40,885 nucleotides of DNA from an uncultured Candidatus Peribacteria bacterium (GTDB lineage Bacteria; Patescibacteriota; Gracilibacteria; UBA1369; PNNO01), in contig CAYFUK010000001.1 in NCBI GenBank assembly GCA_964346325.1, positions 1-40,885 of the forward strand, in the 5' to 3' direction. Of this stretch, positions 1 to 40,885 are shown one piece after another. The notes beneath the pieces were generated by a model. It did no database searches. It was not told the origin of the DNA and saw only the letters and a program-made list of their open reading frames with translations. The position numbers and the translations under genes were made by a program. Position 1 is the first letter of the stretch; every line of letters starts with the position of its first letter.

Positions 1-60
1 TTATATTATTGCAAAAGTTATTAAAATTATTGAACGATAGGTTTTGATTGCGTTTTAGCC

Positions 61-89
61 TTGAGAAAAAGCCGATTTTTTGGTATAAT
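61..89 (+). promoter_or_regulatory. sigma70-type promoter candidate for the giant-protein operon
   Basis: TTGAGA (61-66), a 17-nt spacer, then the TG-extended -10 TGGTATAAT (81-89). It ends 27 nt upstream of the first ATG at 117. Confidence 0.5.
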
Positions 90-116
90 AATTTAATAAA
101 AATAAAAATAAAACGG

Positions 117-443
117 ATGAATCAAACTAGAGCTGAAAAAACGGAAAAAGCCCTGCGCGAAGTGGTCATTTTGCTTTTAGACAACTGCATGCTTTTATCG
201 GTTGAAGAAAAACAAAACATAGGTGAACTTATTCCGTTGCTTAATAAAAATGAACTTACGGAGTTATTTCAGCTGCTTTTGGGCTCAAAAAGAAGAACAA
301 ACAATATACTCGAAGATCTTGCCGCGGAGTATCCGGCGGTAATGTACGACCTTGATGAATATCAAAAAGAAACTCTTAAAACCGTTTTTAAAGATGAAAG
401 AGATGTTTTAAAAATATCACTTAATAAAACAAATGAATCCTAA
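117..443 (+). CDS. small hypothetical protein (108 aa, helical), first gene of the giant-protein operon
   Basis: The ORF-track frame 48-443 starts at a TTG inside the predicted promoter. The first ATG is at 117 (MNQTRAEK...). No recognisable motif. Its stop overlaps the next start (ATGAATCCTAA, 433-443). Confidence 0.55.
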   Translation: MNQTRAEKTEKALREVVILLLDNCMLLSVEEKQNIGELIPLLNKNELTELFQLLLGSKRRTNNILEDLAAEYPAVMYDLDEYQKETLKTVFKDERDVLKISLNKTNES

Positions 444-3400
444 AACCGCATTAAAAAAAGGTGTGGAATCAGCTGCAAAACAGGTTCCCGAAGCAAAGGA
501 GCAGGTTAAGGAAAAAGCAGCCAAAAGAAGCATGTTTGCAAAAGAAATGCAGTATCAGGTTTATAGAATTGAGAATGTTCTTAAAATAAAAGATGCAAAA
601 ACTTTAAGAAAATTTGTTAAAGAAAACAGCAAATGGTACAAAAATGCAACTTTAACGAACTTTTTTAAATCTTATGAAGCAAAAAAAACAAATGAATTTA
701 TTGAAAAGGCAAAGCAAAAAACCGGCCGGGAGCGCGAGAAACTGTTGATGGGTATTCGTGAGATAGTTTATAAAGCAAAAAAAGAAAAGTACGCGGCAAA
801 AAAGGGCGCGGAAAAAGTGCGGAAAGAAAGAGACAAAGAAACCGAAAAGCTTAAATCTTTGATTGAAAAAGATTTAAACGAACAGGAGATAATTGATATT
901 GAGACCAGCATGTATGATCCGCTTGAGTTTCCGAAGGATAAAATGGATTTTAATAAGATTCAGCAATATTATCTTAAGATTTTAACCGGACAAAAGGTTT
1001 TGGCTGTTCATGCAAAAGGCATGCAGGAGAAATATCAGGGGTCCATGAAAAAAGCTCAAAAATTTCAGGAAAAATATAAATCCGGATGGAGAAAATATGC
1101 GGGCATAGCTGACTGGGGTTACAGAAAAGCAAAAGGTATATGGGGATCGATTAAAAGCGTGTGGTCGGATGATGAGAAGCCGCCTTCACAGTCGGATAAA
1201 ATCAATTCTTTGATGAAAAAGACCGCCAAAGAATATGAAAACAGAATGGCCAGGGTAAAAAATTTAAAGGATAATTTACAGAACAGGTCCAATGAAATGA
1301 AAATCGGACTCGGGACTTTTAAAACAAATTTAAGGGAAAAATTAAAAACACTTATTTCACGCGGGGAATGGACAAAAGCCAAGCAAAAAGAACGCGAATT
1401 TCTAAAAGAAAAATTGAAACAGCAAAAACAGAGAATGGAGGACTCACTTACAAAAGCAAGAAGTCAGGGCGAACAGATTGATAATGCTAAACAGGGCACT
1501 TTAAATTTGAGCCGGGCTTTGCAAAAAAAATATGCAGGCATTGAGAGCGGCGAAAAAAATCTTAACGGCAGAATTAAAGCCGTACTGGCAAGAGTTAAAA
1601 AGCTTGAGAATTATTACGGTTCCGATGACCCGCGTGTCAGGCATATTCGTGAAAACGTTTTGCTGCCTTTAATGCAGGCGCGCGAAAAAATCTCCACTTC
1701 AAAAGAGAACACTGAAGTTAAAATCACAAATGTTGATAAAAAGAATCAAAAGCTGGACATGCTCAAGGCGGATACTTACCTTGCCGCTACTTCTTCGGTG
1801 GATCAGATTTCTAAATTGGATCTGCAGATTTCCAGTGAAGGTAAAAAAATCGATGTACTTAAAAATAAAAGATTTGAACTTCATAAATTACTTGAAGAAA
1901 TGGAGTTCGCTTACGCCGCTGTTGATGAATTCAAGGGTAATGTGGGTAAGAATCTGGATAAAATGAACAAAAATAATGATAAAACAGTTGAAGCTTTAAA
2001 CAAACAGCTTAATGCACTTAATAAAACAAAAGTTAGTCCTCCGGGGCTTGGTTCAAGTTTGTATAATACCGTATTGATAGGTAAACTGGGATTTTACGGA
2101 GCGGTTGTTGAATTGCCGTTTAAGTATACACCCCGCGCTATAGGCTATGCTTTTGCCAAGCTGTTTGGAAGCGATGCTGAATGGGATGATACAAAAAACT
2201 GGACTTTACCGGGTTTGATTGAAGGTGTTACTTCAAAATATGATGAGTGGCTTGATAAAGGAGGCATTAAACAACATTTATCGGAAGATTCAAGCAGCTT
2301 TACCAAACTGATTGCTGAAATTGGAAATTTTGGTGCCGGTGTGGTTGGTATGGCAAATGGAGTTGTAAGGGGTATGAATGCACTTATTTTTGAGACTCCG
2401 AGAACACTGGATTCAATAGGAAAGATTATTACCGACTGGCAATACACAAAAGAAGCAGGCAAAGCTGTTATTAATTATCACCATTGGGAAAAAGGCGATT
2501 ACGGTATAGCCGGCGGTAAAACCGCCGGGGACATACTTTTGTTGGTTTTAACCGCGGGTGCTTCAGCCGGCGGACAGGCCGCGGCAAAAACCGCTGCGGT
2601 TGCGGGTAGAACAAGCAGGCTCGCAAGAGCGCTTGCCTACACTAAAGGCTTTGTTTTGGAGGGCGGAAGAAAGCTTGCAACAGCGCCATATAGAATTGTG
2701 AAATCCGTAAAGAGAATTGGTGTAACAGGTATAGCAAAAGCTCCTTTTGTTCTTACTTACAGGGGTGGCAGGTACGTGTTTGACGTTACGCGCGGCGTAG
2801 TTACCGGTAAAGGAATGACCTATGCATATAAAACAAGATTATCGCGAATTGTTGGCAAAGAAGGCTCGGTCATTGCGCCTGCCGAAGGATCAAAACTGGC
2901 AAGATTAATAGATGATACCGATGATATAGCCAAGTCTGCGAAATTTGAACAAGGAAAGGTTGGGAAATTGATTGAAAATTCCGATATGAAAAATCTATTC
3001 GATAAAGTAAGAGAAAGCGGAGTTAAAGGTTTGTCAATGGATGAGCTGGGGCAATTATATCAGGGAATGGGAAAATTGATGTACGGGAAGAGAACGGGAT
3101 TAATCGCGAGAACAAGGATAGAAGGTTTTAGAAGCAGACTCGGTAAATATATGAAAACAAGAGCAAAGGCAGAAGGATACGAAAGGTATCTTAATAGAGC
3201 CGGCGGTGACATTGATTTACTTAAACAAAATCCAACAACCTTGGCAGGTGTACGCACACTTAAAACAAGAATTCGTGAAAGAATACTTGATATTGATGAT
3301 GAAATTCCAAAGTTAGAAAGAAGAATTGCAAGACTGGAAAAAGATGCAACAGGAAAAGCTGCAAAATTACACTGGTCAAAAAAATTACAACGCATTAAAA

Positions 3401-4074
3401 AAGAAACACCTTTGTTGCAAGCTAAGTACAGACAATTAAGCTACAAAGCGATTCTTAAAAATCGTCCGGTGGCTTTATACAACGCAGCTAAAGAAAAAGC
3501 GGCGAAACTTGCCGAATCCTTTAAAGGTAAGAGCAAAGCTGAAATTGCAAAACAACTGGCTAAAACTGTTACTGCTCCGGTGTGGCTCCCTTATAAATAC
3601 GGAGCAAAACTTATTCAGCGTTATTACAGGTTTTATACAAAGCCGGATAAAGCGGGAGCAATTAAAACTTTAAAGCAAAAAGGAATTCTAAAAGAAGGTT
3701 CTGATGCGGATATGCTTGTGAATTATAAAGCCTTAAGTGATTCTTCAACTCAAATAAACAAGCTTGTTAAATCGGGCAAAGTAAGAGAAGCGGTTGAACT
3801 TTACCAAACAGCCAGAATACATGCTAATGGAGCCGGGATTCCCTTTGCTGCAATTGATCGCTCGTTTATGGGGCATCTGCACAGGGTAGCTCCGCCAACG
3901 GCAAATTATATAAGCAAAGTAACCGATTTAATTGATCCGCGTGTTATAAACGGCCTTCCTGAAAAATTAAAAATAAATTCAGCGGCATGGAAAAAAGAAA
4001 GCGAAAAGCATGCCGGGCTTCTGTCTAAAATGAAGCAAAATACCAAAATAGGAAAAAAATTTATTAATAAATAA
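433..4074 (+). CDS. giant hypothetical protein (1213 aa): Lys/Glu-rich coiled coil with an internal Gly/Ala-rich hydrophobic core
   Basis: Uninterrupted 3.6-kb ORF in an AT-rich genome. Composition is K/E-rich and heptad-like. The core at aa 534-800 includes the glycine zipper GAGVVGMANGVVRG and DILLLVLTAGASAGG. There is no signal peptide and no cysteine. Confidence 0.8.
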   Translation: MNPKTALKKGVESAAKQVPEAKEQVKEKAAKRSMFAKEMQYQVYRIENVLKIKDAKTLRKFVKENSKWYKNATLTNFFKSYEAKKTNEFIEKAKQKTGREREKLLMGIREIVYKAKKEKYAAKKGAEKVRKERDKETEKLKSLIEKDLNEQEIIDIETSMYDPLEFPKDKMDFNKIQQYYLKILTGQKVLAVHAKGMQEKYQGSMKKAQKFQEKYKSGWRKYAGIADWGYRKAKGIWGSIKSVWSDDEKPPSQSDKINSLMKKTAKEYENRMARVKNLKDNLQNRSNEMKIGLGTFKTNLREKLKTLISRGEWTKAKQKEREFLKEKLKQQKQRMEDSLTKARSQGEQIDNAKQGTLNLSRALQKKYAGIESGEKNLNGRIKAVLARVKKLENYYGSDDPRVRHIRENVLLPLMQAREKISTSKENTEVKITNVDKKNQKLDMLKADTYLAATSSVDQISKLDLQISSEGKKIDVLKNKRFELHKLLEEMEFAYAAVDEFKGNVGKNLDKMNKNNDKTVEALNKQLNALNKTKVSPPGLGSSLYNTVLIGKLGFYGAVVELPFKYTPRAIGYAFAKLFGSDAEWDDTKNWTLPGLIEGVTSKYDEWLDKGGIKQHLSEDSSSFTKLIAEIGNFGAGVVGMANGVVRGMNALIFETPRTLDSIGKIITDWQYTKEAGKAVINYHHWEKGDYGIAGGKTAGDILLLVLTAGASAGGQAAAKTAAVAGRTSRLARALAYTKGFVLEGGRKLATAPYRIVKSVKRIGVTGIAKAPFVLTYRGGRYVFDVTRGVVTGKGMTYAYKTRLSRIVGKEGSVIAPAEGSKLARLIDDTDDIAKSAKFEQGKVGKLIENSDMKNLFDKVRESGVKGLSMDELGQLYQGMGKLMYGKRTGLIARTRIEGFRSRLGKYMKTRAKAEGYERYLNRAGGDIDLLKQNPTTLAGVRTLKTRIRERILDIDDEIPKLERRIARLEKDATGKAAKLHWSKKLQRIKKETPLLQAKYRQLSYKAILKNRPVALYNAAKEKAAKLAESFKGKSKAEIAKQLAKTVTAPVWLPYKYGAKLIQRYYRFYTKPDKAGAIKTLKQKGILKEGSDADMLVNYKALSDSSTQINKLVKSGKVREAVELYQTARIHANGAGIPFAAIDRSFMGHLHRVAPPTANYISKVTDLIDPRVINGLPEKLKINSAAWKKESEKHAGLLSKMKQNTKIGKKFINK

Positions 4075-4090
4075 TCTAACAAATATAAAA

Positions 4091-6103
4091 ATGTTTTATT
4101 CAAAATTAATATTCAAAAACGGAGTTGAAACACCTCCGCAAGCGCCGTCGCAAACTCCCGATCAAAAAGCTGAAAAGCTTGAGAAAAGATCGCAGCAAAA
4201 AATTGATGCAAAAAGAAAGGCTGCCGAAAATCTTAAAGATAACAAAAAAGAGCTTTTAAAAAGATGGAAAGAAAATAATCCCGAAAAAAAAGTTGAAGCG
4301 ATTGAAGACGATCCCAAGACCGTGGCAATAGAAAGAATAACAGATTCTTTAAAAGCAAAAGAGACGTATCTTTTGATATCTTTAATGGAAGAGTATTTTG
4401 GAGATAAAGGTGAAAAACTCGCTAAAAAGTTTTTGGCAAAGGGTCTTAAACAAAGTAAATCCGGTGATATTAATTTAAAGTATTTTAGGGAATTCTTTAG
4501 CTGGAAAGGTTACGAGGGTAAATACAGAAGTTTTAATGTTCCGAGAAAACTCGGGTTTTATTATCTTGATCAGTATATGCTTGGCTGGACAACCGTTGAC
4601 CGTATTTCCGTAGGTCCGAAATCCGATAAAGATGATGAACCCTCGGGCGAGAGATATCTTGTTAATGCTTTATATCATATAAAAGCTCAATATAATCAGG
4701 ACACAAAAGATAATGATATGGGGTTATCTGAAGCGCAGCTTAAAAAAGGTTTGAAATTTTTCAAAGATAAACCTGAAGAATTCGAAAACCTGATGAAAAA
4801 GAAAGAATCGGGACTTGGTAAAGACACAATCAAATGGTTTAAAGAAAAAGCGAACGAACACTGGGAGCCTTTAACGGAAAAAATGGCTGCCGCATTAAAC
4901 GTTGTTATCGGAAAGGGTGTAGGAAAATATCTTTACAGATATAATGAAAATCAAAAAAGAATTTATGCAATTTTAATTCAGGGGCAAGAGCCGGAACCTG
5001 ATTTGGGTGTGGGCGGTTATATGGAAATTAAAGATGATAAAATAGGATCATGGAACAAATTTGAAGATTACAATAAATTCAAGACCGAATATATCGATGA
5101 TATGGAAGCTGATAAAGTTAGTGCCGAGGTTGGAAAAGAAAAGTCCGAAGCCGGAGAAGAAATCACAAAAGAACAAAAATTAAAACAAACAGCGGGAATG
5201 ATTTCAACTATCAAGGGAATAAAAGAGGGTCATCCGACTTTTCATGATCTTGATGATTATTATGAAGATATAAAAACAAAACTTAAAAAAGAGCTTAAAG
5301 AAAAAAAGGGAATCACCAAAAATCTTGATTCCATTGTTCAGGCAAGAGTTGATGATATTAAATCAAAAGTGGATTCGGCCATTGAATCCGACGAAGCACT
5401 TAAAGAAGCCGGTGAAAAAGACAAATCAACAAAACTTGAAATCAGGGTTAATTCAAATGACGAAGTAACCGTTAAGTTTGATAAACCCGCGGGCAGAGAA
5501 AAATGGAGAAAACTTGCCGAAAAAGCCAAAGAAAAAGGTTCCGATGTTGGGGCTTTGGCTAAAAAAGCAAGGTCGCAGTTAAATGAAAAAGTTAAAAAAA
5601 TGTTCGGGAAGGGAGCTCCGATTGCAATGTGGTTTTTGGATAAAATTTTAAAAATTGATGAAGGGATCAAAAAAATATTAAGCGGAAAAAGCGCTCCCAT
5701 TACAGCCTTTGCACTTGGTGCTCTTGGGATTTCCGTTACACCGGCACTTGTTGGAGCCAGAAAATATAACAGTAAAAAATTCGATAAATTATTAAGCGGA
5801 TTATTCAAAGACGACAAAGAAAAAGAAGCAAAATATAAAAAGAAGGTAACCTTAACGCAGGATTATAAGCTTTCGGGTTATTCCATTACCATTCCGAAAG
5901 GTGAAGGAATCATACTTAAATCCGGCAAAAAATTGCAAATAAAGGGCGGTGAACTTGTAGGTAAAAAAGAAAAGAAAAAAGGATTGTTCTCGGGAGGAGA
6001 AGAAGTAGCCGAACTTGGAAAAGATCAGGAAATAGTGATTGAAGATGGTACAACAATTCCGGATGGGACAATTATCAAAAAAATGAAAGTAAAAAAATCT
6101 TAA
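4091..6103 (+). CDS. large hypothetical protein (670 aa), Lys-rich, with an internal hydrophobic hairpin
   Basis: 2-kb ORF starting 16 nt after the previous stop. The hydrophobic segment at aa 508-556 reads GAPIAMWFLDKIL...SAPITAFALGALGISVTPALVGA. The C-terminal end is beta-like and Gly/Ile/Lys-rich. No cysteine and no signal peptide. Confidence 0.8.
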   Translation: MFYSKLIFKNGVETPPQAPSQTPDQKAEKLEKRSQQKIDAKRKAAENLKDNKKELLKRWKENNPEKKVEAIEDDPKTVAIERITDSLKAKETYLLISLMEEYFGDKGEKLAKKFLAKGLKQSKSGDINLKYFREFFSWKGYEGKYRSFNVPRKLGFYYLDQYMLGWTTVDRISVGPKSDKDDEPSGERYLVNALYHIKAQYNQDTKDNDMGLSEAQLKKGLKFFKDKPEEFENLMKKKESGLGKDTIKWFKEKANEHWEPLTEKMAAALNVVIGKGVGKYLYRYNENQKRIYAILIQGQEPEPDLGVGGYMEIKDDKIGSWNKFEDYNKFKTEYIDDMEADKVSAEVGKEKSEAGEEITKEQKLKQTAGMISTIKGIKEGHPTFHDLDDYYEDIKTKLKKELKEKKGITKNLDSIVQARVDDIKSKVDSAIESDEALKEAGEKDKSTKLEIRVNSNDEVTVKFDKPAGREKWRKLAEKAKEKGSDVGALAKKARSQLNEKVKKMFGKGAPIAMWFLDKILKIDEGIKKILSGKSAPITAFALGALGISVTPALVGARKYNSKKFDKLLSGLFKDDKEKEAKYKKKVTLTQDYKLSGYSITIPKGEGIILKSGKKLQIKGGELVGKKEKKKGLFSGGEEVAELGKDQEIVIEDGTTIPDGTIIKKMKVKKS

Positions 6104-6128
6104 AACTATTATTTAAAATAAAAATAAA

Positions 6129-9100
6129 ATGGCATCAAAATTAAGTTTAAAATCAAAAGGCATTGAGCGGCCCGAATCGTTTGAGGCTGTTGAAGCAAAG
6201 AAGCTCACCGAATCAGAAGAAGAAAAGATCTCGCGGAGTCTGATTATAAGGTGGTATATGGCTAAAAAGTTTGAAAAACTTAAAGCTTTGCAGAATAAAA
6301 TTATCGAAGCGTCGTACAGTGAGAGGGAAGAAATTAAAGAAAGAATAATAAAAAACACAAAAGAAGAATTGTCGAAACATAAAGATTTAACAAAAGAAGA
6401 AGTTGAAAGACGCTCAAAACAGCTTGCCGATGAAGTTATTAATGTTGCGGAAGGGCGTGCAGATATGTCGCTTGTTGCAAAAAGGTATGCTGTGCAGGAA
6501 GAAGAACAGAAAGTTTTTTATAAAGTTGTTGATGGATTTGTGAGCCGTGAAAATCAGAGTGAAACATTGCAGAAAATTGCAAAGAATCCTAAGTTTGCTG
6601 ATTTTTTGAATGGAATTAAAGCTCATGATCCCGCTACTGCAAAAAGAATAGATATGGCAATTAAAGAAGGTGACTACGAGGGTTTGCAAAAAATAGTTGA
6701 AAAATCAACAGACGGTAAAATAAATAAATCCGCAATGAACAGATTTATGGCGATCGGAGTACTCGGATCCGCTCATGTTAAGGAATACACACCGGTTGAT
6801 ACGGTAAACAAAGCTATATCCTTTTTGGATCAGTACAGGCATGTGGGGCATGGATTTGCCTTGGATAAAGCTTCGCAGGATATCGGGATTCCTTTTTTGC
6901 TTGTTGCCCGTTTTGCTTCGTGGACACTCAGGGACTTCAGGCAGATGGATAATATTATGCAGAGAAACAAACATCTGATTGAACAAAAAGATAAAAAATC
7001 GATTAAAGATAACGAACGTCTGGTTTTTATAGAACACATGCATAAGGCAAGAATGAAACTTGAAGATAAAGTGAAAGGTGATAAAGATCTTCAGTCAAAT
7101 TTTGAGAAAGCTTTGGATAAGTATCTGGACAGCAAAGAGGAACTTGGCGAACGTGATAAACAGGAGATAAAACAGGCATCGAGATATGAGGATTTAAGGC
7201 TTGTTCAGCTTTTTGAGTATTATTACGCGGAAGATGAAGACCGATACAGATGGTTGATGAAGTCAGCATCAAGAGTTCCAACAATGATAAGATTTGCCAA
7301 ACATGTGTTTGGAGAGCAGAGGTATATAAAAGCCACAATGCTTAGGTATACAAAAAGAAGACTTCTTGACCGTTCAATTACCAACTTCAGGATGAATGCA
7401 AAAAACTGGGGTATGAAAGATATTCTCAGAAATATGAATGATTTTGAAAATAAGATTACGAGATCAAGAGGGGAAGCATTAACAAAATATGAAGATCTGT
7501 ATCGAGAAGCTTCTAATTATAAAGTTGATGCCGATGAAATAACGGCAAAAAGAAGCTATCTTGATAAAGAGCTTTTGGATCAGGACAGAATGCTTCAAAG
7601 GTATGCCATTTTGGTAAAAAGGGCTACAAGGATTATGTCTGATAAGGCCAAAAAGGTTATTGAAGCGGGTAAATCAATACAGGCGGCACAAAAAGGAGCC
7701 GGAAAAAGTTTTTTAACAAAAAAGCTGCATCAGCTTCCTCATGTTTCCGATCAGACACTTGAAGCAATAGGGCTGGATAAAGCAAAAAAAGCGGGTTATA
7801 CGGGTGCCGATTTGATCAACGGATATACAAGAAGGCTTGTTGATATTAAAACCATGGAGGATGTAACAAGAGCAAGATTCAGTGCTTTGGCGGATGTGGT
7901 TGATACCAATGTTGCAAGGCCGGTTGGTACTGCGTGGCAGGGAAGAATGGACGTAGCCAAAGGTGTTAGTGACAGAGCAAAAATACGAAAAAAATTACAG
8001 AATATCGAAGACCTTGCTAAACCGCACAAAGGCCGTTATATTGCCAAGACATTCGGCTTACCGGCAATTATTATAGGTATTCAGGGGTACGATTTATTTA
8101 CGGGAAAGGCAAAAACAAATGAGGTCCTGTGGGATATGGGAGAAGCGGCAGGTGGATTTGTACCTTTTTTGGGTACCGCACTTGATATAAGGGGCCTGAT
8201 TAAAGGTGAGAGTTTATCAGGCAGAAAATTAAATACAAAAGAGCGATGGATGTATGCGGGATTTGCAGCGATCGGAGCAATCGCCGATGCCGCAATATTA
8301 ATTGGCGGACTCGGGCTTGGTATACGTGCGGGGCTCGGAGGAGTGAGAGCGGGCAGACGTGCCGTTAAAGCCGGCAGCGCACTTGCGGGAGCAAGAAAAA
8401 CAGGCGGTTTACGTGATATGGCTTATGCCTCAAAATTGCCGTTTTTTCAGCGGCAGATTGCCAAAGCCGGCTCAAAATTCAATAAAGTAAGAAGAGCCGA
8501 CGGAGCAGCTGAAGCTTTGTATACAAGAAAAGCAATTACTCATGCAAATAAAATATCAAAGTATAATTCGGGAGTTAAAGACACGTATAAAATTGAAAAA
8601 TTTTCTGATATCGAAGGCAAAATTAAGATTGCCGAGAAGGCCGGAGAAATGCCTACAGTAAGAAAACTCGAGAGATTAAGAAAAACGTTAAAAAAGTTGG
8701 GAAGTATTGAAGGTCTTGATGTTTTAAAAGACGTTGGAAAAGGCATTGATATACCGCGGGGATTTTTCAGCAGGCAGTGGCTTAAAAGTAAAAAGGCATT
8801 TCTTGGCATTAAACAATGGTTGCTTTCAATCGGAATTCCTCCCAAGACTATCAAAAACTACGAAAAATCATTTAGTGCCGTTGCAAGCGCAAAGCAAAAT
8901 AAAGCCAAGGCATTGGATGATCTTCATGATTTGATAAAAGCAAAAGAAGGAACAAGACTTAAAGCTGTTGATACATATAAAGAGTATATGGTTAAAGCGG
9001 AAAAACACGGGCAGACAGCTATTGATTACACAAAAGTCGTTGATGATATATCAAAACAAAAACGAAAACATATAAGACTTGGAGGAATAAAAAGATCAAA

Positions 9101-9959
9101 AAAGGAACATCTGAAACATGTAGAAAAATTACATAAAGGGAAAAAAGCAACCGAAGCCGAAGTTAATGCCGCAAAAAAAGCATTAAAAGAGGCTGATGAA
9201 AAAATTAAGGCTTCAAGAAAATACAGTAAAAAATTGATCGATCGTAAGAAAAAATTGTCCAAAGAACTTAAAACAAAAGGTGATGATGCCAAAGGCTGGA
9301 AAAAAGAGTTTGACAGTGCAAATACAAGTTTAAGTAAAATTGAAACAGATGTTGTAAGGCACGAAGATAAGCTAAGAGCCGCAGAAGAATCTATTGTTTC
9401 CGCAAATACAAAAAGAGCGATGATGTCCATGGAAATGGAAAATAAAGCAACGCGAATGGCACGTTACCACGATAAAACAGCTAGTGTGGCAAAGCTTTTG
9501 CAGTATGGGGGGCTTGCAATGGGCGGAATATGGTTGTTCTCCGGTTTTCACGCCGGACCTGCGGAGCAACTTAAAACAGCGAGTAAAGCCGTTAAAGGTG
9601 CAGCTAAAATGGGAGGCAAAACATTTGATTATGTAATGCTTCAGGATCATTCGGGAAGACCTCCTATTGATCAAATGGTTGAGGAGCGTGTTAGAAAAGT
9701 TAAAATGCGAGAAGAACTTAACGGTTATGTTGAGAAAGCAACCCGGCGCGGTGTAAAACCCGAAGAAGTGCTTGCAAAACACTGGAATACCGATGAAGCA
9801 AAAGAAATCGCAAGACGTCAGGGCTTATACCAAAAAGTGCAAAAACTTATTGCCGATAAAAAGGTAACACCCGAAACAGCGCAAAGAGCAAGGGCAAAAC
9901 TGCGCGATGTTGCAACAGGCGACTCTGCGGGCAAAGCCGGTGAAAAGTTGGCCGGATAA
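6129..9959 (+). CDS. giant hypothetical protein (1276 aa): coiled coil with a PT-TG-like Gly-rich membrane core
   Basis: 3.8-kb ORF. Residues 641-760 read TFGLPAIIIGIQGYDLFTGK...GGFVPFLGTALDIRGLIKGESLSGRKLNTKERWMYAGFAAIGAIADAAILIGGLGLGIRAGLGG. A second hydrophobic hairpin is LLQYGGLAMGGIWLFSGFHAG (aa 1123-1143). No cysteine and no signal peptide. Confidence 0.8.
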   Translation: MASKLSLKSKGIERPESFEAVEAKKLTESEEEKISRSLIIRWYMAKKFEKLKALQNKIIEASYSEREEIKERIIKNTKEELSKHKDLTKEEVERRSKQLADEVINVAEGRADMSLVAKRYAVQEEEQKVFYKVVDGFVSRENQSETLQKIAKNPKFADFLNGIKAHDPATAKRIDMAIKEGDYEGLQKIVEKSTDGKINKSAMNRFMAIGVLGSAHVKEYTPVDTVNKAISFLDQYRHVGHGFALDKASQDIGIPFLLVARFASWTLRDFRQMDNIMQRNKHLIEQKDKKSIKDNERLVFIEHMHKARMKLEDKVKGDKDLQSNFEKALDKYLDSKEELGERDKQEIKQASRYEDLRLVQLFEYYYAEDEDRYRWLMKSASRVPTMIRFAKHVFGEQRYIKATMLRYTKRRLLDRSITNFRMNAKNWGMKDILRNMNDFENKITRSRGEALTKYEDLYREASNYKVDADEITAKRSYLDKELLDQDRMLQRYAILVKRATRIMSDKAKKVIEAGKSIQAAQKGAGKSFLTKKLHQLPHVSDQTLEAIGLDKAKKAGYTGADLINGYTRRLVDIKTMEDVTRARFSALADVVDTNVARPVGTAWQGRMDVAKGVSDRAKIRKKLQNIEDLAKPHKGRYIAKTFGLPAIIIGIQGYDLFTGKAKTNEVLWDMGEAAGGFVPFLGTALDIRGLIKGESLSGRKLNTKERWMYAGFAAIGAIADAAILIGGLGLGIRAGLGGVRAGRRAVKAGSALAGARKTGGLRDMAYASKLPFFQRQIAKAGSKFNKVRRADGAAEALYTRKAITHANKISKYNSGVKDTYKIEKFSDIEGKIKIAEKAGEMPTVRKLERLRKTLKKLGSIEGLDVLKDVGKGIDIPRGFFSRQWLKSKKAFLGIKQWLLSIGIPPKTIKNYEKSFSAVASAKQNKAKALDDLHDLIKAKEGTRLKAVDTYKEYMVKAEKHGQTAIDYTKVVDDISKQKRKHIRLGGIKRSKKEHLKHVEKLHKGKKATEAEVNAAKKALKEADEKIKASRKYSKKLIDRKKKLSKELKTKGDDAKGWKKEFDSANTSLSKIETDVVRHEDKLRAAEESIVSANTKRAMMSMEMENKATRMARYHDKTASVAKLLQYGGLAMGGIWLFSGFHAGPAEQLKTASKAVKGAAKMGGKTFDYVMLQDHSGRPPIDQMVEERVRKVKMREELNGYVEKATRRGVKPEEVLAKHWNTDEAKEIARRQGLYQKVQKLIADKKVTPETAQRARAKLRDVATGDSAGKAGEKLAG

Positions 9960-9988
9960 TAAAATTAATTATTTAACTTCAAATAAAC

Positions 9989-10213
9989 ATGGAATTAAAA
10001 TTCAACGCAAAACTCATTTCTCTTTTTATAGTTCGCATTTTTGAAGTCGCGATTCTGTATGCGGTGAATGTGTGGGTATGGTATAACTTTCCGCCACCAT
10101 ACAATTTTTGGCTTATAATATCTTTGATAGGATTATATGTTTTGTATGCGGGCGTGACTCTGTTTAACGATTATTACGAACTCACACGCGGCGAAGGCGA
10201 ACCAATGGAGTAA
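9989..10213 (+). CDS. small two-TM membrane protein (74 aa), last gene of the operon
   Basis: Two hydrophobic helices (LISLFIVRIFEVAILYAVNVWVWY and FWLIISLIGLYVLYAGVTLF) and an acidic tail. Starts 29 nt after the giant gene. An intrinsic terminator follows directly. Confidence 0.6.
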   Translation: MELKFNAKLISLFIVRIFEVAILYAVNVWVWYNFPPPYNFWLIISLIGLYVLYAGVTLFNDYYELTRGEGEPME

Positions 10214-10235
10214 ATTTCTTGTTGCCAAACAGCTG

Positions 10236-10268
10236 GTCCATCCCTAAACTTAGGGGTGGACTTTTTTT
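10236..10268 (+). terminator. rho-independent terminator ending the giant-protein operon
   Basis: GTCCATCCC (10236-10244) pairs with GGGGTGGAC (10253-10261): 9 bp including one G-U pair, with an 8-nt loop. T7 follows at 10262-10268. Confidence 0.65.
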
Positions 10269-10272
10269 GAGT

Positions 10273-10318
10273 ACTCGGTACCCTGGGGTACCCGGTACAT
10301 CCATTTACTCGGTAACCC
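10273..10318. promoter_or_regulatory. GGTACC-type palindrome and direct repeats upstream of ndk (operator candidate)
   Basis: GGTACCC-TG-GGGTACC is a perfect 7-bp inverted repeat at 10277-10292. ACTCGGTACCC (10273-10283) recurs as ACTCGGTAACCC (10307-10318). The ndk ATG is at 10327. Confidence 0.25.
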
Positions 10319-10326
10319 ACTTAATT

Positions 10327-10806
10327 ATGAACTTCGACGGAGTTGAAGAAAAAACACTTGTACTTGTAAAACCCGATGCTATCCAGCGCAGCTTAACAGG
10401 AGAAATCATCAACCGCTTTGAGCGAAAAGGCCTTAAACTTGTAGGAATCAAAATGATGGGCCTTGATGATGAGCTTCTCACAAGGCATTATTCTCATTTG
10501 GCTGATAAACCTTTTTTCCCCAGCCTTACCAAGTTTATGAAGAGTTCGCCTGTAATTGCAATGTGCTGGGAAGGGCTTGAAGTTGTTAATGCTGTGCGTG
10601 AACTTTGCGGAATCACTAAAGCAAGGGAAGCTGAAGCCGGCTCTATAAGAGGCGATTTTGCAATGAGTGTAAGTTGTAATGTTGTGCATGCATCCGATTC
10701 TGTGGAAAATGCTCAAACCGAAGTTAGCAATTTTTTCAAACAGGAAGAGATTCACGATTATGCGAAATCAGAATATGAGCATGTGTATGCCGAAGATGAA
10801 AAATAG
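10327..10806 (+). CDS. ndk: nucleoside diphosphate kinase
   Basis: Matches include KTLVLVKPDAIQR, INRFERKGLKLVG, SIRGDF and the active-site NVVHASDS. The start is set at ATG 10327 because the TTG-extended frame from 10219 runs through the upstream terminator. Confidence 0.9.
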   Translation: MNFDGVEEKTLVLVKPDAIQRSLTGEIINRFERKGLKLVGIKMMGLDDELLTRHYSHLADKPFFPSLTKFMKSSPVIAMCWEGLEVVNAVRELCGITKAREAEAGSIRGDFAMSVSCNVVHASDSVENAQTEVSNFFKQEEIHDYAKSEYEHVYAEDEK

Positions 10807-10813
10807 TCATATT

Positions 10814-11575
10814 ATGCACGTTATTTTAAACGGCAAACTGGTTGCTAAAAATAAAGCAAAGATCAGCGTATTTGATCGCGGCTTTAAGTTCGGGGATGCA
10901 ATTTACGAAACTTTAAGAACAATCAACGGCACTCCCTGGCTTTTAACGCAGCATCTTAAACGTCTCAGAAATTCAGCGAAAATTTCGGGAATAACAGTTC
11001 CTTTAAAAAATAATGAATTTGAGTATCACATAAAAAGACTTCATAAAAAAAACAACAACAAAGAATCCAGAATCCGAATAACTCTTTCAAGGGATCTCAC
11101 ACTTTTGATTGAAGCTGAAAAACTCACAAAACCCCACAATCTCAGTAAAGGCGTTTCCGCAATCACATACAAGGCCGAGCGTCCCAACCCCGGCATAAAG
11201 TCCACCAATATGCTTCCATCGATTCTGGCGCGCAGAGAAGCCGATAAAAAAAACGCCTACGAAGCACTGCTTGTAAATAAAAAAAATAATATTACCGAAG
11301 GTGCTTTTTCAAATATTTTTGCGGTAGAAAACGGGCGCCTTATAACTCCCAAAAACGGCATATTGGAAGGCACTGTTAGAAATTACATAATAAAAAAATA
11401 TCCAAAAGTCATGCAAAAATCGATTCCGCTCTCTAAAATCCATACCTACGACGAATTGTTTGTTACCTCAAGCACATTCGGTGTGGTTCCGATTATAAAA
11501 GTTGACGGGAAGCCTATAAACAATGGTACAATAGGTCGGATAACACAATATATTATTAAACTTTTGCCTCTATGA
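10814..11575 (+). CDS. pabC: class IV aminotransferase-fold protein, likely aminodeoxychorismate lyase
   Basis: N-terminus MHVILNGKLVAKNKAKISVFDRGFKFGDAIYETLR, the catalytic-Lys region IKSTNMLPSILARREA, and ELFVTSS. About 250 aa, directly overlapping the folP start. ATG 10796 is an alternative start. The pabC assignment rests on context. Confidence 0.65.
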   Translation: MHVILNGKLVAKNKAKISVFDRGFKFGDAIYETLRTINGTPWLLTQHLKRLRNSAKISGITVPLKNNEFEYHIKRLHKKNNNKESRIRITLSRDLTLLIEAEKLTKPHNLSKGVSAITYKAERPNPGIKSTNMLPSILARREADKKNAYEALLVNKKNNITEGAFSNIFAVENGRLITPKNGILEGTVRNYIIKKYPKVMQKSIPLSKIHTYDELFVTSSTFGVVPIIKVDGKPINNGTIGRITQYIIKLLPL

Positions 11576-12426
11576 ATGCCTCTATAAAACTTAAAAGCAG
11601 AAAGAAATTTCTAAAACTCGATAAACCGCTTGTAATGGGAGTTTTAAATGTAACTCCGGATTCCTTTTATGAAAAAGGAAAATTTGTTGATACTGATGCA
11701 GCACTTGCAAGGTATGACGAAATGGTTAAACAGGGCGCTGATATTATTGATATAGGCGGTGAATCCACGGGTCCGCGAAGTAAGGATGTTAAAGCCAAGG
11801 AAGAACTTGACCGCGTATTGCCCCTTTTAAAAAAAGCATGCAAAAAACGCACAAAATGCTGGACTTCAATTGACACCTACAAACCCGAAGTGGCAAAAGC
11901 CGCACTTAAAGAAGGCGTTGATATGATTAATGACATTCTGGCATTACGCCATGATCCCAAACTTGCAAAGCTTATCGCAAAAGAGCGGGTTCCGGTGGTT
12001 ATGATGTACAGCAAAGATGACACGGGCCGGACATCGGGCCGAAAAGTTAAGTATGATGATGTTGTTGAAGACATTAAAGATTTTTTGAAAAAGCGTATTA
12101 AAATTGCAAAGGAAGCCGGAATTTCTGATGAACATATTATTGTTGATCCGGGGCAGGGTGCTTTTGTTAGTACCGATTCTCAATACAGCCTTCAGATTCT
12201 TAAAAATTTAAAAAAGTTCAGAGCATTCGGCTACCCTATTCTTGTCGGGTCATCACGAAAATCTTTTATAGGAGAAGTTTTGGACCTGCCGGTTGACGCA
12301 AGGCTGGAAGGTTCGCTGGCATGTGCAGCGGTTGCTGTTATGAACGGTGCGTCAATAATAAGAACTCACGATGTTAAAGAAACAAGGCGCATAGTTGATA
12401 TGGTATGGGCGATTAAGAACTCTTAA
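11572..12426 (+). CDS. folP: dihydropteroate synthase
   Basis: VMGVLNVTPDSFYEKG, GADIIDIGGESTGPRS, DPGQGAF, LVGSSRKSFIG and IIRTHDV. Confidence 0.92.
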   Translation: MNASIKLKSRKKFLKLDKPLVMGVLNVTPDSFYEKGKFVDTDAALARYDEMVKQGADIIDIGGESTGPRSKDVKAKEELDRVLPLLKKACKKRTKCWTSIDTYKPEVAKAALKEGVDMINDILALRHDPKLAKLIAKERVPVVMMYSKDDTGRTSGRKVKYDDVVEDIKDFLKKRIKIAKEAGISDEHIIVDPGQGAFVSTDSQYSLQILKNLKKFRAFGYPILVGSSRKSFIGEVLDLPVDARLEGSLACAAVAVMNGASIIRTHDVKETRRIVDMVWAIKNS

Positions 12427-12430
12427 AGAT

Positions 12431-12643
12431 TTATCGTTGCCTCCAAACACCGTCTTCCGTTTTTTCAACAGCGGGATGAGTGGTTTTTGAACCCAGTATG
12501 TCGGCTACTTCTCTTGATATCGCAGGATCACCGTTTTGATAGCCGTGATCTCTATATAATCTGTCTGCGTGTGATTCCAAAATATCCCATGAATCGGTAT
12601 CCTGTTCAAAAGGATTTATGTCGGTTTCATTGTTGGTTTTCAT
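12431..12643 (-). CDS. small acidic hypothetical protein (70 aa)
   Basis: ATG-initiated ORF on the opposite strand between folP and the PTPS gene. No known motif. It shares an L-x-x-DHG-x-x-NG motif with the product of 17496-17918. Confidence 0.5.
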   Translation of the reverse strand: MKTNNETDINPFEQDTDSWDILESHADRLYRDHGYQNGDPAISREVADILGSKTTHPAVEKTEDGVWRQR

Positions 12644-12744
12644 AATTGATTTAGGGTTAGTTTACGTCGTGAATTTATACTTAAATCTGATTTGTGTCAA
12701 ATAACTTTGATTTTTTATTGTAAATAGGCCAGAATATACCCGCT

Positions 12745-13089
12745 ATGAAACTTACTAAAATTTTTACATTCGACAGTGCGCATTTTCTCCCCAACTATCA
12801 TGGGAAGTGCGAGAACATGCACGGCCATACATATAAAATGGAGGTTACCATTGAAGGCAAGCCTAATCCGGACGACGGAATGATTTTGGATTTTAAAAAA
12901 TTAAAGGAAATTGTAAATGAAAAAGTAATTGAAAACCTCGACCATAAATTGCTTAACGATATTGTTGAAAATCCTTCAGCTGAGTTTTTGGCGATTTGGG
13001 TTTGGGATCAGCTTAAAAACGACCTGAATTTAAAACAGATAAAAATTTACGAGACATCTGATTCATATATAACTTATGAAGGAAACTGA
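12745..13089 (+). CDS. queD: 6-pyruvoyl-tetrahydropterin synthase family protein (QueD/PTPS, with a Cys-Glu PTPS-III-like active site)
   Basis: FDSAHFLPNYHGKCENMHGHTYKMEVTIEG carries the C-x3-HGH zinc/catalytic motif, with Glu directly after the Cys. LDHKLLND also matches. 114 aa. Confidence 0.85.
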   Translation: MKLTKIFTFDSAHFLPNYHGKCENMHGHTYKMEVTIEGKPNPDDGMILDFKKLKEIVNEKVIENLDHKLLNDIVENPSAEFLAIWVWDQLKNDLNLKQIKIYETSDSYITYEGN

Positions 13090-13621
13090 AATTAAAATTC
13101 TCGGAATCCGTGGAAACGAAGTTGAGGCAAAGCTTGCAGAGCTCAATGCTGAAAAAACTTTTGACGGTTTGCTTAAAGTCAGATATTTGGATACTCCCGA
13201 TAATGAGATAAAAGATCGCGGTGATCTGTTGAGGATCCGTGATTTTACCGGAGATTTTGTTGAAATTTGTTATAAATCGAATAAAAGGGAAGAAAACGGA
13301 TGTAAAGTTTATGATGAAGTTCACTTAAGAGCCGATGATTTTGATGAAGCAACGAAAATGTTTGATAAACTCGGTTTTAAAGTAAGCACCTATTATGAAA
13401 AAAAGAGAAAGGTTTTTAAACTCGATAATGCAGAGGTTGTAATGGATCAATATCCGAAAATTGAGCCTTTTATAGAGATTGAGGCCGAAGATGCCGCTCA
13501 AATTGAAGAATTGGTGAAAAAGCTCGGGCTTGAAGACAATGAAAAATCTTCCGAAACAATAAACGGGTTACTGAAATCAAAGTATCCGGATATTGAATTG
13601 AATAATCTAACTTTTGATTAA
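13076..13621 (+). CDS. CYTH-domain protein (triphosphate tunnel metalloenzyme, class IV adenylate cyclase fold)
   Basis: The N-terminal ExExK signature is ETEIK at aa 3-7. LLRIRDF and EPFIEIEAED also match. 181 aa. The start overlaps the PTPS gene end by 14 nt. Confidence 0.8.
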   Translation: MKETEIKILGIRGNEVEAKLAELNAEKTFDGLLKVRYLDTPDNEIKDRGDLLRIRDFTGDFVEICYKSNKREENGCKVYDEVHLRADDFDEATKMFDKLGFKVSTYYEKKRKVFKLDNAEVVMDQYPKIEPFIEIEAEDAAQIEELVKKLGLEDNEKSSETINGLLKSKYPDIELNNLTFD

Positions 13622-13640
13622 AAAGTGCTAAATACGAAGA

Positions 13641-14123
13641 ATGTTTAAAGCTTACCTTGCATTGGGGTCAAATTCAGGAAAACGTCCGCATAATCTTGAA
13701 AAAGCAAGAAAATTGCTTGAAGAATGCGGAATTAAAATTACGAAAGTTTCGAAAATTTACGAAACAGAGCCGGTTTCGCGAATCAATCAGGGGAAATTTC
13801 TGAATCAATGCTTTGAAATCAAAACAAATCACGATCCCCGAAGATTGCTCTCAATTTGCCAAATGATAGAAAAACAAATGGGCAGAAAAAAGCTTCGGGC
13901 CAAAAAAATCGGGTACGAAAAACCCAGAATCATAGACATAGATATACTTTTATATGAAAACGGAATAATAAATAAAAAATTTTTAAAAGTTCCGCATCCG
14001 CGCATGCATTCGCGAAAATTTGTACTTGAACCCTTAAATGATATTGCACCCAGATTGGTGCATCCCGGGCAACGCAAAACAATCAACAATCTATTGAAAA
14101 ATATCAAAAAACCTCTAAATTAA
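13641..14123 (+). CDS. folK: 2-amino-4-hydroxy-6-hydroxymethyldihydropterin pyrophosphokinase (HPPK)
   Basis: AYLALGSNSG, IYETEPV, RIIDIDILLYEN and LKVPHPRMHSRKFVLEPLNDIAP. Confidence 0.9.
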   Translation: MFKAYLALGSNSGKRPHNLEKARKLLEECGIKITKVSKIYETEPVSRINQGKFLNQCFEIKTNHDPRRLLSICQMIEKQMGRKKLRAKKIGYEKPRIIDIDILLYENGIINKKFLKVPHPRMHSRKFVLEPLNDIAPRLVHPGQRKTINNLLKNIKKPLN

Positions 14124-14127
14124 AGGC

Positions 14128-14991
14128 ATGAACGACTTAACAGAGCTTGAAAAGAAGGCGACCCGGCTAAGGCTGCAAACAATCAATGCAATACACAAGG
14201 CCAAAACCGGGCATACCGGAGGGTGTCTTTCGGTTATGGATATCCTTGTTACGCTTTATTACGGCAAAATTGAAAATCAGCCTATTTTAAGGGTTGATCC
14301 CGAAAAGCCGGGATGGGAAGATCAGGATTATTTTGTTCTGTCAAAAGGACATGCTGCGCCGGCACTTTATTCCGTACTTGCCGACCGCGGATTTTTTGAT
14401 TCGGATGAGCTTAATTATTTACATCAGCTTAATGCCATGCTTCAGGGGCATCCACATCAAAAAATACCCGGAGTACCTGTAACAAGCGGCTCGCACGGTC
14501 ACGGCTTTGCCGCTGCTCACGGCCTTGCAATGTCACTGAAAATGGATAAAAAATCAAACAAGGTTTTTGCGGTACTGGGTGATGGTGAACTTCAGGAAGG
14601 TGTGGTGTGGGAAACCGCAATGTCGGCTGCGCATCATAAACTCGATAATCTTCATATTTTTGTTGATAACAACGAGCTTCAGGCCGACGGTTTTACAAGA
14701 AGCGTAATGAATGTTGAACCGATTGTTGAAAAATTCGAAGCATTCGGATGGCGTGTTGTCAAAGTTAGAAACGGCCATGATTATGAAGAGCTTTTAAGTG
14801 CGGTTGATAAGGTTTATTACGCTTCGCGAAAGCCAAATTGCATTATCTGCAATACAGTTAAGGGTAAAGGAGTTGAATTTGCGGAACGTATTACCGGTTA
14901 TCATAAAACCGCATTCAGTGAAGCGGAAATGAAAGAAGCAACAAAATCTCTTGAAGAAAAATTAAAAAAATTAACCGCCCGGAACAAATGA
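14128..14991 (+). CDS. tkt: transketolase, N-terminal (TPP-binding) subunit
   Basis: GHTGGCLSVMDILVTLYY, LSKGHAAPALYSVLADRGFF, GSHGHGFAAAHGLA and LGDGELQEGVVWE. Confidence 0.9.
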   Translation: MNDLTELEKKATRLRLQTINAIHKAKTGHTGGCLSVMDILVTLYYGKIENQPILRVDPEKPGWEDQDYFVLSKGHAAPALYSVLADRGFFDSDELNYLHQLNAMLQGHPHQKIPGVPVTSGSHGHGFAAAHGLAMSLKMDKKSNKVFAVLGDGELQEGVVWETAMSAAHHKLDNLHIFVDNNELQADGFTRSVMNVEPIVEKFEAFGWRVVKVRNGHDYEELLSAVDKVYYASRKPNCIICNTVKGKGVEFAERITGYHKTAFSEAEMKEATKSLEEKLKKLTARNK

Positions 14992-15458
14992 AACAATTTT
15001 TAATAGGAGTTTTCGCGGTATTTTTTATGTCTCCCTTCAGCATTCGGGGTGATTCAATGGAACCCGCTTTTTCGAGCGGCGACACAATAATGTTTGAATC
15101 TTTAACATATACAATGGACGAGCCCGAAAGAGGCGATATTGTTGTTTTTTACGGGACCGATGATCCGGAAAAAGTTTTTGTTAAGCGAATAATCGGAATG
15201 CCGGGAGAAGAAATACAGATTAAAGAAAGAATTATTTATATTGACGGAGAAAAACTTGCGGAACCGTATTTGGGAGAATTCAGGAAACTTGAAGATATGA
15301 GTAAAAGGGAATATGACGCTATAACCTATAAAGTTCCCGCGGAAAAATATTTTTTACTCGGCGACAACAGGGAGAAAAGCTTTGATTCCCGAACCTGGAA
15401 CGACCCTTTTGTGCCGCGTGACAATATATTCGGCAAGTATTACTTTGATGTTTATTAA
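14988..15458 (+). CDS. lepB: signal peptidase I
   Basis: Catalytic Ser box GDSMEPAF, Lys box VKRIIGMPGEEI, and LLGDNREKSFDSR. ATGA overlap with the upstream gene. Confidence 0.88.
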   Translation: MKQFLIGVFAVFFMSPFSIRGDSMEPAFSSGDTIMFESLTYTMDEPERGDIVVFYGTDDPEKVFVKRIIGMPGEEIQIKERIIYIDGEKLAEPYLGEFRKLEDMSKREYDAITYKVPAEKYFLLGDNREKSFDSRTWNDPFVPRDNIFGKYYFDVY

Positions 15459-15469
15459 CCTTAAATGAT

Positions 15470-15934
15470 ATGAAAAAAATTACATTACTGATCGGTATGA
15501 CCGCTGTTTTTATTTTTGTGTTTTCAGGATGTTCCGGAGGCGATGCGAATGCCGGGAATTTAAAAGAAGTTGTTTTTAAGACAGATACCGGTGACCATAA
15601 GTTTTTTGTTGAAGTTGCAGACGATAGTGAGGAAAGAAAGCAAGGTTTAATGCACCGTGAATCACTTGGAGAAGACAGAGGTATGATTTTTGTTTACGAT
15701 AACGAGCGCAAAGTCGCATTCTGGATGAAGAATACTTTGATTCCTCTTGATATGATATTTTTGGATGATGATTTTGAAGTGATTGATTATTTTACCGATG
15801 TGCCGCCGTGTGAGGCCGATCCATGTCCGCACTATATACCCAAACAGAATGCAAAATATATAATTGAGCTTAATGCCGGTAAAATCAGTGAAATAGATTT
15901 GAAAAGAGGAGATTTGGTTGATTATGAAAATTAA
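15470..15934 (+). CDS. DUF192-family protein, probable lipoprotein
   Basis: Lipobox FSGCSG. The DUF192 core reads RKQGLMHRESLGEDRGMIFVYDNERKVAFWMKNTLIPLDMIFLDDDFEVI. Confidence 0.8.
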   Translation: MKKITLLIGMTAVFIFVFSGCSGGDANAGNLKEVVFKTDTGDHKFFVEVADDSEERKQGLMHRESLGEDRGMIFVYDNERKVAFWMKNTLIPLDMIFLDDDFEVIDYFTDVPPCEADPCPHYIPKQNAKYIIELNAGKISEIDLKRGDLVDYEN

Positions 15935-15989
15935 TTAAGTTAAAATCGGTGCAAGTTTTACGCGCTCAATGTAGATTTTAAGCATAATC

Positions 15990-16452
15990 GATGGTGGTTA
16001 TCGCTTTGGAATTCAATGGCGCTTGACCATTGAGAAATGGAGGAACAATTGACTGGCGAAAAGAAACACCACGACAAAGGAAAGGCTTTTGCCAGCGAAC
16101 TGGGCCTGAACTGGAAATCGGTTTTGAATTCCAGTGAAATGGACCCTTATATTCTTGCGGAAACGCTGGAATGGATCTGGGAAAACAGACTTCGGCTCAG
16201 ATTCCTTAAGTTTTGGAGAGAAATGGATGACCTTTATGAGGTCAAAGAAAATGAAAGGCTGAGGGCTTTCATTAACATCGGCTATCCACTTCCGAAGGCC
16301 GTTGCAATGAATTGGAGGCTTTTTTCCGACTTCTATTCCGGCCTGACAACCATACTTGAGATGATTCCGCGACCCGAAACATCCTAAACGGGGAAATCCT
16401 GCCCGAAATCCTTCCATTTCTCAATTCCCCCTTTTGCCCTTGCAAAAGTTTT
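15990..16452. other. unassigned G+C-elevated segment: candidate structured RNA, MITE-like insert or orphan 116-aa ORF (16037-16387)
   Basis: Open on both strands from 16013 to 16417. A perfect 12-bp long-range complement joins 16030-16041 and 16413-16424. There are several local hairpins and a terminator-like hairpin at 16431-16452. I saw no match to a known RNA signature. Confidence 0.3.
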
Positions 16453-16570
16453 CGGTGAGGTTGCCCGGCAATGGAGGCTTACTTGGTAAGGGGACCTTGC
16501 ATAGCAACCCGACATACTTGACCTTTTACCGTTATTAATGCTATTAAATTAGCGCAATTAAAGCTTTTTT

Positions 16571-17527
16571 ATGCAGTTTTCAAAAGGAGACAGAATCTCA
16601 ACATTAGACGCCTTTTCCGGGGCTATTGCAGCATTTGGAGGCCGCAATAAAAAAGCTGTTGTTCTTAATGCCGATACGGGCATTGATTCCAAAACAGGAA
16701 AATTTGAAAATTTGTACCCTGACAGGCATTTTAATTTTGGTAATGCCGAAGCCAATATGGTAAATACAGCCGCGGGTTTTGCCGCAAGAGGAAAAACTCC
16801 TTTTGCAGTCGGGCATGCGATTTTTGTAACCGGAAAGCCATGGGAGCATATCCGAAACAGCATTTGTCTTCCTAATCTGAATGTAAAATTGATAGGCACA
16901 CACGCGGGTCTTTTAACCGGCGAGGAAGGAGCTATTTTTCAGGCTATTGAAGATATTGCGATTATGCGCGCGATTCCGAATATGAAGGTTGTTTCGCCTG
17001 CTGACGCTGTTGAAACCTATTATGCAATTGATGAAATGATGAGGGATTTTGGACCCACTTATTTGCGACTCGGCCATCCGGATGTTCCTGTTCTTTATTC
17101 CGCGGAGCATCGGTTTAGAATCGGTTATGGTGATATTCTGAATTTTGGTGAAGATATAAGCCTGATTGCAACCGGAACAATGGTTCATATTGCAATGGAA
17201 GCAGCGGATCGTCTTGAAAAGGAAAAGTCAATAAGAGCAATGGTTGTTAATATGAGTTCAATAAAGCCGATTGATGAAAAGTTGGTTCTTGACTGTGCCA
17301 AAAAAACAAAAATGGTTTTTACACTTGAGGATCACGGGACAACAGGGGGCCTGGGTAGTGCTGTAAGTGACTTTTTAATTGAAAAATTTCCCGTAAAAGT
17401 TCATAAAATAGGTATGGAAAAGTTCGGAGAATCGGGTAAGCCCGCAGATTTATATAAAAAATACGCCCTAAACAGCCAAGGCGTATTTGAAACCGTTAAT
17501 TCATATCTTCGGGATCTGAAGTTATGA
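16571..17527 (+). CDS. tkt: transketolase, C-terminal (pyrimidine-binding plus C-terminal domain) subunit
   Basis: FGNAEANMVNTAAGFAARGKTPF, GTHAGLLTGEEGAIFQAIEDIAIMRAIPNM, IKPIDEK and TLEDHGTTGGLGSAV. Confidence 0.9.
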   Translation: MQFSKGDRISTLDAFSGAIAAFGGRNKKAVVLNADTGIDSKTGKFENLYPDRHFNFGNAEANMVNTAAGFAARGKTPFAVGHAIFVTGKPWEHIRNSICLPNLNVKLIGTHAGLLTGEEGAIFQAIEDIAIMRAIPNMKVVSPADAVETYYAIDEMMRDFGPTYLRLGHPDVPVLYSAEHRFRIGYGDILNFGEDISLIATGTMVHIAMEAADRLEKEKSIRAMVVNMSSIKPIDEKLVLDCAKKTKMVFTLEDHGTTGGLGSAVSDFLIEKFPVKVHKIGMEKFGESGKPADLYKKYALNSQGVFETVNSYLRDLKL

Positions 17528-17918
17528 TGTGCTCATAACCGTTGTTCAAACCGTGATCAGCAAGCAGTTTAACTCTTGTTGAATTGAATTGTTGAAGTTC
17601 ATTTTCAGCTTGTTCAAAAGTTTCTCCCTGTTTACTGAATTTAAAATCCGGATTTAAGACCTGCGAGGTTGATTCGCTTATTTCTTCCAGCAATCTGCCG
17701 GGATTTGATTCCCATTCGAGTGTTTTTTTGGTTGGTTCTTTGGATATATCAAATCTGTTTACATCTTCGATTATATTGGCGGGATTCATTGGATTTACAA
17801 GATCAACACCTGTTTCATGTGTCTTTTTAATAATCCATAATTCGCCTTTGTATGTAACGGTGTCGCCCCGCTTAATAATTTGAATTTTTTCCGGAGAATC
17901 GGTTTGTAAATTTTCCAT
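17496..17918 (-). CDS. hypothetical acidic protein (140 aa)
   Basis: ATG-initiated ORF convergent with the transketolase C subunit, overlapping it by 32 nt. No known motif. Confidence 0.55.
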   Translation of the reverse strand: MENLQTDSPEKIQIIKRGDTVTYKGELWIIKKTHETGVDLVNPMNPANIIEDVNRFDISKEPTKKTLEWESNPGRLLEEISESTSQVLNPDFKFSKQGETFEQAENELQQFNSTRVKLLADHGLNNGYEHIITSDPEDMN

Positions 17919-18027
17919 AAGTTTTAATTAAAGAGTAGTTCCGGCCATGTAATTTACAATACCTCCGTTAATCTGTCAATATCTTTTTAGGGATTATCAA
18001 TTAAACAATTCCCGATCAATCTCTATA

Positions 18028-18999
18028 ATGAAATCTGCTAACAACAGAATTATGCCCAATCATCCTTTAAAACTTTTTTCAGGAACATCTCACCCGAAAC
18101 TCGCAGCTGAGATTGCCAAAAACTTGAATGTAAAGCTCTGCGATATGCATATTTCGCGTTTTGCATGCGGCGAAATTTATTCAAAGCCCGGTTGCACGGT
18201 AAGGGGTTCGGATGTTTTTGTTGTTCAGACCGCAACACATAATGTTAATGAAGATTTGATGGAACTTTTTGTTATGCTGGATGCCTTTAAGAGGTCATTC
18301 GCAAACAAAATTCATGTAATTATGCCGCATTATCCGTATGCCCGGCAGGATCGCGTTGCAACTCCGCGCGAGCCGATTTCGGCAAAGCTTGTTGCCGATT
18401 TGATTTCGGCGGCAGGGGCCGATCATGTTATAACGATGGTTCTTCATTCGGATCAGGAGCAGGGATTTTTTGATTTTCCGGTGGACAATCTTTATACAAA
18501 AAAATTCTTTGCGGATTATTTTAAAAAGAAAAAATTAGAGAAGATGACAGTTGTATCGCCGGATGCCGGAGGTGCAAAAGATGCAAAAAAGTTTGCCGAT
18601 ACACTTGGCGCCGAACTTGCGATTATACACAAATCAAGGCCGAAAGCCAATAAGTCGGAGGTAATGCATCTGGTTGGTAATGTAAAAGGAAGAGCATGTA
18701 TTATTTTTGATGACATGATCGATACGGGAGGTTCGGTGGTGAATGCAGCCGAAGCTTTGCGTAAAGGCGGTGCGCATAAAGATATTTATCTTGCCGCCAC
18801 TCATCCGGTTTTTTCCGATCCGGCTCCAAAACGTTTGGCAAAAGCCGGATTTAAAGAAGTCGTAGTAACAAATTCAATACCCGTGCCCAAAGAAAAGCGG
18901 TTTAAAGGTCTTAAAGTTCTGTCAATCGCTCCTTTGTTGGCAAAAATTATCAATAATGTTCACGAAGCCAAATCGGTAACGTCTGTTTTTAAAAATTAA
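18028..18999 (+). CDS. prs: ribose-phosphate pyrophosphokinase
   Basis: LFSGTSHPKLAAEIA, RFACGEIY, VIMPHYPYARQDR, and the PRPP loop IIFDDMIDTGGS. ATG 18052 is an alternative start. Confidence 0.92.
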   Translation: MKSANNRIMPNHPLKLFSGTSHPKLAAEIAKNLNVKLCDMHISRFACGEIYSKPGCTVRGSDVFVVQTATHNVNEDLMELFVMLDAFKRSFANKIHVIMPHYPYARQDRVATPREPISAKLVADLISAAGADHVITMVLHSDQEQGFFDFPVDNLYTKKFFADYFKKKKLEKMTVVSPDAGGAKDAKKFADTLGAELAIIHKSRPKANKSEVMHLVGNVKGRACIIFDDMIDTGGSVVNAAEALRKGGAHKDIYLAATHPVFSDPAPKRLAKAGFKEVVVTNSIPVPKEKRFKGLKVLSIAPLLAKIINNVHEAKSVTSVFKN

Positions 19000-19010
19000 C
19001 ATCATTAACT

Positions 19011-19445
19011 ATGGATATTTATATCGGATCCGACCACGCTGGATACAATCTAAAACGGAAGATCAAGGATTATCTTGAAAAAAAAGATTATACGGTTATA
19101 GACCTTGGTTCTTTTAATGCTGATGAACCGGTTGATTATCCCGATATAGCACGTGAGGTTGCTGAAAAAATTCAGGAAAACCGGGATGCTTTAGGAATAA
19201 TGGTTTGCGGTACGGGCCAGGGTAGTGCAATGGCTTTAAACAGGCATAAAAGAGTTCGCGGTGCTGTTTGTCCTACGGTTAAACATGCTGAAATGGCGAG
19301 ACGCCACAATCACGCCAATGTTCTGAGCCTTGGAGAAAGAGTGACTGATGAAGATCTTGCATTTAAAATTGTCGATACCTTTTTGAATACCGAACCCGAC
19401 TCTGAAGAGCGGCATAAAAGGCGAGTTGAAAAATTTGATAAATAA
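19011..19445 (+). CDS. rpiB: ribose-5-phosphate isomerase B
   Basis: IYIGSDHAGYNLK, GIMVCGTGQGSAMALNRHKRVRGA and HNHANVLSLGERV. Confidence 0.9.
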   Translation: MDIYIGSDHAGYNLKRKIKDYLEKKDYTVIDLGSFNADEPVDYPDIAREVAEKIQENRDALGIMVCGTGQGSAMALNRHKRVRGAVCPTVKHAEMARRHNHANVLSLGERVTDEDLAFKIVDTFLNTEPDSEERHKRRVEKFDK

Positions 19446-19448
19446 TAT

Positions 19449-20096
19449 ATGGACATCAAAGTATCACCATCTATTCTTTCGGCTGATTTTGGCCGTTTAA
19501 ACGATGATATTAAAACCGTGGAGGAGCATGCGGATTATATTCATGTTGATGTAATGGACGGCCATTTTGTGCCGAATTTAACTTTTGGAGCGCCTGTTGT
19601 ACGCTGCATTAAATCAAAGCTTCCTTTGGATGTTCATTTGATGATTTCGAATCCCGGGGATTTTATTGAGGATTTTGCAGAAGCCGGTGCGAATGTATTA
19701 AGCGTACATTTTGAAGCGGCTGATGATCTTTACGGATTGCTGGCAAAAATAAAGGATAATGGGATGAGAGCCGGTGTTTCGATCAAGCCGGGTACCGATG
19801 TTAAAGTTTTGGAAGAATATCTTGAGGAACTTGATTGGGTTTTGGTTATGAGTGTTGAGCCCGGTTTTGGAGGTCAGGGGTTTATTCCGAATGTCCTTGA
19901 TAAAATAAAGTGGCTTCGTGAAAAAGCTCCGGAACTCGATATTGCCGTTGATGGCGGCATAAACCATGAAACAGGCAAAAAATGCACGCTTGCGGGAGCA
20001 AATATTTTAATAGCGGGTTCATATATTTTTAAAGCCCATGACAGAAGAGAAGCGATTGATCTGTTGAAATGGACGGAAGGTTACGACGGAGCTTAG
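19449..20096 (+). CDS. rpe: ribulose-phosphate 3-epimerase
   Basis: SPSILSADFGRLNDDI, IHVDVMDGHFVPNLTFG, MSVEPGFGGQGF and VDGGIN. Confidence 0.92.
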   Translation: MDIKVSPSILSADFGRLNDDIKTVEEHADYIHVDVMDGHFVPNLTFGAPVVRCIKSKLPLDVHLMISNPGDFIEDFAEAGANVLSVHFEAADDLYGLLAKIKDNGMRAGVSIKPGTDVKVLEEYLEELDWVLVMSVEPGFGGQGFIPNVLDKIKWLREKAPELDIAVDGGINHETGKKCTLAGANILIAGSYIFKAHDRREAIDLLKWTEGYDGA

Positions 20097-20156
20097 AGCC
20101 CTTATCTGCATAATCACTTGCTTAATATAGTTCCTTCTTATAAAATTCATGCTACT

Positions 20157-22238
20157 ATGAAAAGATCACTTTCCTTTCTAATTGCATTACTTCTGTTTTT
20201 TCCAAATCCCGCAGCGGCTCAGGAAGAAACACCGGCAAAAATACCCGTGCTCGAGTATCATAATTTCGGTGAAACGGACAGCCGCTGGACACGATCTTAC
20301 GAAAAATTCAGGCAGGACCTTGAATGGCTTTATAATAACGATTACAGGGCAATCACAATTGAGGGATTCATGAATCTTGATTTTGAAGGAATTGAAGACG
20401 GCATGAAGCCCGTGATCTTAACTTTTGATGATTCGAGCAAGAATCAGATGAAAGCGGTTGAAATTATGGATGAATTTTTAGAAGATCACCCTGATTTTGG
20501 CTCCGCGGCAACATTTTTTGTTTTACCTTTCGGATTTACGGATGAAGAAATTAAATATTTAATCGATTCGGGAAGACAAATTGAAAGTCATACATACGGT
20601 CATGAAAAACTCAATGAACTTACTCCCGATCAAATAGAATCAACCTTAACAAAAGCGGAAGAAGAACTGGGAATGGAGTTTGATTATTTGGCCTATCCCA
20701 ATGGTATTCCACCTGCAGAATCGAACATGGCCGCCCTTAAACCACATGTGAAGGCAGCTTTTTTAGTTGGTGCGGAACCTTCGTATCTTCCAAATCATGA
20801 AAAGTTTGATCCTTATAAAATTCCGCGAATCCAGACTATTGATGATGAATGGATAAGGCATTTTAATAGGCGGCCGGGAGAAACACAAAAATCCGAATCA
20901 TCAGAAAAATTCAGACTTTATCGGGTCGGTGATCCGGTTGAGCCCGTAAAAAAGTATCCCTATCAAAAATGCAAACCTTTTGATATGGAAAGGCCCTCTT
21001 TCGGTAAATTGGCATGGAAATGGCTTAAATATAAATCCGATAAAATTCGGATCAATAAAGTGCCGAATGGTCTGCATTACAAAAACGGCGGTTTTTACTA
21101 CACAATTACAGGAGAAGAAGAAGCCTCAATTGCAAGTGAGCTTTTTGATTATTCAAGACATTACAGAGTTTCCGATTTTAAAAAATCCATTGTTAATGCT
21201 AATCCGGAAGCCGGGTTCATACCCGAAGAAGAGATCTTAATACCCGACATACCGTTATTTTTGGTTAAACAAAAAATTGATGTTGATGATCCATGGGGAA
21301 TTTATTTTACCGCCTACACCGCAACATCAGATGAAGGTCCGCGTTTGGTTGAACAATTAAAGAAAAGCGGAGGTCGGCTTATAGTGTTTGATGTTAAAGA
21401 GATCGATGGCCATGTGTATTTTCCCACGTCAGCCAAACTTGCGCACGAAACAGGTGCACAGGACGCAATTTTATATCCCAATCTTGAAAATTATATAAGA
21501 TACTGGCATGAACAGGGGATTTATCTTGCTGCAAGAATTGTGATTTTTAAAGATATAAATATGGCTTCAAACAGGCCCGATCTTGCTATTCAGAGCAAAG
21601 CGGGCGGGCCGTGGTCCAATCGGGAGGGCGTTGTATGGCTTGATCCTTCAAATAAACAAACACAGGATTACATTTTAACTTTGGCAGAAGATCTTGCAAA
21701 AGCCGGAGTGGATGAAATCCAGTTTGATTATATAAGGTTTCCGACGCTGGGGCCGGTTAGCCGGGCTGATTATAATTTTGACGAGTCAAAAACGGAAAAA
21801 TACGAAGTGATACGAAACTTTATCGTGAGGGTTCATGATCGTTTAAAACCTTATGAATCAAAGCTTTCTCTGGATGTATACGGTGTTATAGTATGGAACA
21901 ATGAATATGATTCAATGTCAACGGGGCAGAAAATGGGTTGTCTGGCACCTTTCATTGATGTTGTTTATCCCATGGTTTACCCTTCTCATTTTGGTCCGGG
22001 TTTTGGCGGATATGCGAATCCGGGAGATCATCCGTATTTTTTTGTACAGGAAAGCATGAAATTGTTCGGAAAATATCTTGAAGGAACAGATACCGCAATA
22101 AGGCCGTGGCTTCAGGCTTTTGCATGGCGCGTTAATAATTACGGCCGGTGGTATATTGATGAGCAGGTTAAAGCCGCTTATGATGAAGGTGCGAAAGGGT
22201 ATGCTTTATGGAATGCCGGAAACAACTACTTTTATTAG
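20157..22238 (+). CDS. secreted two-domain protein: CE4 polysaccharide deacetylase plus glycoside-hydrolase-like TIM barrel (DUF4015-type), PgaB-like architecture
   Basis: Signal peptide MKRSLSFLIALLLFFPNPAAAQ starts at ATG 20157; the ORF-track start at 20118 is TTG. CE4 motifs are LTFDDSS and ESHTYGHE. The C-terminal half has VFDVKEIDG, WLDPSN and EIQFDYIRFP, typical of GH-like barrels. Confidence 0.8.
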   Translation: MKRSLSFLIALLLFFPNPAAAQEETPAKIPVLEYHNFGETDSRWTRSYEKFRQDLEWLYNNDYRAITIEGFMNLDFEGIEDGMKPVILTFDDSSKNQMKAVEIMDEFLEDHPDFGSAATFFVLPFGFTDEEIKYLIDSGRQIESHTYGHEKLNELTPDQIESTLTKAEEELGMEFDYLAYPNGIPPAESNMAALKPHVKAAFLVGAEPSYLPNHEKFDPYKIPRIQTIDDEWIRHFNRRPGETQKSESSEKFRLYRVGDPVEPVKKYPYQKCKPFDMERPSFGKLAWKWLKYKSDKIRINKVPNGLHYKNGGFYYTITGEEEASIASELFDYSRHYRVSDFKKSIVNANPEAGFIPEEEILIPDIPLFLVKQKIDVDDPWGIYFTAYTATSDEGPRLVEQLKKSGGRLIVFDVKEIDGHVYFPTSAKLAHETGAQDAILYPNLENYIRYWHEQGIYLAARIVIFKDINMASNRPDLAIQSKAGGPWSNREGVVWLDPSNKQTQDYILTLAEDLAKAGVDEIQFDYIRFPTLGPVSRADYNFDESKTEKYEVIRNFIVRVHDRLKPYESKLSLDVYGVIVWNNEYDSMSTGQKMGCLAPFIDVVYPMVYPSHFGPGFGGYANPGDHPYFFVQESMKLFGKYLEGTDTAIRPWLQAFAWRVNNYGRWYIDEQVKAAYDEGAKGYALWNAGNNYFY

Positions 22239-22735
22239 TGTTTGTGAGTGTTTAAGTCATCCACCAGATTATTATGAGCTTGTTCAAAAGCTTGTTCGTT
22301 TCTTTTGATTACTTCTTTAAATGAATCGATTGACTGCTGGGTGAATTCTTTTTGTTCAAAATATGTAATGCTTTTAAGGAACGTATTTGTAATATTATCC
22401 AGAGCATGCATGTATTCGTTTAAAATACTCTCATTAATATAAGATAATCTTTCTTTTCGATCTATAATTTTATCAACAATATTTTTGAGTTCGTTGATAT
22501 TACTTTTTTCGGATAATGTAAAATAAATATCTTTGGCTTTGGTTGTTGCCAGGGCGATGTTATGGGTTTGTTCAACTATTTGATTATGGATATGAGCTTG
22601 TTTGTTTGTTGACGATTCTATTGCGGAAATATTGGTTTGTCCCAACTGAAGATCAAAAACACCAAAAACAACCAAAGTTCCCGTTATTACAATTACAACT
22701 GTGGCTATTAATGAATAAAAAAGGAACTTTTTCAT
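22235..22735 (-). CDS. membrane-anchored hypothetical protein (166 aa)
   Basis: N-terminal TM FLFYSLIATVVIVITGTLVVFGVF followed by a helical ectodomain. Convergent with the previous gene, sharing 4 nt. Confidence 0.6.
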   Translation of the reverse strand: MKKFLFYSLIATVVIVITGTLVVFGVFDLQLGQTNISAIESSTNKQAHIHNQIVEQTHNIALATTKAKDIYFTLSEKSNINELKNIVDKIIDRKERLSYINESILNEYMHALDNITNTFLKSITYFEQKEFTQQSIDSFKEVIKRNEQAFEQAHNNLVDDLNTHKH

Positions 22736-22854
22736 TGTTGATTTGGTTTATTTATTTAAATTATGCTTGATTGTAAAACTTCTGCAATTAACTTGGCTTG
22801 ATATATTATATAAATCATTGCATATATAAGTTTTTCTGATAAAATAGGCAAGCT

Positions 22855-24834
22855 ATGCACAAAAAATTCAATCTACAATCGGAATTTAAACCTACGGGTG
22901 ACCAGCCCGAAGCAATAAATAAGCTTGTAAAGGGCATAAACCGGGATGAAAAACATCAGGTTCTGCTCGGCGCAACAGGCACGGGTAAAACTTTTGTTAT
23001 GGCTAATATTGTGCAAAAGGTTCAAAAACCCACTTTGGTAATCGCACATAATAAAACGCTTACCGCCCAGCTTTGCAGTGAGTTTCAGGAGTTCTTTCCC
23101 GATAATGCGGTTAGTTATTTTGTTTCTTATTATGATTATTATCAGCCCGAGGCATACATGCCTTCAACCGACACATATATTGAAAAAGATTCTTCAATCA
23201 ATGAGGAAATCGACAAATTCCGGCATCAGGCGACAAAAAATCTGCTTACCCGAAACGATGTTTTGATTGTAGCTTCGGTTAGCTGTATTTACGGGTTGGG
23301 ATCGGTTGAGGAATACGGGAATGTTTCTGTTGAAGTTGAAAAAGGAGGAAATTACAAAAGAGACAAATTACTGCGTCATTTAACCGACATTCAATATACA
23401 AGATCACAATTGGAATTTCGCCGCGGAATGTTTCATGTTCTCGGAGACACGATAGAAGTTTATCCACCATCGGGAGACACAATATATCGCCTTGAGTTTT
23501 TTGGTGACGAGCTTGAAAGAATAACCGAGGCCGATGCATTTACGGGTGAAGAACTCGAGGAACTCGAAAGTATAAAAATATTCCCCGCAAAACATGATGT
23601 AACAACTGAAGAGCGTATTAAAAAAGCGGTTGATAGGATTCAGGTCGATCTTAAGGAACGATATGATCAGCTTAAAAAAATGGGCAAAATAGTGGAAGCC
23701 GAGCGTATAAAAACACGAACGGAATATGATATTGAGATGATGCTTGAAACCGGTTATTGCAGCGGGATAGAGAATTATACACGTTATCTGAATCTGCGCG
23801 AACCCGGTGAACAGCCCGTAACTTTAATTGATTACTTTCCCGATGATTTTTTAATAATTATTGATGAATCACACATGACGGTTCCGCAAATAGGAGCCAT
23901 GCACAACGGTAATTTATCGCGTAAACAAACTTTGATAGAGCACGGATTCAGAATGCCTTCGGCTTTGGATAATCGTCCTCTTAAATTTGAGGAGTTTGAG
24001 GGGCATGTAAAACAGGCGGTTTATGTATCGGCCACTCCCGGCAAGTATGAACTTGGTAAAACAAATAGGAAGGTTGTCGAACAGATAATAAGGCCAACCG
24101 GTCTGCTTGATCCTGAAGTTGAGGTCCGCTCCACAAAAGGGCAAATTGAGGATCTTAAATCGGAAATTTTTAAACGCGTTAAAGCCGAAGAACGTGTTCT
24201 GGTTACAACTTTAACAAAGCGAAGCGCAGAGGAATTAACCGATTATCTTGGTGAACACGGTGTTAAAGTGCGATATTTGCATTCGGATATTGATACAATT
24301 GAAAGAATTGAGATTTTGCGCGATTTGAGATTGGGCAGGTTTGATGTTTTGGTTGGGATAAATTTGCTGCGTGAAGGCCTTGATTTGCCCGAAGTTTCGT
24401 TTATTGCGATTTTAGATGCGGATAAAGAAGGATTTTTACGTTCAGGCTCGGCTTTGATACAAACAATCGGCCGCTGTGCGCGAAATGTGAACGGATTTGT
24501 TGTTATGTACGCCGACAGAAAAACCGATTCAATGAAACACGCTATTAACGAGACCGAAAGACGCCGCGAAAAACAGCTCGCCCACAATAAAAAGCACGGT
24601 ATTACACCTGAAACGATCAAAAAAGCGATTAAAGATATAACTCAGCTTGGCGGTGCGGGTGCCGAACGTGAAGAAAAGAAGCTCGATACGTCAAAAGTAC
24701 CCAAAGATGAAGCCAAACATTTACTCAGGACTCTCGAAGACCAAATGGACCTTGCCGCACAAAATCTGGAATTTGAAAAAGCGGCCGAACTTCGCGACCA
24801 GGTGGAAATGTTGAGAGAAGAGTTTGGTATGTAG
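22855..24834 (+). CDS. uvrB: excinuclease ABC subunit B
   Basis: Walker [24 protein letters not shown], a helicase C-terminal domain, and the UVR domain [13 protein letters not shown]. Confidence 0.97.
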
Positions 24835-24916
24835 TCGGCATAAATCTTGCAATTCAGTCAAAATTCTTGACAATGACGCAACTAAATGCCACAATACCTT
24901 CCTTTAATCATTCGGT

Positions 24917-25591
24917 ATGTCTGAGTGGAATGAAGAAACCGTGGAATCAAAAAATAAGTTGCCAATTCATGAAGTCGCGGAATTAAATGACTCTGAAAGG
25001 AATGAGCTGATTTTGCAGAAAACCGCAACCATGATAAAGGAATTGATTTGGTTTGTTTTGAATGATATTGAAAAATTTCCCGAAACGCAGCAAAAAGTAT
25101 CACGCATTAACCGGCTTTTGATTGAAATAGGCATGCATTATTCCAATTCGCAGAAATTTGATTTTACTTTGCATGAAAAAGATTTTTTTGAAAAACTCCG
25201 GGCGCTAAATACAACAAATCACGCCGAGCTTATCGGTCTGGTTTTACCTTTGTATTTATCGGTTAAAGCAAGAACTGCTAAAGAACTTGAAGTTTTTCCC
25301 GTTAAAGTACAAATTACGATTTTTCTAAAATCAGCCCGGGAACAGTTAAAGGATTTTATCGAAAATCCCGATCATGAAAAGCTGTTGGAATTGGGTATTA
25401 CATTTAAAAAAACAGATCTTATTTTATCGAAAGGGGATTATGAAAACATAGAAGAGTTAATATCTGATATGCATGCGTATTTAAGACAGAATTTTTTAAG
25501 TAAACCCGATTCTTTTAATATTACAAAAGCCGGTAAATTACTTGAAAGGATTAAAGTTATTTTAGCCAATTACGGTTTTGAGGTGCAATAA
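24917..25591 (+). CDS. hypothetical protein (224 aa)
   Basis: Long ATG ORF with a composition consistent with the neighbouring genes. No recognisable motif. Confidence 0.6.
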   Translation: MSEWNEETVESKNKLPIHEVAELNDSERNELILQKTATMIKELIWFVLNDIEKFPETQQKVSRINRLLIEIGMHYSNSQKFDFTLHEKDFFEKLRALNTTNHAELIGLVLPLYLSVKARTAKELEVFPVKVQITIFLKSAREQLKDFIENPDHEKLLELGITFKKTDLILSKGDYENIEELISDMHAYLRQNFLSKPDSFNITKAGKLLERIKVILANYGFEVQ

Positions 25592-25602
25592 TTGTCAGAA
25601 TA

Positions 25603-25611
25603 TGTTATAAT
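25603..25611 (+). promoter_or_regulatory. TG-extended -10 box placing the transcription start at the ATG of the next gene (leaderless candidate)
   Basis: TGTTATAAT at 25603-25611. The last T is 7 nt before A of ATG 25618. The box sits inside the 8-bp inverted repeat CAGAATAT/ATATTCTG (25596-25617). Confidence 0.35.
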
Positions 25612-25617
25612 ATTCTG

Positions 25618-26715
25618 ATGAATAATTTAAATAAAAAACCCAAACAAAATTTATATTTGCCCAGTTTTGAGCCGAAAGAAGCTGACCTTGAACTTACCGC
25701 AAAGGAAAGATCCGTGGACAGACTTGTAAGGCTTACTTTGGATAATGTTTCAAATGAAGCAAATGCAGTGCTTGATTTTACGAATATGGTTTCGGAAGAG
25801 GAAAAGTGGCGTGAACTTAAATATTTAAAGCATGAGTTTGAAGTGCTTGAAGAAACAATTACAAAAGTTATGCAAACAAGTATTAAAGAAAAATCGGAAA
25901 AGGAAGCAATTGAATCCGGAATTGAGAATTTATTGAATTATACGAATATTCTTGAAGTCGAACTTAACGGCAGCGAGGCAATTAAATCTCTGGGCAGAGA
26001 GAATGTGTATATTCTTAATGCGTTACTTGATAAGCTTAAAGCGCGCATAGATGAACTGGTAAATATTGCCCGTAATAATCCCGATAAAATTTATGATTCC
26101 ATTGATGAATTTACAGATTATAAAAATAAATTTTTTGAAAAGCTTTATAACGGTTTTATAACTGAAGATACTTCATCGGAGCCGGTACAGGTTCAAATTT
26201 TTAATAATTTAACAAAAGCAATGTGGATTCCGCCTTATCCTCTTGCGGATATTGTTTCATTATACCAAGAATATCAGGACAGAAAACCGGATGAAGATTA
26301 TTCGCAAATAATGAAAGAAAGATTTAAAAATTTTGTTGAGCCCAAAATGGAAGAGCTTACAAAGCAAATCGAAAAAGAAAAAGAACGAGCATTAAAATTA
26401 AAGCGTGATTTTGAATCCAAAGTTAATCCCGAATTTCAGGAATTACTAAGAAGATACGCTGATTATTGGCTTTCCATGACACCCGCAAAATTATATGAAT
26501 ATATTATTAAACGCAGAGCGGTTGAAAATTTTGCCGAAGACCGCGTTAATCTGAATCAATTGGAAAAACTGTATAAAGCCCGGGCAGATATGCTTTATGA
26601 AAAACCAATGACCGGCGAACAAACGGCAAAGGAATTTGAGAACTACGACGAGGAACTCGAAATTCCGCAGGGCGAAAAAGATGTTCCTTCTTACGAAGAA
26701 TACAAAACCGAATAA
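25618..26715 (+). CDS. hypothetical acidic helical protein (365 aa)
   Basis: Long ATG ORF, Glu/Lys-rich. No recognisable motif. Confidence 0.65.
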   Translation: MNNLNKKPKQNLYLPSFEPKEADLELTAKERSVDRLVRLTLDNVSNEANAVLDFTNMVSEEEKWRELKYLKHEFEVLEETITKVMQTSIKEKSEKEAIESGIENLLNYTNILEVELNGSEAIKSLGRENVYILNALLDKLKARIDELVNIARNNPDKIYDSIDEFTDYKNKFFEKLYNGFITEDTSSEPVQVQIFNNLTKAMWIPPYPLADIVSLYQEYQDRKPDEDYSQIMKERFKNFVEPKMEELTKQIEKEKERALKLKRDFESKVNPEFQELLRRYADYWLSMTPAKLYEYIIKRRAVENFAEDRVNLNQLEKLYKARADMLYEKPMTGEQTAKEFENYDEELEIPQGEKDVPSYEEYKTE

Positions 26716-26732
26716 TTCAGGCATCGATAATT

Positions 26733-28472
26733 TTACCAGCCGCCACCACCACCGCCGCCGAAGCCGCCGCCGGAAAATCCTCCGCTAAAGCCGCTTCCGC
26801 CGCCCCAGGCCGATGACCCTCCCGAGCTTTTTGGAGAGGCAGCCATTGCCGTTGTAGCGTGTGAATTGAAATTACCCAGTCTGTTAACAAGGTAATGTGT
26901 GTTAAAAGCGGTCATATCTTCCGACTCAAACCAATTTGGTGCTTTTTTGTATATATCTTCAAATGCATCGGCCCATTTGTCGGCTAAGTTTAAAGCCATT
27001 GCATAAGGCAGCAGTTTTTCGAAAAGTAGATTTTCCTGTTCCTGAAATTTGATTCTGTCTTTTTCAGCTGTTCTTATATATTCTTCAAGGCCGCGGATTT
27101 CAAAATACATCTTTGCACCTTTAAGTGTTTTTCGCGGCATTGCTCCCGCAAATATAATAAACAAAAGTCCGCTTAAAACAAAAGCAGCAATTCCCATCCA
27201 TCCGCCTAAAGCTATAACAAGTCCTGCCCCGAAAACCGCTATACCAATAAGTATTCCCCCTATTGTTGTATAGGTTTTGCGTACATTCCGGGGATTATGA
27301 ACAAAATACCCGCTTTTGATAAGCCCTTTATAAGTTTGTTTTTTTATTTCGGGCAGTTTTTTATAGAATTTGTATTTTAATTCCGAAATTTTAATTCTTT
27401 CTTTTCCGTCAAACATTTCATCAAGGATCTTTTTTTCCATCGGCTTAAGTTCCGTTGCTTTTGAATATGGCTTTAATAATATTAATTCGTAATCTTTTTT
27501 ATCGCTGAACCATCCTTTTTTCGAGGTAAATTCACGTATTTTAATATATCCTTTAACCGCATAATCAACTACTACCGTTGTAATATCTCTCATATCCAGT
27601 TTTTCATCTATAATTGTGCCCACCTCGGTTGCGTTAAGGTCTTCAGGGGCTTTATAGCGGGGGAATATGGTGTCGCGTGTTTTCGGATCTCGCCCCGTAT
27701 ACCACCATTTTAAAAACAGAAACAAAAATACCGCCACAGGAATCAGCAGAATCCAGTTGTCCATAAAAGCCCACCATATTTTTTTTAATATCGAAGGCTT
27801 GGCAACCATGCCTTTGGGCCATCCCGCAACTATTGTAAAGCCCTCACCGGGTTCAAAACTTTGCGTACCACTGAATTTAAAGGTTTTTGCATCAATTATT
27901 TCAGCTTTGCATGCGCTTTTTGTGCCGCCGTAGTAACCAGTAAAGCATGAGGCTTTCATTTCGGAAGTATCCGCATTTTCAGGCAAAACAACCCTAGCCG
28001 TACTTTCCAGAACAGGAACATCCCAGCGCGTAAATAAATTCCAGTACAATTCATCATGATTTTCAAAATAATTTATCGCGCGTTCTATCTCGTAAGTAAT
28101 AACATATGTGACTTTTTCATTCAGCCATACTTCGGAATCGCCGATTCTTATACTGTAATCATCTTCAAACAATCCTCTGCCTTTTTTATCAATCGGATGA
28201 GGATTGCCGTTTTCATCGGTTACACTTATTAAATTAAGTCTTAAATTAAAAGGATTTCCAAAGCTGTCCTTATAATGTACCGGAATTTCGCGATAGATTC
28301 CGCGATGAGCATCTTTTGTAAAATCAGCGACTATTGTTTCGGTAACGCGTATTTTACCGGATTCCTTTATTTCAATATTCTGGTCGATTGAGGGAAACTC
28401 CCAGTAAGCGTTTGCAACAGCTGATGTTGCAAAGAATACGGCAAAAGATATTAATGTGAGAAATTTTTTCAT
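26733..28472 (-). CDS. DUF2207-family membrane protein
   Basis: Signal peptide, a beta-rich ectodomain, a central TM cluster, and the characteristic Gly-rich tail GGSSAWGGGSGFSGGFSGGGFGGGGGGGW. It lies immediately downstream of LemA, the usual pairing. Confidence 0.85.
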   Translation of the reverse strand: MKKFLTLISFAVFFATSAVANAYWEFPSIDQNIEIKESGKIRVTETIVADFTKDAHRGIYREIPVHYKDSFGNPFNLRLNLISVTDENGNPHPIDKKGRGLFEDDYSIRIGDSEVWLNEKVTYVITYEIERAINYFENHDELYWNLFTRWDVPVLESTARVVLPENADTSEMKASCFTGYYGGTKSACKAEIIDAKTFKFSGTQSFEPGEGFTIVAGWPKGMVAKPSILKKIWWAFMDNWILLIPVAVFLFLFLKWWYTGRDPKTRDTIFPRYKAPEDLNATEVGTIIDEKLDMRDITTVVVDYAVKGYIKIREFTSKKGWFSDKKDYELILLKPYSKATELKPMEKKILDEMFDGKERIKISELKYKFYKKLPEIKKQTYKGLIKSGYFVHNPRNVRKTYTTIGGILIGIAVFGAGLVIALGGWMGIAAFVLSGLLFIIFAGAMPRKTLKGAKMYFEIRGLEEYIRTAEKDRIKFQEQENLLFEKLLPYAMALNLADKWADAFEDIYKKAPNWFESEDMTAFNTHYLVNRLGNFNSHATTAMAASPKSSGGSSAWGGGSGFSGGFSGGGFGGGGGGGW

Positions 28473-29177
28473 TTATTGTTCTTTTTCAGATTCTTCTTTT
28501 GACGGCGCGGCTATTTCTTCGGATGAGGTTTCTTCTTCAGTCGGTTTTTTATGTTCGGTTGGTTCTTTCTCTTCTTTTTCGATATCCGCATGTGCCGGTG
28601 TAGACTTGATTTCCGGTTCTTTATCGCTAAAGCTTACTTTTACATTTTTTCTTTCTTCTTCCGCTATTTTAAAGTATTCGCGCTCTTTAAAGCCAAGTAT
28701 TCCCGCAACCAGGTTGTTGGGGAAAATCTGAATTTTAGTATTATAATCTTTAACCGTTCCATTGTAGTAACGTCTGGACATCTGAATATGCTCTTCAATC
28801 TCGGTTAAGGTATCCTGTAAATCAAGGAAGTTTTGATTTGCTTTTAAATCCGGATAGTTTTCCGCAACTGCAAATAAGCTTTTTAATGTTCCGGTTAACA
28901 TGTTTTCAGCTTCGGCACGTTCTTTCGGGCTTTCTGCCTGCATTGCGGTTGAGCGCGCTTTTGTTACTTCTTCAAATACGCCGGCTTCGTGTTTTGCGTA
29001 TCCTTTTACGGTTTCTACCATGTTAGGTATCAAATCCCATCTTCTTTTAAGCTGGGTGTCGATATCCGCCCATCCTTCATCTGCTTTATTGCGTAAGACA
29101 ACCAGTGAATTGTAGACACTTATGGCAAAAATAATAATCGCGATGACTATTACGCCCACAATTAATAAAATATCCAT
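28473..29177 (-). CDS. lemA: LemA family protein with an acidic C-terminal extension
   Basis: N-terminal TM followed by YNSLVVLRNKADEGWADIDTQLKRRWDLIPNMVETVKGYAKHE, AENYPDLKANQNF and RRYYNGTVKDYN. The 55-aa tail is Glu/Lys-rich. Confidence 0.9.
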   Translation of the reverse strand: MDILLIVGVIVIAIIIFAISVYNSLVVLRNKADEGWADIDTQLKRRWDLIPNMVETVKGYAKHEAGVFEEVTKARSTAMQAESPKERAEAENMLTGTLKSLFAVAENYPDLKANQNFLDLQDTLTEIEEHIQMSRRYYNGTVKDYNTKIQIFPNNLVAGILGFKEREYFKIAEEERKNVKVSFSDKEPEIKSTPAHADIEKEEKEPTEHKKPTEEETSSEEIAAPSKEESEKEQ

Positions 29178-29613
29178 TTTAAATATTGGTTAATATTAAA
29201 CTGAAACTTATTTTACCTAAAAAATTCCATTCAGGCCAGTTGTATCTGGTTCTTGCTTGACATTTCGAAGTTATTTGTCGTAATTATATCTTAAATTTAA
29301 ATTAATTTTTTGTGGAAGCATATCAAAATAAAATGGAAACACTTGTTATAAATGATCTGATTATTAGGGATGCCATTGTATATTTGGGCAGTTGTGACAG
29401 GGTAAATGTTGAATAATTTTTTTGGCAGTAAAATCAAATGATTAATAATCGATTATTAAAGATAAGCAGTAGGTTAGTCGGCACATCAAATACCTTTTGT
29501 TAATGAGCTTGGTAAGATATTTGAATTTGATATTTATGTTGATGTGAAAGTTGATGTTCAAAAAAATAGTACATTTTTGGTACGACTTTTTTTTATTGTA
29601 ATCCGTATAATTT

Positions 29614-29642
29614 TTGTATTCGGCATTCCAAGATGGTATAAT
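29614..29642 (+). promoter_or_regulatory. sigma70-type promoter candidate
   Basis: TTGTAT (29614-29619), a 17-nt spacer, then the TG-extended TGGTATAAT (29634-29642). It ends 20 nt upstream of ATG 29663. Confidence 0.4.
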
Positions 29643-29662
29643 TTTTAAAAAGTAAAGTCTAT

Positions 29663-30184
29663 ATGAAAAAGTTTACAAAGGGTACAAAAATCAGAGTTAA
29701 CGATAAAATGCAAAAAGGGTATACTTATGTATTGTCAGAACCCGTTGGCGGAAATTTTCATTCCGAATTTAAACCCGAATTAACTCCAAAACAGATGCTT
29801 GAAATGGGAGTATTTGGCGGTAAATACATGACCGACTGTCGCCGCGAATTTCCTTTAGTCTGGTATGAAAATGCAAAACTAAATCCAAAAAAGCACGACC
29901 CCGAGCTCAATTATTTTAAAATCAACGCAAGCAAGCCTTTAAGCTATTGGATTAAAAAAGGATGGATTTACCCTTTGGATCCGCGCGGATGGTTTCAGTG
30001 GTATTGCAGATATTATCTTGGAAGACGTATTGATGATGAAGATTTAAGGCAGATTAAACGCTGGAAAGCTATGAAAAGGCACATCGCACAAATCAAAAAG
30101 AATTGCGAGCCGCGTGATTTAAAATGCCGGCCAAAACAAAGGCAGGCCTTATTACACTGGGCTTACGACAGCAGAAAGATATAA
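29663..30184 (+). CDS. conserved-looking hypothetical protein (173 aa), basic and Trp/Tyr/Arg-rich
   Basis: ATG ORF with its own promoter. Distinctive motifs are GVFGGKYM and DPRGWFQWYCRYYLGRR...RQIKRWKAMKRH. I cannot assign a family. Confidence 0.7.
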   Translation: MKKFTKGTKIRVNDKMQKGYTYVLSEPVGGNFHSEFKPELTPKQMLEMGVFGGKYMTDCRREFPLVWYENAKLNPKKHDPELNYFKINASKPLSYWIKKGWIYPLDPRGWFQWYCRYYLGRRIDDEDLRQIKRWKAMKRHIAQIKKNCEPRDLKCRPKQRQALLHWAYDSRKI

Positions 30185-30275
30185 TTATTCAGTATCAACC
30201 ATGTCTCTTTGTGAGATTTCTTTTTCTTCTTCCTTACGCGGTATGAGATTTTCAAGTGGCTCGATTATTCTCACA

Positions 30276-30513
30276 TTATCCGATTAACACTCCGCTTATA
30301 TGAAGCAATGTTGTCGAAGTCACAAATCCAAAGGCATAAAGTGCAAAATTTGCAATTACAGGCATTTCAGATCCATTGGTCGGGGCCGAATAAGGGATGA
30401 CTGATACCGCTAAGCATACCGGAACCGCCGATATTATGCGCAAACGCCGTCCGGGGCAGTAAAAAGGTGAAAAGTGGGATTAAAAAGAGGGTGGATTTGA
30501 AAGTTTTTTTCAT
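30276..30513 (-). pseudogene. decayed HupE/UreJ-family (Ni/Co transporter) gene remnant
   Basis: The N-terminal piece is MKKTFKSTLFLIPLFTFLLPRTAFAHNIGGSGMLSGISHPLFGPDQWI*, with a signal peptide and an HP-x-x-G-x-D box. It stops at 30367. A +1-frame piece, MPVIANFALYAFGFVTSTTLLHISGVLIG* (30365-30276), resembles the family C-terminus. About 110 aa are missing. Confidence 0.45.
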
Positions 30514-30602
30514 TTTAGGTTGATCAATTGGGGAATATTGTATCAAAAAAAAATAGAACTGCACACATTCTATTTTTTAATTTAAGTTGTCGTAACTAAA
30601 TA

Positions 30603-30863
30603 TTAGTCACGTGGCTCTTTGGGCCTTGCCTCGTTAACTGCAAGTTTACGACCATTAAGATCGTGATCATTCAGAGCTTCAATAGCTTTGTCAGCGTCTT
30701 CGTCGTTAACGAAAGTAACAAAACCGAATCCTTTAGGGCGATCAGAGAATTTATCTTTGATGATAACAGCTTCTTCAACTTCGCCATGTTCAGCGAATAG
30801 ATCTTTAAGCTGGTCATCAGTTACTCCCCATTCGATATTCCCTACAAATAATTTTTTAGCCAT
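30603..30863 (-). CDS. RRM-type RNA-binding protein
   Basis: RNP-2 is LFVGNI and RNP-1 is KGFGFVTF. 86 aa, single RRM. Confidence 0.9.
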   Translation of the reverse strand: MAKKLFVGNIEWGVTDDQLKDLFAEHGEVEEAVIIKDKFSDRPKGFGFVTFVNDEDADKAIEALNDHDLNGRKLAVNEARPKEPRD

Positions 30864-31120
30864 ATTGTGTGCGTATAAGTATTAAGGTTTACGGCTTTCT
30901 TGAGTTTATTCATGTCAAACTGTGCACATTTAGGTATAAATAAGGGTTCAAAATCACCGTAGCGCAAGAATATCATAACTTTTGTGCGTTGTATAGAGAA
31001 AAATAAAATTTGACCGAGTCTGAGATTTAGCCTGAGTCTGAGTCTACCAGTAACGACTTGAAAAACAAGGCTAAATGTGTTAAAATAAAGTTAGTAAAAT
31101 AAAAAATAAACAAAAATTTT

Positions 31121-31552
31121 ATGAAAAAGTTATCTTTTTATGTGTTGAGTTTATTTGTTGCTCTTATTTTGGCGACAAATGTTAGTTCAGTTGCATTTGC
31201 ACAGGCACCGCCTGAAATTGATGATCCTTTCGCAACCGATGACGATGATGATACAGCGGATGAAGAGGAAGAAGCTCCGCCGACATTAGAGATAGCGGAA
31301 GAAGAACCTCCTCCGGCTGAAGAACCTCCTCCGGAAGAAGAACCTCCGGCTGAAGAACCGCCGGCTGAAGAACCCCCGGCCGAAGAACCGCCTCCTTCAC
31401 TTGAAATGGCGGAGGAACCGGAACCCACTCACGGTGCTGCGGCTCCCGCTTCTTATTCAGGCGGAAAAACAGCTGACAGCGGACCCGGATTGGCAGTAAT
31501 CGGACTTGGCTCATTATTGGGCGCAGCTGCATTGAGAAAAAGAAAAAAATAA
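31121..31552 (+). CDS. secreted acidic Pro/Glu-repeat protein with a C-terminal sorting-signal-like tail
   Basis: Signal peptide ending VAFAQ-A, an Asp run, (A)EEPP repeats, and the tail SGPGLAVIGLGSLLGAAALRKRKK (motif, TM helix, basic cluster). Confidence 0.75.
   Translation: MKKLSFYVLSLFVALILATNVSSVAFAQAPPEIDDPFATDDDDDTADEEEEAPPTLEIAEEEPPPAEEPPPEEEPPAEEPPAEEPPAEEPPPSLEMAEEPEPTHGAAAPASYSGGKTADSGPGLAVIGLGSLLGAAALRKRKK
31295..31396 (+). repeat. in-frame tandem degenerate 15-nt repeats (GCTGAAGAACCNCCG) encoding AEEPP units
   Basis: The protein reads AEEEPPPAEEPPPEEEPPAEEPPAEEPPAEEPPP. The nucleotide units recur with third-position variation. Confidence 0.8.
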
Positions 31553-31569
31553 ACAATTTTTATATCTGC

Positions 31570-31615
31570 AAAGACCGCCTTTTTACCTTATCAGTAATAA
31601 AGACGGTCTTTTTTT
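31570..31615 (+). terminator. intrinsic terminator candidate between convergent genes
   Basis: AAAGACCG (31570-31577) pairs with CGGTCTTT (31604-31611). Four more inner base pairs follow after a 1x1 mismatch. The T-run extends to 31615. Confidence 0.5.
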
Positions 31616-31636
31616 GATGAGGAATTTACATTAAGC

Positions 31637-32407
31637 CTAAATAATTTCGTATTTTATATTGATTTGCACTTTGATTTCCTGTGATCCCGGTTCGATTTCT
31701 GGAGCCGGTGCTTCCTGAGCCATGTCCATTGAAGCTCTCTCTATACCGTAGCTTTGCGGATAAACAGGTCCGGGAAAAAAGTTTTCATTTATTTCAAGTA
31801 TTCGGCCAACTGTAAAGCCGCCTTCCTCAGCAATAAATTCAGCTTTATCTTTTGCTTTTTGGATTGCATCGGCGCGAGCTTCGTTTTCTATTTCGGTTTG
31901 ATCGTCGATTGTAAAGTTGAGCCGCGAAACACTGTTTGCTCCCTGATTAACAACTTCACTTAAAAGTCCGCTTATTTTTGTAAAATCACGTATTTTAACC
32001 TGTGCGGACTGAGAAACGGTATATCCCACTATTTCGGGTGGGGGACATACTCTGTCTTCACATCTCGGACTTGTATATCGCGGCCGGATGTTGTAAGCGA
32101 GTGTTTTGATATCTTTTTTATCAATTTCCTGACTATCGATATAATCAATCACCGCATTCATTTTTTCCGTATTGGTTTGCTGTGTTTTGGCAATATCTTT
32201 TCCTCCCTGTGTAATAACATCAAAACTGAATTGTGCTATGTCGGGAACACCAACAGCTTCGCCTTCTGCTTGTACATTAAAACTCCTGTAATTTGTGGGT
32301 TCGCTTGACCGATCGTAAACTTTCACAGCTTTGTACCCAACATACGCAAAAGCCAGAACAGCAACAATCGCCACTATCCCGATCAGGTTTTTGATCAGAT
32401 TGTTCAT
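31637..32407 (-). CDS. SIMPL-domain (DUF541) periplasmic/envelope protein
   Basis: N-terminal TM anchor followed by RSFNVQAEGEAVGVPDIAQFSFDV, GYTVSQSAQVKIRD, ARADAIQKAKDKA and a C-terminal IKVQINIKYEI. Confidence 0.85.
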   Translation of the reverse strand: MNNLIKNLIGIVAIVAVLAFAYVGYKAVKVYDRSSEPTNYRSFNVQAEGEAVGVPDIAQFSFDVITQGGKDIAKTQQTNTEKMNAVIDYIDSQEIDKKDIKTLAYNIRPRYTSPRCEDRVCPPPEIVGYTVSQSAQVKIRDFTKISGLLSEVVNQGANSVSRLNFTIDDQTEIENEARADAIQKAKDKAEFIAEEGGFTVGRILEINENFFPGPVYPQSYGIERASMDMAQEAPAPEIEPGSQEIKVQINIKYEII

Positions 32408-32447
32408 TTTAAAAAAGGCTTAAAGAATACTAAATAACATATTATTC

Positions 32448-32648
32448 TTAATTCGTTTTTTTGCCAAGGTTTTCCAATGGGATATTCAAATTTGCGGCAA
32501 CTGTATCTTCCTGCAGATCAGAAGGAAGATCCGAAAAATCTTCGGTATTCGGAGATGATAAAAAATAATAAAGTATCGCGGCAATCACAATTATTACCAG
32601 TGCAAGATAAACCACGAATTTTATGGGCCTGTTTTTGAACGTGATCAT
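32448..32648 (-). CDS. small single-pass membrane protein (66 aa) coupled to the P-type ATPase gene
   Basis: The TM helix is FVVYLALVIIVIAAILYYF. Its ATG lies 1 nt after the ATPase stop (TAACATG). Confidence 0.55.
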   Translation of the reverse strand: MITFKNRPIKFVVYLALVIIVIAAILYYFLSSPNTEDFSDLPSDLQEDTVAANLNIPLENLGKKTN

Positions 32649-32649
32649 G

Positions 32650-35343
32650 TTACTTGTTTTTAAAGTATAAAATTAATTTAAAAATTTCACCTGCAACAAG
32701 AACACTTGCCGCAACACAAATAACCCATATCCAGTCAAATAAAGATAAAGGCATTGTTTCGAATATTTCGTTAAAGAAAGGTACATATAAAATAATAAGG
32801 TGCAAAACAACCGAAGATGCAATTGCACCCAAAAGCCATAAGTTTTTATAAAATGTTTTTATAACACTCTTACTTTCCGACTGCAGATTAAGCACATTAA
32901 ACAGCTGAAACATTACTAAAGTGGTAAAGGCCATTGTACGTGCGTGAACTATTGATTCAGAAGGGTAAAACTTAAATACTCCGAGAGTGCCGAGCATCAT
33001 TATCACGCCTACGCCGAACAACACATAAAACCTTTTTTTTGTAAGAATTCTTTCCTGTTTCTTTTTCGGTTTTCTTTTCATTATGTCTTTTTCAGCGGGT
33101 TCCACACTTAATGCAAGTGCGGGTAAACCGTCGGTGGCAATGTTTATCCATAATATCTGCAAAGCCAATAAAGGCAGATTTCCAAGCATTATTCCAAAAA
33201 ACACCACCATAACTTCACCAACATTCGAACTTAAAAGATACATCACAAATTTCCTTATATTATCAAAAATCCGCCTGCCTTCCTCTATTGCATTCACTAT
33301 TGATTTAAAGTTGTCATCCGTTAAAACCATGTCACTGGCCTCTTTGCTTACATCGGTGCCCGTTATGCCCATCGCAACACCTATGTCCGCCTTTTTAAGT
33401 GCAGGAGCATCATTAACACCATCACCCGTCATGCCCACTATATGCCGTTTTGCTTTTAAGGCTTCAAGTATTTTAACTTTGTGCTTAGGATCGACACGTG
33501 CAAAAACAGCGATATCGCTGATTTCTTTTTTCAGTTTTTTCTTGCTCATTTTTTCCAAATCCTTGCCTTCTACGGCTTTTCCTTCTATTCCAAGCTGTTT
33601 GCCTATGGCCACCGCCGTATTTTTGTGATCACCCGTAACAATAATAACTCCTATTCCGGCTTCCTTACACTCCTTAATTGAATCTTTGACTTCTTTTCTC
33701 GGAGGGTCGATCATTGCCTGTAAACCGACAAAAACAAAACTTTTTTCAAGCTTTTTTTTGCTGTATTTTTTTCCTAATTTTTTATATGCAAAACTCAGAA
33801 CCCTTAAAGCATCATCCGCAAATTCTTCGTTTTGCTTGATTATTTCTTTTTTCATTTTTTTGGTGAGCTTTTTTTCCTTTCCGTTTATCAGAACTTTGGA
33901 GCAAAGATCAATAACAACATCCGGAGCCCCTTTCATGTAGGCGATTTTTCCTTTTCCATCGTCATTTTTATGAATTGTTGTCATTCTTTTTCTTTCGGAT
34001 GTAAAACCCATTTCATCTTCCCTTTTGTATTTTTTCCCGAGTTTATCTATGTCGATATCAGCTTTTTTTGCACTGACAATTAGAGCCCCTTCCGTAGGAT
34101 CACCAATAATTTTCCATTTCTTTTTTTCTTTTTTAAGTTCGGAGTTGTTGCATAAAGCGCCTATCTCAAGCAGTTTTTCTATATTTTTTTTCTTTGAAAA
34201 TCCGCCTTTTGCTTCATAACCCGTTCCTTCCACTTCAATTTCATCTTCGTTTACAAAAAGTTTTTTTACCGTCATTTCATTATGAGTGAGTGTTCCGGTT
34301 TTATCGGTGCATATCATTGTTGTCGCACCCAGAGTTTCAACACTTGGCAGTCTTCTTATGAGCGCGTTTTTCTGAACCATTTTTCTGACACCCAGCGCCA
34401 GAGTTATCGTTACAACCGCGGGCAGCCCCTCCGGTATTGCGGCAACAGCAAGAGCAATAGCCGATATAAGCATTTCGCGCACAAGTTCAAAATCAATATC
34501 TCCGGTTAGGTAGCCCCTTAAAAGTCCTATAGCAAAAACCAGAACACTTATTACAATAACAAGAATCGTTAAAAGTTTTCCCAGTTTTGCAAGTTTATTC
34601 TGTAAAGGAGTCTTTGATTTTTTGGATGTGCTTATCATTTCCGCTATCTGTCCGGTTTCGGTATCCATGCCGGTTTGAATAACAACAGCTTTACCTTTGC
34701 CTTTTGTTACCACTGTTCCCGCAAATACACAATTTATTCTGTCACCCACCCCTTTATCGGAATCGATTTTTTCGGATGTTTTTGATACGGGCGTGGATTC
34801 GCCGGTTAAAGCCGCCTCCTGGGTTTCAAGCTCGCTTTCTTCTATTATTCTTGAATCAGCCGGAATACGGTCTCCCGTTTCTATCTTTATAATATCGCCG
34901 GGTACCAATTTCTCCGCATCCATCTCTTTTGTTTCGCCGTCTCTTATTACCTTGCACTTCGGTGAACTTAATTCCCTTAATTTTTCAATTGCTTTTTCCG
35001 CCTTGTATTCCTGAACAAAACCAAAAATTGCATTTAAAATCAGAATCACTAAAATAACAATCGCTTCGGTAAAATTGCCAAAACCGACTTTTGTTCCGTG
35101 TTCAATAAATACAACAATGATCGAAATAATCATTGCGGCAATAAGCACCCATATTAAAGGGCTTTTAAACTGCTGCAGAAGTATTTCCACAGGCGAAATT
35201 TTTTCTTTTTCTTCCAGTTTGTTTTTACCGTATTTTTCCAGCCTTTTTTTAGCCTCTTTTTCAGAAAGTCCTTTTTCTTTTGTTTCCAAATCTTTTAATA
35301 CGGATTTGACTGTTCTATCGTAATAAGTTTTTTTGTCCGGCAT
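32650..35343 (-). CDS. P-type ATPase, Ca2+-transporting (P2 type)
   Basis: An N-terminal cation-ATPase-N region, the TM4 motif IPEGLPAVVT, the phosphorylation site ICTDKTGTLT, MTGDGVNDAPALKKADIGVAMG, and a 10-TM layout. Confidence 0.95.
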   Translation of the reverse strand: MPDKKTYYDRTVKSVLKDLETKEKGLSEKEAKKRLEKYGKNKLEEKEKISPVEILLQQFKSPLIWVLIAAMIISIIVVFIEHGTKVGFGNFTEAIVILVILILNAIFGFVQEYKAEKAIEKLRELSSPKCKVIRDGETKEMDAEKLVPGDIIKIETGDRIPADSRIIEESELETQEAALTGESTPVSKTSEKIDSDKGVGDRINCVFAGTVVTKGKGKAVVIQTGMDTETGQIAEMISTSKKSKTPLQNKLAKLGKLLTILVIVISVLVFAIGLLRGYLTGDIDFELVREMLISAIALAVAAIPEGLPAVVTITLALGVRKMVQKNALIRRLPSVETLGATTMICTDKTGTLTHNEMTVKKLFVNEDEIEVEGTGYEAKGGFSKKKNIEKLLEIGALCNNSELKKEKKKWKIIGDPTEGALIVSAKKADIDIDKLGKKYKREDEMGFTSERKRMTTIHKNDDGKGKIAYMKGAPDVVIDLCSKVLINGKEKKLTKKMKKEIIKQNEEFADDALRVLSFAYKKLGKKYSKKKLEKSFVFVGLQAMIDPPRKEVKDSIKECKEAGIGVIIVTGDHKNTAVAIGKQLGIEGKAVEGKDLEKMSKKKLKKEISDIAVFARVDPKHKVKILEALKAKRHIVGMTGDGVNDAPALKKADIGVAMGITGTDVSKEASDMVLTDDNFKSIVNAIEEGRRIFDNIRKFVMYLLSSNVGEVMVVFFGIMLGNLPLLALQILWINIATDGLPALALSVEPAEKDIMKRKPKKKQERILTKKRFYVLFGVGVIMMLGTLGVFKFYPSESIVHARTMAFTTLVMFQLFNVLNLQSESKSVIKTFYKNLWLLGAIASSVVLHLIILYVPFFNEIFETMPLSLFDWIWVICVAASVLVAGEIFKLILYFKNK

Positions 35344-35346
35344 AAT

Positions 35347-37026
35347 TTATTTTAAATAAGCTTCATTAACATATTGTTCCATCATTCTGTGTGTATTAAA
35401 AAAAGATCCGTTGATCGAGATACAATTCTTCATTATTTTTTGCCAGTTTTTTTTGTCTTCATAGAACATCGGCAGAACTTTATTTTTCAGCTTGTTATAA
35501 AAATCTTCCGCTTCATCATCCGGGCTCGCATCTTCATCAAAGTTTTTATCATGTGGATGCAGTCCTATACTCCAGCCTGTTACATCTTCAACATGACCTT
35601 CAAGCCACCATCCGTCCAAAGAAGAAAAATGCGGGACACCGTTTATGGCCGCCTTCATGCCGGATGTGCCGGAAGCTTCATGAGGCCTGCGCGGATTATT
35701 AAGCCATATATCACAACCCGCAGTCATAAGCTTGGCAGTATTCATTCCGTAATTTTCAAGAAACACAATGTTTATTTTTTCCTTATCAAGTTTATCTTTT
35801 ATTTCAAAAACTTTACGTATCAGGCCTTTTCCTTCTTCGTCTCCCGGGTGCGCTTTGCCGGAAAAAATTATCTGTATCGGCCCTTTTTCGTCAATTATGG
35901 ATTTAAGCCTTTCCGGATCATAGAAAATCAGATCCGGCCTTTTATATTTAACAAACCTTTTTGCAAAACCTATTGTGAATTTTTCAGGATCAAGCTGAGT
36001 GCCTGTTCGCTTTTTAACTTCTTTAATAAGTTCATTTTTTGAAACAGTGTGCGCCTCCCGGATTTCTTCTTCCGGAATATTATTCGCGGCTCTCAAGCTA
36101 AAAGGGTCCTCTTTCCATTCCGGGATATATTCATCAAACAGTTTTTTTAACGGATCACTTGCCCATGATAAAAAATGCACACCGTTTGTAATTGATTCAA
36201 TTTGATATTCCGGGAACATCTCTTTCGAAACTTTACTGTGCTTTCTTGCCACTCCGTTTATATACGCACTGAATTCAAGGCCCAGGTGTGTCATATTAAG
36301 CGTACCGTCACTAAATATATCCAATTCGGATTTATCGGGAATATATTCACCCGCAAATTCCCGAATTTGGCCTTCATCAAATTTGTCGTGCCCTGCGGGA
36401 ACCGGTGTATGTGTTGTAAATACGCATTTTTTTCTTACTTCGTTTTTTCTGTCGGCTGCTTTGCTTTGTTTATATAGTTCGAGAGTTAAAAAAGAGGTAT
36501 GGCCTTCGTTCATATGATATTTTTTTATATCACAGCCAAGGCTCCGAAGCATTTTTACACCTCCTATTCCAAGAATCATCTCCTGTGATATTCGCACGTC
36601 ATGGTCTCCCTGGTACAACTTATCGCAGACTCTTCTGAAATAATCCGAATTTTCTTTAAGATCGGTATCAAGAAACAATACGGGATTTTTATTGCCGGAA
36701 ACCCCTTCAAGTTCATACATCCGGCAGGCGATCTTTACATCCTCCCCTCTTATTTGGATTGTAACCGTGTTATCCAGCCTTTTCAGTTCTTCACTCGGAT
36801 CCCAGTTTTGTTCTTCCTCGGTCTGATTGCCTTTGTCATCAAGTTTTTGTTCAAAATATCCTTTTTTGTATAAAAGAGTAATACCCGCAACCGGCAATTG
36901 CAGATCCGAGCAACTTTTAAGAGCGTCGCCCGCAAGAATGCCCAATCCTCCCGCATATGCGGGGATTTCATCTTTCAACCCCATCTCCATGCTAAAAAAT
37001 GCGGTGTCGATTTTTTTAAAATCCAT
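35347..37026 (-). CDS. glgP: alpha-glucan phosphorylase (GT35, GlgP family, short form)
   Basis: FSMEMGL...IPAYAGGLGILAGDALKSCSDLQLP, and the PLP-Lys box EASGTSGMKAAINGV. Confidence 0.9.
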   Translation of the reverse strand: MDFKKIDTAFFSMEMGLKDEIPAYAGGLGILAGDALKSCSDLQLPVAGITLLYKKGYFEQKLDDKGNQTEEEQNWDPSEELKRLDNTVTIQIRGEDVKIACRMYELEGVSGNKNPVLFLDTDLKENSDYFRRVCDKLYQGDHDVRISQEMILGIGGVKMLRSLGCDIKKYHMNEGHTSFLTLELYKQSKAADRKNEVRKKCVFTTHTPVPAGHDKFDEGQIREFAGEYIPDKSELDIFSDGTLNMTHLGLEFSAYINGVARKHSKVSKEMFPEYQIESITNGVHFLSWASDPLKKLFDEYIPEWKEDPFSLRAANNIPEEEIREAHTVSKNELIKEVKKRTGTQLDPEKFTIGFAKRFVKYKRPDLIFYDPERLKSIIDEKGPIQIIFSGKAHPGDEEGKGLIRKVFEIKDKLDKEKINIVFLENYGMNTAKLMTAGCDIWLNNPRRPHEASGTSGMKAAINGVPHFSSLDGWWLEGHVEDVTGWSIGLHPHDKNFDEDASPDDEAEDFYNKLKNKVLPMFYEDKKNWQKIMKNCISINGSFFNTHRMMEQYVNEAYLK

Positions 37027-37048
37027 ATTTTCAAGGATATAAATTTGT

Positions 37049-37798
37049 CTAACGACTCAGCCATCCGCCATCAACAACAAGCGTATGGCCCGTTATATAA
37101 TCCGAATCATCCGATGCCAGAAAAACAACGGCTTTTGCAATTTCTTCGGGCTTCCCGACTCTGCCCATCGGAATATTTGCAAGTAAATCTTTTTTGGTAT
37201 TCTCATCTTCAAGCATATCTTCGGTCATGTCGGTTTTAATTACTCCCGGAGCAATCGCATTAACATTAATACCTTTATCCGAAAGTTCCAGAGCAAGTTC
37301 CCTGGTTAAATTGATTATTCCCGCCTTTGAGGCGCAGTAAGCAGAAGTATTCGCAAATCCCACTTCACCCGCGATTGAAGAAATCGAAACAATTTTTCCG
37401 CTTTCATTTTTGGCCATTTCTTTTGCCGCCGTTTTTGTAACCAGGAACATTCCTTTAAGATTTACATCCAGAATCGTATCCCAGTCTTCTTCGGTAAATT
37501 CAAGAAAAGGTTTTTGCTTTACAACACCGGCATTATTAACAAGGATATCCGGACTGTCGAATTTTTCAGTAGTTTTTTTGATCATTTCATCGATTTGATC
37601 CTGTTTTGTAACATCACATTTTATTGCGAGTGCATCGGTGCCAAGGTCTTTTATTTCTTCCGCAACTTCTTCGCATCCTTTAAGATCAATATCCGAAACA
37701 ACCACATTTGCACCGTGCTTCGCCAATTCCAGAGCAATCGCCTTGCCGATTCCCTGTTTGGCGCCCGTAACAACCGCAACTTTGTTTTTTAAGTTCAT
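37049..37798 (-). CDS. SDR-family oxidoreductase (FabG-like or glucose 1-dehydrogenase-like)
   Basis: Cofactor-binding motif VVTGAKQGIGKAIA, NNAG, catalytic YCASKAG, and PGVIKTDM. Confidence 0.9.
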   Translation of the reverse strand: MNLKNKVAVVTGAKQGIGKAIALELAKHGANVVVSDIDLKGCEEVAEEIKDLGTDALAIKCDVTKQDQIDEMIKKTTEKFDSPDILVNNAGVVKQKPFLEFTEEDWDTILDVNLKGMFLVTKTAAKEMAKNESGKIVSISSIAGEVGFANTSAYCASKAGIINLTRELALELSDKGINVNAIAPGVIKTDMTEDMLEDENTKKDLLANIPMGRVGKPEEIAKAVVFLASDDSDYITGHTLVVDGGWLSR

Positions 37799-37816
37799 AA
37801 ATATTTGATTAAGATT

Positions 37817-38290
37817 TTAAAAAGCATTTCCTATCCGGCCACCAATAAAATTGGTTACTAAAATTATAATAATTCCGATTCCCACATGTTCGCCGATAAC
37901 CTTCCAGGCCGGTTTTTTCTGTTCCTTTGCTATATAATAACTTATGCCTGTCATCAAAATCAAACCCCAGATTATATCCACCAGAATTGCCTGATTTAAG
38001 GGCAAAAATATAACCGGAATCACAAAAGTTATGGCAACTATAAATTTGGTGATAAGCGTTGCAAAAGTGGATCTCCACACCTGTTTGTTCGTATTGTTTT
38101 TATCGGATTCTTCGGAAATATGAATGGCAAGCGAATCCGAAACAGCGTCAGCTATTGCTATCATCACGACAGCCCCGATCACGGCAAGTTTCGACGATGT
38201 AGTCGCATTTATGCCCACAACGGAACCCAGTACGGTTAGAACTACCGAGCTTAATCCAAAGCTCACACCTGTTTTGATTGCTCTTTTCAT
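37817..38290 (-). CDS. small polytopic membrane protein, possibly VIT1/CCC1-like
   Basis: Four or five hydrophobic helices. Weak resemblance to the VIT core in FGLSSVVLTVLGSVVG...IADAVSDSLAIHISEES. The family call is tentative. Confidence 0.45.
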   Translation of the reverse strand: MKRAIKTGVSFGLSSVVLTVLGSVVGINATTSSKLAVIGAVVMIAIADAVSDSLAIHISEESDKNNTNKQVWRSTFATLITKFIVAITFVIPVIFLPLNQAILVDIIWGLILMTGISYYIAKEQKKPAWKVIGEHVGIGIIIILVTNFIGGRIGNAF

Positions 38291-38353
38291 ACAATAAATC
38301 GTATATCAAAGCGGGCTTTTATGCAAGCCGAAGGCAAGGCTTATTTTAAAGAC

Positions 38354-38390
38354 TGTACAAATAGCTGGCAAAATGAAAGCAATTTGTACA
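38354..38390. promoter_or_regulatory. 9-bp inverted repeat between the GH15 gene and the membrane-protein gene (terminator or operator candidate)
   Basis: TGTACAAAT (38354-38362) and ATTTGTACA (38382-38390) are separated by 19 nt. Confidence 0.3.
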
Positions 38391-38407
38391 AGGGACTTTA
38401 AACACCA

Positions 38408-40180
38408 TCACCCACGCTTTTTATACTTATCAATGTAATGAGCGCTCATTATCATTCCCAAATGCGAAAAAGCCTGAGGAAAATTGCCCAGATATCTTCC
38501 TGTTTCAGCATCAATCTGCTCCGACATAAGCCCTGTTTCGTTAATATATTCCTTGAATTTGTTGTAAAGCCGTTCAGCTTTATCGGTTTGTTCCAGAATC
38601 GCCCATGCACTTATTCTCCAGAATGTGCATAAAACAAAAGCCCTGTCCCGGCCCGGCAGATTATCATCCATTAAAAATCTGTATACGAATACATCATTTT
38701 CAACAAGTTCCCTGCTTGTGTTCTTAAGAATTCCGGGTGTTATTTTATCGTATTTATCCAAAAACTCTATCAAAACAAAAAGGTAATTCGCCGAATCTAT
38801 TTCGTCACCTCCCGCATACATCATCATGTTCTTTTTTTCTTTGTCGTAACAGTTCTCCCAAATCCAGTCTTTTATTTCTTTGCGGAGTTTTTCGCAGCGC
38901 TCAACCTCTTCGTCCGAAAGTTCTATTTTATCCTTTATCCGTAAAGTTCTGTCGATTCCCACCCAGCACATAACTTTGCTGTATGTATGATGTTCGGGAT
39001 CCATTCTGAACTCCCATATTCCGGCGTCTTTTTCTTTCCATAATTCCTCGATTTTATCAACAAGGTACATTATATATTTTTTATTCAAAACTTTATCCAT
39101 CTTTTTCATAACAAAATAGTGGGCATCAAGCAGAGCTCCGTAAGTATCAAGCTGAAACTGCACAGCCGCATTATTACCAAGCCTTACGGGCTTTGAATTT
39201 TCGTAACCCGACAAATGTTTGAGCTCTTTTTCTTTTGTGCATTTATTGCCCCATATATCATATAAAGTATTAAGTTTTTTATTTGATTCGGTGCATCCAT
39301 CAAGTATCTTATGCATAAATTCAAAGAATTTTTTTGCTTCTTCGGTAAAATCCAGGACGTAAAACGCATACATGGTAAAGGTGGCGTCTCTTATCCAGAC
39401 ATATCTGTAATCCCAGTTTCTGTACCCGCCCGGATCATCCGGAAGGCTGGTTGTCGGAGCCGCAATCAAAGCTCCGGTAGGGTAGAACTGCATCATTTTA
39501 AGAGTGATTGCGGATCTTATTATGGTGTCTCTGTCAAAATCAAAATAATCGCCTTTTTTAACCCAGTTTCGCCAGTATCGTTTAGTCTTGGATTCTTTGT
39601 CTTTGCCGTCTTCTTTGTATTTTGCAGAATTTTCGGCATATTCAAGCACAAGATTTTTAATTTCATTTTCTTTTAAACTTATTGTGATTAAAAAACCGTG
39701 TTTGGTTTTCACGGATTTTGAACTCTTTGGAAGATTAAGCTTCATTTTGTCTTTGCCTATTTCGGTTACTATATCGCCGTCTTTTAATTTTCGGATTTTC
39801 GGATTTTTTCCGTAATGCGGTTTTGGCTCAAAAGTAAACCGTACTTCGGTTTGTCCTTTTATTCCTTTTAATTTTCTTACCAAAAAGTGATTGGTGCAAT
39901 CAACAACAGGCCGCGGAAGCATAAAATCTTTCATAATAAAAGCACAATCCTTTTTTTTGAATTCATATTCAACTATTGCGGTCTCTTTTATGTAGCTTGA
40001 CGTAACCTGATATCCTTTATCTTCAATGCCGAACCTTCCGGCTTTTTTGTCCAGTATATAAGCAAAAACACTGTCCGAATTAAAATCGGGCAGGCAAAGC
40101 CAGTCAATCGATCCGCGATTTGAAACCAGTGCAGCTGTCTGCAGATCTCCGATAAGATAATAATCACTTATTTCAGTCAT
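38408..40180 (-). CDS. glycoside hydrolase family 15 protein (glucoamylase/trehalase-type)
   Basis: YYLIGDLQTAALVSNRGSIDWLCLPDFNSDSVFA, NWDYRYVWIRDATF, and an (alpha/alpha)6-barrel-length C-terminal domain. The start is set at ATG 40180 because the ORF-track start at 40195 is TTG. Confidence 0.9.
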   Translation of the reverse strand: MTEISDYYLIGDLQTAALVSNRGSIDWLCLPDFNSDSVFAYILDKKAGRFGIEDKGYQVTSSYIKETAIVEYEFKKKDCAFIMKDFMLPRPVVDCTNHFLVRKLKGIKGQTEVRFTFEPKPHYGKNPKIRKLKDGDIVTEIGKDKMKLNLPKSSKSVKTKHGFLITISLKENEIKNLVLEYAENSAKYKEDGKDKESKTKRYWRNWVKKGDYFDFDRDTIIRSAITLKMMQFYPTGALIAAPTTSLPDDPGGYRNWDYRYVWIRDATFTMYAFYVLDFTEEAKKFFEFMHKILDGCTESNKKLNTLYDIWGNKCTKEKELKHLSGYENSKPVRLGNNAAVQFQLDTYGALLDAHYFVMKKMDKVLNKKYIMYLVDKIEELWKEKDAGIWEFRMDPEHHTYSKVMCWVGIDRTLRIKDKIELSDEEVERCEKLRKEIKDWIWENCYDKEKKNMMMYAGGDEIDSANYLFVLIEFLDKYDKITPGILKNTSRELVENDVFVYRFLMDDNLPGRDRAFVLCTFWRISAWAILEQTDKAERLYNKFKEYINETGLMSEQIDAETGRYLGNFPQAFSHLGMIMSAHYIDKYKKRG

Positions 40181-40265
40181 ACTATTGGTCCGCAAATTAC
40201 ATGATCATAAAATCAATTTACCGGTTAATTATCCCTGATGAACTTTATCAAAAGCAATTTCATTT

Positions 40266-40778
40266 TTAATTTATAGTTTCAGGTGTAACTTCACAATTTC
40301 GAGGCTGATCGGAAGGACCGTCCTGAGGACTTCGATACGTTAACAATTCGGTTTCATTCTCATTTTCACCTGAATTTAATGTTAATACTTTTTGTGGAGG
40401 TCCGGGTAGTACATCCGTATCAAACTGATCATACTGTTCTTGTGTATAAACACTATAATAATAATGAGCATCATCAGCTTCCCACTGCTCCGAACCCGGA
40501 ACATAAACCGCATATCCGGTTACACTGTTGCCATCTGCATCTTTTGATTCGTTGTATTGTTCGATTTTATAATAATCTTTACAATCTTGGTGAGTGGTTG
40601 TGAATTGTACATTTTTATCTTCATCGGTGAATAAAACCAATTTTTCCGGAGTTTCCTGTTCAGGCTCACCGGTAACGGCAGGCTCGTCATTTACGGGTTC
40701 TGAAGATTGGAACCAGCTGCAACCTGAAAGTCCAAATGTTAAAACCGTAATAATTCCAACAATAATAAATCTTTTCAT
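40266..40778 (-). CDS. hypothetical lipoprotein (170 aa), acidic
   Basis: Signal peptide and lipobox LTFGLSGCSW. No other motif. Confidence 0.65.
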   Translation of the reverse strand: MKRFIIVGIITVLTFGLSGCSWFQSSEPVNDEPAVTGEPEQETPEKLVLFTDEDKNVQFTTTHQDCKDYYKIEQYNESKDADGNSVTGYAVYVPGSEQWEADDAHYYYSVYTQEQYDQFDTDVLPGPPQKVLTLNSGENENETELLTYRSPQDGPSDQPRNCEVTPETIN

Positions 40779-40885
40779 GATTTTTGAAGTTTAAATAATT
40801 AATCAAAATCATGGTAACATTTTTGGATGTGTTAATCCACCCATATATAGAGGGCACTGTTAATTTTTAGTTACTACAAAAATAA

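Follow-up and report, generated by a model that had tools for sequence, protein, structure and literature searches.

Five genes form an operon ahead of ndk

The window, that is the whole 40,885-nucleotide stretch of DNA analysed here, comes from an uncultured Candidatus Peribacteria bacterium. Near its start lie five same-strand genes at positions 117-443, 433-4074, 4091-6103, 6129-9959 and 9989-10213 (all features below are on the + strand), encoding proteins of 108, 1213, 670, 1276 and 74 aa that we term P1 to P5. The P1 and P2 genes overlap by 11 nt and the later gaps measure 16, 25 and 29 nt; layout, coordinates, lengths and junctions all reproduce the original prediction. A chance origin of the open frames is excluded: at 37% GC, ~0.068 stops are expected per codon and an open frame of 1213 codons would arise by chance with p ~1e-37; in addition, each of the five products is conserved beyond this genome.

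As had been claimed, a promoter and a terminator bracket the genes. Upstream of P1 lies a sigma-70-type promoter with an extended TG (TTGAGA-17-(TG)TATAAT; 61-89), an 11/12 match that has the top score in positions 1-10900, and in 8 homologous loci a 10-11/12 match is found 23-39 nt 5' of the P1 start. Downstream, an intrinsic terminator (10235-10268) combines a 12-bp stem containing 6 G-C pairs with a 4-nt loop and a run of seven Ts. Its hairpin (10235-10262) is the strongest terminator in 1-10900, and the hairpin sequence is kept in 8 loci. Scans of the region revealed no overall enrichment of promoter-like sites (20 observed vs 26.9 expected) or terminator-like sites (9 observed vs 10.1 expected); the two calls carry weight because their position is kept in eight homologous loci. 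The ndk gene starts at the ATG at 10327, and a TTG at 10219, which overlaps the terminator, was rejected as its start. Scanning the window for tRNA genes and Rfam families yielded no tRNA and no match above any gathering threshold. Together the results show that the P1-P5 genes are a genuine five-gene operon, one unit.

Distribution and inheritance of the operon

The gene set recurs in ~10 distinct metagenomic genomes, always immediately 5' of ndk and in the same small-giant-large-giant-small order. The original prediction held that phage or conjugative genes just upstream would speak against it. No such genes lie upstream of the operon in related contigs; peptidase M16, PBP2 and GH18-SLH are found there instead, usually PBP2 together with GH18-SLH. 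No secretion ATPase or secretion-system gene occurs within ~10 kb of the operon in loci L003-L005 and L010-L013, and no T7SS core gene (EssC-type ATPase, WXG100) in the window's 30 kb downstream.

The family is small, with 51 matches among 1.84 billion representative proteins and a presence in 2 of 185,579 species genomes. Two TPR proteins from the representative search (P0054 and P0057) were discarded as spurious repeat matches. A first metagenome scan gave no match, an alignment of the core motif varied too much to serve as a seed, a second scan gave two loci, and the phage, plasmid and viral collections searched hold no member. P4 shows 25% identity where NDK shows 81%, indicating that the operon diverges much faster than its housekeeping neighbours. 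That its promoter is conserved and that it remains intact even though its proteins fall to 25% identity shows that it is selected as a unit. Judged by these comparisons, the operon is clade-specific, vertically inherited, single-copy and fixed beside ndk. The proposal that such a unit serves an important function in a streamlined genome has to be qualified, as the module occurs in a very small clade only and changes at this fast pace.

These searches bear on the possibility that the operon is a domesticated phage remnant, whose large products would be tail tape-measure or ejection proteins served by their small acidic chaperone. Among BFVD structures, the P4 model indeed ranks closest to tape-measure and minor tail proteins, and long helical proteins with central Gly-rich hydrophobic segments and a small acidic gene ahead may recall a chaperone-plus-tape-measure layout. 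However, the BFVD Foldseek matches are non-significant (E 0.004-0.6, TM ~0.07; at least E 0.0065 for the tape-measure ones), PHROGs return no match below E 0.004 and all their matches are families of unknown function. Likewise, tblastn of P2, P3 and P4 against 50,697 phage genomes gave no match, IMG/VR holds no relatives, and no flank contains a tail, capsid, integrase or other phage gene. The IMG/VR, phage and plasmid searches led us to reject a phage or plasmid origin; the phage-remnant reading is already largely refuted, and we consider it extremely unlikely.

Basic, cysteine-free large proteins and their small partners

The large proteins had been described as Lys/Glu-rich; they are Lys-rich and strongly basic, with net charges of +106, +27 and +91 for P2, P3 and P4, respectively (+8.7 per 100 aa in P2, +7.1 in P4). 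They contain no Cys in 3159 residues, against 25.7 expected. Long heptad-like stretches are less of a main character than had been proposed, as a crude script assigned ~18% of P2 and P4 residues to heptad-like windows vs 6-7% in shuffles. In agreement with the original prediction, no N-terminal signal peptide is visible by inspection in the large proteins, nor in P1; proteins of the window with a signal-peptide-like N-terminus are acidic. P2, P3 and P4 were rejected as paralogues of one another: BLASTP finds no similarity among them, and hhalign gives a P2-P4 kinship a probability of 0.2%.

Searches of P1-P5 against Pfam, PHROGs, NCBIfam and PADLOC produced sub-threshold noise only, apart from a PT-TG match described below, and single-sequence and profile searches of PDB sequences produced no match. 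No confident profile match to tape-measure, ejection, SMC or adhesin families, the identities that would have spoken against a novel system, was obtained. The "large proteins" described for Patescibacterium danicum are FhaB-type exoproteins and bear no relation to P2-P4.

P2 (433-4074) has 13 homologues at 27-60% identity, with conservation spanning the full length, and a Pfam scan of 10 family members matched none of them. Heptad-like windows (aa 255-307, 325-355 and 456-535; 1195-2037) are followed by a conserved, Gly-rich and moderately hydrophobic centre (aa 535-730; 2035-2622) with the pattern G-x3-G-D ... T-x-G-x-S-x-G, 11-15 Gly per 100 aa and invariant G550, G553, G647, G695, D700 and G709. 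No 19-residue window of P2 reaches a Kyte-Doolittle value of 1.4. A C-terminal module (aa 1033-1186; 3529-3990) is tandemly duplicated in longer homologues, and the C-terminal extension of P0003 matches it at 31% identity (E 1.5e-13).

The very high positive charge, together with a weak SMC coiled-coil match in P2 (aa 263-531), might suggest cytoplasmic nucleic-acid binders or chromosome organisers, either SMC-like or polycationic condensers, that have no membrane role. Yet the match (TIGR02169) scores 17.1 bits vs a cut-off of 729.4, covers coiled coil only and comes with no Pfam SMC_N or AAA match, and inspection revealed no Walker motifs in P2-P4. Across the wider P4 family the net charge spans -13 to +100, and thus it is not charge that is conserved. 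What stays invariant are hydrophobic Gly-rich segments, and one of the five genes encodes a membrane protein with two helices. We regard a nucleic-acid role as very unlikely.

P3 (4091-6103) is conserved across its full length in 6 genomes and appears as a mixed alpha/beta protein in an AlphaFold2 (AF2) model (4 sequences) that is poor overall, with pLDDT 57.5. A hydrophobic segment at aa 537-555 (ITAFALGALGISVTPALVG; 5699-5755; Kyte-Doolittle 1.78 over 19 residues) precedes a C-terminal beta-rich domain (aa 575-670; 5813-6100) that conserves KLxGYxIxIPKGxG ... DQEIxI ... TIPxGT in its invariant columns. Strands there are modelled at pLDDT ~74-88, save for a low-confidence loop near aa 628-637. 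A family-wide Pfam scan of P3 showed nothing consistent, and Foldseek of the model against PDB gave no match below E 0.1.

Of the small proteins, P1 (117-443) is acidic (net -5), reads as helical and shows 41-75% identity across 5 loci; 31 alignment columns do not vary, and Pfam, PHROGs, NCBIfam and PADLOC give no family match. It is a candidate chaperone or partner. P5 (9989-10213) displays two hydrophobic helices by hydropathy and a conserved acidic tail, NDYxELTRGEGEP, and shows 32-64% identity over 6 loci. It invariably follows P4 and is more conserved than P4, with 61-66% identity where P4 has 39-41%.

P4 carries a PT-TG-like hydrophobic core

Among the three large proteins, P4 (6129-9959) shows the highest conservation. 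Its AF2 model (aa 120-1276; 29 sequences; pLDDT 69.5) is all helix, with long helices only at aa 479-527, 559-630 and 905-1137, the last region comprising four long helices at pLDDT 85-93, and with a globular helical N-domain. Against PDB, Foldseek matched this model to generic helical bundles alone (E >= 0.25). Sequence comparison delimits a portable N-terminal module (aa 25-126; 6201-6506) with an invariant W42 and the motif KKFEKLK, which is conserved in distant family members and also forms the N-terminus of an additional P3-like paralogue in L004 and L009 (38-41% identity, E 1e-16). That the P4 N-terminus might be WXG100-like, given the invariant W42 and a W-x-x-G/A pattern, is only an idea; the Pfam WXG/LXG models gave no match to it. 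The C-terminal 130 aa (DHSGxPxID ... W ... KVQKL) are conserved family-wide, and their motifs are retained in a distant subfamily.

Hydrophobic segments lie at aa 708-739, where Kyte-Doolittle reaches 1.99 (aa 712-730), and at ~1122-1142. The latter is Gly-rich (YGGLAMGGIWLFSGF; 9492-9554), has invariant G1128, G1132, I1134, W1135 and F1140 and is retained in distant relatives. The former falls in a conserved hydrophobic core (aa 640-760; 8046-8408) in which profile and motif alignment place a divergent PT-TG domain and then a Gly-zipper-like stretch. The Pfam PT-TG model (PF14449) matches P4 at aa 672-733 (8142-8327) with 16.1-16.3 bits (E ~0.01), below its gathering threshold of 23.5, and matches 11 of 29 P4 family members at E <= 0.01 (best E 5e-6). 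The P4 profile in turn retrieves P0064, P0067, P0068 and P0071 at E 6e-7 to 3e-5, proteins whose sole Pfam domain is PT-TG (23.8-30.4 bits), located inside the aligned region. PT-TG domains are recognised by a conserved G, D and R in a ~15-residue loop around the TG motif (PMC13483458). Across the 29 family members P679, G682, D686, G698, G716, D720 and G729 do not vary, T683 hardly varies, and a basic R/K two residues past D686 is kept in most. The P4 family thus agrees with PT-TG in its loop residues and reciprocal profiles, whereas P4 itself falls below the Pfam gathering threshold, and the sequence evidence indicates that the hydrophobic core is a divergent PT-TG domain.

The label of domain-less coiled coils therefore overstated the case, as the P4 model is all-helical with several domains and a PT-TG-type core, and the C-terminus of P3 is beta-rich. 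The statement that none of the five could be placed in a described family holds for four of them and fails in part for P4. The suggested membrane association is supported by the hydrophobic segments of P3, P4 and P5; the suggested export to a cell-cell or host interface draws neither support nor contradiction from the computed evidence.

Proposed roles: a scaffold on the cell's own membrane or an exported complex

We tentatively favour, at somewhat below an even chance, a scaffold built as a large protein assembly on the cytoplasmic membrane of the cell itself and anchored by Gly-rich hydrophobic hairpins. It ranks first, ahead of a complex that is exported and inserts into the membrane of a host. 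The bulky basic helical domains would stay in the cytoplasm against the anionic inner leaflet, and the hydrophobic hairpins would act as anchors; in P4, the PT-TG loop would lie between aa ~641-658 and 706-733 and may be exposed on the outer side. P5, with its two helices and acidic tail, could provide the docking site as an integral membrane protein, the small acidic P1 could chaperone the basic giants or help them assemble, and the N-terminal module that P4 has in common with the extra P3-like paralogue could be a shared docking element. Rather than catalysing a reaction, the assembly likely has a structural role and organises or shapes the envelope, perhaps at a contact site.

Under the well-established positive-inside rule, basic P2 and P4, set against the acidic signal-peptide-like proteins of the window, fit cytoplasmic retention. 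Likewise, the conservation of P5 exceeds that of the giants, which is what a structural partner in the membrane would be expected to show. An own-membrane scaffold is also consistent with the reality of the operon and its fixed synteny in ~10 genomes beside housekeeping and cell-wall genes, with conserved hydrophobic segments that have basic flanks, with the lack of a signal peptide by inspection and of secretion genes within ~10 kb, with C-termini that are conserved and not polymorphic, and with the all-helical AF2 model of P4. Against it, fast divergence and total Cys absence are equally typical of proteins that work outside the cytoplasm or at a host interface, no segment of P2 reaches the hydrophobicity of a classical membrane helix, and Foldseek and PDB profiles give no fold or sequence link to known cytoskeletal or membrane-scaffold families. 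Furthermore, PT-TG otherwise occurs almost only in secreted polymorphic toxins and effectors (PMC13483458), and a cytoplasmic scaffold bearing it would be unprecedented.

Described almost only in secreted T6SS, T7SS and CDI toxins (PMC13483458), the PT-TG core would suit a membrane-inserting set of exported effectors or translocon components, with P4 and perhaps P2 and P3 leaving the cell by a non-Sec route. Cationic helices would attach to the anionic membrane of another bacterium, host or neighbour, and the Gly-rich hairpins, PT-TG included, would form a pore or anchor; P1 would serve as a Lap-like targeting partner or chaperone, and P5 would protect the producer membrane or aid insertion. 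A large class of PT-TG singletons is known that has no recognised trafficking or toxin domain and often has small helical genes just upstream (PMC13483458). The operon has a small acidic gene upstream and a gene for a small two-helix membrane protein directly after P4, the 100-aa N-terminal module occurs in both P4 and the P3-like paralogue, as would be expected of a trafficking domain, and the complete Cys exclusion and rapid divergence also fit export. T3SS translocators and chlamydial Inc proteins are helical, with a central hydrophobic hairpin and no signal peptide, a build that P4 may share. In contrast, Pfam reveals no LXG, WXG, VgrG, FHA or other trafficking domain (E <= 1 for P1-P5, E <= 0.01 for family members) and no toxin domain in the P4 family, there is no variable toxin domain and the C-terminus is conserved across the family, and the locus is strictly vertical, single-copy and fixed, with no secretion genes in its flanks. 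P5 is conserved, where an immunity protein would be expected to evolve fast, and P1 precedes P2, not P4. The literature searched contains no report of a Patescibacteria T7SS, its matches concerning the T7SS of the host. We hold export to be rather unlikely.

Unlikely, in our judgement, is a host-membrane-breaching device of a hitherto undescribed kind in an episymbiotic clade, in which the polycationic giants are exported by an unrecognised route and their PT-TG and Gly-zipper hairpins enter the membrane of the host bacterium as a feeding pore or anchoring junction. The P4 N-terminal module would then be a shared export or docking signal, P1 a chaperone and P5 a producer shield, and PT-TG would be a membrane-insertion element, not a passive "pre-toxin" linker.

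Little is known of how Patescibacteria attach to other cells and take up resources from them, and annotation is missing for most of the large proteins specific to their lineages. The operon takes ~10 kb of a ~1.4-Mb genome (size from a related complete chromosome) and has a strong conserved promoter. The function of PT-TG is unknown even in well-studied toxins, and its non-polymorphic, vertical occurrence here offers a clean system for its role, although any mechanism may be narrow in scope in so small a clade (51 matches in 1.84 billion representatives).

Comparison with known systems

P4 resembles the PT-TG singletons (PF14449; Pandoomain survey, PMC13483458) in its GFVPxxGTxxD[FI][KR] ... 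SG[RK]KL ... ER loop followed by a hydrophobic stretch, in that some family members exceed the Pfam threshold, in having no recognised trafficking or toxin domain and in the small helical gene upstream. Unlike in those proteins, its domain lies mid-protein, with ~640 aa of conserved helical sequence before it and ~540 aa after, the P4 of the window is sub-threshold (16.1 vs 23.5 bits), and its setting is a fixed five-gene Patescibacteria operon that is vertical and non-polymorphic. With the T7SSb LXG effectors of Firmicutes, which have Lap partners and immunity genes, P4 shares its helical nature, PT-TG, the lack of a signal peptide, a gene for a small helical protein upstream, a small gene directly downstream and an N-terminal module common to two proteins; it differs in having no LXG/WXG match, no variable toxin domain and no EssC/T7SS genes in the flanks, in the position of P1 ahead of P2 rather than P4, and in the conservation of P5. 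Polymorphic toxin systems, as conceived by Zhang et al. (2012), have an N-terminal trafficking domain, a variable C-terminal toxin domain that differs among close relatives and a cognate immunity gene directly downstream; P4 has neither domain, and by position P5 would be the candidate for immunity.

Phage tape-measure proteins are similar in size (1000-1500 aa), all-helical build, central Gly-rich hydrophobic segments and a small acidic gene upstream, but sequence and profile similarity and a phage context are absent here, and the synteny is housekeeping. SMC/condensin proteins differ in their ABC-type ATPase head, with Walker A/B and signature motifs on either side of an antiparallel coiled coil and hinge; to this head the operon proteins give no match. 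Scy/FilP, crescentin, EzrA and Mycoplasma HMW2 are large, helical, lineage-specific, fast-evolving and envelope- or polarity-associated, and coiled-coil-rich cytoskeletal proteins of this kind have a long, dominant heptad or hendecad rod. The giants are likewise large, largely helical, lineage-specific, fast-evolving and without enzymatic motifs or signal peptides, but by the crude script appear heptad-like in a minority of residues, and have Gly-rich hydrophobic cores, PT-TG in P4, extreme positive charge and no detectable homology to these cytoskeletal proteins. The YopB/IpaB translocators and chlamydial Inc proteins are comparable in being helical or coiled-coil, in their central hydrophobic hairpin, in lacking a signal peptide and in the small acidic chaperone gene next to theirs; the operon proteins are two to three times larger and have no homology to them, and to our knowledge monoderm Patescibacteria have no T3SS. 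The operon is an undescribed clade-specific system in which, as far as sequence can tell, the PT-TG of P4 is the one element that resembles anything known.

Conserved borders of the operon

The five genes were confirmed as forward-strand open reading frames at exactly the coordinates originally predicted: P1 (117-443, 108 aa), P2 (433-4074, 1213 aa), P3 (4091-6103, 670 aa), P4 (6129-9959, 1276 aa) and P5 (9989-10213, 74 aa). They are joined by an 11-nt overlap followed by gaps of 16, 25 and 29 nt. Calculated from 37% GC, the probability that a 1213-codon frame stays open by chance is ~1e-37. The original prediction bracketed these genes with a promoter and an intrinsic terminator, and both were found conserved in eight related loci. 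In the window, the forward-strand promoter (TTGAGA-17-TATAAT with an upstream TG, 61-89) matches the consensus at 11 of 12 positions and is the top-scoring one in the first 10.9 kb; the terminator, on the same strand, is the strongest of those found (12-bp hairpin, 10235-10262, with a T7 run). Overall, neither promoter nor terminator consensus matches exceed expectation (20 vs 26.9 and 9 vs 10.1 expected, respectively). The weight given to both elements comes from their conservation and not from raw matches: the eight loci carry a 10-11/12 promoter 23-39 nt 5' of the P1 start and retain the sequence of the hairpin after P5. Shine-Dalgarno motifs are absent before all five starts (88-116, 403-432, 4061-4090, 6099-6128 and 9959-9988) and all five leaders are A/T-rich, suggesting Shine-Dalgarno-independent initiation in this organism.

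At the junction of P5 with ndk (window 10214-10326; L003, L004, L007-L010 and L012 among the homologous loci), the hairpin is kept in sequence and structure (GTCCATCCC ... GGGTGGAC TTTTTT), even where P4 is only 25% identical. The loop of the hairpin is formed by a TAAACT/TACACT/TAATAT hexamer, and 17 nt 5' of it is a conserved TTGC[ACG]A (window 10222-10250). It therefore seems that the putative promoter of ndk and the operon terminator overlap, the -10 element being within the loop. Repeats of the TACTCGGTA/TACCGAGTA type stand 3' of the hairpin, before ndk, in several loci. Homologues and gene calls place the start of ndk at the ATG at 10327 (159 aa), overruling a mechanical frame (10219-10806) whose TTG start at 10219 overlaps the terminator.

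Inheritance and distribution

The same contig is recorded from a microbial-mat metagenome with ~130 nt more upstream sequence. The source samples are ERZ922771 (microbial mat) and JGI 3300012002. The original prediction proposed a synteny search, and the order P1-P2-P3-P4-P5 indeed recurs in related genomes. In related contigs it is preceded by genes for peptidase M16, PBP2 (PBP_dimer and transpeptidase) and a GH18-SLH protein, with one extra small gene before P1 in some, and is followed, as in the window, by ndk, aminotransferase IV, folP, PTPS, CYTH and folK. The L010/L011 branch has different upstream neighbours; the ndk junction is constant in all loci. Between the window and L003, housekeeping neighbours are 66-91% identical and P1 to P5 are 78, 57, 46, 61 and 62% identical. 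In the most distant locus, L008, NDK and FolP retain 81% and 65% identity, whereas P4, P3 and P5 retain 25, 29 and 36%. These comparisons show that the operon has stayed at one site by vertical inheritance and remained intact, but that its proteins evolve much faster than the neighbouring housekeeping proteins. Conservation extends along the full length of the operon proteins, with many invariant columns; they are constrained rather than drifting low-complexity sequence.

Transposase genes (Y1_Tnp) lie a few kb 5' of the operon in some relatives (L003 3021-3449, L005 1490-1921), and in L011 a transposase-like gene with weak rve-type matches (13-1050) stands directly upstream, replacing the PBP2 and GH18 neighbours. 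No phage, conjugation or secretion-system genes occur in the flanks of any operon locus, bearing out the non-phage context first proposed, and no relatives were found in IMG/VR, 50,697 phage genomes or 72,556 plasmids. That the operon is a phage remnant is poorly supported and highly improbable.

The distribution is extremely narrow. A word-seeded search of 5.8 billion clusters returned 13 homologues of P2, 6 of P4 and 4 of P3, and the operon proteins are present in 2 of 185,579 species genomes. A P4 profile searched with HMMER against 1.84 billion representatives gave 51 matches at E <= 1e-3, 26 of them at E <= 1e-30. Carrier records bear only the labels 'Patescibacteria group bacterium' or 'bacterium' and include a complete chromosome of 1.37 Mb (OY969931.1).

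Other features of the window

Separate genes encode the N- and C-terminal parts of transketolase (14128-14991 and 16571-17527); they are set apart by the genes for signal peptidase and a DUF192 protein and by ~0.6 kb. Further frames lack a Pfam match (24917-26715, 22235-22735, 29663-30184, 31121-31552 and 40266-40778); Pfam-less frames include two adjacent ones, downstream of uvrB, that encode acidic, Cys-free proteins of 224 and 365 aa. The cumulative GC skew reaches a maximum near 26 kb and declines afterwards (about 26000-32000), coinciding with a switch from plus- to minus-strand genes; the peak could mark a replication terminus or be a mere effect of gene orientation.

Properties and modularity of the large proteins

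P2, P3 and P4 show no paralogy among themselves. P2 and P4 carry net charges of +106 and +91 (8.7 and 7.1 per 100 aa); other window proteins average -1.2, and those with signal-peptide-like N-termini are acidic. Net charge is strongly positive throughout the P2 family (+42 to +147). In the wider P4 family it spans -13 to +100, so charge is not an invariant feature. A nucleoid role for these proteins is poorly supported, and we consider it improbable. Cysteine is absent from all 3159 residues of P2, P3 and P4, vs 25.7 predicted from the neighbours' frequency (Poisson probability 7e-12), and homologues mostly have 0-3 cysteines (maximum 6). Where the original prediction described long heptad-like stretches, a crude test finds heptad-like windows over only ~18% of P2 and of P4.

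An AlphaFold2 model of P4 (aa 120-1276, 29-sequence alignment, pLDDT 69.5) is all-helical. It comprises a domain of ~25 short helices (aa 120-630, pLDDT ~75-85), four short helices spanning a hydrophobic core (aa 634-726), a low-confidence Gly-rich stretch, four long helices (aa 905-1137, pLDDT 85-93) and a small C-terminal helical domain. The P3 model is poor (pLDDT 57.5); it indicates helices and, with moderate confidence, a beta-rich domain at the C-terminus. Fold searches with the P3 and P4 models gave no significant match.

One branch has an extra gene of 771-773 aa between P3 and P4 (L004 11322-13643, L009 7624-9939). In its product, the P4 N-terminal module (aa 25-126; 38-41% identity, E 1e-16) is fused to a P3-like body. 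The P4 module is therefore portable, and its presumed role is in a shared interaction, docking or targeting. Three homologues of P2 (P0002-P0004) are ~240 aa longer because its C-terminal module (~150 aa) is tandemly duplicated.

A divergent pre-toxin domain in P4

P4 matches the Pfam pre-toxin domain PT-TG at 16.1 bits (aa 672-733), below the cut-off of 23.5. Among 29 P4 family members, 11 match PT-TG at E <= 0.01 (best 5e-6), and searches with the P4 profile bring in more remote proteins in which PT-TG is the sole Pfam domain, above threshold and within the aligned region. The family-wide motif LPAIxxG ... GKAK ... GFVPxxGTxLD[FI][KR] ... SLSG[RK]KL ... ER ... F..IG.[VI]AD ... GG.G...R includes the G, D and R positions most conserved in PT-TG (PMC13483458). 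Together these results establish the match as real. The original prediction could place none of the five products in a family. This stands for P1, P2, P3 and P5, for which no relatives are detectable beyond the clade, and does not fully hold for P4, with its divergent PT-TG.

PT-TG, a domain of unknown function and structure, occurs in T6SS, T7SS and CDI toxins (PMC13483458). This background favours an exported, membrane-inserting effector or translocon, as do the gene layout (small helical, giant, small membrane protein), the N-terminal module common to two proteins, the cysteine exclusion and the fast divergence. We regard such an effector as a possible, somewhat doubtful explanation. Our favoured reading, held tentatively, is an assembly on the cell's own membrane: Gly-rich hairpins would anchor its basic helical domains at the cytoplasmic face, with P5 as integral membrane partner and P1 as chaperone. 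This own-membrane assembly would require no unknown export machine, is consistent with the positive-inside rule and agrees with a conservation that is vertical, non-polymorphic and structural in appearance. Both readings fit to about the same degree and differ in the final location of the protein bulk; the probability left over by these two, the phage remnant and the nucleoid protein goes to some further explanation.

Comparison with known systems

As a unit, the operon matches nothing described. It is an orphan system, clean, conserved and with clear limits, from a phylum about whose cell biology little is known, and it is restricted to a very small clade. Every functional reading can be assigned to a general class already known, PT-TG effectors or helical membrane scaffolds. 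In a large 'singleton' class of PT-TG proteins no trafficking or toxin domain is recognised, and small helical genes often lie upstream (PMC13483458); P4 fits this class by domain content. P4 departs from polymorphic toxins in that it lacks a trafficking domain, its C-terminus is conserved, its single-copy locus is fixed and secretion genes are absent from the vicinity. P4 contributes a new, non-polymorphic architecture to the PT-TG class.

Follow-up and report, generated by a model that had tools for sequence, protein, structure and literature searches.

Is a giant protein of a Candidatus Peribacteria bacterium, which carries a segment resembling the pre-toxin domain PT-TG (PF14449) and whose gene is followed directly by a tiny gene for a protein with two transmembrane (TM) segments, one half of a polymorphic toxin/immunity cassette? 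A preliminary description of the locus had read it in this way. PT-TG is a widespread domain, proposed to serve secreted toxins as a linker, as a receptor contact or as a cleavage site (PMC3113570, PMC13483458). Analysis of the window (the whole stretch of 40,885 nucleotides, to which all coordinates refer) gave a negative outcome: the giant protein, here protein C, and the 74-aa gene next to it are not a polymorphic toxin/immunity cassette.

Organization of the operon and its neighbourhood

Five closely spaced genes lie on the forward strand at positions 117–10213, bracketed by a promoter-like site (61–89) and a terminator (10235–10268), both on the same strand. The promoter-like site, directly 5' of the first gene, is a sigma-70-like match (TTGAGA-17-TATAAT with TG, 11/12 matches) and the best one within positions 1–10600, as a consensus match only. 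The intrinsic-terminator-like hairpin of 12 pairs with a T-run, the top-ranking site of its kind over the window's first 10.6 kb, closes the operon. The first gene (117–443, with its likely start at the ATG at 117 inside an ORF of 48–443) encodes an acidic, helical protein of 108 aa (pI 4.8), for which a family search returned no match; orthologues of 100–103 aa with 69%–79% identity occupy the equivalent position in L001, L002, L005 and G006. It is followed by giant protein A (433–4074; 1213 aa, pI 9.9), which has a moderately hydrophobic core rich in Gly/Ala (aa 543–719) and orthologues of 1448–1494 aa that contain an extra C-terminal repeat, and by protein B (4091–6103; 670 aa, pI 9.3, 18% Lys), which has one hydrophobic segment at aa 529–558 and is duplicated in G006. 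Giant protein C (6129–9959; 1276 aa, pI 9.9, predicted all-alpha) bears the PT-TG motif; no homology to its PT-TG core was found in protein A or protein B. The last gene (9989–10213) encodes the 74-aa two-TM protein (pI 4.7). The three large proteins thus have pI values of 9.3–9.9 and the two small ones of 4.7–4.8. Not one cysteine occurs in the 3159 residues of proteins A, B and C (background 0.78%, P about 2e-11), and this depletion is family-wide.

The gene order, encoding proteins of ~100, ~1450, ~670, ~1275 and 72–78 aa and then ndk, an aminotransferase and folP, was found at six loci (L001, L002, L003, L005, L021 and L027) and was kept to the contig limits at a further four (L004, L008, L010 and L012). 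The location is constant across five genera. In the window ndk is the next gene past the terminator, and genes of the folate and pentose-phosphate pathways also lie nearby. The protein C gene was present in 12 of the 13 genomes of the family, as a single-copy core gene with fixed synteny next to ndk and folate genes, and a further six families of the order yielded matches to its core, alone or with adjacent sequence. No signal of phage, mobility or defence origin was detected for the operon.

A divergent PT-TG motif in protein C

The stretch quoted in the preliminary description as PT-TG was located at aa 675–718 of the 1276-aa ORF (nt 8151–8282), within a divergent PT-TG motif spanning aa 672–733 (8142–8327, forward strand). 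The family assignment made there was borne out. Taken alone, protein C matched PF14449 with E=0.011 and 16.1 bits, under the gathering score of 23.5. All seven of its orthologues also matched PF14449 (7/7, best E 3.2e-5), and a six-frame scan of the 1.12-Mb genome identified the site in protein C as the only PT-TG-like site (19.7 bits, E=8.8e-4). A 151-column profile built on aa 630–780 retrieved no more than 68 proteins from 1.84 billion representatives; among the 44 distant proteins obtained with it, 32 matched PF14449, the best (E 3.1e-12) above the cut-off. Because every orthologue matches the family and the profile links protein C to distant PF14449 proteins, the match is more than chance. 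Residues P679, G682, D686, G693, G698, L701, R706, G716, D720, G727 and R733 were conserved over the whole profile set, and the motif residues P679, G682, T683, D686, G693, G698, L701 and R706 were kept in near and distant members alike. This agrees with the published PT-TG pattern of TG followed by Gly, Asp and Arg within about 15–20 residues (PMC13483458). As judged from these profile comparisons, the PT-TG relationship of protein C is real at the family level.

The motif is preceded by a weakly hydrophobic conserved segment, FGLPAIIIGIQGYDLFTG (aa 642–659; 8052–8105, forward strand), whose conservation is confined to the family with the same architecture. The motif runs into a glycine-zipper hydrophobic segment at aa 706–741 (8244–8351, forward strand; Kyte-Doolittle (KD) mean 1.99) containing the invariant residues D720 and R733, after which comes the basic stretch RAGRRAVKAG. 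The motif and this glycine-zipper segment are the best conserved part of protein C.

Predicted structure of protein C

AlphaFold2 (AF2) modelling of protein C gave helices only, without any globular enzyme-like domain, and the arms flanking the core were helical and in part coiled coil. Confidence was very low in the core (pLDDT about 30), so that we can only infer its topology and the contacts with the 74-aa protein proposed below. Foldseek returned no fold match at E<=1e-3, the best having E values of 0.04 and 0.84. The N-terminus is hydrophilic, and no signal peptide was found that would assign the long arms to one side of the membrane. An N-terminal helical module (aa 23–127; 6195–6509, forward strand; pLDDT 70–89) recurs in another genus fused to a copy of protein B, namely an 804-aa paralogue in G006 with an N-terminus of 38%–43% identity. 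At about aa 960–1079 (9006–9365, forward strand) there is a locally variable coiled-coil stretch (dN 0.28 vs 0.02–0.08 elsewhere, dN/dS 0.17), modelled as long helices with pLDDT 80–94.

A second conserved, Gly-rich segment, only moderately hydrophobic, was found at aa 1120–1144 (9486–9560, forward strand). In its region Q1125, G1128, G1132, W1135, F1140, G1143, P1144, E1146 and Q1147 are invariant, and a consensus built from 22 distant family members still shows the segment. It had been described as a hydrophobic hairpin at aa 1123–1143; those ~21 residues, with a hand-computed KD mean of about 0.9 (under the 1.1 threshold), are too short for a hairpin and form a single conserved segment. Apart from aa 706–741, the hydrophobic segments showed marginal hydrophobicity only. 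Marginally hydrophobic segments are also typical of secreted membrane-inserting proteins.

Conservation of the C-terminal region and search for toxin functions

The region following the motif, claimed at about 540 residues, was counted at 543. It had been interpreted as a variable toxic C-terminus with PT-TG at the junction, a reading to be refuted if it proved as conserved as the N-terminal region. All orthologues align collinearly over the C-terminal 526 aa, with hardly any indels. Across orthologues, identity was 62%–79% in the core (aa 631–750) vs 37%–66% in the N-terminus and 35%–58% in the C-terminus. The C-terminus falls short of the N-terminus by a small margin only (from 58% vs 66% to 35% vs 37%), and on this ground the inference of a polymorphic toxin fails. 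In the closest pair (P0006/P0007) the C-terminal region had 83% and the N-terminal region 89% identity, and past the one variable coiled-coil stretch identity rose again to 95% at the C-terminal end. The dN/dS ratio was 0.03 for the core, 0.07 for protein C overall, 0.05–0.17 for the C-terminal region and 0.07 for the 74-aa gene. C-terminal features could still be recognized among family members at 20%–39% overall identity. Going by these substitution patterns, the C-terminal residues of protein C are under purifying selection.

The proposal of a cognate toxin/immunity cassette fared no better. Neither protein C nor any of 66 family members gave a match to a toxin, LXG, WXG, Rhs or PAAR domain. 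Neither Pfam nor NCBIfam gave a match in protein C to a trafficking domain (LXG, WXG, Rhs/PAAR, VgrG, TPS or signal peptide). In the 99%-complete genome a search for T7SSb components (WXG100, LXG, YukC/EssB and YukD/EsaB) yielded sub-threshold noise for WXG100 and LXG and nothing for YukC/EssB and YukD/EsaB. No orphan cassettes were found, and the gene is single-copy in the genome.

The 74-aa partner protein

A two-TM gene directly downstream of protein C, at 9989–10213, had been correctly described. Its product contains two strongly hydrophobic segments (KD 2.0–2.1), with R16 and E19 in TM1 and the tail NDYYELTRGEGE conserved. A two-TM gene adjoins the protein C gene on its 3' side in every same-architecture locus examined, both in four further genera of the family and in two families elsewhere in the order. 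In those two families, proteins of 1136 and 1146 aa with the same architecture are followed at 19–25 nt by two-TM ORFs of 61 and 77 aa, and in one of these ORFs the R..E..IL and DDY motifs of the 74-aa protein recur. The small protein is conserved at 51%–77% identity and evolves at the same pace as protein C (dN/dS 0.07 for both). In G013 and G030, where the core lies near the C-terminus, a small downstream ORF was absent, and the partnership is therefore specific to the architecture with the core in mid-protein. By its conservation and its linkage across genera and families, the 74-aa two-TM gene is thus a conserved, tightly linked partner of protein C.

Comparison with known systems

In the TspA/TsaI pair of Staphylococcus aureus, a membrane-depolarising T7SS toxin whose C-terminus forms a glycine zipper is matched by an immunity protein embedded in the membrane. 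The pair resembles protein C and its neighbour in having a glycine-zipper hydrophobic region, a partner gene for a membrane protein, and conservation in place of polymorphism. TspA has an LXG domain, depends on the T7SS and is much smaller than protein C, and its immunity protein is polytopic. We know of no sequence relationship between TspA or TsaI and the operon proteins. The tripartite alpha-pore-forming toxins AhlABC and NheABC and the T3SS translocators of the IpaB/YopB class resemble the operon in architecture only, with co-encoded helical proteins, a hydrophobic hairpin or segment amid coiled coils, and small acidic helpers. They have no sequence or significant fold similarity to it (AhlB, E 0.84), and the operon proteins are two to four times larger and lack signal peptides or a linked secretion system.

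In the LXG/WXG polymorphic toxins of Bacillota, PT-TG occurs together with a small gene immediately 3', as at protein C (Zhang et al. 2011, PMC3113570). Protein C differs from them in lacking LXG/WXG, a toxin domain, C-terminal polymorphism, a T7SS and immunity or orphan arrays, and has 540 conserved helical residues past the motif where they have a variable enzyme of 100–200 aa. The PT-TG singletons (Becerra Soto et al. 2026, PMC13483458) are proteins with PF14449 as their sole recognisable domain. Protein C shares with them the Gly/Asp/Arg pattern, the lack of any other domain, low AlphaFold confidence in the motif, a length beyond what PT-TG plus a toxin needs, and an occurrence outside Bacillota. 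Many singletons were explained as cryptic WXG/LXG substrates of T7SSb (PMC13483458), whereas no T7SSb was found in this genome, and the motif of protein C lies mid-protein, is fused to a glycine-zipper membrane segment and scores below the Pfam cut-off. The gene of protein C is inherited vertically, belongs to the core genome and has its own two-TM partner. Patescibacteria are not mentioned in that survey (PMC13483458).

Possible functions of the operon

We consider that the five genes are a vertically inherited operon whose products probably assemble into a single complex at the envelope of the producer cell, in which PT-TG has been reused outside a toxin context. The complex would most likely be specific to the lineage, sit in the membrane and comprise the three basic, Cys-free giant proteins and the two small acidic partners. 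The hydrophobic core of protein C may anchor or insert it in a membrane, with the 74-aa protein as a dedicated membrane subunit or assembly partner; the conserved intramembrane Arg/Glu and acidic tail of the latter may pair with Asp720/Arg733 and RAGRRAVKAG of protein C. Together the five products could build a structural scaffold or a host-cell interface, the PT-TG module acting as a membrane-associated element with no toxin role.

A classical polymorphic toxin, with PT-TG as the junction to a variable C-terminal toxin neutralised by the 74-aa protein, would account for the PT-TG-like motif, the small membrane ORF immediately 3' and the slightly lower conservation of the C-terminal half. It is very improbable given a C-terminus that is orthologous and collinear in all relatives (95% identity at its end in the closest pair, dN/dS 0.05–0.17, features recognisable at 20%–39% overall identity), 66 family members with no toxin or trafficking domain, a genome with no T7SSb among the components searched, and a single copy in core-genome synteny with no orphan cassettes. 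That the operon is what remains of a prophage or mobile element, its proteins being akin to tape measures, can practically be dismissed: the overall look is alike in length, helicity, an internal Gly-rich hydrophobic stretch and high Lys, but PHROG gave no match to protein C and one insignificant match, of unknown function, to protein A, phage or integrase genes are absent nearby, where ndk, folate and pentose-phosphate genes are found, and the location constant across five genera contradicts such an origin.

A conserved, non-polymorphic, membrane-active effector is a more serious, if unlikely, competitor. Here the three large proteins would be exported and insert their cores into a host or competitor membrane as a pore or translocon, while the 74-aa protein would shield the producer's own membrane or keep the core from inserting. 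Such a system would act in the manner of TspA/TsaI, or of the tripartite alpha-pore-forming toxins and T3SS translocators. All three are very basic and strongly Cys-depleted and bear marginally hydrophobic glycine-zipper cores between coiled coil, the operon opens with a small acidic chaperone-like protein, and a small membrane partner in the immunity position is conserved across long distances. Conservation is compatible with a toxin, and TspA itself is conserved across strains. On the other hand, there is purifying selection everywhere with no arms-race signature, no signal peptide, known trafficking domain or secretion system is linked to the operon, and aa 706–741 are hydrophobic enough for ordinary insertion in the producer's membrane. 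The only fold match to a pore-former, AhlB, had E 0.84 and probability 0.04 and is therefore not evidence. Elsewhere PT-TG has been described in secreted antibacterial toxins (PMC3113570, PMC13483458), and Peribacteria have been inferred to depend on other cells (PMC4736985). Their exported proteins, however, are reportedly rich in Cys (PMC4736985), unlike the large operon proteins. Rather more doubtful is a version in which PT-TG and the glycine zipper are an autonomous membrane-insertion module, the three proteins a conserved multi-component translocon driven into the membrane of a supporting cell to tap its contents, and the 74-aa protein a block to self-insertion.

PT-TG is here the most constrained part of a giant protein that is not a toxin, fused to a glycine zipper and coupled to a two-TM protein, and this points to a membrane-associated role of the module; in the operon the module can be studied without the variability of toxins. 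The present analysis contributes dN/dS values, evidence that the small gene stays linked from family to family, and an N-terminal module that has been shuffled. If the translocon reading were true, it would give PT-TG a concrete function and ultra-small bacteria a host-interaction machine that needs no known secretion system. The organism invests ~10 kb of a 1.1-Mb genome in this conserved operon, which is without a characterised relative and can reasonably be put forward as possible machinery of the envelope or of contact with a host.

Identification of a divergent PT-TG motif in protein C

The preliminary description had recognized a resemblance to the pre-toxin TG family (PT-TG, PF14449) in the 1276-aa protein C (6129-9959, + strand), and the stretch which it quoted corresponds to aa 675-718. 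A Pfam search aligned PF14449 (model positions 6-58 of 68) with aa 672-733 at an E value of 0.011 and 16.1 bits, which falls short of the gathering score of 23.5; this was the only PT-TG-like site in the genome. All seven full-length orthologues (38%-64% identity) matched PF14449, with a best E value of 3.2e-5. A core profile (aa 630-780) built on five orthologues recovered only 68 of 1.84 billion representative proteins, and 32 of the 44 distant proteins among them matched PF14449 (best E value 3.1e-12). Residues conserved over the whole set were P679, G682, (T683), D686, G693, G698, L701 and R706, followed by F712, G713, G716, D720, G727 and R733. This corresponds, as compared with the published description, to the Gly/Asp/Arg pattern whose conservation Becerra Soto et al. 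describe as exceeding that of the TG (PMC13483458). While the single 16.1-bit match would be weak by itself, the matches of all orthologues, the profile link to distant relatives and the shared residues together make the assignment of a divergent PT-TG motif solid, and the family resemblance given in the preliminary description was therefore correct.

The motif leads straight into the sole strongly hydrophobic stretch of protein C, a glycine zipper at aa 706-741 with a Kyte-Doolittle mean of 1.99. Conservation within the protein was highest in this core (62%-79% identity vs. 37%-66% for the N-terminus and 35%-58% for the C-terminus). In sequence searches of the PDB, neither the core profile nor the full alignment found more than STK19 (E value 0.4) and tropomyosin/myosin coiled coils, which we regard as noise. 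At class level the core was patchily distributed: of 151 genomes sampled, 12 contained it, one of which reads TGA as sense, and one named distant member came from Candidatus Peregrinibacteria. A core-like match in a genome of the same class (G100:C1:616120-616407) contained 10 in-frame TGA codons, which fits a code-25 (TGA=Gly) relative that has the core module as well.

Conservation of the C-terminal region

In polymorphic toxins sequence identity falls at the junction and the proteins stay unrelated to the end, and the immunity gene behaves likewise. The variable toxic C-terminus that had been proposed for protein C was not borne out. Orthologues were of approximately 1272-1282 aa and aligned over their full lengths almost without gaps, and across them the C-terminal region was only slightly less conserved than the N-terminal region, with no cassette-like hypervariability; on this point the preliminary description's own test goes against a polymorphic toxin. 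In the closest pair of orthologues (P0006/P0007, 87% identical) the N-terminal part, the core and the C-terminal part shared 89%, 95% and 83% identity, respectively; the lower values were restricted to approximately aa 900-1080 (77%, 70% and 52% in successive 60-aa bins) and identity returned to 95% over the last 200 residues. Nei-Gojobori estimates for this pair, in which dS was near saturation, gave dN/dS of 0.07 overall, 0.05 for the N-terminus, 0.03 for the core, 0.07 for aa 750-899, 0.17 for aa 960-1079 and 0.05 for aa 1080-1272, and the 74-aa gene of the same genome pair gave 0.07, likewise with dS near saturation.

The variable stretch (9006-9365) lies within a confidently predicted long coiled coil, and the sequence on either side of the stretch is 95% identical. 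Its dN in the closest orthologue pair was 0.28 compared with 0.02-0.08 elsewhere, yet diversifying selection was rejected at a dN/dS of still only 0.17, and since dS was saturated (about 1.2-1.7) the stretch can only be called relaxed, not positively selected. It looks relaxed or exposed. The large proteins evolved faster than the neighboring enzymes (for example 61% identity vs. 91% for ndk between the same two genomes) but were nonetheless orthologous and collinear.

No toxin or trafficking domains were detected in protein C or in 66 family members. T7SSb parts were not found in the genome, where WXG100/LXG matches were sub-threshold noise of a kind also arising in E. coli, and searches for YukC and YukD gave no match.

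The 74-aa two-TM partner protein

The small gene directly downstream of protein C (9989-10213, + strand) encodes a 74-aa protein with two strongly hydrophobic segments (Kyte-Doolittle 2.0-2.1), with Arg16 and Glu19 conserved within the first segment and an invariant acidic tail, NDYYELTRGEGE. The two-TM gene noted in the preliminary description proved to be real and linked: it was found 15-47 nt 3' of the large gene in six related loci (L001-L005 and L027), and tblastn revealed it in loci of three more genera. The version in the related genome G006 is a 78-aa ORF. Proteins with a central core were also found in two other families of the order (1136 and 1146 aa), and 19-25 nt beyond their genes there were again two-TM ORFs, of 61 and 77 aa, the latter having R..E..IL and DDY motifs in common with the 74-aa protein. 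Members in G013 and G030, which carry the core near the C-terminus, had no small downstream two-TM ORF. The linkage of the small protein across families and its absence next to C-terminal-core members indicate that it has long been a partner of the mid-core architecture. It may be a protector, chaperone or assembly partner of the large protein.

Operon organization and the other large proteins

The window opens with a compact run of five + strand genes, of which the 74-aa gene is the last; ahead of it come those for a 108-aa protein (117-443), the 1213-aa protein A (433-4074), the 670-aa protein B (4091-6103) and protein C. The best promoter-like site in the first 10.6 kb was at 61-89 and the best terminator-like hairpin at 10235-10268, directly 3' of the 74-aa gene. 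Beyond the terminator the genes were housekeeping: ndk, class IV aminotransferase, folP, PTPS-family, CYTH and folK, then a split transketolase, lepB, prs, rpiB, rpe and uvrB. Throughout the family, the folate block (pabC-like, folP, PTPS-family, CYTH, folK) and the split transketolase, which is interrupted by lepB/DUF192, were found in synteny with the operon (10814-14123 in the window for both). The genome is of 1.12 Mb and 99% complete. Of 13 genomes of the family, 12 had the gene for protein C, which is single copy and always had the other large proteins on one side and ndk on the other. NCBIfam, PHROGs and PADLOC searches returned nothing meaningful.

Proteins A, B and C are basic (pI 9.3-9.9, Lys 14%-18%) and contain no Cys in 3159 residues, compared with 0.78% in the other proteins of the window (P about 2e-11), and this depletion extended to orthologues and distant family members. 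Both small proteins of the operon are acidic (pI 4.7-4.8), a charge complementarity to the large proteins such as typifies pairs of chaperone and substrate or of subunits.

Hidden PT-TG cores in A and B were rejected, as hhalign of the core profile against the orthologue alignments gave a probability of <1%, and BLASTP among the three large proteins gave no match. A by-eye alignment of PIAMWFLD...LSGK in protein B with PT-TG was in consequence unsupported, and the hydrophobic cores of A and B had no detectable kinship to the PT-TG core. Protein B is duplicated in G006 (genus g3), where one copy, an 804-aa ORF (L021 8603-11017), is fused to an approximately 105-aa N-terminal module of protein C (6195-6509 in the window; ISR..I..W....EKLK.LQ...) at 38%-43% identity. 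This fusion indicates that the module is a discrete, transferable unit, which possibly serves assembly or targeting. Protein A was approximately 240-280 aa shorter than its orthologues (L001 3600-7985, L002 3598-7941, L005 3482-7963) and lacked the second copy of the C-terminal repeat (...EAV.LYQSARI...DRSF..HLHRV.P...) found in them.

Predicted structure of protein C

An AlphaFold2 prediction from a shallow five-sequence alignment contained helices only. Confidence was high for long helices at approximately aa 905-1110 (pLDDT 80-94), and pLDDT was 71-86 for a small helical domain (approximately aa 1190-1260) and 70-89 for aa 20-210. With this shallow alignment the core reached a pLDDT of only about 30; low AlphaFold confidence for PT-TG has been reported elsewhere too (PMC13483458). 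Foldseek searches of the PDB with both halves of the model gave no match at E<=1e-3, the matches being generic coiled coils; AhlB, the top match, was not significant. The glycine-rich hairpin described at aa 1123-1143 was present and highly conserved, and could still be recognized in a consensus built from 22 members of 20%-39% identity, but it is a single, moderately hydrophobic segment of approximately 21 residues rather than a hairpin.

Possible function of the operon

A classical polymorphic toxin, for which the motif and the adjoining two-TM gene would speak, is effectively excluded by the collinear C-terminus, and so is a phage remnant, to which the PHROGs search lent nothing and which is more improbable still. 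The main rival reading, unlikely but less so, is a conserved membrane-active effector or translocon aimed at another cell, against which the producer would be protected by the small protein. The toxin pedigree of PT-TG would suit such a role, as would the Cys depletion of the large proteins, the small acidic helper proteins and the only marginal hydrophobicity of most of the hydrophobic cores; however, aa 706-741 of protein C are strongly hydrophobic, no export signal or apparatus was found, and the known exported proteins of Peribacteria are Cys-rich (PMC4736985).

We favor as the probable reading that the operon encodes a membrane complex which is specific to this lineage and belongs to the producer cell. 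Its membrane-embedded element would be the PT-TG/glycine-zipper core, sitting in the producer's own membrane, and its dedicated subunit the 74-aa protein.
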